A stretch of DNA of 57,847 bases, counting the filler, from Dugesia japonica (taxonomy: Eukaryota), in NCBI GenBank assembly GCA_001938525.1. It is 5 parts of 5 records of this genome, joined end to end, with 100 filler letters (N's around TTAATTAATTAA, not from the genome) between each part and the next. Parts side by side here need not be neighbours in the genome. Positions count along the whole stretch, not along the records: positions 13,758 to 24,587 come from MQRL01614308.1; 4 more parts are not named here. The stretch is one strand, 5' to 3'. The position numbers and the translations under genes are program-made. Each line of letters opens with the position of its first letter. Position 1 is the stretch's first letter. The notes below the pieces were generated by a model. It was not told where the DNA came from. It ran no database searches and saw only the letters and a list, made by a program, of their open reading frames with translations. This document shows, piece after piece, positions 1-57,847 of the stretch.

Positions 1-1389
1 CTTTAGAATTTGCAATTTGTGAAGTTCTATGATATTGAATAAGTTGATTTCTGAAATCTTTACATGAATAGAATGAATTAGAGGCGGAGGTCGAATGGCT
101 TCGACATGAAAATGAGAGCTTGTGGCAATTAAAATTGGACTCTCCATCCACCTCATCGGGTATTCCATCTCCTAAGAAAGCCGCCGAACATTTGTTGATT
201 TATGTTTTAATGACGATTGACCCTATTTGTAATGATGATGTACAGTGTTTTTAAAAATATTATCGTTTAAAATTAATTTCATACAACCGATTTAAAATTG
301 TCTTCTATCGCCACACTAAACGAACCCAAATAACATGCAGATGGTGCGCTCATGCACTCTTAACGTCGGTTAAGAGTCACCGGGGCTGCCATCAACGTAC
401 TCCAGGACGAGTATATTAAATCCCAGTTGTGGGTTGTGCGTGATATAATTTTTGAGCCATATCACCCATGACACCAACACTATTAAAACAAAATTTAATT
501 AATAACATTTGTTTAAATTAATAATTTTTTTTATTAGCTATATAAATTTGATCATTTTTTTATAAGTTTAGCATGTAGTCGGTTTAAGTTTTTTATAACA
601 TTTGATTTGACTACATTTAATTTGTTTCTTGTTTTGTAAATTTTACATATTTATGGTATAATTGTTTATAAGTTTTATACAAGTTTATATATGTTTTTTA
701 TTTTTTCTTATTCGTTGTTACGTACTTATTATATTTTATATAAAGTCAATGCAATGTGTTATTATTGTTACAATGAGTTGTTGTTTTTCTGTAATTTTTT
801 CAAGGTTTTCATTTTGATGTTGTTATTTGTATATGTTTTAAACTGATTTTCTCAGATTTATGTTGTACATTTAATAGGTTTTGTAAGAAGTTGGTATAAC
901 TTTTTAAGTGTCCTTAGAAGTTTTTTACAATTTTATTTTAATCTTTTTTATTAAAGAAAATATTTATTTTTAGAACATGTTATTCAACCATCCAAATCGA
1001 TCTCTTTCTAGGCAGCCACTTGCGCAATGTCCTTGTCTACTTTCGTCACTTAAATGAGGGTACGAACGGTGGAAATTAGTACCCCTTCCCGATCAGCATA
1101 AGATTTTATGTCGACCATTACGCGACATGTTTGAGAACATGCCAAATTTGCTTCTCATTAACTTTGCGTTCCAATCTCTTAATTGATTGTTCTTCTGTTG
1201 TAAAACTGTGTTGGGTATTTAAACTCAACAAAGAGATTTGATGGTTAATATTTTAAAATTATAACAAACAATATAAGTAACTGATATTAAGGGTCCTTGA
1301 TTTTATTATGTAAATCGTGATGTTATATATGTAAATACAATATTATATAACTGTAATATTTTAATCAAAAGTATAGATATAGTAATATA

Positions 1390-1629
1390 TGTCACGTCCT
1401 TATATTAATAAACAAAAAACACTTTTTTAAAAATAATATTTTTGATGTATAACAAATATAACTTATAATTCCACACTTAAGACCTTATAATCCAGATATT
1501 AAATTTAAATGGGAATGCCGCTTTGGGAGACTGTTTTCCCAAGAAAATTGTCTGAAAACCAACAAAAACAGATCAGTATTTATACTGACTTTCCATACAC
1601 ACCATGCTATACATTCTCACTTAGTGACA
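1390..1629 (-). repeat. Candidate short LTR (about 240 bp)
   Basis: Bounded by inverted termini TGTCAC (1390-1395) and GTGACA (1624-1629), with a minus-strand TATAAA near 1580. No matching TSD is visible and there is no second copy in the window. Confidence 0.4.
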
Positions 1630-2189
1630 TTTATTTTTGTTAATAAAAAATCCAGCATACAAATAAATCGATTAAAATATCTAAAGATTTTCTATTCAAA
1701 TATAAAATTAAAATAAGACATGTACAAAATTTTTTTATACACATATAAATTTGGATATTATTTAAATGAAATACTGATAAATAAAGTCAATTAATCAAAT
1801 TTTATTTATATTATTCATGACCTTAAAATAAATGAAAAATTGTTCTTTTACAAAAAGATTAAATTAATTGTACATCAATAAAACAAAAATAAAATAATTA
1901 AAATAGAATAATATTGTTAAATGTTTAATTACGGGCACTGAAGAAAATCAAATGTTTAATCACAATTGTTAAATATTGTTTTTGAACGAAAATCGTCGAA
2001 TATTGAATATTAAATTGACGTTTGAATTGAGGCTACTATCGAATGTTGATCGAATATTGATGAGCTTGGATACCAACTGTTGAGCGTATGATGTTGGTAT
2101 GTATTGTATTTGCTATTCGTTATGAGTGTTGAGTGTATGATGTTTATATATACTATATGTGCTGCTATGTGTGTTATAGTCAGATTTTA

Positions 2190-2220
2190 ACATATGTACC
2201 CCTTCACAAAAGACGGTCCA
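2190..2220 (-). other. Candidate polypurine tract / 3' LTR boundary of gypsy element 1
   Basis: Minus strand reads GGACCGTCTTTTGTGAAGGGG-TACATA-TGTTAAAA. This is a G-run a few nt before a TGT start, the usual gypsy PPT-LTR layout, just downstream of the last cargo ORF. Confidence 0.5.
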
Positions 2221-3178
2221 TCATCTTTGTGTGAGTAAGAAACGTGGACAAGCGATGTCGTGGTAAGCAGAAAGTGTTTCGTTTGTTCAGGGTTCATTGA
2301 ATATACACACTGAGAACTCATACTCGGGGTCGATACCAGAAGGAGAGGTAGAAAGTTCTCTTGAAAATATATCTATTAACGATTGGGTATTTTTTCTACT
2401 AAATATTCTTGCCGGTTGACCTTTTCGTGTACGACTCTCTTCGGCTATTGTTTGCAACTCTTTGTTTCTAACTTCGGCTTCATTTTGCACTTTTTGGAGT
2501 GAATTGTTATGTAGTTGAGATGTCCTAATTGACTAGGGGGGCTAGTTGTCTCAATGCTTATAGTGATTATTCGTATGCAGGTGCCATTGGGTATAAATGT
2601 GAATGTAGATTCTGGATGGGTATTAGCGTCCACTACTTTTTCTTTTACTTTCTAAATAAATCCACCTATTCTGAAGGGAATGTTTTCTGGTTTCCTTTGT
2701 GATAACATTTGCGTTTGGTCATAATTTAGATATGTTTGTGGGTATCGGCATGACTGGTAAAACAACTTATTAGATGGCATCGTTGTGTTATGGGAAATCA
2801 AATTGTATCTAGGTTGGTCTTGAAGGGCTTGAGCAAGTTGTTTCGTAAATTGGAATCTATCTTGAATCTTTATATCATAAGGGAATCGGGTTCTCTCTTT
2901 CTTTAAGTCTCTGATTAGAATGCTTTTTTGTTTTGGCGGTAGATGGCAATATCCTATACTACGAATATCGTTATTAATCTGCCACATTGTTTGAGAACCC
3001 TTTAGATATTGATAGCTGTATAATTACTCGTTGGATCTCATCGTTCAGGGATATTTCGTTGTTGTATAAAAGGGGTTAAGTGTGCTATCCTTTCACAATT
3101 ATTGTGTGATAGTTTAATTAGTAGTTCTAAGTGAATGAACGTATTTATTTGTGGCTCACCAACGTAGGAAAATTCAGT

Positions 3179-3565
3179 TCATTTTAAATTATCTCGGTTG
3201 ATGACAAAGGATCTACAGGTAAGACAAGGAAGGTTATCAGAATGATTAACATTGAAGTACTGAGTTATGCATACTAGACAAAAATAATGACCACAGTGTG
3301 CGACTCTAGGTAGCATATGGATTTCAAAACACAATATGCAATCAGGTTTGCCGTTAATAAGAAATGTGATAAGGGCAACATCTTTCCCTATGTATTTAAA
3401 TGGATGTTGAATCCCTCTGTGCTTTTCGTGTAATGTAATGCGTGCTTTGTTTTGTATGTACAATTCTCTGATCTGGTCCGCTAGATCCATTCTGAAATAT
3501 ATATTATTATAATCATTTATGCATATTAATAATATTGCTACGTAAACATATTCTCTTCCTTCCAT
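3179..3565 (-). pseudogene. C3HC4 RING-finger domain, RNF10/Mag2-like
   Basis: CILCFEIHMLPRVAHCGHYFCLVCITQYFNVNHSDNLPCLTC gives C-x2-C-x11-C-x-H-x2-C-x2-C-x14-C-x2-C. The flanks (RELYIQ upstream; DNLK*TEFSYVGEPQINTFIHLELL downstream) resemble RNF10 as recalled from memory. Confidence 0.8.
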
Positions 3566-4800
3566 TCTCTTTCACTGTGATTAAACGGATTTTCTTTTTT
3601 CCGAATCGTAACTGCATATTTATGGATAAATTTCTTTTTAGTTGTTATCTACCTTCCATTGTACGCTTTCCTATTTTCACTGTGTTTGTCATCTCAATAA
3701 GACCACCACTTGGTTTGCTTAACTCGATATCTAGTTTCTTTTCTAATGAGTCATCACTATCCTCATCTTCGCTATCTGTAAAGTATGGCATAAACTGAAG
3801 ATCTTCCAGTACCTGTTGTGTGGTGAGTTCCTGCAATTGGTCATCTGTTTCGATGTTCATCCAATATTTTGTAAGACTATTTTCGCTTTGTAATGTTGTA
3901 TCTCTTTGTTTATTTTTTGACGTACTAGGAATCCTCACAATTGATGCATTTTTTATTGGTTCTATTTCATCATCTGATGCGGAAGAATTTACCATTTTGT
4001 CTATTTCATCGTCTGATGCATCAATATCTGTTTGTACACCTTTTGGGTTCCGTCTTATCGTATCTTCAATCATTCTTTGTTGTTCTTCATCATCATTGTG
4101 TAATCTGAGTTTTTCAGGGATACTCTCCTATTCTGATTCTGTGCTAGAATTATCTTCTGAAAACTGCATTAGGTGCTGTCTTTTCATATCCTCTGACCTT
4201 CGTCTTTGTTCCTTCTTATCATGTTACTTGGACTCATATTCTGACTCAATGATAGAACTAACTTTATCGTTGGTTCCTTCTTCGTCATTTTCAGATTCAG
4301 AGTCTAATATCCAAATAATGCTAATTGGTTTTTGTGTTTCTCTAGGCATTATTTCTGCTAACTCTATCATTTCACCCACTCCTGGCTTTATTGCATTAAT
4401 ACTCTTGAGATATATAGAGTCCTTCTAACTGTGTATTATTCTCATTTGTTTATACATAATTTTGATATGCGTAACCCTTTTAGCTATTGATTGATTCATT
4501 CTTTCTTTTACATTCTGCAACATGTCTTTAATTATTTATTCGTGTCTCATCGGCTTAAACACTGCTTCCAAGAGATTAGTAAACTTTGATGTTTTCATAT
4601 TTGGTGTGTATTAAAACACCATCTACCTTCTGCTAGGTCTAGGATACCCATAACGTGTCGATGGTATCTATAAAGTATGCATCTTTATATTTCTCTATTC
4701 TTTCCTGATAAAACTCCGTGCTAGGCGTATCAAAATGCTTGATCTTTTCTCGTGGACATATATTTTCGTCCAACATAATCTTACATATAATAGTCATTAT

Positions 4801-4890
4801 TTATTTATAATAGTCATTTCAAGTACATGTGAGTTAAAATATGTATTATTTATAATAGTCATTTCCAGTACATGTGAGTTAAAATATGTA
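4801..4890. repeat. 45-bp tandem duplication (in frame, 15 codons) inside the extra ORF
   Basis: ttatttataatagtcatttc(a/c)agtacatgtgagttaaaatatgta occurs twice with one mismatch. Confidence 0.9.
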
Positions 4891-5219
4891 TCTTTAACGA
4901 CTATTAATCCAATATACACCGTTAGCTGTTCTATGTCCTCTTCCGTTAATTTGGCATATTTCAAAAATGATATATGATTGGCGAAATCTAGATATTAAAC
5001 TTCGCAATGTCCCTGTATTGCTGTGAATGTCGGAAAAAGTACAGGAATGCAATCGTGATAAATCAGTTCTATACATAACCCAGCTGGGATATTTTGTATT
5101 TCAACTCTAACTGTATTCACTCCTTGATCAATTTTCCCCTGTAATATTAGAGTACTGTTTTCTATGACATTCATTTCCCGTTTTTGGTATGTGAACCTTA
5201 TTGGAGTTTTCGTCACATG

Positions 5220-7114
5220 AATCCCAATCCTTTTGATGTTTATTCACGAAAACCGCCAATCTATTAAATAATGTACTGTTAAATCTTTCTACTAACCCAT
5301 CTGCTTGTAGGTGATAGGCCGTTGTATCTATTTTTTGATATCGAACATACTTGTTACTCGTTGTATGATTTCGTTGAGAAAACTTTTTCTTCTGTCTGAT
5401 AATAACTTTCTTGGCGCTCCATATTTGTAAATTATTTTCTCAACTAATAATCCTGCTACTATTTCTGCTGTCTCATCTTTTGTAGGAAACGTTTCTGCTC
5501 ACTTTGTGAAGTAATCGTTGAATACTAATATATGTTTATTACCTTTTATGCATAGGAAATCCATTGCACATCTTTCCATTGGTGAGCTGGGTAATAGCAT
5601 TGGTTGTAATGGAACTTTAGTTTTCGTGTCTGTATTCTTTCCTATGGCAAAAACGCTACATGCTTGACACCATTTTTTCACATCATCTTTAATATTATCC
5701 CAAAAATACTTTTGCAACAATCTCGATGTGGTTTCTCTACTTGACAAATGCCATCCGAGTGCTCCATCATGATATTGTAATAGTAATAACTGTTTCAGAG
5801 AATCTGGCACGATCATCAGATTTATGATAGCCAAGCATTCTTTTTCGATTGTTGAATATCTTGTATCTGCGCCTTTTAACATTTTACTGGCATATGCGAT
5901 GACATAATCTTTATTTTTCTTGTCTTCTGGATTGAGTACTGCTCCCATGACATATCCGCTTTCATCTGTCATTAATATGAATTATTTCGTAAAATCTGGA
6001 TATATTAAAATTGGAGCTGTTAATAATCGTTGTTTTAATGTATCGAAAGCTTCTTGTTGCTTTGGACCCCATGTCTTTTAAGGTTTCTTTGACTTTTACT
6101 TTCACCTTTAGTTTTCATACCTTTTGTTAATTCTACTAATGGTGCAGCTATATTTGCAAAGTTTTCTATGAATCTCCGATAATTACCCACTAGAACCTTA
6201 AATCCTTTTAACTGTTGTACACTTTTTGGCACAATATGTCCGAGAAACAAAACACTTTTCTCTGCCAATTTACATTTTGTGGGTTTTAATTTAATTTTTG
6301 CTTTTCTAATTCTAGACAGTACATTTTCTATGTTAATTAAATGTTGTTCAAACGTTTCGTATGCTATCAGTATATCATACAAATATACAACTGCATGTTC
6401 TACACCTGTTAGTACTGTGTTCATCAATCTTTGGAACGTAGCTGGTTTATTGCATAATACGAATGGTAATCTGAGAAATTCATATAATCCATCATTGGTA
6501 CAAAATGCTGTTTTCTCTCGGTCTTCCTCCTGTATTGGGATTACATTATAACCTTTATTAGACTCCAAGCTTCCAAAATCTTGCGTATTCATTAGTTTGT
6601 TGAATTATTCATGTATTTTTGGAAATGGATGTGTATATTTTTTTGTAACTTCATTGAGTTTTCTATTATAAAAACACATCTGAATTTTTCCATCTTTTCT
6701 TTTGACTGGTACTATTGGTGATGCCCATTTGGAAAAACTATCCCGTATGATTTCATTCGCTTTTTGTTCCGCTACCTGTCTTTTTATCTCTGGTCTCAAC
6801 GAATATGGTGCTACATATGGTCGCTGTTTTATTGGTCTTGCGTCACCTGTATCAACTATATGTTTTATAATATTTGTTCCTCCCATATCAAATTCATGTT
6901 TGGCGAATGCATCTTCATATTTATCCAATAACTTCTGTAACTGTTGTTTCTGACTCATTGTAAGATCTTTATTGGTTATTTTTGCTTTCTCGTAATACTT
7001 TGTTTGTTTTGGTTTTATTAACTCTTTGTCAGTTAGTTTTTTAGTTTTTTCCTGTTTATCCAGTAAAATTTCGAATAGTTCATGATTATTTAACTGACAT
7101 ACCTTTTTTCTCAT
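5220..7114 (-). mobile_element. pol: Ty3/gypsy pol pseudogene 1 (RT, partial RNase H, integrase)
   Basis: RT motifs PIKQRPY, WASPIVPVKRKDG, KTAFCTNDGLYEFLRLPF and VYLYDILI (YLDD mutated). RNase H motifs TDESGYVMGAVL and YSTIEKECLAI. Integrase H-x6-H...YFW...C zinc region, then MDF, SDR and GLVERFN. Order RT-RH-INT is gypsy type. Many stops and internal deletions. Confidence 0.95.
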
Positions 7115-7319
7115 TTTATATAACTTTGATAATCAGATGAAAATTGCTTATTTTTTCTCTGTAAATTTATTCTCTTTGGCTGTTCCTCAACTACAATTTC
7201 AGATATTTCATATTCATTTCTTTCCTGTTGTCTTTCCATCATTCGCTGATAGAGTTTTTTCATATCTTCTAATTCAATTCTCAAATTTTCATAAGCTTCA
7301 TTGTTTATTATTTCAACTG

Positions 7320-8370
7320 CATTAGTTTTTCTTGTTTCTGGACTAAATGATACATCCTTTTCAGAATACGTCTAGAATCATTTGGTTTTTTTCTACATAC
7401 TCTTGCTATATGTCCGTATTTATTACAATTGTAACACTTTATTTGCCCTTTCTTATTCAATTTATCTCTTCCCTCATTTGTGAATTATGGGCTCGAACTT
7501 CTTCTATTATCATATCTTTTTAGTCTATATCCTCTGTTATATCGATTATATCATTTTGCTGGACTTGCATTCCTGTCATTATTTCTACCTGGGCTGGAAT
7601 TTCTATTGTAGTTGTTATAATTTCTTCCAAGACTTGAATTTAGATTATAGTTGTTATAGCTTCTTCCAGGATTCGAATTTTAATTAATATTATTATAATT
7701 TCCTCCAGTACTTAAATTTCTGTTGTAATTGTTATCATTTTTAAAATAATAGTCTTATTTAAATTTTACATCTTGATCTTTTCTACTATCTTGTAGTTTT
7801 TGATACGCTTTTCTTATTTCCTTCCATGATGTCTCCTCATTGCTCAGTTCACTTACATATATTTGTTTGGTTTTCTCTTTATGTTTAGTATTCGCCTAAA
7901 TTCTCCTTGCTTTTGTTGTTAATTCTTATAAATCTTTATATTCTGCTGCAAATAACGCTCTTCGAATGTAATTATGTGTCCCATTTACAAATTGGTATTC
8001 TATTATGTGACCGATGTTATCACCCTTGACAAATGCCTGTTTTGCCAGCTTTGTTAGTTCATAGATATATTCGCCCACTGTTTCTTTCGATGATTGCATT
8101 CTGTCCTGAATTTTTCAATACAAATTCTTTCTAATTCACTTAGGACTATTATGCTTTTTCTTATTTTTTTTATTAAATCTCCCCAATTGTCATGTTTATT
8201 ATTTATATTTTTATAACACTTTATTGCATATTCTTTTAAAAGGGGTAATCGTTTTATCAATTCTGCTTCTGTCTATCCACAAGCTGTAGCACAAATATGC
8301 ATATATTCAAAATATTCGTCAAATTCTTCGGGTTTTCCTGTATAAAATGTTATGGGCAATATATTCAACG
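7320..8370 (-). mobile_element. gag: Ty3/gypsy gag pseudogene 1
   Basis: N-terminal LPITFYTGKPEEFDEYFEYMHICATACG*TEAELIKRLP, an Asn/Arg-rich linker, and a CCHC knuckle KCYNCNKYGHIARVC at about 7395-7440. Confidence 0.85.
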
Positions 8371-11029
8371 TCGCGAGGTTTTTCTTTCTTTAAGTGTTGC
8401 ATTTATCATACTCAGCATAGTTCTAAACTGTTTCTTGATTTGTTCATTTGTGTTATGATGATATGGACTCGAAACCCTGAGGGTAATCCCATGTTCAGTC
8501 GCAAAATCTTTCTTTGATTTAGACTCAAATGCTCTTTCACAATCAACTTCAATTTCTCTTGGACACTCGAACTTTAATATCCACTTCTTCAATATTGCTT
8601 TCCGTGTGGTATCTTCATCTTGTCTTGTCATTGCTATCAAGGCTTAATACTTACTGCATTAGTCTATTATACCAAGAACATATTTTTACGACCTCTTGTC
8701 TCCGGCAGTGGTCCACACACATCTATAAATAACAACTCAAACATTTTGGCTGGCTGCGTCTTTTTTGTTTCTTCCTTCGTTTTTGTTGTCAAAACTTTAG
8801 CCTTCTGCCATGTTATACAGCTTCTGATAATCTCTTGTACTTTGTTTCACAAATGTTTCGCGTTATATTTATGCTTCATATACACTGCACCTTTTTCTGC
8901 TCCAGTATGACACAAAAATAGTGTATCCTCATTATAACATCTTATACTTTATCCTCAGGTATCTATGTTCCCTCATTATTCTCACCAAAATTACCTCGTT
9001 TTTCTTGATCATCTATTGTATTTAACATCCTTGTTTTCAATTTTCTACTTTTGGGATTTACAAGTAACATTAGACATTGTGCACATATACCGCATTCATT
9101 CATTGACAACATATTCGCATTTGTATGAAGCGATCCTTTTCATTATTCCAATTTTATATCTAAACTGCTCGAATAATTAATCCAGGTTTGAAACTGTGAT
9201 GTAATCGGCTTCTTGATATTTAGCATAAAGTGATGGCTTTATGGTCTGTTCTGAGGATAAATCTCTTCACATATAAGTAATGTTTGAAATGAATACAAAA
9301 ATAGTAAATTGCGAGCAATTCTTTCTTTGTAGTACAATATCTTTTCTCATGACTCGTCATGGCGTGTGACCCATATGAAATTACACTTTCTTGTCAATTG
9401 TTCTATTTTTGAGATAGTACTACACCAATCGTATCAAAACTCGCATCCGTGTTTAAAATATATCCTCTATTTATATCTGAAAAACATAATATCGGAGACA
9501 TCATTAGTGCTTCTTTCATTCTATTAAAAACTTCTTCTAATTCATTCACCCATTCAATTTTCTTGTTACTTGACCCACTACACAACTGTTACAGCAATCT
9601 AGCTTTCTTTGAATAATCTTTAATAAACTGGCAATAGTAATTGCAAATTTTCAAAAAGATTCTCATTTTTTTTAATGCAATATGGTTTACCAAAGTTTTT
9701 AATTGCTTCTATTTTAGTTGGATCTGTTTTAAGACCTTCTTCACTGAAAACGTGTCCCAAAAATTTGATCTCCTTTCGCATAAATTGACATTTCTCGGAA
9801 TTAACTCTTAGACCAGCCTTCTTAATTTCTGTTTATACTCTATTAATTATTTCATAATGTTGCTCCTTTGTTTCGGTGAATATGAGAATATCATCTAGAT
9901 AAACCATAGCTCCTTTTACTTTTCCGATTACTTTATTCATCATTTCCTGGAACGAACCTGGTGCTGCTACAATTCCAAATGATTTTCTATTGAAACAAAA
10001 TTGCCCTTGTTTGGTCGAAAAAGTCGTTTTTTCTTGAGAATCTTCACTGAGTTCTACTTAGTAGTATGCATTTCCCAAGTTTATTAAGCTAAAATATTGC
10101 GTAACTTCCAAAGCATTTAGCATTTGTTCACATTTCGGATAGAAAAGGCTTGCTCTTCTGTTATTGCATTGAGCTGTCTAAAGTCTAAGTATAGTCGTAA
10201 ATCTTTTTTTCCTTTTTCCAAACACAGATTAATGGTGTATTCCATTGCGAATTACATTACATACTATTACCATATAAATTCTTGATAGCTTCTTCAATCT
10301 TTTCCTCTAGATTCATTGGTTGGCCATACGGTTTTATGTTTATTGGACCTCCTTGAGTGATTATTCGATGCTTCGTTAAGTATGTGCATCAAATGTCCGA
10401 TTTATCCCCCATAAATAAATGCTCATTATTCTGAATAATCGCAGTCAATCTATGACCTTTGTTAATTTCTGGAATCTCCATTACATNTCTNAATCGTTCA
10501 CTCGTCTGTATCTGCCTTCCAAATTTTGCCTCAATGTTGCAAACAAAATTTTCTCGATAATTATTTATGTCTGCCTTGTACTTTTCTGAAGATGATACCC
10601 AAAATTATTCTGAAATTTCACTCCACCAATATGATCTGTTATTAATTTCTCTACTATTATAAATGTTATTTCCTTGCACATCTCTGAAACTACAACTTTG
10701 ACACATATGTTTCCAACCGTTTCCAATGAGCGGTTATTCGAGCAATGTAATTGTTCCTCGCTTTTCTCTAACATTGTTTCTCCGAGTCTATTAAATGTTT
10801 TCATGCTCATCACATTTATTCTTGCTCCTGTATCTAACAAACAATCAAACTTTCTACCCTTGATCATCACTGAAATGCTGGGTCTCATTTGCATTTCATC
10901 ATACAAAATTTCTGAATTCTGTTTCTCTTCAATTATTCCTATCATTTCTGCTTTTTTAACTTCCGCATCAATGAAATTTTCTCTTTTTAGGAATCTGTAA
11001 ACTTTTTCTCTCAATTTACTTTGTTTCAT
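8365..11029 (-). mobile_element. pol: Ty3/gypsy pol pseudogene 2 (protease, RT, RNase H, integrase truncated)
   Basis: Protease LLDTGARINVMS; RT AMVYLDDILIF (~9880-9910); RNase H ILNTDASFDTIGVVLSQ; integrase fragment 8365-8640 with SSPYHHNTN. Frameshifted throughout. Confidence 0.95.
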
Positions 11030-11820
11030 CTCATTTCTCGGCCTCTTGAGAATATTCGAACGGTATCTCGTTTAATGGATGTCTCCGACCAAATTCTTTA
11101 CAGATTGAGCACTGCTTTTTAGGTATTCTCTTCTAGGATCATCGTTTTCTATTATGCTCTCAGAAAATCTCTCTTCATTCTCGTCATCAAATTTTTCTCG
11201 AATGGCTATATTGGTTTTGTCCGACTCCAATATTTTGTTTGTTTTCCGCTTTTAAAATTGTATCTTCTCTCTCCTAGTCTAGCTTTATTAATGTTTGAAT
11301 AACATTCTTCGGCTCTGTTACCTGGTCTTTTACATCTACCGCATACAATTTCTGTGCACATCCTTATGACATGACCAATCTTAACACACCCAAAATATTT
11401 TGGTGGTTTCTTGTCTGGGTATTTTCTACTAAAATGTCCTTTTTGTGAAAAATCCAACATTCCACATAAGAATTCTTTGGATACTCTATTTTTTGTATGC
11501 CCATAACTCTGGCATGTCCAACACTGTGGTTATGTTCTTTTTGTAACTCTCTCAATATTTTGTCTCCTTTCTCCGAAACTTTCTCAGCGTGTTACACCAG
11601 CGTAACTCTTTACTACGTTAATAGGTTCTCTTCTTTCTATTTTTTCAACTAAAGATAATGTTTTTTTATGTCTTCTACTTTCTCCAATTTTCGCAGGGTA
11701 ATCTCTTCTTCTGCTTTTTTACTATTTGCACAAATTATTAGCATTTTTTATAAGATTTTTTCTTTCGTCAGCTCTCTATTTGCTAAAAATTTATAGACAA
11801 AATCTTCAACTTTTATGAAA
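11030..11820 (-). mobile_element. gag: Ty3/gypsy gag pseudogene 2 (zinc-knuckle region)
   Basis: Three degenerate CCHC knuckles (CWIFH/SQKGHFSR, FGCVKIGHVIRMC, CGRCKRPGNRAEEC) directly upstream of the protease. Confidence 0.8.
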
Positions 11821-13657
11821 AAACTATAACAAAATTATTTGGTTAAACAAACAAATTAAAATCCATCTTTCAATTGGGAATTATTTTCTTATAAATTTAA
11901 AATTTTTAATTAAAACTTTATTTAAAATACTTCGAAAATTTAAGCAAATAATTATCTGTTATCTAAATTTTATTTACTTTTTACTTTTAAAAAATTTAAA
12001 AATAAAACTTCATTCTCAACTAAAATATTTAATTTTTGCTTTTACAAATTTTAAAAATTAAACAACATTTGCTACTAAAATATTTAATTTTTAATTTCTT
12101 GATTAGTTTTTGAATTCCAATTCATCAAATAAGAGATTTTTTTAAAAAAGTAATTCCCAATCAAGCATAAATAATTTCAACTCGCTTCAAAAACGCTCAC
12201 AATAGCAATTATATTTCTTTAATTGCAAATATTTCATAAATTATCCTGGACAACTATTATATTTCTCTTATCACAACTCTTTCATAAATGGATGATCTCG
12301 TGAAGCGAAGAACTGAACGGTGTCAGCCACCACTACTAAAAAAGCTAATGAGTAATGATCGTTACCTGAGTCCCTCTTTATAGTGGAATATATGATTTAT
12401 AAAAATAAAATGATTCAAATTACTTTTCGATTTGTTCTGATCCTTTTATGTTAAATGCGAGAGAATACTACTAGACACTTTTAATACGAAGTGAACATGA
12501 GTTTAAAAATGAAAATTTTAGTCTGATTTTACAGAAATTTGCTTCGCCTTTTATACCTCACTGTATCGTCAAATTTTGACAGATTTAGTTGACAGATACA
12601 CTTCAGATTTCTGTCAATGCAAGAAATTGTACGTTGTTCACCAGTAGCTTCTACAGAGATGTCCAAATATGGGTATGATTATTGTTAATTCTGTAGAGGA
12701 TTATTGTACTCACAGATGTTTTATGTTTTTTCCTCAAATAGAGAGGCTTAAAAAAGGATAATTTTCTTTAAAAAAAATAATTTTCTAAAACTTGTAAGAG
12801 TTTTAGAAATAAAGATAACTACATAATCACATGCAAGTATTAACATATCAACCCTGAATTCTTAAATAAAATCATCAGACCTTCTTCTACATATAATTTT
12901 CCTTTTATAATTATTCCGGATTCATTATAAATAATAATATTTATTGAATAGTAATAATTTTAATTATTTTTATCGATAATAATAATAATTTCACATTTTT
13001 ATATTGTTTATAAAATTATAATAATAATACAATACGTGTACTTAAATCTGACTAATAGTTTATTATTTTATTATTTATAATGATCATGATGATTTATTCT
13101 GTTTGCCCCTATAATTTTTCTCTAAAATATCAAAATATTTTAATATAATTATTTGTTTTAATCTTTCCTTTTCTCTCATCAATATAGTTTTAGAGAAAAA
13201 ATAATTAAGAACAAGAGCGACAAGGAGCAAGTGCGAGAAGACAAGAGCAAGATAGCATTTTCTAATTTACTTGAAATAAATAATTTTATCTGAAATTTAC
13301 ACGAAGTTGCTCAATATTTTATGAAATTTTCATGAGGTCGATAAATATTTTACGAAGTTTACATGAAATCAATAAAGTTTATGTAAGAAAATTTATGTTA
13401 GAGAATTGGAAAATAATTTTAAAAATCATGTGAACCGAACATCATACATAGTGTTTTCATTAATTTTTGAAAAGAATATTTCCAATTATTGGATTTTGTT
13501 TAAATAAATAATTATTTTTATTCAGTTATTTATTTGGCCTTGACATAAATCTGATTTCAGTCATCTTATTAATCAATAGCAAAATATCATGTGTTAATTC
13601 TATTAATTGTTAAATAGTTTTATATATAGTAGCTATTGATTATAATTTTATTTGGTT

Positions 13658-13757
13658 NNNNNNNNNNNNNNNNNNNNNNNNNNNNNNNNNNNNNNNNNNN
13701 NTTAATTAATTAANNNNNNNNNNNNNNNNNNNNNNNNNNNNNNNNNNNNNNNNNNNN
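13658..13757. other. Artificial scaffold-join linker
   Basis: 44N + TTAATTAATTAA (13702-13713, stops in all six frames) + 44N. Confidence 0.97.
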
Positions 13758-13987
13758 ATATTATATTAATTATAATGAAAATTTTTGGAATAAATTAATT
13801 AATTTTATTCGGGAAAAAGATCTTAATTACAAGAAAATCGGTTAAAAGGGAATATCTTTGCTCAGTTATATCGGAGGAGGCCCGGGAAAGAAAATTCAAA
13901 AAGGAAACAACTCGGGGGAATTGCTTTTCATAACAGGAAGGTGTCACATCTATCAGAAAGGTCTGAAGAAAGGGGGTAAAGAACGAG

Positions 13988-14205
13988 CCAATGAGGGGCC
14001 ATGAAATAAACAGAAGATAAAGCCCAAAAAATCAGCAGGTTCTCTACAAATAGCCACCAATGTAAGAATAGAAAATCAGAAAAAAATCTTAAACGTTAGA
14101 AGCATTACCAATAAAATGTAAGAACCGAAAAACAAAAATAGCAGGCCAATGGTATGGAAGTTGGGGTGTATAAAAAATTGTGTTAAAACCCTTCTGATTT
14201 TAGTA
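13988..14205 (+). promoter_or_regulatory. Cassette promoter copy 1 (CCAAT x4, MEF2-like x2, degenerate TATA)
   Basis: CCAAT at 13988, 14057, 14108 and 14146. CTACAAATAG at 14044 and ACAAAAATAG at 14132. TGTTAAAA at 14181 sits in the TATA position, with TATAAA at 14168. Confidence 0.65.
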
Positions 14206-15247
14206 TAAAACATACGAAAAAAATTATACCACAAAATCGAACAATAACCTAAAAGTTTTAGTACTAACTGCGATATACGGTATATTATAATCAGAAGGAA
14301 ACAAAATAAAAAATTACTGGTAAGAAGAAAATTTGGATTTTTAAACAGTAACGGAAATTACCTTAGTAACAGCAGTGTTAACGGAGAAAAATTTCCAGGA
14401 GTTATCAGACAAGAGTTCAATATTCATACTTTGTGCAAAGCCGTTGCAGAAATCCCGAAGCTAATACAAAGTAAATTTTTGTTGTTATTAATCTCATGTT
14501 AAATAGAATTCAGTTATATAATAAATTATTAATATTTTGAATCCGATTTCTGATTGTTAGTTCATTATGTGTTTTTTAAATAGTGTAAAAGAAAAGAAAA
14601 ATAACACGATAAAACTTTGAATAAATTTTATTAACAAGCCAGCAATTGAATTTTGTATATTTCGACAGAAAATTTGTATTTCCACATCACAGCTTGTAAA
14701 TTATGGATGATCAATTTTTGCCGACTTAAATTCATTAGCGAGAGACATCAAGTAGTAAAATTTCCATTGATCCAGATGCCTACTGAGGAGTGATTAAAAA
14801 TCCAAGATTTAGTATGAATCATTCGATATTTTCTGCTAGTAGAAAATAAATAAAAAATTTGTAATTAAGGCAATGGAGTTATCTGACTAAATACCAGTCT
14901 TGATCATTTGAGCTGAGTAAGATGACTAAATCATAGTCTGTTTAATCATATTGATGTTTATTATCTAATTCTTGCGACCAGTCAGTGAAAATTTCCAATG
15001 TGTGCAAAAAGCATTTAAGAAGTTAAATATATAATCAACCATGTAAGACATTCTAACTCATCCTTCTTTGCCCATTGATGATTACCTTAACGGAAATAAA
15101 GGTTGACAGTATTATTTTCTTTTGATTTACCATACACTACAGAGTGGCTGAGGCTTGATGACATAAACGCAGGATTGTTTAAAAAATAATGAATCTGGCA
15201 TTATCAAATAAATTGAAAAGTTTCGTTGGATTATTTATTATTTTTAT

Positions 15248-15656
15248 TACACGGTTTCCGCGCAATATTGTTTTTTTTACCTGCAGGATGACTAGAATTT
15301 GCCCGTTTATATGAATATTATTAAATTTATTATTATTAATCTTGATACTACAGTGATTATTATTAGTATGATTATTGCTATTATTATTATTTTAATCATT
15401 ATTATTATCATTGCTATTGTTGAAGTGNNNNNNNNNNNNNNNNNNNNNNNNNNNNNNNNNNNNNNNNNNNNNNNNNNTACACGGTTTCCGCGCAATATTA
15501 ATTTTTTACCTGCAGGATGACTAGAATTTGCCCGTTTATATGAATATTATTAAAGTTATTATTATTAATCTTGATACTACATTGATTATTATTAGTATGA
15601 TTATTGCTATTATTATTATTTTAATCATTATTATTATCATTGCTATTGTTGAAGTG
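15248..15656. repeat. ~180-bp duplication flanking a 50-N gap (probably uncollapsed alleles)
   Basis: 15248-15427 and 15478-15656 are near-identical and sit directly on either side of the gap. Confidence 0.85.
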
Positions 15657-16118
15657 AAACAACCAGTTTAAGAAGAAAAACAAGGCCAAGGGCCCAAAGC
15701 GTAAAGAAGGAGATTGGGAAAAGAAACAAAATAAGATAATTATCGATGACGAGAAAAAATTACAATAATTACACTGATAAGAAAAAACCGAGGAAAACGG
15801 TAAATGGTGAAAGAAAACATCAAGTGGGTAAAATCGTGGTTGAAATCAAATTATTAATTAGTTGAATTATAATTATTAAAAAGAAAAAAAATGGTTAAGA
15901 AAATAATAATTAATTAATAAAGGAAAATTAATTAATTTTATCAAAAAATGAAATAAAATTACTCAAAAATCTGTTTTTTACAGATAACTTCACTCAGGAA
16001 AGTCACAGAAACCTGGTTTAAGAAAATCTGAAAAGAAAATGATCAGAGGTAATAGAATTTTGCAAGAAGAAAATATTATCAATATCAGGAGAACCCTTAC
16101 AAAAGTTTGAAGGATAAG

Positions 16119-16340
16119 CCAATAAGGAACCAGAAAAAGAAAATAAAACAAAGAACAGAAGATCACATGGTGACATAAAAATAGCCATTTAATGGAAACT
16201 CTAAAATTCTCTGAAAAAATCTGAAAACTGGCACCATCGCCAATCAGAAGCGAGAAATTTGAATTAAAAATAGAAATCCAGTGGCGATGATGCCTAGTTG
16301 CATTGGCAAATCATATATAAACCCCCAAGTTTTAGATGTA
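16119..16340 (+). promoter_or_regulatory. Cassette promoter copy 2
   Basis: CCAAT 16119, TTAAT 16189, CCAAT 16240, CCAGT 16278. ATAAAAATAG 16175, TTAAAAATAG 16264. TATATAAA 16314. Confidence 0.7.
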
Positions 16341-16691
16341 TTCACCCCAAAAAAATTGAGTTTTAACAAGTGTCACAGTATTTGACTATTTTCATCACGC
16401 GAATCTATTGGAGGATAACTCAACTAGTTTGGAATAAGTAGTTAAAAACGAAGAGACGCATGTCTAGTAATCAGTGGAAAATTAGCAGAGTAAAATATTA
16501 TATATTCATCGAAATTAACTTTAATCTAAAGAAAAAACAAGAGAAGAAATCGATTACCCATTCTAATCTGCATCACCACGGTTATTCAGAAAACCCGTTG
16601 CAGAATTGAAATTAATAAATTCAAATTGTAAACAGTGTTTTGCTAAATTTATTTGTGTTTATATATTTATTAGAAATATATTAGTTTAAAT

Positions 16692-17954
16692 ATGGTTAAT
16701 TTTATATCTCTAAATTTTAATTTGGTTTATTGGGATTTTAATTGACTGAAAACTTGTCATTAGTGATACAATTAAGTGCATTTCAAATTACGGAAATTTC
16801 ATCGCTTCAGATTCACATGCCACCTATAAGAGTAGGATCAATCGTGTTTGCTATAACCAACTCACCACTTTGCATACCTAGAATCATTATTTCCAACGCC
16901 AGCCACATGAGTGTGCAGTTATGATATGAATTTTTTAACACACATATGCAACAGCGAAATAGAGAATTAAGAATATGTGTGTATAACTACGACGATCACT
17001 CTTCATTGATGAGTCAGAAAATCGAATTTTTGCAGTAATTATTCTCAAATGATATTTATAGATAGACTGTAACTTAAGCTAAATGCATTTAATCCAATGA
17101 CTATTTTGTTTAATAAGTGGGAGTTTTCAATGATTCTTCTTCCACGTTTTATTTCCACCAAGTCTATCTAACCTCTGCTATGTTGAAAATGATTGGATTT
17201 CTTACATTTTTGCATCCATGCCAAAACCTCATTTTGTTGATTACTTCGTTTGAAGATTAAACTCAACTTATGGTTCCGTAATATCACTGCATCCTAACTC
17301 CATGAAGAATTCAAATGACCGCCTGCTTGCTACATTACCTCCTGATATATGCAAACTTGGTTAGAGGAAGTGTTAGCATAATAACCAATCTCTACCTGGA
17401 TTTGCGATGTGGAGTTTTGGAGAATAGTAGTCAAAGATATTAAAACTAATCTGACATTCCTGTTATTACCCAAATTACATTAGACTATCCGCAAATATTG
17501 TTATCACCTTTCCCCAGCGTCAGATTTCGCCATGGGTCCCCGAGGACATTCATTGCTATTTGTAATAATATTGTGCAATTGTTGATAACCATTATGTAAA
17601 AATTTAGATTTGTCATTGACACCCTTTGCCTATAATTCTCCTCATAATCATTTTATTAAGAAATTACTGTGTTATTTGTTCGATAATTATTAATATATGT
17701 ATTATGATGCGATCTCATTATCAACAGTATTATTGTTCTCAATGTTAACTCTAATATTGCTTTCATAATTACTAGTACAATTTTTAATGATAATTGGAAA
17801 TAATGGTACCCAGCCTGAAAAGAAAGCCAAGCGAAGAGCCAAAAGGAAAGAATTAACAAAGAAAAGGATTAAAAGGAAAGTCAATCAAGAACAAAGCACC
17901 TATGATGAAAAAGAGATAGTATATACAGCAATCGCAAGGAATTTGTTTGAATAA
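16692..17954 (+). pseudogene. Possible degenerate membrane-protein gene (body of cassette 2)
   Basis: Frame-hopping translation gives a hydrophobic N-terminus (LIWFIGILID*KLVIS), a Cys-containing middle, a hydrophobic stretch (STVLLFSMLTLILLS*LLVQFLMII) and a basic tail KKAKRRAKRKELTKKRIKRK...EIVYTAI. There are many stops. Confidence 0.3.
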
Positions 17955-18390
17955 CCAGTATGGCTAAATTAGAATAAAATTAATTAATAAATAAAAGATT
18001 AAAAATACCGAGAGGGTGGATAAAAAGATCTTGGATGGATAAATCGAAACCACATCGATAATGGTGCCCAAAAGAAATCTTGAGAATAATAATAAAAATC
18101 AAGAAATAATTACGAGTGAAAAACCGTGAATTACCAAAATTTTGTTTGGGTTCCACCTGAGGTGGGTGAAGGAAACGTGGCTGGGGAAAAAACAGCCCTC
18201 AGAGGACCCTTTCAAGAATTTAACCTAACGCCCCTAAGTTAGACATTCAGCATATAGCGGTTGACCTCTCACTCCATGGGAAGTCCACACCTATACACCT
18301 TTAGATTTGGATTCATGATTTTCCCTATTATTCGGATTTCATTAAATACTAGGATGAGTCAAACAATGAAGACTTTATTTTACCAAAAAA

Positions 18391-18771
18391 TTACATCAGA
18401 TCTAATGCACTCGGGTCTAACCACTTGGCCGGATCCGTTGTTAAAAAATTGAACAATGCAGAATCATCGTTGTCGTCCCATTGGACATAAGTGGGGTTAC
18501 TGAACTGTTGTGAGAGGTCCGAGATATACTGCTTCAGGAAATCAATTTTCCGCTGTAAGAGCAATCTCGTTTCCTCTTCCAGAGCTTTGGTTTGTATTGC
18601 TAACTCACTCTGCTTCTTAACCACGAGATCTAGTTTCTTTATTAACTCGTTCGTCTGATCGAGATGCCTAAGAGCCCGGTCGGCCTTTTGCTTAAGATGC
18701 TTCTCAATCAAAAGACGGCGCAGAATTTGATGACATCGACGCAAATTGTTGGGAAAGGCGATTCGAGGCAC
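18391..18771 (-). CDS. Orphan ORF, predicted coiled-coil, 126 aa
   Basis: Open frame with raised GC in AT-rich surroundings and a heptad-like LIKKLDLVVKKQSELAIQTKALEEETRLLL. Starts at GTG or continues from an upstream exon. Confidence 0.45.
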   Translation of the reverse strand: MPRIAFPNNLRRCHQILRRLLIEKHLKQKADRALRHLDQTNELIKKLDLVVKKQSELAIQTKALEEETRLLLQRKIDFLKQYISDLSQQFSNPTYVQWDDNDDSALFNFLTTDPAKWLDPSALDLM

Positions 18772-18884
18772 TAAAAGAAATTAAATTAGTAACCAAGTAA
18801 TTTAACAAAAGTGGTAAAGCACTACAACAATAATCGAATTCACGAGAATGATTAAAGAATATATTTATTTAAGAAAACGTGGGT

Positions 18885-19315
18885 TATCATGTTCGCGAGG
18901 TTTGAGTACTTTTCTCGATCATCAACGGCTCAAGAGGTATCTTCTATTTGAGACTCAATACATCCCCAACCAGTTTATTCTCTCAGTCATGGCTGGACCG
19001 GATAATTTCTGCGAATGACTTCACTTGTTTTTTCTATTCACGTTCTTGTGTATGGGAGGCTTCGGCCTCCTTTTTGTACACTATACACATTTTCTTGTAC
19101 CGAAGCACTTTACTATTCGCAGTGGCTATCTCCGCCTCCCAGCGGCGCTTTGCAAGACGATAGAGGTCCCAAGTTATCTCTTGGTCCTCACTGGTTTCTC
19201 TCATCTTTTTGGTGGGAGCTGAAGAACGGTTCAGAGAGGAATGCACTGCAAAGTAGAAAATATTTACTAAAGGTTTCATCATTAAAATTACTGAGGTACT
19301 CGAAACTCTTTCCAT
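18885..19315 (-). pseudogene. Orphan coiled-coil ORF with internal stops
   Basis: ORF 19034-19315 continues through stops as KKQVKSFAEIIRSSHD*ENKLVGDVLSLK*KIPLEPLMIEKSTQT. Confidence 0.4.
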
Positions 19316-19451
19316 TACTGTAACCGAAAAAAAATAATCTTAATAATATCAAAGAAATTTTCCTTTATTAAAATAATGAAAAGAGGTAAGTCGATTATTA
19401 CTAAGTAAAGACACATATTTATTTATAATTCAAAACGATAAAACCAAGGGC

Positions 19452-19706
19452 TCATTGTGAGTTAGCAGTTGAATCAGTAGTAGGATCGGTATTTTCAGCA
19501 TCTGCAACACCAGAGGGTTCCCTAACACCCCAGAGCAAATTCGTGATAAAGGCCTGCATGACTGGGGGTGGAGCCTGAGGTTGGTAATTAAAAGGAGTGG
19601 TGTGATTATGCACGGGTCCACTCCACTGCTGAAAATTCACCCTCTCGCCAAAGCTCTGAATGCGAGCTACTGTGGCATCAACGGGAGGCAAATACGATCG
19701 ATCCAC
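19452..19706 (-). CDS. Orphan Pro/Thr-rich ORF, 84 aa
   Basis: Open frame with coding-like GC, bounded by AT-rich spacers, same strand as the two ORFs downstream. Confidence 0.35.
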   Translation of the reverse strand: MDRSYLPPVDATVARIQSFGERVNFQQWSGPVHNHTTPFNYQPQAPPPVMQAFITNLLWGVREPSGVADAENTDPTTDSTANSQ

Positions 19707-19899
19707 TAAGATGTCCGCATCTTGATTATGAGGGTTATGGTGAAATAATATTCCTTGAAAAATAATATTCCTTTTAATATACAGAGTTTATTTTTATTAA
19801 TTTATACCAAAATTAACAACTACTTTCTAAATATATAGTAGTTTGAAAAAAAAATTAAATCACATTCAAAATAAACTGAATCAAATCAAAATAAAATTA

Positions 19900-20005
19900 A
19901 TAAACAATATCAGCATCAATTAGAGTCAAATAAACAATATCAGCATCAATTAGAGTCAAATAAACAATTAGGTTCAAATGAACAATTAGAGTCAAATAAA
20001 CAATG
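19900..20005. repeat. 30-bp tandem repeat with shorter derivatives
   Basis: ataaacaatatcagcatcaattagagtcaa occurs twice, followed by aacaattag(ag/gt)tcaaat partial copies. Confidence 0.85.
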
Positions 20006-22239
20006 AATGTTTGGGGATCTGTTCGAAGTTGGGTGCTGAATTGGATTGAATTTGCACTGTCCTGACTGATTTTGGATTGACTTTGAAGATAGCTTGATTT
20101 NTGTGATGTTATTGTGGTGTTATGTTTGCATGCTATGTTTTTTGTCTGCGTGTTGTGCATGCTGTGTACTCTGTACCCCAACAAAACAATAGTTAACAAT
20201 TTTACAACTGGAGGTAAAACACATCTATTATATTTAATTCAATTAATTGAGAACCAAAAATCAAATATGGTAGTCAGTCTCCCTCGTCCAATTCAACTAC
20301 CCCAGGTAACGGGAATAGTTCCGCGAAGCACTGGAGATCCGATTCGTCTGGCGACAGAACGAGATTGGGAAAGAGTAGGTGACCGATTAATTGTTTCCTA
20401 TGGGCTCTTTCCCGTTCTTGTCGCAACCACAGGAGGGTTCTCGTTAGAATATCACCCATAGAAAATCTATCCCTTAATTAACATATTGATAAAGTAGATT
20501 CAAAAGGATTTTTGTGATTCGTATATGAAGGTACGGAAAACATTCGTTTTGCCTTACTCGGCTTCTAAATATAATATTGTCTGAAAAAGAAGTATCCCAA
20601 GGACCCTTGCTAATTCGGTATGTCCACCAATAACACGAATTTATAATAGCAGTAAACGTGATAAACTCTGGGATGATAATACTCGTCATGGTACGGTCGA
20701 TACTCATTATGAGATACTCTAAAATTCTTTAAACGTGCAGTAATTCCATAATTTATGTTATTGGCGATGTCGGAGGTAGTGGATAGACCTACAGTGACTG
20801 TAACCGCAATGTTTTGCCATGATAGAATAACCGAATTATTTGTAAATAACCATTACGCAAAATTAATTTTTTTATAATAAAAGATTAATCATTACGCCGA
20901 TGGTAACTGCCCTAATAACATCAATAAAATAACAAAAAAATATTTTATTAATTGTAATAATGATATCAATCACAAAATTTAAATTTAATAAATGTTACAC
21001 TCGATGAAGATCTTACCGCTAGCTTGGGCGATAACAGCTTTAGTTGGCTGTCAAAGGATCTGTAACCTTGTCAACCGTCCCCAACTCATTAAGGAAATCA
21101 CTTTTGCAAATCCCACCATGAGAATTATAATATTTCCATTTAAGTTACGAAAGCCTTGTCACCTAGGAGTTCCACTATGCCTGGACGTAGATAAAATATT
21201 ACCTTGTCGACTTTATTCACCTGGCTTCCCTATTGGATCTATGACTTAGACTATTTAGAGGTAAAAACAAAAATGATCCATCATGAATGAAGCATAACAT
21301 GTAATGCTTATGTCGCGGCGATGTACTGAGACGATTGAATATTCAATTTCTCGAAAAGAAATCCACTATTGTAACAGAGTTAGAATTGGATGAGACAGTT
21401 GCAGTATTTGTTGAGGGAATATTCATGACTTGCCCAACGAAAATGCAGTTTAGCTCAATATGGATAGTTTGCGTTCTGGCTTCAATATTCACACTTATGT
21501 GACTCATGTATCAATTATCGATTGGTAGATTATGCACACCNACTTCCGAGTGAGGTAATTATTAAGTCATTAATTGTAAATATAACGAGANTATATCATC
21601 AATTATCAAGTGTTGCGAGTTAATTCGTAGAAGNTAAACACAAAAAAAAAGATTTCTAAATTGCCTCAGCAAAATTGCACCCCTACTCATTTTACGATCT
21701 GGGTACAATTGTTGGATTCATTTACAGAAATCAAATTATAGAAGTCTTCAAAAATGTACTTTATAATTTATAGATTAACTGAAGATTTATAATTCCAATA
21801 CAAGCACAAAATGCCAATTTTAAGCAGATTTATTATTAGTGGTAGAAATTATAGTGATGACTACTTATAATTTTCAATGTAAATGCTTAAATAGAATCTT
21901 AAACATATTCACATTTAATGACATAAATTATTTGTATTGATGATTTATTATAATTTCAATCTAAGCACACAAATAAAATTTTAAACATTTATTATTAATA
22001 TCACAAATTATTATTACAATCATTTAATACAGCAACGACACTTACTATTAAAATAAGGATTTCTGCAACGGTTAATTCACCAAAATATAATTTAGTTCCA
22101 CCTGGGTGTATTGGTCCGATTCGATTCAATCTCTGTCGTTAATAAGTAGAATCTTTCTTCTCTGTAATTCAAATCGTGACACTAAGGAATTAATCGATTA
22201 GAAATGGTGATCTTACCGTGTAAAATATAGTATTAAATC

Positions 22240-22456
22240 ACCGAAATTCGGTTGCTTTTTATACGTTTTTCCAATGCAACCCGATTTTGTTTTTGTTGGT
22301 TGGCTATTTTTAATTTGATATAACCCATTTCTATTGGTGGTGGTGTCACTGTTCTGGAATTTTGCAGATTTTCTGTAATTCTGTTGGCAGCTATTTTTGG
22401 ATCATCAGGTGAGTTTTTGTTCTTTATCTTATTTTTTAATTCTAGGATACTATTGG
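22240..22456 (-). promoter_or_regulatory. Cassette promoter copy 3 (inverted)
   Basis: Minus-strand CCAAT 22456, CCAAC 22387, CCAAT 22337, CCAAC 22299. CCAAAAATAG 22400, TTAAAAATAG 22313. TATAAAAA 22263-22256. Confidence 0.7.
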
Positions 22457-23131
22457 ATCGATCTTAAAATCTTCGTGACGACCCTCTAGATGGCGGTATC
22501 ATTTTCTAGTGTCAAAAATCGGATAGCCCAATACAAATCCTTTACAGTTTTACTTATCTCTTAGTTCCAGGGTTACTTGGAGCATAGATATTGTTAAATA
22601 ACTGTTTTGTAACTAATTTTCATTTATTTTTCTTTTATAATTAATTGATATTTTCCAATAATTAATTGTTTTTTTACTGAGTATTTTCCTTTATTCTTCT
22701 TAATAATTTAGTAATTCCTTTTAATTATCATTTTTCTTGTTGCTCTTCAAATTGTTCCAACGGAATCTTCATTTTGCTGCTTCTTTCTTATTTTGATATT
22801 TTAGCAATTATCCACTTCAAATAAGATTTGTCGTAATTGATTCTGCTAGGACTATCTATCCTACTTGATTTCCTTTCTTCTTCTTCCTTCTCTATTATTA
22901 ACCTTGGTCCTTAATCATGTGTTTCACCCCAACAATTTTATTAATTAATTTTGCAATAAAATAAAGCAAAATTAGTTACAAAATCGTTTTATATGAATAA
23001 CTTGGCTCATAAGAATCGCAGCGACGCGTGGAAAGTAAATCTGAGAAGAAGGATGGATGAAGCATTAAGAGTTGAATATTAGAAAATCTTACCACCATCC
23101 AGAAGATTGCCACAGGGATTTGAAGATTGGG

Positions 23132-23350
23132 CCAATAAGAGCTCTGAAAATAAAAATAAAACAAAGGAATGACAATCACATGTCACTCCAAAAAAAGACG
23201 CCAATAGAAGTGCAAAAAATCTGTAAAAAATCTAAAAAATTGGCATCGGAACCAATAGAAAACTGAAAATTCAAACTAAAAATAGCGACACAATAACAAT
23301 AATATCGAGTTGTATTCAGAATGCTATAAAAGGCCCCCAAATCTTAGTAC
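23132..23350 (+). promoter_or_regulatory. Cassette promoter copy 4
   Basis: CCAAT 23132, 23201 and 23252; ACAAT 23290. Perfect MEF2 consensus CTAAAAATAG at 23276. TATAAAA at 23325, with TTAGT initiator-like motif about 18 nt later. Confidence 0.7.
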
Positions 23351-24587
23351 AAAAAACTACAAAAAAATCGCTAACAGATATAAAAAACTCGTTAATCAAA
23401 CCTATTCTAAGTGGAAAATAAATTCTTCTATCAGTTCAAGAAAATCGAATATCAGTTAAACTCAGTGGTATATAAGACTACTCCAGATATTTTTAACAGG
23501 TGCCGGCAACGAATTAATTAGTGTTAGCAATTATCTCGAATTAATTTCTAATTTTCAGTAGAGACATGAATACCAGTCATTACATTTTTCACTCAACTAG
23601 CTATGACGGTTAGAATATAGACACAATAATACAACTGGCAATCAGTTATTAAGCCAAGTTTACAATGGCGTGGAGCAAGATATACATCGTCTGCCTAACT
23701 ATTGCTAATCACACACACCAACACATGATTTCATATAGTAAGTTTGTACGTTGTGTGTATAGGCACAGCAAAAATAAGAGTCGATTAGTCGGTAAACTAA
23801 TATTTCATTGCCGCAGTAATGATTAACAAGTTTCCATGTTATTCCTCTCGATACACACACATCATCCATTATTCAAAATAAATTTACCCTTTTATCTGTT
23901 GTTTTCGTCATTTGAGTGACACCGGAGATAATTGTAAATCGATACGCGAAATTTTTCTTTCTTGCATATGGCATACAACAACTAGATAGATTAGACATAA
24001 CATAACAGCTAACCAAATGGTGAGTCTGTACTTAATAGACAGGTGAGTTAGTGAGTCACCTAGTGATTTTTGATTATTAACTAATATATCTTAGTTATTC
24101 GCTCATATCCAATCTGCTGTCATTGAGATATATTATGGCCAGTTTCTAATGAATCTAGGATCTATGGTTGTTCAGGAAATATTCCACATCGGAGCGTGTN
24201 CACAGATGTCTAATCCCTCTTATTATGTCAATTTGAGCTGGTTAATATTCTTCTGTGTCTTCNCACGGTCGAACTGACTATCGATTAATAATGAAGATTT
24301 GCTCACCATTTCTTCTTACATGTTACGAATTTACACGTCCAATATGCGCTTGGGATGCTGGTATGATATAAATGAGGAGTAGGATTTGTGCAGGTAACCC
24401 AAATAACCGAATTGATTTTGGAATCCCGTTGTTGTGTTTACTTTTTCCAATATTAATTATGTTTCTGCCAAAGCAAAAGGAAATTTATAATTTCTTCTTT
24501 ATGTTAGATTTTACCCTAGATGGGTTTATTTCTTATATTATTAAATCTAGGGGCGTCGAACTTTATATGAAATTAAGTCTAGGGTAA

Positions 24588-24687
24588 NNNNNNNNNNNNN
24601 NNNNNNNNNNNNNNNNNNNNNNNNNNNNNNNTTAATTAATTAANNNNNNNNNNNNNNNNNNNNNNNNNNNNNNNNNNNNNNNNNNNN
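24588..24687. other. Artificial scaffold-join linker
   Basis: 44N + TTAATTAATTAA (24632-24643) + 44N. Confidence 0.97.
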
Positions 24688-25400
24688 TTAATAATATTAA
24701 TTAAATATATTAATTAGTTGTCCTAATACAAATTTGAAAGAAACTTTTTAAAAAAAGTTTTAGTTCAAAAAAAATTAATTTTATAATTTTGTGTGATTAG
24801 TTTATTTTTGAAAAATTTTTAGAAAAAAAAAGAAATTTATAAAAAATAACATGTATTTAAAATAACATAAATTATATCTATAAAAAAAGACAAAATAAAA
24901 ATTTTTAAAAATTTGCAAAAAATTACAAAAATTTAATATTACAAAATTCTAAATATAATATATCTAAAATACCTAAAAGACTTTTATATATTAATTAATA
25001 AAAAATATTATTTTTGAAATTGTTTGAGTTGAGTTGATTTAAGAAATAAAAATCATTAAAATTTTAAATTAAAAGTATAAAAAAAATAACCAATAAAATT
25101 TCGATAAAATATAAAGAATTGAGTACTAAAGATCTATTGTATTGAATATCTCAAGAAGTCAACATGTTCTTGAAGAAGACTATTGTAAAAAATTTGAACC
25201 TTTTTACAAATAAATTTTATTTTGATCGAAGCCTTTTCTTATTTNNNNNNNNNNNNNNNNNNNNNNNNNNNNNNNNNNNNNNNNNNNNNNNNNNNNNNNN
25301 NNNNNNNNNNNNNNGTAATTATAAAACATTTTTTAAATCTTAATTTAATTTTTATAATTAATTTTTAATTTTATACAATTTAAACTATTATAATCTATTT

Positions 25401-26041
25401 CTAATTTATTTTCTTTCTTACTTTTGCTTTAGGTTGATTTATCATAGTTTCTATCTCTTTTAGCTTTGATAATAAAAAAGTATTATCTTAATCTATTTCT
25501 TTTTCTTATTTAACGTCAATATCAGTTTTCATCTTTAATATTTTATTTTTGATTTCATTAACAATTGTTTTACTAGTATTTATTTCTGTTAATATATTAT
25601 CATGCAAACAATTTTGATGATAAAGAAATAATTTATTTTTACTTGTTTCTAATTCTTTAATTAAATCATTATATTTCTTTTTCGTTCTTTTAATTAAACC
25701 AAGAATAATAACAGGTAAAGTTAAAATAACTATACCACTTGTAGCTAAAACGGATATTGTTATTCCCGCTGCACCAAATAAAGATCCTTACAAAATATCG
25801 GTATATCTTACGCCTGTATCAAACATTTTCCATCTTCTATATAATTTATTATAATGATTTATTTTATCAGTTAAAAATGTTAAATCATTTNCAAAATCTT
25901 TAATAATCTTAATGTTTTTAATTTATTGGCAAATTGCCTAGTCAACTCCGTTGCGTTTTTATAATCAGCTATAGATGCAGTTTGATTAAATTAATCTTCT
26001 TCATTTATATCAGGATAAATATTATTATATTCTTTCTCCAT
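25401..26041 (-). pseudogene. Polinton-type accessory ORF with hydrophobic segment
   Basis: MEKEYNNIYPDINEE...KINHYNKLYRRWKMFDTGV...GSLFGAAGITISVLATSGIVILTLPVIILGLIK then a helical Lys-rich tail. It has stops and frameshifts and lies next to the Polinton integrase. Confidence 0.5.
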
Positions 26042-26312
26042 TTTTATTAAAATCAAGATTTTATGCTTTTAATTTAATAAAACTTTGTTTTTATAATTGT
26101 TTTATCATTTTTAACTCTTATTTGTACACTATAAAAGGCAAAAATCTGTTGGTATATATCTCTGCTATATGCTTCACCGCCATTAGTTTAATAGCATAAA
26201 CACTCATAAAAAAATCAACTCGTATTTTTATCTCCTATAACTAGTTTTCCAAATTCAAAATCTTTTTTTATAGTATTTAAAATTATTGTTAAAGGCTCCA
26301 CAAGAGTCTACA

Positions 26313-26571
26313 ATGAAAATTTTACAGTCATTTCCAAAGTTTGTTATTGATGATTTATTAGGGAAAGTTGTAAATATTGCTCGAAGAAATGTAGTTCTCG
26401 ACCAAGATAAAAAAACCTATTTTACAACATCATAAAAAACAGTTGCTTTCAATTATTAAAACTAAGAATAAAAAATTAAACAGAAAAATAATCTATAAAC
26501 AAAAGGGTGGATTCATTGCTGTATTATTACCAATAGCATTAGCAGCATTAGGATTAACAAATTCATTATAA
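26313..26571 (+). pseudogene. Small Polinton ORF ending in a GG + hydrophobic peptide (adenovirus pX-like)
   Basis: MKILQSFPKFVIDDL...(frameshifts)...YKQKGGFIAVLLPIALAALGLTNSL*. The stop is 3 nt before the integrase ATG. Confidence 0.6.
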
Positions 26572-26574
26572 ACA

Positions 26575-27535
26575 ATGCTTAATGTAGAGTCATTATCACG
26601 AATTTATTTGAAATTTATCTCAAACTGCTTTAATGAAAACAATATAGACAGACCCAAAAAATCCAGCAGGATTAAAAGGATTTGAAAAGTTATGAAAATT
26701 GACAAAAAGCTCAAAAATCGAGACGAGACAGTGGTTATTGAACTAGTTAGCGTACAGTCTGAACAAGCCAATGTTAAAAAGATTCCCAACAAGACCGTAT
26801 AAAACCTATGGGATTGATGCCTTATGGCAAATGGATTTGATGGAAACAATTCCATATTCAAGAATTAATAAAGGTTACAAGTATATTTTAACAGGTATCG
26901 ATGTATTCAATAGATTTTCAAGAGCTATACCTATACAATCAAAATCATCTATCGAAATGAAAACTGCAATCAAGATTATGTTTAACGATGGTCATCCAGA
27001 TAATTTACAAACTGATTTAGGAAAAGAATTTTATAATTCAAAAGTTGAAAATATTATTAATCATCTAAAAATTAACCATTATTCTGTATTTTCATAATAC
27101 AAAGTGGCATAAGTTGAAAGATTTAATCGAACATTGAGAGATGCATTGAAAAAGTACTTTTGTGCATAGTGGTAATAAGACATGGATCCATGTATTACCG
27201 AAAATAATTGACAGTTATAATCATACAAGTCATAAAGGATTAAATGGAGCAAGACCCGTTGATGTATCATCTGACAATGCAATGAAACTATGGTTATTGA
27301 AACAAACACCAAAAGCAATCATGAAACCTAAATATAAAGTTGGTGATCATGTAAAAATCTCAAAGCTATCAGCTTCACCATTTATCAAAAATTTCAATAG
27401 TAATTGGAGTGATGAAGTATTTCAAATATCTAAAATCAATACCAAACAGAATCTAGTCATGTATTGGATTAAAGATCACGAAGAAAATAATATTTTTGGA
27501 AAATTCTTTGAACAAGAACTACAAGTCATGGAACA
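26575..27535 (+). mobile_element. Polinton/Maverick c-integrase pseudogene
   Basis: WQMDLM, NKGYKYILTGIDVF, LQTDLGKEFYN, VERFNRTLR, WIHVLPKIIDSYN, YKVGDHVKIS, NWSDEVFQI and GKFFEQELQ match the Polinton integrase pattern. It has stops and frameshifts, and no chromodomain is seen before the sequence changes near 27540. Confidence 0.93.
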
Positions 27536-28067
27536 TGACTTGAGCTGCGTTTTTTTAACCATGATTTTTGTGATTGATTTTTTTGGGAACAAAAAATTTT
27601 TAATCGGATCAGATTTTTTTTGATCTGATTAGTTTTTTAGATCCTGAAGTTGTGTGTGTATTTTTAAATTTTAAATGTTCTGTGTGTTTGGGTTGCTAAA
27701 GTGGATTTTTAAAAGTAGGTCAAGTTGTGTTTGTGTTTATGGTTTTGTGTGTGTGTGTAAAAGACTGGAAAAAGCGGGGAGGAGTTGCTGGAGATCTTGG
27801 AGATAATTTTTGTGGGATTTTGAAGATTTATTTGTTGTTGGACAAAAATTTGGTCTATATATTGTTTAAAGGACTTATGTGTTTGGATGGATGGTTTTCA
27901 CTACAAGGGTAGTGGCACACGGTTACAGGCGTATTAGTTATCGTGAGTGGCTTTTGTTTTGGATGTAGGTTTTTATGTGGTTTATGGAATTTGTTAGTTG
28001 ATGGCTTGTTAGAGAGGTATTGCAATAGTAAAGATGTTGGTAGTCGAATAAGCTTTGAATTTCTATT

Positions 28068-28800
28068 TTAAGGGCTAATTTTTGATTGGTTTATTTTGTA
28101 AGTAGTATAAGTGTGTTAAAAAATACTTTTCGTGAGGTGCAGGTTAGTATGTGTGGAAAGAGAATTAATTATCAGATTTTATAAGATCATTTGAAAGTTT
28201 TCTGTCTGATGGTTATGACGTCATACATTTTTGAAATATTTAATTTGGTGAAAAATGCTGTATATTGCTTAATTTGATGAATTAAATGAAAGTAATGTCA
28301 TTTTTGAGTTTTCGATGTATTTGTGGTTATTTTTTCAGTATTTTGATCAGGGAAGTGTTGTTTTGTAAGATTTTCGACTTGGGATTGCGAAATTCAAAAA
28401 AATTATTTTTGGCCGGAAATTCAAAAAAAATATTTTGGTTGAAAATTTTTCATTGCAATGGGGGAATCTTTTTATTATAATTTATTTAAATTAAAATAAA
28501 TTAAATTTCTAGTTAAAGGGCTAATTTTTGATTGGTTTATTTTGTAAGTAGTATAAGTGTGTTAAAAAATACTTTTCGTGAGTTGCAGATTAGTATGTGT
28601 TGAAAGAGAATTAATAATTCAGGGAAGTGTTGTTTTGTAAGATTTTTGACTGGAGAGGAGAGGAGTCTTGATATTTTTAAAAAATGTTTTGGCGGGAAAT
28701 TCAAAAAAATTATTTTTGGCCGGAAATTCAAAAAATATATTTTGGTTGGAAATTTTTCATTGCAATGGGGGAATCTTTTTATTATAATTTAAATAAATTA
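28068..28800. repeat. Direct repeats (28068-28170 with 28515-28620; 28330-28495 with 28605-28790) carrying E2F/CHR-like motifs
   Basis: Near-identical blocks are visible, with the recurring motif ttttggc(g/c)ggaaattcaaaa. Confidence 0.8.
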
Positions 28801-28854
28801 AATTAAATTAAATTAATTAAATTTAATTAAAATAAATTAAATAACTTTTTTTTC

Positions 28855-29420
28855 TAAGAGATGGGGTAGTCTCGATATTTTGGATGCTGAGTCTCGATAT
28901 TTTGCATAAGATGGGCCATCTTGATATTTTTTAAGATATTATTACAAGATATTTATTCATGTTATGGGCAGTCTTAATATTATTTTAAGATATTTATACA
29001 TAGTATGGAGAGATTTCATATTTTTTAAGATATTATTTCAAGAAATTTATGCATATTATGAGCAGTCTTGATATTTTTTAAGATATTATTACAAGATGTG
29101 TATGCATGTTATGGATAGTCTTGATGCATGCTATGGGCAGTCTTGATATTTTTTTAAGATATTATTACAAGATATTTATGCATGTTATGGGCAGTCTTGA
29201 TATTTTTTATGATATTATTACAAGACATCGGACACTCTTGGTATTTTAAATATATTATTACAAGATATCGGACAGTCTTGATTGAAGCATTATTAATCAT
29301 TTCTTTATATTTTACTTAAGATGGCTTTGTCTTGATATTTTTTGTAAGAGATTGAGACATTATTGATTTGTTTAAAAATATTTTTGCTTTAGATGTGACA
29401 GTCTTGTTATTTTGCAAGGA
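28855..29420. repeat. ~54-bp minisatellite
   Basis: Repeating gggcagtcttgatatttttttaagatattattacaagatatttatgcatgttat. Confidence 0.85.
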
Positions 29421-29689
29421 ATGAACAGTCTAAAATTCTTTGGCGTGTAATTTGCAGTGTATCTGTTGCATCTGAGAGGCGTACCTATTGCATTTATTAA
29501 AAAATAATTCAAAATAGTGGATATATTAAGTTTTTAAAAAAAATCAAAATGATGGCTACATTGAGTTTTAAAAAATTAAAATGGCGGCTTTGTCAAGTTT
29601 TAGAAATTATCAGACTTGTGATTTTCAGTGTATGTGTGTTGCATCTGTAATGCTTTTGAGTTGCATTTATGAAAATATATCTATCAAAA

Positions 29690-30420
29690 AACACCAAAAG
29701 AGGAGTATTTGAGATATTTACATAATAAAATTTAACTTTTTTTAAAATATTCAAATAAAAATATTCAAAAAGGGGAGTCTGTGATATTTACATGTTAAAA
29801 TATATATGTTAAAAAACTTTACAGAGGAGAGTCTGTGTGATATTTACATGATAAAAATAATAATAAAAATAATCAAAGAGGGGAGTCTTTGTGATATAAT
29901 AAATATTCAAATTAAAACTTTTCATTACAAAATGATAAAAAACATGGAGCTTTATTCAAAAACATATTACTAGTGCTAATTTTCTATAAAAAAATCTCAT
30001 AAGCGCTGCAATGTTTAATTAAAAATCTCATTACCGATGCAATTTATAATAAAAAATATTATTACCGATGCAATTTTTAATAGAAAATCTCATTAGCGAT
30101 GTAATTTTCCATTAAAAAACATATTGGTGATGCATTTTTCTTATAAAAAACATATTGGTGATACAATTTGGCTATAAAAAACATATTACTTGTGACAATA
30201 TTTCTATAAAAAACATATTGGTGATGTAGGTTTTCTATAATAAACACATATGTAGTGACAATTTTNNNNNNNNNNNNNNNNNNNNNNNNNNNNNNNNNNN
30301 NNNNNNNNNNNNNNNACATATTGGTGATGTAGGTTTTCTATAATAAACACATATGTAGTGACAATTTTCCATACAAAATGATAAAAACACAGACTTTTTT
30401 CTATAGAAAATGTTAAAAAC
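29690..30420. repeat. ~60-bp (gaggggagtctgtgatatttaca) and ~32-bp (aaaaacatattggtgatgcaattttctat) tandem arrays
   Basis: Two adjacent diverged arrays read directly from the sequence. Confidence 0.8.
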
Positions 30421-30579
30421 ATAGAAACTTTTCATATAATAACTAAATAGGGTTTATGAGTGTAAAAGGTTTAAGAGTGATGAGGATTAAAGAAGAAAGA
30501 GGGTTTATGATTGTATGTTTTGCATTGGTAGGATTTATTTATATAATTCAGATGACAAATCATAGTTTTATATATGTTT

Positions 30580-32340
30580 TATTGACATAGCAACCATGTA
30601 ATATAGGGTTTATGAGTGTATTTATACATAGTAACCTTGTATTATAGGGTTTATGAGTATATTATTTACATGTAAACGAGTATAATAATGATTATGAGTG
30701 TATTAATTACATAGCAACCATATATTATTTACATAGCAACGATATATTATTTACATAGCAACCATGTATTGTAAGGATTTTGTGTGTATTTATACATAGT
30801 AACCTTGTATTATTTACATAGCAACCATGAAATATAAGACTTATGAGGGAATTATTTACATAGCAAACGTCTAATATAAGGCCTACGTAGTCACCATGTA
30901 ATATATGGTTTATGAGTGTAATATTTGTATACTTGCATTGTATTATTATTTATTTAGCAGCTTTGTAATATAGGTTTTATGAGTGTATTACTTACATAAC
31001 AACTATGTATTATTTTCTAATAATTGAGTAATGAGGGTATTTTTAACGTAGAATAATTTTATAATGATTTCTTTATTTCGATTTTTTAAAATTTTTTCAT
31101 AATTTAATACATTGCCTTAACGAATCAATTAAAACCCCAATGTTCGTCTTTAATTCAATAATTATGATAACCAATATTAATTACAGAGGTGAAATGACGC
31201 AAGAAGTAACAAAGAAAATAAGCTTTCCTACAGACAATCCATGTAAAATAAATGTATTATTATTGAGTCTTTTTTTATTTAGTTTTATTTTATTTAGGTT
31301 TTTTTTAAAATTAGAATTTAAATAAAATGAAAACATTAGTGTTGCAATTTTTTCTATATATTACATATTAGTAGTGACAATTTTTCATAAAAACATATTT
31401 TCTGAGAACTATTCTGATCGAAATTATAAAATAAAACCACTTTATCATAAAATTCATTAAGTCATTGTACCTTTCCATAAATAACTAATAACTCTATATA
31501 TATAAAAAAGACTTATAAGTTAATATTTTCATATCTATAGAGTTTATGAGTATATTATTTACATAACAACTATGTATTATAAGGATTATGATTTTATTAT
31601 TACATAGTAACCGTGCATTATAGTGTTTATGAGTACATTATTTGCATAGCTACCATGTATTATTTACGTAGCAACCATTCACTATAAGGATTTTGAGTAT
31701 ATTATTATAAAGTAACCCTGTATTATAATGTTTATGAATATATTATTTGCATAGTAACCTTGTATTATTTACATAGCAACCGTAAAATATAAGGCTTATG
31801 AGTGTATTATTTGCATAGTAACTATGTATTATAGGGTTTACATAGTGACCGTGTATTATTTACATAACAACCATGAAATAAATGGTTTATGAGGGTTTTA
31901 TTTACACAGTAACTGTGTAATATAAGACTTATGCGTCTATAATTGTCAAAGTTATCTTGTTTTATTTACATAACAACAGTATAATATAAGACTTAGGTGG
32001 GAAATATTTACAAAGCAAATGTTTAATAAAAGGCTTATGAAGGTATTTGTACATATTAACCATGCAATATAGTGTTTATGAGTATAATATTTACATTACA
32101 ACTATGTATTATTTTCTAATAACTGTGTAATATAAGGCTTATGAGTGTATTACTTACATAAAAACCATGTATAATAAGGTAATTTTACATAGTCACCATG
32201 TAATATAGGGTTTATTAGTGTAATATTTGTATATTTTCATTGTATTATTTACTTAGCAAATATGTAATATAGNNNNTATAAGTTTATTATTTGTGTAGTT
32301 ACCTTGTGTTAATTATATAGTAACCATGTAACATGGGTAG
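30580..32340. repeat. ~42-bp diverged satellite with ~21-bp half units
   Basis: Consensus tattatttacatagcaaccatgtaatatagggtttatgagtg in two blocks (~30580-31050 and ~31540-32340). Confidence 0.9.
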
Positions 32341-32547
32341 TCATGTAAAATGCATGCATATTGCAATTATTAAACTAAATATACAGGCTCGTGATTTTCA
32401 GTGAATATATGTTGAATTCCTATTGCATACCTATTGCATTCATTAATGTACTACTTATAAAAACCCAATTATTTTACTATTTATTAAAACCTTTTTAATT
32501 TACTAATGAAAATGGTATTAACCAATTAAACATTAATTATTAGCACA

Positions 32548-32847
32548 TTATATTTCAAATTCTTCATCCATCTTCATAATATGTTTCTTCAAAATGTCGT
32601 AATGTGTCTTGTTAACATTAGATATCAAATCAGATCGAAGTTTCATTATGTAATTGTTCATAATTAGATCAATATCAATTGCTGTTGTTCGGAATATATG
32701 ATCAAAATATTCCTCTGTGGTCATCAGCATACAGTTATTACGTAATTCTGGAAATCTTTAATATAATATCTGCTTCGCTAATTCTAGAAAACAAATAATT
32801 TATAAAGTTGTAATAATATAATAAACTCTTACCATAAAAATGTTGCT
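32548..32847 (-). pseudogene. 3' fragment of an unidentified spliced gene, cut off by a Polinton-like terminus
   Basis: A GTAAGA...TTTTCTAG 49-nt intron (32784-32832) precedes ORF 32548-32730. No family recognised. Confidence 0.3.
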
Positions 32848-33220
32848 AGTAGATAGATAGTACCGCATGTAAACACCCCCCCTGATTGAAATATTTTCAA
32901 GGTCAAAGTCTTTAAATATACTTTATTCTGATTGGAGGAATTTTTTTTTCAAGGTCAAACTGCTTAAGTATACTGAATTCTAATTGATGGAAAGTTTGAA
33001 GGTCAACTTTTCAAGGGCAAACTGATACAGTATACTCTATTTTGATTGGTCAAAATATTTTCAAGGTCAAAGTGATATAGTATCTTGCGATCTAATTGGT
33101 CAAAAGATTTCAAGGTCAAAGTGATACAGTATCCTGAGCTCTGATTGGTCCAAACGTTTCAAAGTAAAAGTAATATAGTATCGTGCGATCTGATTAGTCG
33201 AAATGTTTCAAGGTCATTTG
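32848..33220 (+). mobile_element. Polinton-like left terminus with a ~49-bp array of TCAAGGTCA + ATTGG
   Basis: AGTAGATAGATAG at 32848, then a C-run, then about 7 repeat units. Perfect TCAAGGTCA at 32897, 32949, 33061, 33110 and 33208. Confidence 0.6.
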
Positions 33221-33502
33221 ATAAACATTATCTTTAAATTCCACGGGCAGGCTTAATATTTATATTTCCCGCGCAGACAATATTATTTTGTTTTAATGTT
33301 TATTTATTTATTTTTTTAATTTACTGATTTTTGAGATTTTTATTTAAATTAAGTGATNTATTGATTTTTACGAATTTTTTAAAGAAAAATGATGGTAAAA
33401 CTTATTTTGTTTAAATTTTCTAATTTTAAAGCGAATTTCAACGACCAATATTAACATCAATATTAATCGCTCCGAGCAATATTAAGATTAGATGCTTCTC
33501 AG

Positions 33503-33602
33503 NNNNNNNNNNNNNNNNNNNNNNNNNNNNNNNNNNNNNNNNNNNNTTAATTAATTAANNNNNNNNNNNNNNNNNNNNNNNNNNNNNNNNNNNNNNNNNN
33601 NN
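33503..33602. other. Artificial scaffold-join linker
   Basis: 44N + TTAATTAATTAA (33547-33558) + 44N. Confidence 0.97.
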
Positions 33603-34214
33603 GAACATATTTTTTCAAAAATTTAGACTATTCACCCAGACTCCCATAAAAATTCATTCAAAAAATTTTAAATTTTTCATATTATTTAAAAAACATGCCC
33701 GAATTTCTAAAAAACTCCCATAAAAAATTATCCCTCCTAAAAATGCCTTAAAAAATATTGTCACTTAAAAAGCCTACAAAAAATATTGCCAGTAAATACA
33801 CAGGGAAAAATTCTAAAATATTTCCCAACTAAATACATTGGAAGATTTAAAAAACAGTTACAGTTTAAAAAAGCCTATAAAAAATTTTCCCAACTAAATA
33901 CATTAGAAAAAATATTGCCAACTAAAACCACAGGAAAAAATTTTCGCCAACTAAAATCATTTTTACCGCCAAAAAATTATTGTAAAAAATATTTCCAATT
34001 AAAAATTGCATAATAAATTCAATTGATGGATTAAAATTATTGTAAAAAATAATTCCAATTAAAAATTGCATAATAAATTTAATTGATGGATTAAATTACC
34101 GATGATGTAATTACATCATAGATTAACTATCAAATTTCAGATAATCGCACTATTTACATCACTAATCGGGGGGGTTCGCACAAAGGCGGCTATACCCGCC
34201 AATATCCCTCTACT
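33603..34214 (-). mobile_element. Polinton-like TIR / right terminus
   Basis: Ends ...TATCCCTCTACT (minus strand AGTAGAGGGATA). Contains subterminal ccaactaaa/aaaaagcct repeats and a ~60-bp tandem duplication at about 33973-34092. Confidence 0.55.
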
Positions 34215-34559
34215 CACATTTTCATTATTTTGAACCCTTTAAAAATTTCTCAAAGAGGTCTAATGCTTATTAGTAACAGACCCGGATAAAATAACTATTA
34301 GCGTGATTTAATATTTGATAATAACTGTGTATTTGAATTATTTAATTATCAATAAATTTTTGAAAAAGTAAATATTATTTTACTAAATAAGGTGACTAGA
34401 TAGTTTATCTATACATATATTGTTTTTATATATTGAACATATAAAGGAATAATCATCACTATATCTATAAGTAAATATCAACGGGATTTCATCTTCAAAT
34501 AAACTACTAGAACTCACGTTAAAAATCGCTGATTTTCCTTTGCGAAATCCCAAAGACAT

Positions 34560-36325
34560 TTCAGCTTTTTAGTTGGAAAAATTTTTAGGCTTTTTAAGCA
34601 GTAAACTTTTTCAGGCTTTTTAGTTGGAAATTTACTCGGTAAGATCGATTTTTGATTGGTTTTAGGTAGTTTTTGTCCAAGGTTTGCTTGGTGAGGTCAA
34701 ATAAGGTCGATTTTTGGTTGGTTCAGGTGAATATGGAATTGGTAATTTTTATGTGATTCGGTCAATTATTTCCTCGGGATTGGTCAGTTTAGGTAATTTT
34801 TGGGCGTTTTGGTCAATTATTTACTCGGGTAGCTTTTGAGTGATTAAGTCAAATTTTTCATCGATCTGGTCAATTTTGGTCAGTTTTGGACGATTTGGTC
34901 AATTTGTTCCTAACAAGGGTAGGTTTTAGGAGAATTTGAATGATAATTTTCTCGGGCTGGTCAATTTGGGTTGAATTTTAAGGAAATTTATATGAAAAAT
35001 TTAATTTGTTTAAATTTTCAAATTTTTAAAATTTCTTTTTATGAGAATCCTTGCAAACCGAACATGTGTGTTTTAAATAATATGAAAATTTTTATATTTT
35101 TTAAATGAATTTTTTATGGGAATCCGGGACTTCCCAAAGTTTTGAAAAAATATGTTCTATATATCAGATTTCAAACATTTTTATACCAAACTGCTGAAAC
35201 TTTTACGGTGATCATTTCTCACAAATAAAAACTTTTCGAAAAACCTTCCTTCACAAATAAGTTAAAAAAAGTATCTATTAGATAGAGAATTCTTTGCTAA
35301 TTCTAAATATGTTAACCTAAAATCGTCAAAATTAATACTCGATGAATTAAATGAGGTTTTGTGGTCACAAAATCTAAATTTAGAATTTTTAAACTTAATT
35401 TCTCTGAGTACATAACTCGTATGAATTCAAATTTGGTATTATTTTACTCAGGAGGAAAAACTATCTATACAAAGTTAAAATATCGTCTCGGGAAAAATGC
35501 TTCCTAACGAATATATACAGTCATCTTCACGGATTTGGTAAAATTTTTCGAAAATTTTAAAAATAACTCTAAACTTAGCGAAATTGATACTATTCGATGG
35601 GAATTGTACGCTAAGTACTAATAACACTGTTAAAAATCACCAAACTTTATAAATAAAAAGTTATATTAAAAAACAAGTTCTTCATTTTGGGAGTCCCCAA
35701 GGAACAGAAAATAGTTCAATAATTTACTCAATTCAGCCTATTTTTGTATTGGTTTTCACACACCGCACTAGTAATCAGTTATCAACGCTCTGATCACAGT
35801 GTTTTGATTGCTGTTTATTAGATTTCAATAATCTGATCGCTGTGCACTGGATTTCAGTGTTCTGATCAATGATCTTACTGAATGATCTTACTTAAAAAAG
35901 TATTTTCTATTACGTACTGGTTTTATTCCACTATTTGCAAGTTTTTACTAAAACCCAAAACAAATTTACTGCTTAAAAAGCCTAAAAGAATTTTCCAACT
36001 AAAAGCACAGGAAAATACAAAAACAGTTACTGCCTAAAAAGCCTAAAAAATTTCCCCAACTAAATACATTCGAAAAATTTAAAAACAGTTAATCCTATTA
36101 CGTAAAAATCTCGGCGATGAAATTAATCTAATGACATTTGTGTGCAAAATTTTTTCCCAACTAACGACTAAATTAATTACATTATGTAATTCACACAAAT
36201 GTGTGCCGCCGTATATTAACATTAGAAAAATACAAAACATTTATGTAATAATACGATTACGTCAACGGGGAGAGGGTGGGGGTTACCAAATGTGTGCTGT
36301 TCTTGACTGTCACTATCCCTCTACT
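34560..36325. mobile_element. Non-autonomous Polinton-like relic with inverted subterminal repeats
   Basis: 34560-34630 is the reverse complement of the ccaactaaa/aaaaagcct repeats at 35965-36090. 35065-35157 is an inverted copy of 33603-33700. Ends ...TATCCCTCTACT at 36325. Confidence 0.5.
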
Positions 36326-37502
36326 CTGATTGTTTTTAAACAATTTTAGCGGTGTTCAATTTATGTCCGAATGTGAACGGACAGAAACACTGCTATAGGA
36401 TATGCCCATACCGTAAATTGAGCTTAGCCTAGTTAAAACTGGTTGATAAGTTTAATTATGAACGTACTCGATCGTATGCTATCTGAACTTGATGGATTCG
36501 CTATGTTGGACTGTACATGACGGAGGAGGTAATGTAATGGTATGTTACTGAAACAATGCATGAAAATAACTAATAATTATTAATAATTTAAATTAATTAA
36601 CTAATAAAAAGTTTTAAAAAAATTGAAATATCCCGCCAAAAAATAAAAGATGAAAAGTAAAAAAATAAAAGAAAAATTTTTTTTAAAAAAAGATAAAAAA
36701 AATAAAAGATAAAAAAAATTAGAGGAAAGAAAAAGAAGAAAAGAAAAATTATTAAATTTGGCGCAAAAAAATTTTTTAAAAAAATTCTTTAAAAAAATTA
36801 TGAAATTTGAATTTTTCGTTTAATTTATTTGTTAAATCAAACAAAAACTAAGTCGTCAGGTTAATGGAACAACATTTTATAACTGTTTTCTTTAAAATAA
36901 AAAAAAATTGAATTTCCCGCTAAATTAACTTACGACTTAGTAAGCCATTGATGTGAGCTCAAGATAACAGGTCCCTCACCTTTCCTCCTTCCCCTCCCCT
37001 CCGTAGCTTTACAAAACATCTGCCATAACCATCTAAGAAGCGCGATAACCACCAAAACATATAATATAAAAGGTTTTCAGATTTTGTTCATTTAATCGAT
37101 ATTTCTAAATCATTTAATCGATATTAATAAATGCTTAATTTAAAAAAATTAAATTAATTTAATTAATTTAATAATTAATTTAATTAATTAATTTAATAAT
37201 TTAATTATAATTTAATAATTCTACATTACCTTTAATTAGGTTGTTGAAATTATCTATGATACTTTTTAAAAAAAGTAATTGAATACTAAAACTATTAATG
37301 TTAATTAAAATTTTATGATGGAAAAAAATCTGTCAGTAAAAAATATTGACGCCCAAAATAAAAGTTTAAAATAAAATTTAAATATTAAAAACTTGGTAAC
37401 CGCCGAAAAAAGGAAATTTATTGCACAGCGTGAATTATATCTAAATTTGAATGTAAAGAAAATAAGATAAGAATAATTGCAACCGCTCACATCTTTCTAC
37501 TC

Positions 37503-37812
37503 ATATTGTCTGCTGAGTATCACCTAATGTTGTGGCAAGTGGATTTTTAAACTGGCATAAATCTTCATCAAATAGATTTTATAAATATTGGTCTTCAAAT
37601 TTGAAATTACGGTCTGGACGTTGTTTGTCCATTACACTGAAATTGTTATTTCTGAAGTGCTTAAACAAACTCTAGCACATATCCGGAGATACTACATGTT
37701 TTCCATAAACATCAAAAAATACCCGGTAGCTTTCTACAGCACTTTTATTCATCATAAAATAATGAATAAAAACTTCCTGTAAATGATCTTTGCTTAGGAT
37801 AAATGTTGACAT
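37503..37812 (-). mobile_element. mariner transposase N-terminal fragment (Mos1/mauritiana-like)
   Basis: MSTFILSKDHLQEVFIHYFMMNKSAVESYRVFFDVYG...FRNNNFSVMDKQRP...KFEDQYL*NLFDED...LATTLGDTQQTI parallels the Mos1 double-HTH region. Confidence 0.85.
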
Positions 37813-37989
37813 GTTTAAATCAAAGAATTTTCAATATATTAACATATAATGAAAATTTACATAATTAACTTATTAATTAGGAATTATTAAAAGAAAATTA
37901 ATTATATTTGAATTTAAAATTATATTACCATGTATTAGTTAATCGATTTTAAACAAAATCCGCATTATTTATCTGTACCTCTAATATTT

Positions 37990-39650
37990 TCCAAGAATCA
38001 GTAAAACATTATTTAGAATTATTTAATATTTTAAAAATTAGATTAGGAATTGTATTGATATATTGGAATACAAAGAAATGAAACAACTGATGTTTATTTT
38101 ACATACTCAACTGAAATAATTTAAAATGAAGAAGAATTAATAAAAAGTATAAATTTAATTTATAATGATTTAAGTGAAAGAATAGTAGAATTTGAAGGAC
38201 ATGAAAGTGGATTAATTTTACAAAATATAGATGCAATAGATATGTTAATTGGAGAATATGAATCACTATTAGGTGCGACTTGGATAGAATTACCATTTAC
38301 TTCAAAAGTTATATTTAATGAAAATATGGCAGATAATAAATGTTTCTAATGAGGAATAATAAAGTCATTAAAATATAATAGACAAGATTATAGTGAAATG
38401 TTATATTTCAATTCAAGAAGTAAAAAAATTTAATAATGATAATTATTTTGTAAAAGATAATATTTTTGAACTTTCCGAAACTATTAATGCATTATTAGTA
38501 GGAACCCATTGATATTGATAATATTCATTATACAAATCTATTTATATACAAGAATCTTAACAGTAGGTCTGCTAATCATTTTATATTTATGTAACTGTTT
38601 TTGTAAATAGTTCTGAAAAAAAATTATTTCCATGTTTAAATTGTAGAATAGGATTTAGAACAAAATGATATTTAGAAATTCATCATAGATAATGTATCAT
38701 AGATAATAGATAAATACATTTCTTAACCAAGATTATTTTTTTAATAAATTTCATTTTAAAAATAAAGTACCATTTGTTATTTATACAGGCTCTGAATGTT
38801 TTAATGAAGGTAATGTTAAAAGCGAAGCATAACAAAAACCATTATCGTATGGAATCTATATAAAAAGTAATTATAAAGATTTAAGAAAATCAGAATTATT
38901 ATCATATTATAAACATGATGCAGCAAAGCATTTTATTTCTTTAGAAAAAGAATTTAGAAAATTATTAAGAAATTATTCATATGAATAAAGTTTTAGAAAA
39001 ACCAGAAAAATGTTATTGTTATTATTGTCAAGTTGAAATAGAAAAATCAGCTATAGTAGCAGATCATGATCATTATAATGGAGAATTTATTGGATAGTTT
39101 TGTAAAAGTTATAATTTAAAAGCAAAATGTAATTTTATACCAATGTATTTTCATAATAGAAGTAAATACGATATTCATTTAATATTTACTAAGCCTTTTC
39201 ATAATGAAAAAATAAAAAAGAAAAGAAAAAATGTTTTGTCCAAAAATTATGAAGAATATATTTCCCTTCAAATTGGATGTATTAGAATTTTAGATAGTTA
39301 TAGAATGATCCCTAATTCTCTAGAAAATTCTAAATAAATATAATTTAAAATCTTTAAAAGGAATTTATCCATATGATTATATTTCGACGGAAAATAATAG
39401 ATTTGAAAAAATTGTGCCAGAAACTCAATTGCCATCACATGATAATTTTTTTAGTAAATTAAAAAAAAATATAACACAAGATGGATATAAACAAGCACAA
39501 TTAAATTGGAATGAATTAAAATGTAAAAACAAGAAAGATTATACAATGAATTATATGAAAATTGATGTATTACTTTTAGGAGATGTGTTTGAAAATTTCG
39601 GAGATATATCAATTCAAGAATATCAAATAGATCCAAGTTATTTTTATTGA
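37990..39650 (+). mobile_element. Polinton protein-primed DNA polymerase B pseudogene (N-terminal and exonuclease region)
   Basis: In order: FEGHESG..., GATWIELP, DNKCF, FPCLNC..F...LEIH, VPFVIY, CYYC...VADHDHYNG (endonuclease VII-like), FIPMYFHNRSKYDIHLI, ILDSYRM, KGIYPYDY, ETQLP, YMKIDVLLLGDVFENF. Truncated before the polymerase core. Confidence 0.9.
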
Positions 39651-39654
39651 TTTA

Positions 39655-39900
39655 TTGACATTTTTAAGATTGTTGGATATAAATAAAACCCAAAATTTGC
39701 ATTGTTGCAAAATTTTTGTTTTAAAGTATTTTCTAAGAGTTCGAACAATTTGATGAGGTGAAGAACATCAGGTTCAACCGAAAGGAATTGCGTACTTGAC
39801 TCATTCAAAAAAGGCTTATCAATACGATCTATTTCATTGCAAAATGTCTTGAAATTTTGTGCGAACTACATATTTGCTAAAAGGTTTACAAAATTTCACA
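39655..39900 (+). mobile_element. Possible Tc1-like transposon 5' fragment
   Basis: MR*RTSGSTERNCVLDSFKKGLSIRSIS resembles the first HTH of Tc1-family transposases and abuts the pPolB truncation. Confidence 0.3.
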
Positions 39901-41817
39901 ATTACTATTTCTATGTCAATTTCTAAAATTTCACATCCAGCACTTGATGCATTCTGAGCAACATGAACGAAACATCTATTATCGATGTTGGATTTGTCTT
40001 CAGTAGGTAGATGTTAGCGCACCAGATCACTACCCCGAATAAGGGTCTAGTCCTATGCATTCACATCAACTGAGTTATCTACTGGTTATCGTGGATTTAT
40101 TGATTTAAGAATTTTGAGCCGATCAGATTTTTGATCAGATCAAATATTTGGCGAGAAATATTAATTTTGTTTCATTTTCTTTGCTCTTTTATTTTTTTTC
40201 TTTATTTTCTTTATTTCTTTAATTATTTTGGTTCCGATCATGTATTTGAAAAAGTTTTATAAATCTGTATACAATGCTATAGATAACTATTTACAAAAAT
40301 GTTGCTGTTGATTACAGTGACGAGTTATCACGTTTCTGTTTAAAAGATGTACTGTTGCGAGTTTTTGTTGGATTGTGATGAATTTTGGTTTGAATAAAAG
40401 ATTGAGTTGGGGTGTTTGAGGGTGTTAAGTTTTTGTAATTTTTAGGTGATGGTGTTGGTGTGTATGTTCAAGTATATATTTAAAAATGAAAATTGTAACA
40501 GAATGGGTGTAGGGTTATGATTTTTGTGTTTTGGTGGTATATTTGAGTTGATCATCGAAATCGGTCTTTAGGCTGTCAAAGGTAACTATGAGCTGAAATG
40601 TTTGTGTGTTGCATGCATGCAGCTTTTGTGTTGCAAAAATAAGTTTCAAGTTTAAATTTAAAAATTTAAATTCGATGCCAAGGAATTAGAAAATATGAAA
40701 TTTCTCATGAAAAATTTGGTAAAGCCTTTCAGGTTTTGTTAGTTGAGTTTGGAAGACTCAACGTATCATTAATATCAAAATTCGAATTCATTACAACACT
40801 ATTGAAAATCNNNNNNNNNNNNNNNNNNNNNNNNNNNNNNNNNNNNNNNNNNNNNNNNNNNNNNNNNNNNNNNNNNNNNNNNNNNNNNNNNNNNNNNNNN
40901 NTATTTATTTAAAATTTAATTTAATTTATTTCAAACATTTTATTTATTTATTTAAAATTTAAGGCCATTTCTTTCTCCTTGAAAATTTTTTTCATTAAAA
41001 ATTTACTTTATTATCCAATCATCATTTTGAAATTTTTTAATTGAACTTAATTTATTTAAAATTAATTTAATTTATTTCAAACATTTTATTTATTTATTTA
41101 AGATTTTATTTTNNNNNNNNNNNNNNNNNNNNNNNNNNNNNNNNNNNNNNNNNNNNNNNNNNNNNNNNNNNNNNNNNNNNNNNNNNNNNNNNNNNNNNNN
41201 NNNNNNNNNNNNNNNNNNNNNNNNNNNNCCGTTTACTGAAAAGTTTTAATTTATCATTTAAAATAAATTTTTGTTATTTAAATTCTTCATCAAAACTTTA
41301 AAAATATGATCAACAATTACACAAAAATTTAACTTGGATTTTTAACACACTTACAGGCTTAATCCGCCAACAGCTGCAATTGAAATTTATAAAGAAGAGA
41401 AAAAAAGAATTGCAAACAGATTAAACTTTGATTATGCAAATAAAAGCCAATATCAAAATACAAGCTTTGTCTATAACTTTAGGGAAACAAAGACAATATC
41501 GAGTTATTAGAGTTCACAACAATGGTAATTCTTTTTATTTATTTTAAAAAATATTAATTATTAGTTTAGATTTGGTCTGTCAAACAAATTAATTTATCAT
41601 TAATGATAAATGCTTTTCTAATTTTACAGCAGCTATTTACAGGAAAAAACTGTCAGTATCACCAGCTACAATATTAAATGTACAGTTTTCATTTTTCTGT
41701 ACTTCTCGAGCTCGATGTACTATAATTGGTACATCAGCAATTTGCTTAACTCTGTTTCAGATTTACCAATGTAACTAGGACGATCTAAGCATACTGACTC
41801 TTTATTCATTAATGCCA

Positions 41818-44128
41818 CTAGTGCTGCTCTAAATTTTCTGAAAATATCAAAATATTATCCATGTATACCATCGTTCCTCTCAATCTTCCTAATACTTTTG
41901 TCATTAGTTCTTGAAACATTCCAGGTGCTGCAGCTACACCAAAAAGCATTCTTGTGAAAAAAATAATTTGCATTAATCGTAGAAAATGCTGTTTTCTCTT
42001 GTGAATCTTTATGTAACAGAACTTGATAATATGCATTTTCAAAATCAATAGTACTAAAATATCTTGCACCACTCAAATAGTCCAGTATTTCTTCTACATC
42101 AGGCATCGGAAATATCTGTCTTTCTGTGTTTGCATTCAGTTTTCTAATATCTAGACCCAATTTAATGTGTTTCCTTTCTTTTTGCCAAACACATATTAAC
42201 GGAGTTTTCCATTGCGAATTATTTGACAATAAATCCATTGTCAAACAAATTTTTGATAGCTTCATCGATCTTATTCTCTAATTTCTTTGGTTGTCTCCAT
42301 GGTTTTGTATTTATTGGTTCTCCATTTGTGATTATTTGATGTTCTGCCATTGTTGTTCTGCCGATATCCCAGTTGTCGGCCATGAATATTTCTTTTTGAA
42401 TCATTATTACTTTCTCTAAATTTTTATTTGGCTTGTTAATCAATATTTTTATTGCTTTATGTACTCTCTCTTTATCCGTTGTATTTCGTTCATACTTTGC
42501 TTCTAAATTACAAAGATACATTTCATTATCCTCACATTTAGTCTCTCTCAGCAGTTGGAATCCAAACTTTTTCTGTAATTATATTCCTCTAATTAGATCT
42601 GGGTGTATCTGTTTCACCCCAATGAATTTAACTGCTTTGCTTTTATTCTCGACTTTTACTTCTACCTTTATCGTACCTACGATTTCAAGCAGACTAGTAT
42701 TGGCACATGTTAAATTGTCTTCACTTTTTAATATATTGACTTCTCTTAATCTTTTCAATATTCTCAAGCTCATCGCATTAACTCTTGCTCCAGTATCTAA
42801 CAAGCAATTAACTTTTACGTTTTATATTTCAACTGTTATACTTGGTCTACGTTGCATCTTGTCATAACTTATTTCTTGTCGTTTTATCTCTTCTATCGTC
42901 AGAATTTCACAATTATCTTCTTAATTTATACCATTGATAATCTTCGGTTGGCTTCTAGTCAATTCTTTCTTTACGAACTTGTAAACGGTTTCTTTTACAT
43001 CATTGTAATCATCTACTCGTTTATCTTCGCTTATTTTATTTATATAATTATTTATACTATTTTTACTATAATTAACAATATTGCGATTTTTTTGGGATAC
43101 TTAATTCAACGGTCCAATCAGTCGGAGCTTGGACATTTGGGTATTCATCTTGATAATTATTTGACCCGTCATTACAATAATGACCTATGTCTTCTCTACA
43201 TTCACAATTTTTCCCATTTTCCTCAATTGAATTTCATTCATCTTTGGGTAATTATTCGTATTATTTGAATAATATCTTTGTTTGCCATTTCCGAATTATT
43301 TTCTGGCCTTTTCACTTTTGTATTGATAACTAAACTGTTTTTTCATATTTGTGTAACAGTCTTTTGCGTGATGGCCTTTCTTGTTACATCTTGAGCAACT
43401 AACTTTGGTACAATCTCTTCTTAAATGTTGTTCAGATCCACAAGCATAGCACTTTCTTTTTCTTTCTTGACAATTTCTGCTTACATGACCTATTTTGTTA
43501 CNNNNNNNNNNNNNNNNNNNNNNNNNNNNNNNNNNNNNNNNNNNNNNNNNNNNNNNNNNNNNNNNNGTGTTGAAATTTCTTTGTTCTGGGCTTCTGCGAA
43601 CGGCATCTCTGTAGTTATGAACTACATTTATTTCTTCAGTTTTTATTTCGTTTTATATGTGTTCCCATTCTTTGATTGTTTTAAATACATCGTCTACTTT
43701 TTCTATTTTTCCTGATTTGATTTTATGCTTAATCTTTGTGTCGTTACAACTATTCATTATTAGCTCTTTTGTTAAGTCATCTTTGTTCCATTTATGAGCC
43801 TTTAACTTTTCTACCAAACCTTCATGTGCTCTCCATTCCTTTGATAATTTAGAGCTTCCTCTATATCTTTAATCATTGTTGATGGACTAAAGAAAGCCTT
43901 TCTGAATCCTACCATAAACCCCAATGCTTCGCCTTCATTTTCATAGATTTCACGCAGTTCTTTATTTATGAAAGCAGCTACAAACAAACGTCTATGGCCT
44001 TTCTTTGTTCAGGCAATATAAAAATATTACGTTGTCTTCAAAATAAATTGTTCAACATCATAGCTTATTTTAAAGATTCCAGGGTTCATTGTTTCTTTTA
44101 GCAAATCCAATGATGCGTTGGTCCCCAT
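41818..44128 (-). mobile_element. Ty3/gypsy gag-pol pseudogene 3 (gag, protease, RT truncated), related to element 2
   Basis: Gag start MGTNASLDLLKETMNPG at 44128 with knuckle remnants at about 43350-43500. Protease LDTGARVNAMS. RT WKTPLICVWQKE, SQEKTAFS, GVAAAPGMFQ, VYMDNILIFS. Strongly similar to 9840-10900. Confidence 0.93.
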
Positions 44129-44329
44129 ATTAGTTAAATTCAAAATCTCACAACTCTCCATTATTTTTTATTGATTATTACAAGTTTTTTATTAAAATGA
44201 AAAATGATGAAGAACAATTCACTGTATTCATACAAATAATCTGAGAAATTTAAATCAAATATATTTTTTAAAAATATCGATTTGCCTTTTTAAAATATTT
44301 TATATATCATAATTTCATAAAACAATTTT

Positions 44330-46070
44330 ACAATTTTATAATTTTACATAATATAAAATATCTATAACAGTTCAGAAGGTTTTTACAATCAGTTATTCTC
44401 CACATTTCCATTGCTTTTTCATATTCTTCCTCTGTGATCTCATTTCATCTTGGTGACATTTATGTTTTTTCAACCAAAACTTACAAACTGGTTGCATAAT
44501 TGTATGGAAAAACGAACTTTGACATTGTAATCTTTCTATCTATAAATTTATTTAACCTCAAAGGTGTTTCTTTTAAGGACTGGAGCCATCATAATCCTAT
44601 TTATTTCTTGAATTTCCTTAAGAAAATTATATATACAGTTATTGCCAAAAAAGATTGTTTATATGATGTTTTGCTAGTTAAATTATTTACTAGCAAAAGT
44701 TCTGCTGAAATCGGTATATGTCTTTAAAAATATGTACATCATCCATTGATAAAACTCATTCAAAATCAGCATATATGAAAAATGGTAGTGTCAATGTCTT
44801 AGAGAAATCTCTAGACTCTAAGTTTTTATCCGACGGCATGGTATATAATGTTGTTTCAATTTGAATCTTCTCACAAATTACTTGATGCTTCTCAAAAGCG
44901 ATTTCGTTTCTAATTCCGTTAAAGCCATTTGGACACCATATTAATTTGATTCTTGTGTCATTGTTTTTATCATCTTTATACATTAACCTCTTCAAGTTAA
45001 TTACAGCTGTGTAATGATAGTCGTTATTATTTTCTAACAACAAGTTAATATTCTCTTCGTCAACAACCTTGGATCTATAGATGATATTTAAATTGCGATG
45101 TTTGTAAACATCTTGATCACTATCTTTCACGTTGTTTGAATTACATGAAAGGACATTGATTGAAAGTCCTGGACTTTTTCTTTTGAATTTTTTAATATTA
45201 TCAAGCCGCATTAGCATGTTTGATTCTTCTTAATCATGCTCAGACATGTAGTTTTCATATTTTGATTGTATTTGGTCATACTTAGTAATAGCTAAAATGC
45301 TATAAATAAAGCATTTATTATCTTTATTTTGAATGTTAAAAATTGCATTTTTCTTAACCTAATTCGTTGGTGTCGGTATATAACTATGACCCGACAGTCT
45401 GTTTATAATTTCCAACTTTGTGATTTTGAAATTCACTTATAAATTTCTGCTCAGTATTCAGCTGGATCCAAGCTCACTCGTTATGGAAATTTTTTCGTTC
45501 AATTGTTTAATTTCCTCTTCGAAAAAACTGTCACTTTGTTGAACAGCCCTATTTTATATTCTGCAAGTTTTGACCTCCTAATCCTTTACGAATTCCACGT
45601 TAAGCCCAAATTGTATTTTTACTTCTCTCAACTCTTCTATTATTTTAAACAGTTGGATAATCAATTTTTTGGTAGTACAATTTGATTAGTATTCCAACTT
45701 GATATGTTGATTTTTAAAATTTGGTGGCATCGATATAAATCCTTTTTAACGGCATCTCCGTCTGTAACACCTGAAATTGATGCGCTATTAACTTGAATAC
45801 TTTCTTCTGCATCAATGAACTTCTATAATGTTATGTCTTTTTTTCTGCATCAACGAATTTTCGTAATACGATGTTTTCTTTGTCCAGTTCATCAATTACT
45901 TCAAAACTATTTCAATCTTCTGATGTTATATTTATTTCATTACTAATTGCTTCTGGCTCTCGAAGTTCCATTTTAATTGTTTCTTCTTCATCATCTTCGA
46001 TTAAAATAACTTCTTTCGGTTCCTCCTTGGTGGTAATAATTTCCAGTTTATCTTCAATAGTATTCATCTC
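44330..46070 (-). mobile_element. Second Polinton pPolB N-terminal region pseudogene
   Basis: GHSYIPTP, AIFNIQNKDNKCFIYSILA, LSINV, HYTAVINLKRL, WCPNGF...FEKHQVIC and LPFFIYADFE (Exo I). Preceded by a Glu-rich leader. Confidence 0.85.
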
Positions 46071-46190
46071 TAATTGATTCTTTTATGTGCTACATCTATA
46101 TGCCTATTTGAGTCATTATCTATAATTTATTTTAATAGTCGCTTTTTATTTTTATTTTTGGTGAAGGCAGATAGGTGGTCCCTATGAGTC

Positions 46191-46387
46191 AGTAGGTAGA
46201 TATGAGCGCACCAAACCGGAGGCCCTCGAAGGGGGGTACCCCTACCCCCCCCCGATTTTTTGCCCGCCTACTTTTTGGACTCCGCCCCTTTTTGGACTCC
46301 GCCCCTTTTTATCTTTTCTCCGCCCACTTTTTTGGACTCCGCCCACTTTTTATCTTTTTCTCCGCCCACTTTTTTTGGCCACGCCCA
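46191..46387 (+). mobile_element. Polinton-like left terminus with GC-box tandem repeats
   Basis: AGTAGGTAGATATG at 46191, G/C runs, then repeated tttggactccgccc(c/a). Confidence 0.55.
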
Positions 46388-46487
46388 NNNNNNNNNNNNN
46401 NNNNNNNNNNNNNNNNNNNNNNNNNNNNNNNTTAATTAATTAANNNNNNNNNNNNNNNNNNNNNNNNNNNNNNNNNNNNNNNNNNNN
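46388..46487. other. Artificial scaffold-join linker
   Basis: 44N + TTAATTAATTAA (46432-46443) + 44N. Confidence 0.97.
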
Positions 46488-48212
46488 TATTTCTTTGGCA
46501 CGCTCAAATTTTTCTGCGCAAATCTGTGCATTTACTGTTTCATTATTGTTCAAAATCTCGTAGTGAACAGTACCAATTGCAGTCCATCATACACAAAGCA
46601 GAATCTTCGAAACATGAATCGGGGTTCTTGACGAGTGTGGTATGGGATCGTTCAGAGACAACCAATGGTGGCATCACTTGTTATTGTTAAAATATATCCA
46701 TTTTTCATCACATATAAAGAACCAATTCAAAAATGGCGAAATTTTCTGACCTATCAGATGAGATGAACAAATTGTAAATTTTCAGAACTTGTTCTCAATT
46801 GAAAAATTATGTGGGACCACTTGCAAAACTTCCATGACTTTCCAAATTAGTTTAATTGTATCCATACAGCTTATTACAAAATCGCACTAATTTTACGAAT
46901 TTCTAAATTTGTTAAATCAACCAGATAATTTAAACTGCATTTATAATTATGCTCAGACTGATTAATTTCATCTCTAAACAAAGTTTTAGTCTATGAATTT
47001 GTGAGTTATATATTGGAAATTCCTATTGATGTACCATAGATAATCGAGTATAACGTCACCCGAGTCTAAATTAACAACAAGTTCAAGACACGAATGTAAT
47101 GTGAAGGGTGATTTCAAACAACAAACACATTGCAATACATTATAATGAGTTTTAACTGAAAAAATTCTCATTGTTTTCATATAAAACACGAAGTAAATTC
47201 ATTTCTGAAAATAAAAGTTATCAGTACCAAAGAGTATTTGATCAAATTTATTTAAAACTTAATAGCTACAACTACTGAGCACTAAAATTATTTACAGTTC
47301 ATAATAGGCGTAAGCTATTAAAATCTGTCTATTCCATTTTTGCAAAAAATAAATTAGAATTCAATAAAAAAATATAATAAAACCATAAAAAAAGTTACAT
47401 AACACAATGTACATGAATAAACAATAAACAAAATTTTTAATTTATTTTTCTTTCATAAAGTTGTATAAAGTTGATTGTTTAGATATTTTTCTTTTTTCCT
47501 TCTGCAATTTCAATCCGATAATGTGTTGATAACTCCTCGTTTTTAAAGACCTTTTAAAGTTGGGATCATTTTCGAATAAATTTTAAATAAATTTTGAATT
47601 ATCCCAAAATTATGTCAAATAACTGATTCTAAACAGCTAATTCTAAAGAGGTTAACGAGGTATGCTTGTAATCATTAGATAATTTAGTTCATAAGTATAA
47701 TAATCAGAATTTAAATATTTTTAACCTTTTTTTAAAAGAAGCATGTCAATTTATAATCAAGAAATGTGGTATTGCTATGTGATTTTTAAATTATTAACTT
47801 TGTCTGTCATCTTTTATGTAAATAATTTACACCACAAATTTTAATCCTACAGACCAAGCACCATATTTTATACGGCTAACCCATATCTGTAAGACCTATG
47901 TATTACAAACGTATTAAGCTAACCAATCTTTGATAAGTTGGCCGACGAAATCCAATGACTGAGATTTTCACTCCAAAATACATTTAATCATGTTAAAAAC
48001 TTTCATATATTTGTTTTTATATAATAAATAATTATAAATGATTTCATTCTGCATATTTCACAATCTGTAAAAAGTCCCATCTATTTTATTCCTCGTAATT
48101 TTAATTTAATATTTTTTTATTCCAATTTTTATTTGGCCAGTTAAAAATAAATGTTAAAAATTTCGGCCCACAGATAAAAAAACATCTGAAACAACTGGTT
48201 TACGCTATATAG

Positions 48213-48684
48213 GAGTGTTTCCAAACCTGGGTGATATCGCCAAAAAATGGGCGATCAAAAGGAGTTTATTGTGAATGCCGAGTTAGTGGGCGATAGTGAG
48301 CGACGTAAGGTTAGTTTTATAACTTGTATGCCTCATGAAAGTAGGACATATAAACATTAATATAACATGAATAATACCTCTACCTTTCTTTTTGCATAAA
48401 CATTCGATCAAAAATTGCAAAATTTTGTTTTTTCGTTCACAGTTACCTTACTCCACCTTATAAGTAGTTGGATGCTGCGTTACAACAGTGTTCGCAAAAG
48501 CCCGATGTCATCCTTCTATGGTATTGTTACTTCCTTATTTAACAGTGTGTTAATTCAACAATAACATTACATTTTAATATAGTACTTAATGGTTAGCAGA
48601 AATTAACGAACTTGTATTGGTGGGCGATGAAGTCAGTGCCATATGCCGAAGTGGGTGATGCCGAAAAAAGGTTGGGAAACACTG
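48213..48684. mobile_element. Non-autonomous hAT (Buster/Charlie-type) element, 472 bp
   Basis: TIRs gAGTGTTTCCaAACCT and AGGTTGGGAAACACTG. The 8-bp TSD is CTATATAG (48205-48212) / CTATAGAG (48685-48692), a 7 of 8 match. Subterminal gggcgat repeats. Confidence 0.85.
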
Positions 48685-49714
48685 CTATAGAGATTAAATA
48701 ATTTTAGATTTATTCGTTATCATTTTTTTTTTGAGAACTTAATATAACTCATTATTTCAAGAATATTGTTGACAAAATAGGTAAACAAATTAAAACTAGC
48801 AAATATACATTACGTAACAATATGTGATTTAGGTTATCATATATTTTTAGAATATACTTTTGTGTTTTTGATTGAATAACATTATAATTTCAAGTGTGTT
48901 ACACATAATTAATTGAAATAAATCATTATTGTTTTTCATTTAAATTGTGAATGATAAATTACTCAACGACTTTTTAAACGTTGAAATTTGTACTGTGCTA
49001 TCGATATTATTTTATAGATAATTATAAATGATTGTCAATTGACTTGAGATTTATAATATTTTATAAGAATTTTCACATCACACCATAATGAAATTTTAAA
49101 TTTAACTTCAATTTAAATAATCATATTATTGTTATTATCGATAATATGTATCAGTGAAACCAGGATCAAGGAATTAATAAGTGAAACAATAAAGAAAACA
49201 AAGGCAACTTTATCTTTATAAAGTTTATAATTCCTTTTAATTATTTTTCGTTTAAAACTGAAATATTTTTCTATGCTTTCATAAAATTTCATTAATTAGA
49301 ATGTACTATTGTGTTAAAAATAAAATTAATGCTTCGGAAACACGTAAAATGTTGCCGAAAGTATTTAGTGAAAAACTGTATTCAAGTGACATAGGCTCGT
49401 CATAAAAATTTGTGTATCAATAGAAGATACACATGGTTCTGACTGTCCAACAACATCAATAATTGAAAAAAATGTTAAAGATTAAAAATGTTAATAGCAT
49501 AGCAAGGGGAAAGCGTCATACGACTGTAAGAGAGCCTGCTGAAGATGTTATTATATCAATAAGTTCAGTAAACTTAATTTTAGTTGGTATTTTAGTCTTG
49601 TAGCATTTGAAAACATTATTCCAATATCATTGAATATTTTGCAAAAACAAAGTCGTGTTGATGTTTCTAAAGATATGTTTGAACGAGTGAATAATGATCC
49701 AGCATTCATTCCAC

Positions 49715-50065
49715 CTATTATTATACCGGAGATTAGACTTTAGTTTACGAGTTTGATGTACCAGTAAAACAACACGAAAGTGAATGGTGTGCTGCAAATG
49801 AACCAAGACAGAAAAAAATTCGTCAAACTCATTGCTTTTATGGATTATCGAGGCGTGGTGCTTCATGCATTTTTCGAACAATACAAAACAGTTAATGCAG
49901 AGTATTATTTATAATTTATGCGTCGTTTGCTCGGAGCTATTAGTCAAAAGAGACCAGATTTATTGACAAACAATTCATGGATTTGGCACCACGATAACGC
50001 ACCTATTCATAATGCAAAAATCATTTATAATTTTTTCGATAAAACATTCAACAAATATTGCTCAC
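49715..50065 (+). mobile_element. mariner transposase catalytic-domain fragment
   Basis: TGD*TLVYEFDVPVKQHESEW, AFMDYRGVV, TVNAEYYL, AISQKRPDL and WIWHHDNAPIH. Confidence 0.88.
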
Positions 50066-50074
50066 AAACGCCAA

Positions 50075-51205
50075 TGTCGTATTTTAACCTTTAACTTTAA
50101 ACTCATTAATAATAATTTCATTTTATTTGATAAGCCACCATTTTTATTGATGAATTCAAAAATGCAAAGAATGCAATTTCTTTCGATTAATCTATACGAG
50201 TTAAATGCTACTCGTAATGACAATGGCGCATTCGTCCCGAGGTCCATAAATAAGAATTATGTGCAATGATGGTTTACAAGATTTACAGATGAAGATGAAG
50301 GTCTAACAGATAAAAAAAGATTGTGGACATACATTTGTAGTGAATAATGATAAATTGAACAACTTGATTAAAACCGATTCACGCACAACAATCTGACAAC
50401 TTCCTAAAGTGTTAAATCTAAATCATCCAACAGTTCTGGACCATTTAAAGCAACNGGACAAGGTGAAGATACTTGAAAAATGTGTACCGCATGATTTAAA
50501 TTTAAAAAATATCCACGTTTTGATGTGTGCTCGTCGCGTCTTTTCCAGAAAATAAATGACTAATTTCTGAATGAATCATAATGTGACGTTCAATGAAAAA
50601 TGGATTTTATATGACAATCTTAAGCGTTCAGCACAGTGATCGGACCGCGACCTTATCCCTAAAACACTTTCCAAAACAATAACTTCATCAAAATAAGATT
50701 ATGCTCATCGTTTTGTGGTATGTTGGATGCATTATGACTTTCTGATTTCTTGAGAATCACTTATAAAAGATATGTATTTCCAAGAAATTTAAAAGATGCA
50801 CCAAAAAATGCACAAACTTCGTTCAGAATTGATCAATTAATTATGTTCTATTATTCATCCTGACAATGCGCGACCATATGTTGCATAAATGACAAAAAGA
50901 AAGTTTTATACATTGAGGTAAGAAATTTTGCAGTATCCATCCTCTCACCTACCGATTATCGTATTTTAAAAATCTTTAGCTCTACCTCAAGATAAAATAT
51001 TTAACAACAAATGTGCTGCTTAAAATGCATTCCGACAGTCTATTGAATCCAGAATACCTGTATTCTATACTACTGGGACAAATCAATTTATTCCCCCTGG
51101 GCAAGCAAGTGTCGATGGCAATTGGTGTTATTACAATTAATAAATATTATTTGGATTTGAGTTATTAGAACTTAAAAACTACTTTATTTTCATACTAACG
51201 TAATA
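50075..51205 (+). mobile_element. Second mariner element, nearly full-length transposase pseudogene plus right TIR
   Basis: VQ*WFTRF, CVPHDL (WVPHEL), EKWILYDN, LHQNKIML and DNARPYVA. Ends in a TIR-like ...ttttcatactaacgtaa followed by TA. Confidence 0.88.
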
Positions 51206-52110
51206 TACATGACGGAAAATTATCAAAAATAGAGTGAATGTAATATGAATACAGTTAAAAAAATTCAGAAACTTCAACTAATGTCTGGATATAAGATGCT
51301 ACGAATTTTTCGTCGTGTAAGAGTAATAAGATTTGAAAAATACTATGAAAATGAAGATTATGCCCATAAGTTAATAAATTCGAACAAATTTTAGTTATCA
51401 ATTAATGAATTTTTTAAATTAATTCTCTTTTAAAAAAGTTTTTAATAAAATACATAGTTTTATATAAATATAAGTACAGTAATAACCGTTTATTGTGATT
51501 ATATTTGTCAACTTATAATCTATCCTATTAAAATAGCGATTCTAATAACATAAAGTCAGAAATTTTAAATTCATAAGACGGAACAAGAACGGTCCTTTTT
51601 GAATTTGATTCTATAAAATGCTGATTTTAATAACCAGTGATCACAATATGTAACGCTTATTTTGTAATAAATCTTCTTCAATAATATATTATTTTATATT
51701 TTCCATAATGTTATCAGCTGGTTATTGTTATCAAAAGTTACGAATCCCATAACAGTAATCACGATAATCGGCTTTCACTGTAAATAAAGTATCATTTTTC
51801 AAAAAGCGAAGTTCAATATTTTTATTGTTTAAATTGTTTACGTTATTTTCTTTTTTGGATAAATATAAAAATAATTAAATAAAAATCCCAATTGAAAATA
51901 GGTTATAAAAATTATTTAATTTTTCATCGATGATTTATAAAATCAATGTTTATGTGAGCTTTTAATTTAATTGCCATTATTTTTGTTGACAAATATTGAA
52001 GACTTTGCTTATGCACCTGTTACATTATTTCCCGCTATTCTTTACTTTCCAATATCGCTGAATATTTCTCTATAATAAAATGTAATTTATGTAATCTTTT
52101 TATTTCATAG

Positions 52111-52248
52111 GGTGAACGGCTTTCACATGCAGTTGGTTGTGCGTTTGCAGTCTGTCTCGAAAAGAAACAACAGCGTGAAAAGGAATCTGTTGATGTTACA
52201 TTCAATGAAAATAAGACTAGTTTTACTAGATTAGGATCTTTTAAACAA
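52111..52248 (+). CDS. numb: Internal exon of numb (end of PTB domain and start of NUMB domain)
   Basis: A 138-nt phase-0 exon with tttcatag acceptor and gtatgt donor. It encodes [46 protein letters not shown], matching the conserved Numb [16 protein letters not shown]...TR.GSFR motif. Confidence 0.95.
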
Positions 52249-53648
52249 GTATGTAATTAACAATTATTTCTAATCATACAATTATCATCATTTTGTATGG
52301 TGTAAAATCATTATCAATAATTATAAATTATTATTTATCTATCTATTTATTATTAAAAATTTTATTATTATTATTATTATTATNNNNNNNNNNNNNNNNN
52401 NNNNNNNNNNNNNNNNNNNNNNNNNNNNNNNNNNNNNNNNNNNNNNNNNNNNNNNNNNNNNNNNNNNNNNNNNNNNNNNNNNNNNNNNNNNNNNNNNNNN
52501 NNNNNNNNNNNNNNNNNNNNNNNNNATTATTATTATTATTATTATCTCTAATTTTATTCACACAAAATGAAAAATGCCAATTTCAAAAAATCATTGTTTA
52601 TTCACTGCAAACAATGATAAAATGAAATATGAAAAATTTAAATTTTATTGGACAAAATATTTTCAATTTAATTAAAGTTTATTTGGAGCTTGGAATGTTT
52701 ATTTTATGAAATCAAATGTTTATATAAGTATTACTTCCATTTAATCGTTTCAATATTTTGTATTTATTCTCAGATATATCCAAAATTTTTATTTGAAGAA
52801 ATCTTATTCTGAAGAAAGTGTATTTAATTTTGTTTGATGAAAAATTAATTTAATTTAATTCAGATTAATAAAATAGTATGTATATGAAAACATAACTATG
52901 GAATAATTTTTATTAGTTTTTCATTTTTAAACTGTTTTATTTTTTTAAATATATTTTGAAATGTTTTAGTTTCCTTAACATTAATAAAATTCATTTTCAG
53001 CTTTATAGGTTATCTTTATAGGTTTTCCTTTTATAATTATATTTTTAATTATTCAATGAATAAATGTAAAGATTTATATGATTTTTAGGTTTAATAATAA
53101 TAATAATAATATTAATAAAACATACTAGTAATAATAATAATTCTTAGATGAATTTGTAACACTTATCGTTGCATTTAAAAAACCAACACTTTCCATTTCC
53201 AAAATTTATTCCATTCGCGACAAACCAAACACAGCAAATAAAAAATTTGTCTTTTTCAAACAAATTAAAACATGTATATTCGAAAGTTTATTTCAAAATT
53301 TGTCATTAATTCAGTTTAATTTAATTTTTAATAAATAACGTAAAAAAATACAATAAAAAATATAATTTCGAATAAAATCAGAAATATAATAATTTTATAA
53401 ATTACAATAAAATTTTATTATACATTGTAAATTACAAATTTCAGATTTAACACAAATTATAAATTTTTAATTCGCTTTCTTTAAACACATTTAAAATATA
53501 AAATCTCGTTTTATGTAAATAAAATAAATTTTAAAATTCGTTTGCTTTAAACTGTTAATTAATTAATTTAAAAGTTAAGATTTATTTTACAAACTATTNN
53601 NNNNNNNNNNNNNNNNNNNNNNNNNNNNNNNNNNNNNNNNNNNNNNNN

Positions 53649-53708
<60 letters not shown>
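53649..53708. repeat. (AAT)n microsatellite at a gap edge
   Basis: About 20 perfect units. Similar (ATT)n tracts flank the gap at 52384-52525. Confidence 0.95.
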
Positions 53709-53710
<2 letters not shown>

Positions 53711-56700
53711 GTGGACCTCTTACTAAATTAACCCAAATAATTTTACTTTGGTTATTTAATAATTTGATTCATACTACGTTAACTTTTCGTTTTAATGAAT
53801 TTAATATTTATGGTTTTATTATTAATAGTGCACTTAAATTATAACAATGTTTTTGATTATATTGAAGATCTATTAATCGATAATGAATAATTGGTAAAAT
53901 AACCAAAATATATCAAAATATTGGAGGTTCATATTACAAATTTTTTAAGGGATTTTCCAAACGCTTTAACTACTTTTATTTAATTATTTTTTGATTACTA
54001 ATCCAGAAATATTTGAATAAATTTTTAAAACCAAATTTTTTTTTGCTTTTTTCCTAAAAATCTTATTTTTCTCTATTGAATTTTAGTATATTTTCTTATT
54101 GAATTGCAGTTAATATATAGTTGATATAATTAATATTTATAATTTTTTTGTTGAATTTCTATAATTAGCAGGTATTTAATTTTACGACATCTAAATTATT
54201 GTTACATAATAAATGGTTTTATTGGTTCTTACTAATTTGGATTTTAATTATCTTTATTTCCGGGTGTTGTTTATTAGGAAATATATGTATAATACTTCAC
54301 ACTTGGAATAATTTGTATGTTTGATGTTAGCCGATAACTTTTAATATTTAATTAATTATAGATTTCAGCTTTGATAAGATCCACAAAAAATACAGTTCAT
54401 ATTATTTCAGAAGAAAAATATAATTATTTCTGACACTGTTGATATTTTATAATATCTAAATAATTAATTTTAGTAATAATGGAAAAAAAGTTATCAATCT
54501 ATAAAATCTATATTCAGGTCTCTTGAGACTAAAACTATTGCTTATTTGAGATAAATAATTTACGGGAATCGCTTTGTTGAGAAAGATAAAGAGGTGACAT
54601 CATTATCTTCATTAATTGAAAAAAAAATATATGATTGTTACTTTTGACATTTAAAAAGAACTGAATTAGAACGAGTTCAGTTTTTATTGAATATATTAAA
54701 TTTGTTTACGGAAAAATATTGAAAATTTATTTAATTAAATTGACTGATTTTTGGACTTCATAGTTACTTGAAAATAAATTATTTTTAGAATCAATATCAT
54801 TATTTATTTCAGAAAATGATATTCATTCAAAAGAATTTAATTCTCAGAATAATTATTGTGTTATTTAATATTTATGAATCTCCAAAAATCAGAAAAAATC
54901 ATTGCTGGTCTGTTATTTGAACTTTTAGATGTTACAGCTATCATGCAAGGAATCTCTGGGAGTAGAGTATATTTACTAATTTGTTAAATTAACGTTTTCG
55001 GTTTTTCGGTTATATTGACAATCGTGAAGCGAATCCATAACCCTAATCAGTTTAACGAGAGAATGAATAGGCAAATCAAAATTGAGTATATCTCATAATT
55101 TTTATCAACTTTCATTTCACAATAATAAAAATTAGGGTATTTAAATAAGAATTCTGTATACAGAGTACAACAATAATGAAACGACACCGGATAACAGGAT
55201 GAAATGTTGTTCATAATTGTTTACTTTCAGGGTTAATGTGGATTATCTGCGTTCGCGGAGTATATAGAAATATTTTTACTCAACTAACAATTTAATGCGG
55301 GGTATATTTTTGGGGGATATTTGTGTGTGTGGGGACTGTATATTGCGGTATTATTGCATTTTAGTTATTGATAAAAAAAGTTCGATATTTTTGTTTGATT
55401 AGTATTGAAAATATGTTCATAAAATAATATTTTCGATTTTTCTACTTTTCTTAGATTTAAAATTCATGTATTCATAAGAGTTCGTTGTTGATTCATTTCA
55501 CGACTTTCCAATATATATATATATTTTCTAAAGACTTTTTTTATCTAAGAAAGTTCATAAGTAGAAAATGAATAATTTGTATTTAAAATTTGTANTTTTT
55601 TCAAAATATTTTTTTAAAGATTAATTGGGATAAAGTTTTGAAAATATATTTCATTTATCAATTTATAATTCAAATCATAATTATTCAATTTCTTTATTTA
55701 AAGTTTTAAAAACTGCAGATTTAGAATTATTGCGCATGTGTAACACCAAGAATTACAAACGTTTTATCTTGATTCGACAGTTTAAGTTTTAAAAAAGCAC
55801 TATTTTAATTTAAGGTTAAGTGCATGGTTAAGGTAATATTTTATTCCAATGTAACTTACTATATTATTGTTTTACAATTGCAATTTTTACGAGAATAATT
55901 GTTGAACGTAACCATTGATCGTTTTATAGAATTCATTTAATATAAAAGCTTCGATCAAAATTTGGTTTTTTTGGTTTTTGATAACAATTCTATTTTTCGA
56001 ATGTCTTCGTCAGGAATAGACGTTTATCGATTACATTACAAAAGTCAATTCCTGACGAAGACAAAGTCGAAATATAGAATTGTTATGAAAAACCAAAAAA
56101 ACAAAATTTTGATCGAAGCTTTTATTTTAAATGAGTACTATATTGTTTTTGAAATCGCTAATTTTCTAAGATTTTTTTTATTTATATTCACAGATTTTTA
56201 GAATAATTTAACAATAAATTAATGCTAATGTGAAGTAATTTTTACTTATAAAAATGTTTAAGTGGTTTAAATTTATGGTTATTTGGACGAGATATTTCTA
56301 TTTAATTTCTGATACAGTCGTAATTTTATCGATTACATTACTAGTCAATCAAATATTATTAATGATAACGTGTATTATCACTTTGATATAACTTGAAATT
56401 TGGCTTGAATTCACAAAATATGAAATCAATCGCAAAATACGTGCTTAAAAAGAATTGATAATAATTTTTCAATCTATATTGTTAATTTATATTTACATTT
56501 TTATTAGAATATCTGATCAGGAGAAATTTAATAATTCAAAGAGATATGTTGGCAAAAAATTTATAAATCCGAAATCCAAATGATGTACATTATCAAAATA
56601 ATTAATTAAATGACAAATTATTGTCTATTCAAATTAAGCATTTTTAAATATTCTCATGGAAAACTTTCTGATAATTCATTGTTATTGGTAATTTCCTGAA

Positions 56701-57847
56701 AAATATTGCTTATTAGTCTTTTAAAAAATCTTATAATTGCAATTAGTGAGAGAATAGTTGTTGCACTTAACCAATTAATGCATGAAGGAACATTTCAAGT
56801 AAATAGAAAGTGAACGTCTGAAACACTTTCAACACAATCATAACTATGTACCAGAGCAAATTCATATAACTTGGAAAATACTAGGAATAGACTACATTTC
56901 CACATTTCATAGGAAGAAACATAAAGAATTACTAATACAAGATAAACATAAAACAATGTAATTTATAATAATTAAAATAAATTAATCAATTAACATTTAA
57001 TAAAAATAAAATAAATTCCAAAAATTGTTCTATTACTAGAATAAACCTTTAATAAATCAAAAAGTTAAATCTTACTCTTGGTAAAAGTCGAAAATTCGAA
57101 ATATTAACAACTAAAATATATATACAAAAACAACATTTTGATCGAAGTTTTTAATTTAAAGAGATTTTTACAAAATCAATATTTACATAATATTAAAGTT
57201 ATAAAATAAAAATTAAATAAAATATTTTTGCAGTTGTTTTGCTTTCATTAGAGTCAGTAGCATACTTAATCATATTTCCAGTAAATATTACTCAATCTCG
57301 CACGGTAACCTTCCCTGATTCTGATCAATTCGAATTTATTCGTGCATTATCAGTAAATTAAAATATTAGAAAATTAAATTAACAAAATTTCTTAAAGTTT
57401 TAGTTATTCAACAGTGTAAGAAAATGAAATGACGTTATTTTTTCTTTTTAATCCCTCCAAATTTTCTTTGACAAGAATCTGTCAAAATTTATTAAGTTTC
57501 TTAATTTTTATTGTCTACCAAAATAATAAAGCAATATTTTTGTCAACTTTCAAAATAATTTTCACTGTATAAATTATAGCGAAAAAAATATTAATAAAAA
57601 ATTCTAAATTTTGCCAGTTTTTTGTATTATTTCCCCAAAATATGCTATTTCAAGTTTTTGATGCAAAATATTTGAAAAACTATTTAAATTACATACACCA
57701 ACACCTCACTTTGCGACGATAATTGGTTCCAAAACAAATCATCGTAAGCAAAACGTCGCAACTCGAAATAACATTTTATATGAAAATATACTAAAACATT
57801 AATTATCCGTTCCAATGCTAAATTAAAACGGTTTTTTCAAAAAAAAA

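Follow-up and report, generated by a model that had tools for sequence, protein, structure and literature searches.

A Ty3/gypsy retrotransposon of Dugesia japonica appears to carry, at its 3′ end, a shortened gene of the RNF10 family. The stretch analysed here (57,847 nucleotides with filler; the window) holds a dead copy of this element on its minus strand. We hold with moderate confidence that the gene is common to diverged copies of the element, that its source was likely a host mRNA, and that in intact elements it likely served as an accessory ubiquitin ligase, translated from a spliced transcript. The RNF10-like gene begins with an ATG at 3490 and extends to at least 2490, just 5′ of the polypurine tract (PPT) and a 278-bp LTR. 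Its parts and those of the element are listed below in reading order, with reference to P0127, an intact, unnamed protein of 386 residues, and to the contig sets X1 and X4.

7400–8370, minus strand: decayed gag with a CCHC knuckle, abutting the integrase of a second gypsy element (sequence, Pfam).
5221–7132, minus strand: decayed pol with RT, RNase H, and integrase zinc finger and core (Pfam RVT_1, RT_RNaseH, Integrase_H2C2 and rve).
4500–5219, minus strand: broken ORF remains behind the integrase break (no Pfam family in three frames).
3645–4500, minus strand: broken acidic low-complexity ORF, out of frame with the RING gene (no Pfam family).
3492–3541, minus strand: GT-AG intron of 50 nt, separated from the start codon by one base (skipped in record 2 of X1, kept in DNA contig record 13 of X4).
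3011–3490, minus strand: first half of the RNF10-like gene, with start Met at 3490, possible pre-RING strand, RING and post-RING strand (residues 1–160 of P0127 aligned gap-free, 33% identity).
3215–3340, minus strand: C3HC4 RING core, from first Cys at 3340 to last Cys at 3215 (8 of 8 zinc ligands).
2490–2918, minus strand: RNF10-type C-terminal domain in a second frame, with its FYQ block at 2768 (residues 200–343 of P0127 aligned; 0 of 500 shuffles as high).
2287–2532, minus strand: possible tail of the RNF10-like gene, charged and helical, in a third frame, uncertain (best of 115,528 positions for the RNF10 coil block).
2199–2207, minus strand: polypurine tract, 6 nt before the LTR (sequence).
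1915–2192, minus strand: candidate 3′ LTR of 278 bp with TGTTAA...TTAACA ends (sequence); an alternative end at 1967 fits too, and ATTAAA lies at 1955–1960.

The preliminary description had set the RING between a gypsy integrase and a PPT-like motif, and this setting holds. Gag, RT, RNase H and integrase lie upstream on the same strand in Ty3/gypsy order, and the purine tract is followed by an LTR candidate with TG..CA ends, the whole spanning ~6.5 kb from gag to LTR. The integrase match stops at 5221, the C terminus of the enzyme being lost at a junction at 5220/5221. The 5′ end of the element is replaced by another element; no matching 5′ LTR, primer-binding site or target-site duplication was found, there being no second copy of 1915–2192 within the window, and no protease was found in this first element. 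In the region where env would sit, neither three frames of 4400–5221 nor one frame of 3540–4520 matched a Pfam family. A 56-nt duplication at 4788–4843 does not occur in other copies. DNA contigs cover the LTR 2–5 times as deeply as the bins of the RING gene. A motif inside the LTR candidate, TGGTATCCAAGC at 2064–2075 (minus strand), resembles a primer-binding site and may reflect chance or a shorter LTR. An ORF piece at 4874–5243 (minus strand) is strand-rich and has no Pfam or NCBIfam match; in the genomic runs its DNA is covered ~10 times as deeply as the RING gene, so it may represent a better conserved accessory domain.

The surrounding DNA is AT-rich (17–37% GC by 2-kb bin), with many repeats and transposon debris. 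A second, different gypsy element occupies 8365–12700 on the minus strand (CCHC gag, aspartyl protease, RT and integrase), its integrase joining straight onto the gag of the first; X1 bins at 8248–8700 are 182–383 deep from diverged copies, as against 3–54 elsewhere. A third gypsy remnant at 41800–43700 (minus strand) is 68–73% identical to the second. Fragments at 26747–27623, 39324–39650 and 44756–45229 include an integrase core (Pfam rve, E = 6e-10) and a piece of protein-primed type DNA polymerase B (E = 0.013), and are presumably Polinton/Maverick-like. Runs of N with a TTAATTAATTAA core at 13650–13760, 24588–24694, 33503–33610 and 46388–46490 are assembly linkers; none lies in 1–10,400.

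The layout of the gene differs from the long, intronless, broken ORF between integrase and PPT that had been proposed. The coordinates given, 2987–3565, take in the first half of the gene only, as homology reaches to at least 2490. The RING gene has its own start, ~50 residues ahead of the RING, with room for ~400 codons, and its frame is not that of the acidic ORF upstream; splicing of the acidic ORF into the RING frame is ruled out by phase. The word intronless remains apt for the coding part, which is colinear with X1, but not for the 50-nt GT-AG stretch that X1 skips. Stops interrupt this copy at 3179–3181 (just behind the RING), 3038–3040 and 2652–2654, its frame changes between 3011 and 2918, and probably changes again near 2530–2490. 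Given the stops and the frame change, this copy is, as its sequence reads, dead: no full protein is possible, and at most a 103-aa RING peptide could be made. A Pfam DUF2883 match on 2652–3023 (E = 0.003, below cut-off) was set aside as chance in view of the P0127 alignment, and a PDB search with the C-terminal frame gave chance matches only.

The intact C3HC4 RING that had been reported is real. Pfam zf-C3HC4 (PF00097) matches the minus-strand ORF 3179–3571 above cut-off (21.3 bits, E = 2.4e-4), and the eight ligands are present at C3HC4 spacing with every Cys and His column kept, as they are in P0127 and in P0170, a second protein match of 319 aa. Of 19 columns invariant in RNF10, 11 are kept; altered positions include Pro, Thr, Trp and Leu, among them the Pro after the seventh ligand, which is present in P0127 and P0170. 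Word-index protein searches with the RING ORF as query gave no match, and the Atlas returned unnamed RING clusters with low recognition.

Direct comparison of this RING with RNF10 is not diagnostic. RNF10 references came from metagenome contigs scanned for a motif (117 loci, 19 ORFs of at least 270 aa), and the family name was checked by a profile search in which most of at least 120 matches were named RNF10. The best of the 19 single sequences scores 27.9 bits against the RING ORF, with TRIM39 at 26.9 bits. On an RNF10 RING-plus-flank profile the window reaches 37.9 bits (44.3 when read through with X), whereas BRCA1 reaches 50.4; the preliminary description had expected RNF10 as the best match, and this was not cleanly borne out. 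A quick tree (71 rows, 99 columns) leaves the window ORF in an open fork and puts P0127 and P0170 beside the RNF10 clade (SH-aLRT 80). Since BRCA1 scores higher on the RNF10 profile and the tree does not place the window ORF, the RING alone does not identify RNF10 by sequence.

Similarity to RNF10 beyond the zinc ligands had been quoted as four peptide pairs. The human segments given there agree with the human RNF10 sequence (P0088), and the four window peptides exist; individually the resemblances are weak. The pre-RING FxQANCQF block ranks 368 of 115,600 positions, and an ungapped RNF10 block scan did not find the DPD..W motif in the window; its Trp is present in P0127 and P0170. Behind the RING, a DLK turn at +45 and a strand at +64 residues lie in frame, where family members have them at 44–46 and 63–65; these blocks rank 542 and 177 of ~115,600 positions. 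Further downstream lie the FYQ block at 2768, second of 115,546 positions, and the coil block at 2502, first of 115,528. Blocks B2, B4, B5b and B6 were not found in the window by direct block scan, nor was the HLP block of the RNF10 C-domain recognized. A collinear chain of blocks without the RING scores 31.7 bits, a value that none of 109,125 null anchors and none of 1000 column shuffles reached, where the blocks were picked after the FYQ match had been spotted by eye and the null anchors overlap. HMMER and HHalign with the RNF10 C-domain on the window were not significant (E = 1.6, rank 2 of 2298; 10 of 462 null segments as high). The long N-terminal region and C-terminal tail of RNF10 (700–890 aa in full length) are absent from the window gene, which by its sequence is a derived, shortened RNF10 member and not orthologue-like.

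The link to RNF10 is made in two steps, through P0127. Searching 1.84 billion proteins in full by HMMER, with the natural ORF 3182–3490 as query, gave 65 matches, in which P0127 ranks fifth overall, behind four multi-RING proteins, and is the best single-stretch match (E = 7e-10, query 8–103 on 8–103). P0127 and the window gene align from the same first Met without gaps over residues 1–160 (3490–3011, 33% identity), and the alignment resumes in the next frame with residues 200–343 on 2918–2490; the sum E of both alignments is 3e-28. This similarity does not reside in the RING alone: with the RING removed, shuffles scored as high in 0 of 500 cases for the post-RING part, 0 of 500 for the C-domain and 3 of 500 for the pre-RING part. 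The middle of P0127 is not significant against the window, nor is its tail against the charged stretch at 2287–2532 (244 and 213 of 500 shuffles as high).

P0127 in turn carries the FYQ...HLP C-terminal domain of RNF10. On the RNF10 C-domain profile it scores 20.6 bits and P0170 11.5 bits, with 0 of 1000 shuffles as high for each, and 6 of the 65 HMMER matches fit that profile at E ≤ 0.0013, namely P0127, P0170 and four longer RNF10-like proteins, one so named. Overall P0127 is ~20% identical to RNF10. RNF10 ancestry is thus supported by sequence through the bridging protein and the C-terminal domain, and not through the RING; the earlier reading stands as to ancestry, while the RING by itself lends it no support. 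On the strength of the P0127 alignment and of the RNF10 C-domain in P0127 and P0170, we take the window gene to be a broken member of a family of compact proteins that derive from RNF10 and lack its long tails. An AlphaFold model of P0127, built on a 35-row RNF10 alignment and leaning towards the alignment supplied, is confident at the RING and the C-domain (pLDDT 78, pTM 0.71). Foldseek searches with it (PDB, BFVD) gave RING matches only, none at E ≤ 0.001; the model lies within ~1.8 Å over 55 columns of RING domains solved with E2 enzymes, a weak match (E = 0.01).

The nearest Atlas cluster to P0127 (score 0.95) contains 186 unnamed one-RING proteins of ~399 aa, commonest in arthropods, and the same cluster description ranks sixth for the window RING ORF; it may represent a wider family of compact RNF10-like proteins. 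The viral contigs searched held no relative of the RING ORF or P0127. P0170 matched 15 loci there, all of them RING proteins of giant viruses that lack the C-domain, and a viral donor of the cargo is therefore unsupported. Three RNF10 genes on genomic contigs (L006, L053 and L062) are intronless, with 749–892 codons, and their flanking ORFs, judged by eye, include nothing retroelement-like.

The gene may have a spliced leader of its own. The stretch skipped in X1 begins with GT and ends with TTTCAG, and the joint cannot slide. This evidence comes from one contig of X1, a set of 48 million letters of contigs whose kind is off record and which we took to be RNA-like because it shows no excess depth over pol. 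X1 contigs are identical to the window at 1932–2803, 2791–4007 and 4381–5380. Such a leader fits a separate 3′ gene transcribed in the sense of the element. Across four raw RNA runs (10.5–13.6 million records each), 43 reads fell on 7 kb and, in all four, 0 on 2144–5211, so that the RNF10-like gene was silent or absent in these four samples. Of 73 distinct RNF10 contexts, 25 have an intron immediately after the RING, which the window gene lacks; its absence is what capture from an mRNA would predict, unless the host gene had already lost the intron.

Contigs of three genome-sized DNA runs (X4, X6 and X7; 680–930 million letters) were compared with the window at 80% identity. In all three, diverged contigs ~83% identical to the window contain the region close to the PPT. 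Among the matches listed (32 of ~32,900), one diverged contig covers 2431–3309, including most of the RING, with 149 other letters and 1 gap; two more cover 2486–2997 (82 other letters, 0 gaps) and 2431–2972 (89 other letters, 0 gaps), another spans 2230–2615 to within ~25 nt of the PPT, and further pieces among these matches have 5 to 32 gaps. The stop at 2652–2654 is replaced by different letters in 5, 8 and 7 contigs of X4, X6 and X7, respectively. The bin of the RING is 59–128 deep where window-identical contigs are ~10 deep, depth not being a copy number. The RING therefore occurs more than once; the preliminary description had named a single instance, unlinked to gypsy pol in other copies, as fatal to its case. 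Because diverged copies keep the RNF10-like region close to the PPT, we read it as cargo of the family, and the sequence supports capture of the gene into an LTR element. Of the capture originally claimed, the multi-copy region adjoining PPT and LTR is upheld; among the matches listed, no contig joins the RING to pol in another copy.

This last point bears on the possibility that the 3′ unit (ORF remains, RNF10-like gene, PPT and LTR) belongs as cargo to another LTR family and met this pol in the present copy alone, by deletion or recombination at 5220/5221, in which case the cargo claim would stand and the link to this pol would fall. We regard this as possible, if on the unlikely side. Pol bins are ~100–300 times deeper than RING bins, depth drops from ~10,000 to 30–800 across the junction, the match of X6 record 20 ends at 5185, and most of the pol family leaves the window sequence at 5221, as do three RNA reads each in X22 and X23. 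This copy has also undergone other deletions and is fused to the second element at ~8370. Loss of the integrase tail by deletion within a single element would look alike, however, and pol stays above the 80% cut-off while fast-evolving 3′ regions fall under it. The junction as such is genuine, as an X1 contig (record 3, 4381–5380) crosses it with 0 differences from the window. It is unlikely, in our estimate, that a compact host RNF10 paralogue merely spread as a passenger without use, P0127 being such a host gene. That this copy is dead and silent in the four RNA runs would suit a passenger, as would P0127 being known as a protein alone, and the 186-member Atlas cluster of compact proteins; the available text of PMC7264820 describes LTR elements that captured host genes passively. 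Three pieces of 512–880 nt at ~83–84% identity with 0–1 gaps, among the matches listed, speak for use instead, as do the one stop not common to other copies and the splice acceptor placed directly at the start codon.

The two remaining alternatives concern what the cargo is or does. A decoy, which would bind ribosomes or partners of host RNF10 without ubiquitin transfer and so block 40S surveillance, could account for the altered RNF10-invariant positions in the RING, including the Pro after the seventh ligand, and for the lost tails; we think it improbable, given the eight zinc ligands kept in the window, P0127 and P0170, the Pro kept in the latter two, and the weak resemblance of the P0127 model to E2-bound RING structures. 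A generic RING-HC gene unrelated to RNF10, with outlying similarities arising by chance, is largely refuted and very improbable. It draws on the undiagnostic RING, the weak direct profile matches and the tree without placement, and is opposed by the two-step link through P0127, by the RING-free controls (0 of 500 and 0 of 1000) and by the collinear chain of blocks.

Under the explanation we prefer, a captured gene serving as an accessory ligase, a host RNF10 would have entered the element through RNA, as the missing conserved intron behind the RING suggests. Selection on the cargo may be read from the long gap-free alignments between ~83% identical copies, and from ligands kept while the rest drifted to 20–33% identity. 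Expression would proceed through a spliced internal message with its 3′ end in the LTR. The kept ligands suggest an active ligase, the kept C-domain may preserve the old docking site, and loss of the N- and C-terminal tails could permit escape from host control. RNF10/Mag2 is described in the text available to us as a ubiquitin ligase for uS3 and uS5 that acts in initiation quality control, ubiquitylating uS3 on stalled initiation complexes and leading to decay of the 40S subunit and its 18S RNA (PMC12008924). The folded core of RING and C-domain would accordingly be expected to dock on small ribosomal subunits, add ubiquitin and shift initiation quality control in favour of the element. Ligase activity and a ribosomal target are conjectural readings of the sequence, the substrate being the least certain part; it may also be a new one. 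As it is the zinc ligands that have been preserved, an active ligase seems more likely than a dominant-negative form. We left an effect on Gag-Pol frameshifting out of this scheme, as asc1 and mbf1 mutants are reported to show unchanged Ty1 frameshifting (PMC6301793, as far as available). A bolder form of the proposal, which we put forward tentatively and think rather doubtful, is that an LTR lineage carries the stripped-down RNF10 as a true accessory gene with a spliced message and hijacks 40S initiation quality control of the host, P0127 and P0170 being intact members that elements of other hosts carry. In that form, if true, it would be the first selfish element known with a ribosome-surveillance ligase, besides providing a natural minimal RNF10.

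LTR elements commonly have additional genes at the 3′ end, and RING cargo is already known from the planarian element Burro1. The accessible parts of the sources describe GDSL/DEDDy ORF3 as an extra 3′ ORF in rotifer LTR elements (PMC5408684), sense aORFs with spliced mRNA in plant elements such as Bagy2 (PMC7264820), and 2-ODD/m6A demethylase cargo in orchid elements (PMC9289625). The present cargo differs in being a relative of a ribosome-surveillance ligase, a kind unnamed in those parts of the three papers. In the literature, mostly open-access and at abstract level, we found no paper on RNF10/Mag2 as LTR cargo; repeat-library annotations or Burro1 supplements could already list such cargo. 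One RNF10-plus-transposon case in the source as available is a Helitron promoter driving bat RNF10, which is not coding capture (PMC4778049).

The closest element is the planarian giant gypsy Burro/GYPSM1, which has likewise captured ubiquitin-pathway domains including a RING (PMC6431247, in the part available). Burro exceeds 30 kb and encodes a 4,873-aa polyprotein with IAP-type RING and BIR, MATH and ankyrin domains (PMC6431247, PMC13465017, in part). The RING and BIR cargo of Burro1, as cited in the available text of PMC13465017, is reported to affect planarian stem cells. The window element differs in that ~3 kb of an ordinary gag-pol survive, with an RNF10-type gene standing apart at the 3′ end; Pfam matched no BIR, MATH or ankyrin domain in the window ORFs scanned. 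If true, an RNF10-type cargo would tie the success of a retrotransposon to ribosome quality control, a connection on which the literature covered here yielded no paper.

With RNF10/Mag2 itself the gene shares the RING-HC, the post-RING strand at +45/+64 and the FYQ C-terminal domain, and possibly the pre-RING strand, in the same order. It differs in length (~390 aa, as against 700–890) through the missing N-terminal low-complexity region and C-terminal tail, in its low similarity (~20% identity by way of P0127, 11 of 19 invariant columns) and in lying, as a broken copy, within an LTR element. P0127 and P0170 resemble it in length, start point and domain order, at 33% identity over the first 160 aa for P0127, but are intact and known chiefly as proteins, P0170 from a contig of 7,015 nt. 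Leaving the element aside, these compact proteins display the conserved core of RNF10, a RING with an FYQ domain. The ribosomal species that RNF10 recognizes is described as unclear in the available text of PMC12008924, and a natural version of 386 aa makes that recognition testable.

What the first reader, a model, noticed from the sequence alone, without database searches (positions are those of the whole stretch)
13758..24587. Four ~2-kb cassettes share a rigidly spaced CCAAT/MEF2/TATA promoter in front of divergent cargo
Seen: four copies (13988+, 16119+, 22456-, 23132+) whose bodies are hard to align, yet the four CCAAT positions keep spacings of 69/51/38, 70/51/38, 69/50/38 and 69/51/38 bp. 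A (Y)TAAAAATAG-type site lies 13-14 bp before boxes 2 and 4 in every copy, and the TATA position is 35-36 bp after box 4. Each promoter is followed by an AT-rich leader, a ~0.7-0.9-kb GC-richer body and an ATT-rich tail 1.1-1.3 kb after TATA. Established: CCAAT binds NF-Y, YTA(W)4TAR is the MEF2 site, and fixed spacing suggests cooperative binding. Inference: this is a standardised expression module, amplified in tandem and inverted, driving a fast-evolving gene or ncRNA family, probably as cargo of a large mobile element. A promoter more conserved than its gene body is the reverse of the usual paralogue pattern.
Basis: partly seen in the sequence, partly recalled or inferred. Interest (0 to 1): 0.85.

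Follow-up and report, generated by a model that had tools for sequence, protein, structure and literature searches.

The report
Repeated promoter module before divergent bodies
Four old copies of a roughly 2-kb unit in an unidentified AT-rich eukaryote keep a promoter-like module and an AUG-free leader while the rest has diverged beyond alignment, a real but previously described pattern for fast-evolving clustered genes.

Summary
The four copies are real. A 430-480 bp module (13761-14238 +, 15891-16370 +, 22683-22230 -, 22936-23380 +) is homologous at 60-68% identity, z = 18-51 against shuffles. Landmark spacing holds within 1 bp.

- Only boxes 1 and 3 are CCAAT in all four copies, 11 of 16 positions overall.
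- AAAAATAG is present at 6 of 8 sites.
- The strict MEF2 consensus fits 3 of 8 and is unspecific in this DNA.
- The TATA offset holds in 3 of 4 copies.

New support for a promoter reading:
- Sequence after the TATA is AUG-depleted on the sense strand only (1 ATG against about 10-16 expected).
- In three copies an 11-mer, found nowhere else in the piece, lies just before a GTAA splice donor.

The bodies share no DNA or peptide similarity and show no long ORF, codon periodicity, stable hairpin or Rfam match.

The gap is flanked by a 180-bp near-identical duplicate, probably an uncollapsed contig overlap.

No relatives turned up in viral, metagenome or prokaryote collections or in protein databases, and the organism is unknown. 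Nothing supports mobile-element cargo.

Best reading: tandem and inverted paralogous Pol II genes. The closest precedent is the gall-midge SSSGP clusters. Interest is moderate to low.

The parts
13761..14238 (+). Module copy 1. Its upstream part is cut by the left edge of the piece. CCAAT at 13988, 14057, 14108, 14146; AAAAATAG at 14134; TATAAAA at 14169.
   Evidence: nhmmer profile E 2e-115; motif positions
14200..14470 (+). Copy 1 AUG-free leader (putative 5' exon). It ends at a GTAAAT donor (14471), 20 nt after the 11-mer CCGTTGCAGAA (14441).
   Evidence: the TSS position is inferred from the TATA
14471..15306 (+). Copy 1 body. It has no ORF, codon periodicity, or similarity to the other bodies.
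15248..15656 (+). Copy 1 (ATT)n tail, present twice around the assembly gap 15428-15477. The 180-bp duplicate (97% identical) coincides with the contig ends, so it is a probable uncollapsed overlap.
15657..15890 (+). Purine-rich (65%) and AATTAATT stretch between unit 1 and module 2. It holds an AATAAA.
15891..16370 (+). Module copy 2. CCAAT at 16119 and 16240; degenerate boxes at 16189 and 16278; AAAAATAG at 16177 and 16266; TATATAA at 16314.
16345..16627 (+). Copy 2 leader with one internal ATG. The 11-mer is at 16595 and the GTAAAC donor at 16628.
16628..17955 (+). Copy 2 body, AT-rich tail (about 17650-17790) and purine-rich stretch (17800-17955). Only the tail and purine-rich part align with copy 1 (61% over 200 bp).
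22230..22683 (-). Module copy 3. CCAAT at 22456 and 22337; degenerate boxes at 22387 and 22299; AAAAATAG at 22398 and 22311; TATAAAA at 22263.
22046..22232 (-). Copy 3 AUG-free leader. The 11-mer is at 22071-22061 and the GTAAGT donor at 22045.
20900..22045 (-). Copy 3 body and T-rich tail (20915-20995). The start of the first intron is homologous to copies 1 and 2; the rest is unalignable.
22684..22935 (-). Purine-rich stretch upstream of copy 3. It abuts the start of copy 4 at the inversion junction, and a small palindrome lies at 22931-22988.
22936..23380 (+). Module copy 4. CCAAT at 23132, 23201, 23252; ACAAT at 23290; CTAAAAATAG at 23276; TATAAAA at 23325.
23356..24587 (+). Copy 4 downstream part. 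It is AUG-free to 23565, lacks the conserved 11-mer, and its body runs to the edge of the piece.

Best explanation
The piece holds a small family of paralogous RNA polymerase II transcription units, each about 1.9-2.1 kb. Two lie in tandem and two head-to-head, and they arose by old local duplication and one inversion.

Each unit starts with a promoter of about 330-480 bp kept under purifying selection:
- two invariant CCAAT pentamers 120 +/- 1 bp apart, the obligatory core of an NF-Y site;
- two weaker CCAAT-like positions;
- an invariant AAAAATAG octamer 5 bp before the last box, whose binding factor is unknown;
- a TATA box.

Transcription is inferred to start about 30 bp after the TATA. 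It runs through a 190-325 nt leader that avoids AUG and, in three copies, ends at a conserved splice donor.

What lies downstream has diverged beyond recognition. AUG avoidance in the leader argues that the RNAs are, or recently were, translated. I therefore favour short or micro-exon-encoded, fast-evolving peptides over pure non-coding RNA.

Shown: homology, motif invariance, constant spacing, AUG depletion, the conserved donor, and the absence of detectable coding in the bodies.
Inferred: transcription, the start site, the factors, and translation.
For: - Homology of the four modules.
- The only invariant runs of 5 or more columns are the two CCAAT boxes and AAAAATAG. Motif columns are invariant in 25/36 cases against 82/284 for spacer columns.
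- AAAAATAG occurs 6 times in 10.8 kb, always at the two module positions.
- Box 1 to AAAAATAG measures 153-155 bp in all copies, while the leader length varies 192-281 nt.
- There is no codon periodicity in the module, with invariant shares by phase of 0.35/0.29/0.34.
- The leaders hold 1 ATG in 950 nt, against 9.9 expected under Markov-1 and 16.5 under shuffling. The other permutations of A, T and G occur 6-25 times. The modules upstream are far less depleted, at 24 against 32 expected.
- CCGTTGCAGAA occurs 3 times in the piece, each 16-23 nt before a GTAA donor and colinear in copies 1-3.
- Units are colinear (module, leader end and intron start, tail), with no sharp repeat boundaries.
- Published precedent for the pattern: PMC2955719.
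Against: - No transcript data are available.
- No ORF, shared peptide or 3-base periodicity was found in any body, so a product is not demonstrated.
- Copy 4 lacks the conserved leader end.
- Only four copies are available, and the motif columns were chosen after seeing the data, so the Fisher P value is inflated.
- No homologous module was found anywhere else, so the constraint cannot be checked on independent copies.
- CCAAT and TATA strings are common in AT-rich DNA: 40 CCAAT on both strands of the piece.
Confidence: 0.55

Rival explanations
1. The units are a tandem family of spliced long non-coding RNA genes. Selection acts on the promoter and first splice site, and the RNA body is free to drift. 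This resembles the aphid Ya family.
For: - The bodies show no ORF, periodicity, shared peptide, hairpin or Rfam family.
- The array is compact with promoter-sized spacers.
- The Ya genes are tandem, have three exons, give RNAs of about 380 nt and lie less than 1 kb apart (PMC7293609).
Against: - Sense-strand AUG depletion of the leaders is expected for translated mRNAs, not for lncRNAs.
- Ya transcripts are 85-99% identical to each other, whereas here the transcribed parts are the least conserved.
- No Ya sequence was available to compare.
Confidence: 0.2
2. The modules are alternative promoters, each with a non-coding first exon that splices to shared coding exons further away. This is the arrangement of clustered variable first exons in protocadherin and UGT1 loci.
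For: - The leaders are AUG-free and end in a conserved donor.
- Copy 3 points towards minus-strand exons that do show codon periodicity, at 19455-19787 and 18394-18771.
- The ATG at 19315 follows a candidate splice acceptor by two bases.
Against: - Copies 1, 2 and 4 point the other way, and no plus-strand coding exon was seen.
- Copies 3 and 4 diverge from each other.
- The minus-strand genes have their own TATA-like sequence.
- No constant exons were identified.
Confidence: 0.1
3. The module is a fragment of an old interspersed repeat (solo LTR, Helitron or MITE end, or retroposon 5' region). Under this reading the 'cassettes' are unrelated flanks.
For: - Identity among copies is low and fairly uniform, at 60-68%.
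- An enhancer-like internal repeat is weakly detectable.
- An (ATT)n and A-rich stretch lies at the unit ends.
Against: - There are no sharp boundaries, and homology fades into the purine-rich region and resumes at the leader end and tail.
- No terminal inverted repeats, primer-binding-site-like start or target duplications were seen.
- No TE protein domains were found.
- Neutral decay to 60-68% identity would not keep spacing within 1 bp, nor single out the CCAAT columns.
- There is no match in viral contigs.
Confidence: 0.1
4. The similarity is a compositional accident of A-rich DNA.
For: The modules are 44-47% A, which inflates identity and BLAST E-values.
Against: - Alignment scores are 18-51 SD above composition-matched shuffles.
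- The 22-base spaced pattern hits all four copies and none of 100 shuffles.
Confidence: 0.01

Closest known systems
Hessian fly (gall midge) SSSGP gene clusters, e.g. SSSGP-1 (PMC2955719)
   Same: - Units of about 2 kb, arranged as tandem repeats plus one inverted repeat.
- Promoter, 5' UTR and intron conserved, while the middle of the gene cannot be aligned.
- Small intergenic spacers.
- One SSSGP family has about 35 introns in 950 nt of coding sequence, so ORFs are invisible in genomic DNA.
   Different: - SSSGP conserved parts score about 80-98% similarity, against 60-68% identity here.
- SSSGP genes have a short 5' UTR (about 58 nt) and a clear signal-peptide exon.
- Here the leader is 190-325 nt, and no signal-peptide exon is shared. 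Only copy 4 offers a speculative one.
- The organism is unknown, and no SSSGP sequence was available to compare.
Aphid Ya long non-coding RNA family (PMC7293609)
   Same: An AT-rich insect genome, tandem arrays, spliced short transcripts with at most a tiny ORF, and less than 1 kb between copies.
   Different: - Ya transcripts themselves are conserved (85-99%, with a shared 148-bp block).
- Here conservation lies upstream of the TATA, and the leaders avoid AUG.
Multi-CCAAT NF-Y promoters (PMC4889920; PMC1802594)
   Same: Arrays of CCAAT boxes close to the start site, with the intact pentamer required. Arrays of four CCAAT boxes are documented.
   Different: - Preferred CCAAT-CCAAT distances in human NF-Y-bound sites are 24-27, 36 and 43 bp.
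- Here the invariant pair is 120 bp apart, and the 38-bp partner is degenerate in three copies.
- Binding is untested, and the taxon is unknown.
Clustered variable first exons with their own conserved promoter element (protocadherin and UGT1 loci; from my own knowledge)
   Same: A tandem array of promoter plus first exon plus conserved splice donor.
   Different: In those loci the first exons are long and coding, and all share one orientation with common constant exons. Here the orientations are mixed and no constant exons were identified.

Membership tests
NF-Y-type multi-CCAAT promoter | Intact CCAAT pentamer at each proposed site | tested here: inconclusive
   Boxes 1 and 3 are intact in 4/4 copies, box 2 in 2/4 and box 4 in 1/4.
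NF-Y-type multi-CCAAT promoter | Boxes lie within about 250 bp upstream of a start site, in a fixed arrangement | tested here: met
   The boxes lie about 25-180 bp upstream of the TATA. Spacing is constant to within 1 bp. The start site itself is inferred.
NF-Y-type multi-CCAAT promoter | Occupancy by NF-Y | not testable with these tools
   No binding data are available, and the organism is unidentified.
MEF2 (MADS) site | YTA(A/T)4TAR consensus at each proposed site, and specificity of that match | tested here: not met
   The strict consensus is met at 3 of 8 sites. It also matches 13 other places in the piece, mostly simple AT-rich sequence. The conserved core is AAAAATAG.
Solo LTR / LTR retroelement | Sharp termini, flanking target duplication, a primer-binding site after the repeat and a short polypurine tract before it | tested here: not met
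   Homology fades gradually and resumes downstream. No such termini are seen. The purine-rich stretch is about 250 bp, not a short tract.
Helitron / MITE / Pack-type element with captured cargo | Conserved defined ends (TIRs or a 3' hairpin) bounding variable cargo | tested here: not met
   The module sits at one end of each unit only. No terminal inverted repeats or end hairpins were found. The tail similarity is microsatellite sequence.
Large mobile element (Polinton or gypsy) carrying the cassettes | Element proteins (integrase, polymerase, RT, capsid) in the neighbourhood | tested here: not met
   26 ORF queries against Pfam gave no such domain. Only 10.8 kb is visible.
SSSGP-like fast-evolving secreted-protein cluster | Tandem and inverted cluster with conserved promoter, UTR and intron and an unalignable middle | tested here: met
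   compared with PMC2955719.
SSSGP-like fast-evolving secreted-protein cluster | Shared signal-peptide exon and an ORF for a small secreted protein | tested here: inconclusive
   There is no shared peptide. Only copy 4 gives a speculative 45-aa model, which has no homologue.
Aphid Ya lncRNA family | Transcribed region conserved among copies (85-99%, with a shared 148-bp block) | tested here: not met
   Among the copies here, the transcribed parts are the least conserved. Direct comparison with Ya sequence was not possible.

The most novel reading that the evidence does not exclude
The module is a self-contained, spacing-locked promoter unit that has been repeatedly placed in front of unrelated sequences. 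It would then be a 'portable promoter' that recruits new transcripts, rather than the conserved part of diverged paralogues. The bodies would be truly non-homologous cargo.
Probability: 0.08. Interest if true: 0.7.

Novelty: new member of a known kind. Interest (0 to 1): 0.35.

Why it matters
If transcription is confirmed, the locus would be a clean natural example of promoter architecture held under selection. Two CCAAT pentamers, one octamer and their spacing are kept while everything transcribed turns over. That makes it useful for reading promoter grammar in a non-model AT-rich eukaryote, and as a marker for a fast-evolving clustered gene family. Families of this kind in other animals often encode secreted, host-interaction or reproductive peptides. 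As it stands, it is one small cluster in an unidentified genome, and the pattern has published precedents.

Tried and rejected
- Coding in the module: no 3-base periodicity of conservation. Antisense ORFs are compositional, because the T-rich strand lacks stop codons.
- Alternative genetic codes: no coherent long ORFs appear under any.
- Shared peptides among the bodies: none.
- 'Transmembrane segment plus basic tail' reading of the (ATT)n and purine-rich stretch: it is a microsatellite, with no consistent frame and no similarity between the two small basic ORFs.
- pri-miRNA-like hairpins: none in the bodies.
- Rfam and tRNA: only one sub-threshold snoRNA hit, on the wrong strand.
- Conserved RNA structure at the leader end: none.
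- A fifth copy after unit 2: only an AATTAATT-rich vestige, not significant.
- Spaced-pattern scans of viral, metagenome and prokaryote-genome contigs: 13 loci, and BLAST of the 11 viral and metagenome loci showed no homology to the module; the 2 bacterial-MAG loci were not compared.
- Protein searches with three ORFs and one exhaustive HMMER search: no homologue.
- Exact-product look-ups: none on record.
- Literature k-mer search: nothing.
- Identifying the organism: failed. The piece has GC 32% and CpG o/e 0.87, so it is not vertebrate-like.
- The two-exon model of the central minus-strand gene was searched exon by exon. The joined product was not searched.
Full report
SCOPE AND CONTEXT
I worked only on 13758-24587. 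The piece has 32% G+C and a CpG observed/expected ratio of 0.87. It has no tRNA genes, no Rfam family above threshold and no ORF longer than 129 codons. It looks like intergenic or gene-poor DNA of an AT-rich, weakly methylated eukaryote. I could not identify the organism.

THE ASSEMBLY GAP (tested first)
- The 180 bases left of the gap (15248-15427) and the 179 bases right of it (15478-15656) are 97% identical. They differ by a few substitutions and one 1-bp indel.
- The duplicate begins and ends exactly at the two contig ends.
- The simplest reading is that two overlapping contig ends were not merged. The gap is then spurious, and unit 1 is about 230 bp shorter than drawn.
- A true 230-bp tandem duplication cannot be excluded.
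- The sequence there is a decayed (ATT)n microsatellite, and no credible frame crosses the gap. I did not fill it.

THE OBSERVATION
A self-comparison finds four homologous stretches of 416-486 bp at 60-66% identity. A profile built from them recovers exactly four copies:

| Copy | Coordinates | Strand |
|---|---|---|
| 1 | 13761-14238 | + |
| 2 | 15891-16370 | + |
| 3 | 22683-22230 | - |
| 4 | 22936-23380 | + |

There is no fifth copy. The modules are 44-47% A, so I checked the scores against composition-matched shuffles. They lie 18-51 SD above them. Copies 3 and 4, the head-to-head pair, and copies 2 and 4 are the closest pairs (67-68%). Copy 1 is the most divergent.

In the four-way alignment one third of columns are invariant. 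The only invariant runs of five or more columns are CCAAT (box 1), CCAAT (box 3) and AAAAATAG just before box 4. Motif columns are invariant in 25 of 36 cases, against 82 of 284 for spacers. The P value of 3e-6 is inflated, because the columns were picked after seeing the data.

AAAAATAG occurs six times in the whole piece on both strands. All six lie at the two module positions.

Spacing is tight. Box 1 to the end of AAAAATAG measures 154, 155, 153 and 154 bp. In the same copies the distance from the TATA to a conserved leader element is 272, 281 and 192 bp. Indels therefore did accumulate next door but not in the module.

Conservation shows no 3-base periodicity, so the module is not coding.

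- Box 2 is CCAAT only in copies 1 and 4, and box 4 only in copy 1. That makes 11 of 16 positions.
- The strict MEF2 consensus is met at three of the eight sites. It also matches 13 other places in this piece, mostly simple AT-rich sequence. It has no discriminating power here, and the conserved element is better described simply as AAAAATAG.
- The TATA lies 35-36 bp after box 4 in copies 2-4. In copy 1 it lies 23 bp after box 4, and the aligned position has decayed.

WHAT LIES DOWNSTREAM
Strong homology stops 35-50 bp after the TATA, which is where a start site would be expected.

1. The next 190-325 nt are almost free of ATG on the sense strand.
   - There is 1 ATG in 950 nt, against 9.9 expected from dinucleotide frequencies and 16.5 from shuffles.
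   - The other five permutations of A, T and G occur 6-25 times.
   - The modules upstream are much less depleted, at 24 against 32 expected.
   - This is the signature of a 5' untranslated region. It fixes the strand and the approximate start, and it suggests the RNAs are translated.
2. Copies 1-3 share a colinear island at the end of this leader.
   - The 11-mer CCGTTGCAGAA occurs three times in the piece and nowhere else.
   - It is followed 16-23 nt later by GTAAAT, GTAAAC or GTAAGT.
   - Homology then continues into the first 100 nt or so of the putative intron.
   - Copy 4 lacks this island.
3. The unit ends are colinear too, in the order (ATT)n, a purine-rich stretch of about 250 bp, then an AATTAATT-rich stretch with AATAAA. 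This holds at 61% over 200 bp between units 1 and 2.

Between these islands, from about +600 to +1300 after box 1, the bodies show none of the following:
- DNA similarity;
- shared peptides in any frame;
- an ORF beyond chance length;
- codon periodicity;
- a stable hairpin.

The units are therefore whole-length paralogues with very uneven constraint. They are not a short repeat dropped into unrelated DNA.

WHAT IT MOST LIKELY IS
The best reading is a local family of Pol II transcription units. Its promoter and first exon-intron junction are maintained, while the remainder evolves freely or very fast.

The CCAAT pentamers point to NF-Y. NF-Y needs all five bases, and multi-CCAAT arrays are a known promoter type (PMC4889920; PMC1802594). 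However, the invariant pair here is 120 bp apart, not at the 24-43 bp distances typical of human NF-Y pairs, and binding is untested. The partner for AAAAATAG is unknown.

Because the leaders avoid AUG, I favour mRNAs for short or micro-exon-encoded peptides over lncRNAs.

One speculative model exists in copy 4, using exons 23665-23737 and 23817-23881 with a GTAAGT donor. It gives 45 residues with a hydrophobic N-terminus, and its stop codon overlaps an AATAAA. It has no homologue and no counterpart in the other copies.

RIVALS
- lncRNA family. This fits the lack of coding but not the AUG depletion.
- Alternative first exons feeding distant exons. This is possible for copy 3, which points at minus-strand exons with real codon periodicity. 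The mixed orientations argue against it.
- Old transposable element or solo LTR. The evidence against it is the gradual boundaries, the colinear downstream islands, the absence of terminal structures or TE domains, and the spacing constraint.
- Compositional accident. This is excluded.

COMPARISON WITH WHAT IS KNOWN
The pattern of a conserved promoter, UTR and intron with an unalignable middle, in units of about 2 kb arranged as tandem repeats plus one inverted repeat, is described almost word for word for the Hessian fly SSSGP-1 cluster (PMC2955719). One SSSGP family has about 35 introns in 950 nt of coding sequence, which shows how a real gene can lack visible ORFs. The differences here are lower identity, long AUG-free leaders and no shared signal-peptide exon.

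Aphid Ya lncRNA arrays (PMC7293609) resemble this locus in layout, but they are conserved in the transcript rather than upstream of it.

I therefore file this as a new member of a known kind, not a new principle. Nothing supports the 'cargo of a large mobile element' idea within the 10.8 kb visible.

SEARCHES ELSEWHERE
- A 22-base spaced pattern that hits all four copies and no shuffle found nothing in viral contigs, 7 loci in metagenome contigs and 2 in prokaryote-genome contigs. A looser 18-base pattern found 4 loci in viral contigs, and a stricter pattern found none in metagenome contigs.
- None of the 11 viral and metagenome loci is homologous to the module. The two prokaryote hits are bacterial MAG contigs that I did not compare.
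- The central minus-strand ORFs have no homologues. I searched the 126-residue exon and the 111-codon exon by word index, ran the 126-residue exon against 1.84 billion representatives, and made two exact-product look-ups.
- I searched the two-exon model of that gene exon by exon. The joined product was not searched.

While weighing the LTR and primer-binding-site, surface-antigen and chemoreceptor ideas, I recalled a few short motif strings from memory in my reasoning. That included primer-binding-site starts of retroelements. None was entered into a tool, and none is used as evidence here.

VERDICT
The promoter interpretation is partly supported and is strengthened by the AUG-free leaders and the conserved donor. 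The MEF2 and mobile-element parts are unsupported. Interest is 0.35.

Noticed in passing
window 18394-19315 (-): A probable two-exon gene. The exon with an ATG at 19315 ends at a GTGAAT donor (19041). It joins in frame to 18771-18394, which is preceded by a TTTTAG acceptor and followed by a stop and AATAAA. The 3' exon shows clear codon periodicity. The predicted product is a coiled-coil-like protein of about 220 residues. There is no Pfam domain and no homologue of the 126-residue exon in 1.84 billion representatives.
   Followed up: partly
window 19455-19787 (-): A 111-codon open frame with strong codon periodicity, ending in a stop plus AATAAA but lacking a start codon near its 5' end. It is probably the last exon of another orphan gene. 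No homologue was found.
   Followed up: partly
window 24372-24587 (+): An ORF cut off by the edge of the piece gives a sub-threshold Pfam match to the N-terminus of the nematode Srg chemoreceptor family (E 0.035, 14 bits against a cutoff of 22). After 26 queries this is within chance, and hydrophobic AT-rich-encoded peptides often give such hits. It is the only hint about taxon.
   Followed up: partly
window 23665-23881 (+): A speculative small gene in copy 4. An ATG in a good context is followed by a hydrophobic N-terminus and a GTAAGT donor at 23738. The acceptor is at 23816, and the stop at 23879 overlaps an AATAAA. The product would be 45 residues. The two upstream ATGs (23566, 23603) could lie in an intron (23503-23654).
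   Followed up: partly
window 19899-20004: Perfect 30-bp tandem repeat (2.3 copies), overlapping an 18-bp repeat (3.2 copies), in the AT-rich spacer between the central ORFs.
   Followed up: no
window 22931-22988: A small imperfect palindrome (75% over 59 bp) exactly at the junction where the upstream region of copy 3 meets the start of copy 4. It may mark the inversion breakpoint.
   Followed up: no
window 16297-16321 and 22256-22280: Copies 2 and 3 share an extra inverted CCAAT (TTGCATTGG) between box 4 and the TATA. It is absent from copies 1 and 4.
   Followed up: no
window 18122-18159 vs 22067-22104: A 38-nt match (71%) between the region after unit 2 and the antisense of the end of the copy 3 leader. 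It is not significant, and I could not tell whether it is a vestige of another unit.
   Followed up: partly
window 20101, 21541, 21592, 21634, 24201, 24263: Single unread bases (N) scattered inside the sequence, besides the 50-N gap. They are typical of a low-coverage draft assembly and were left as they are.
   Followed up: no
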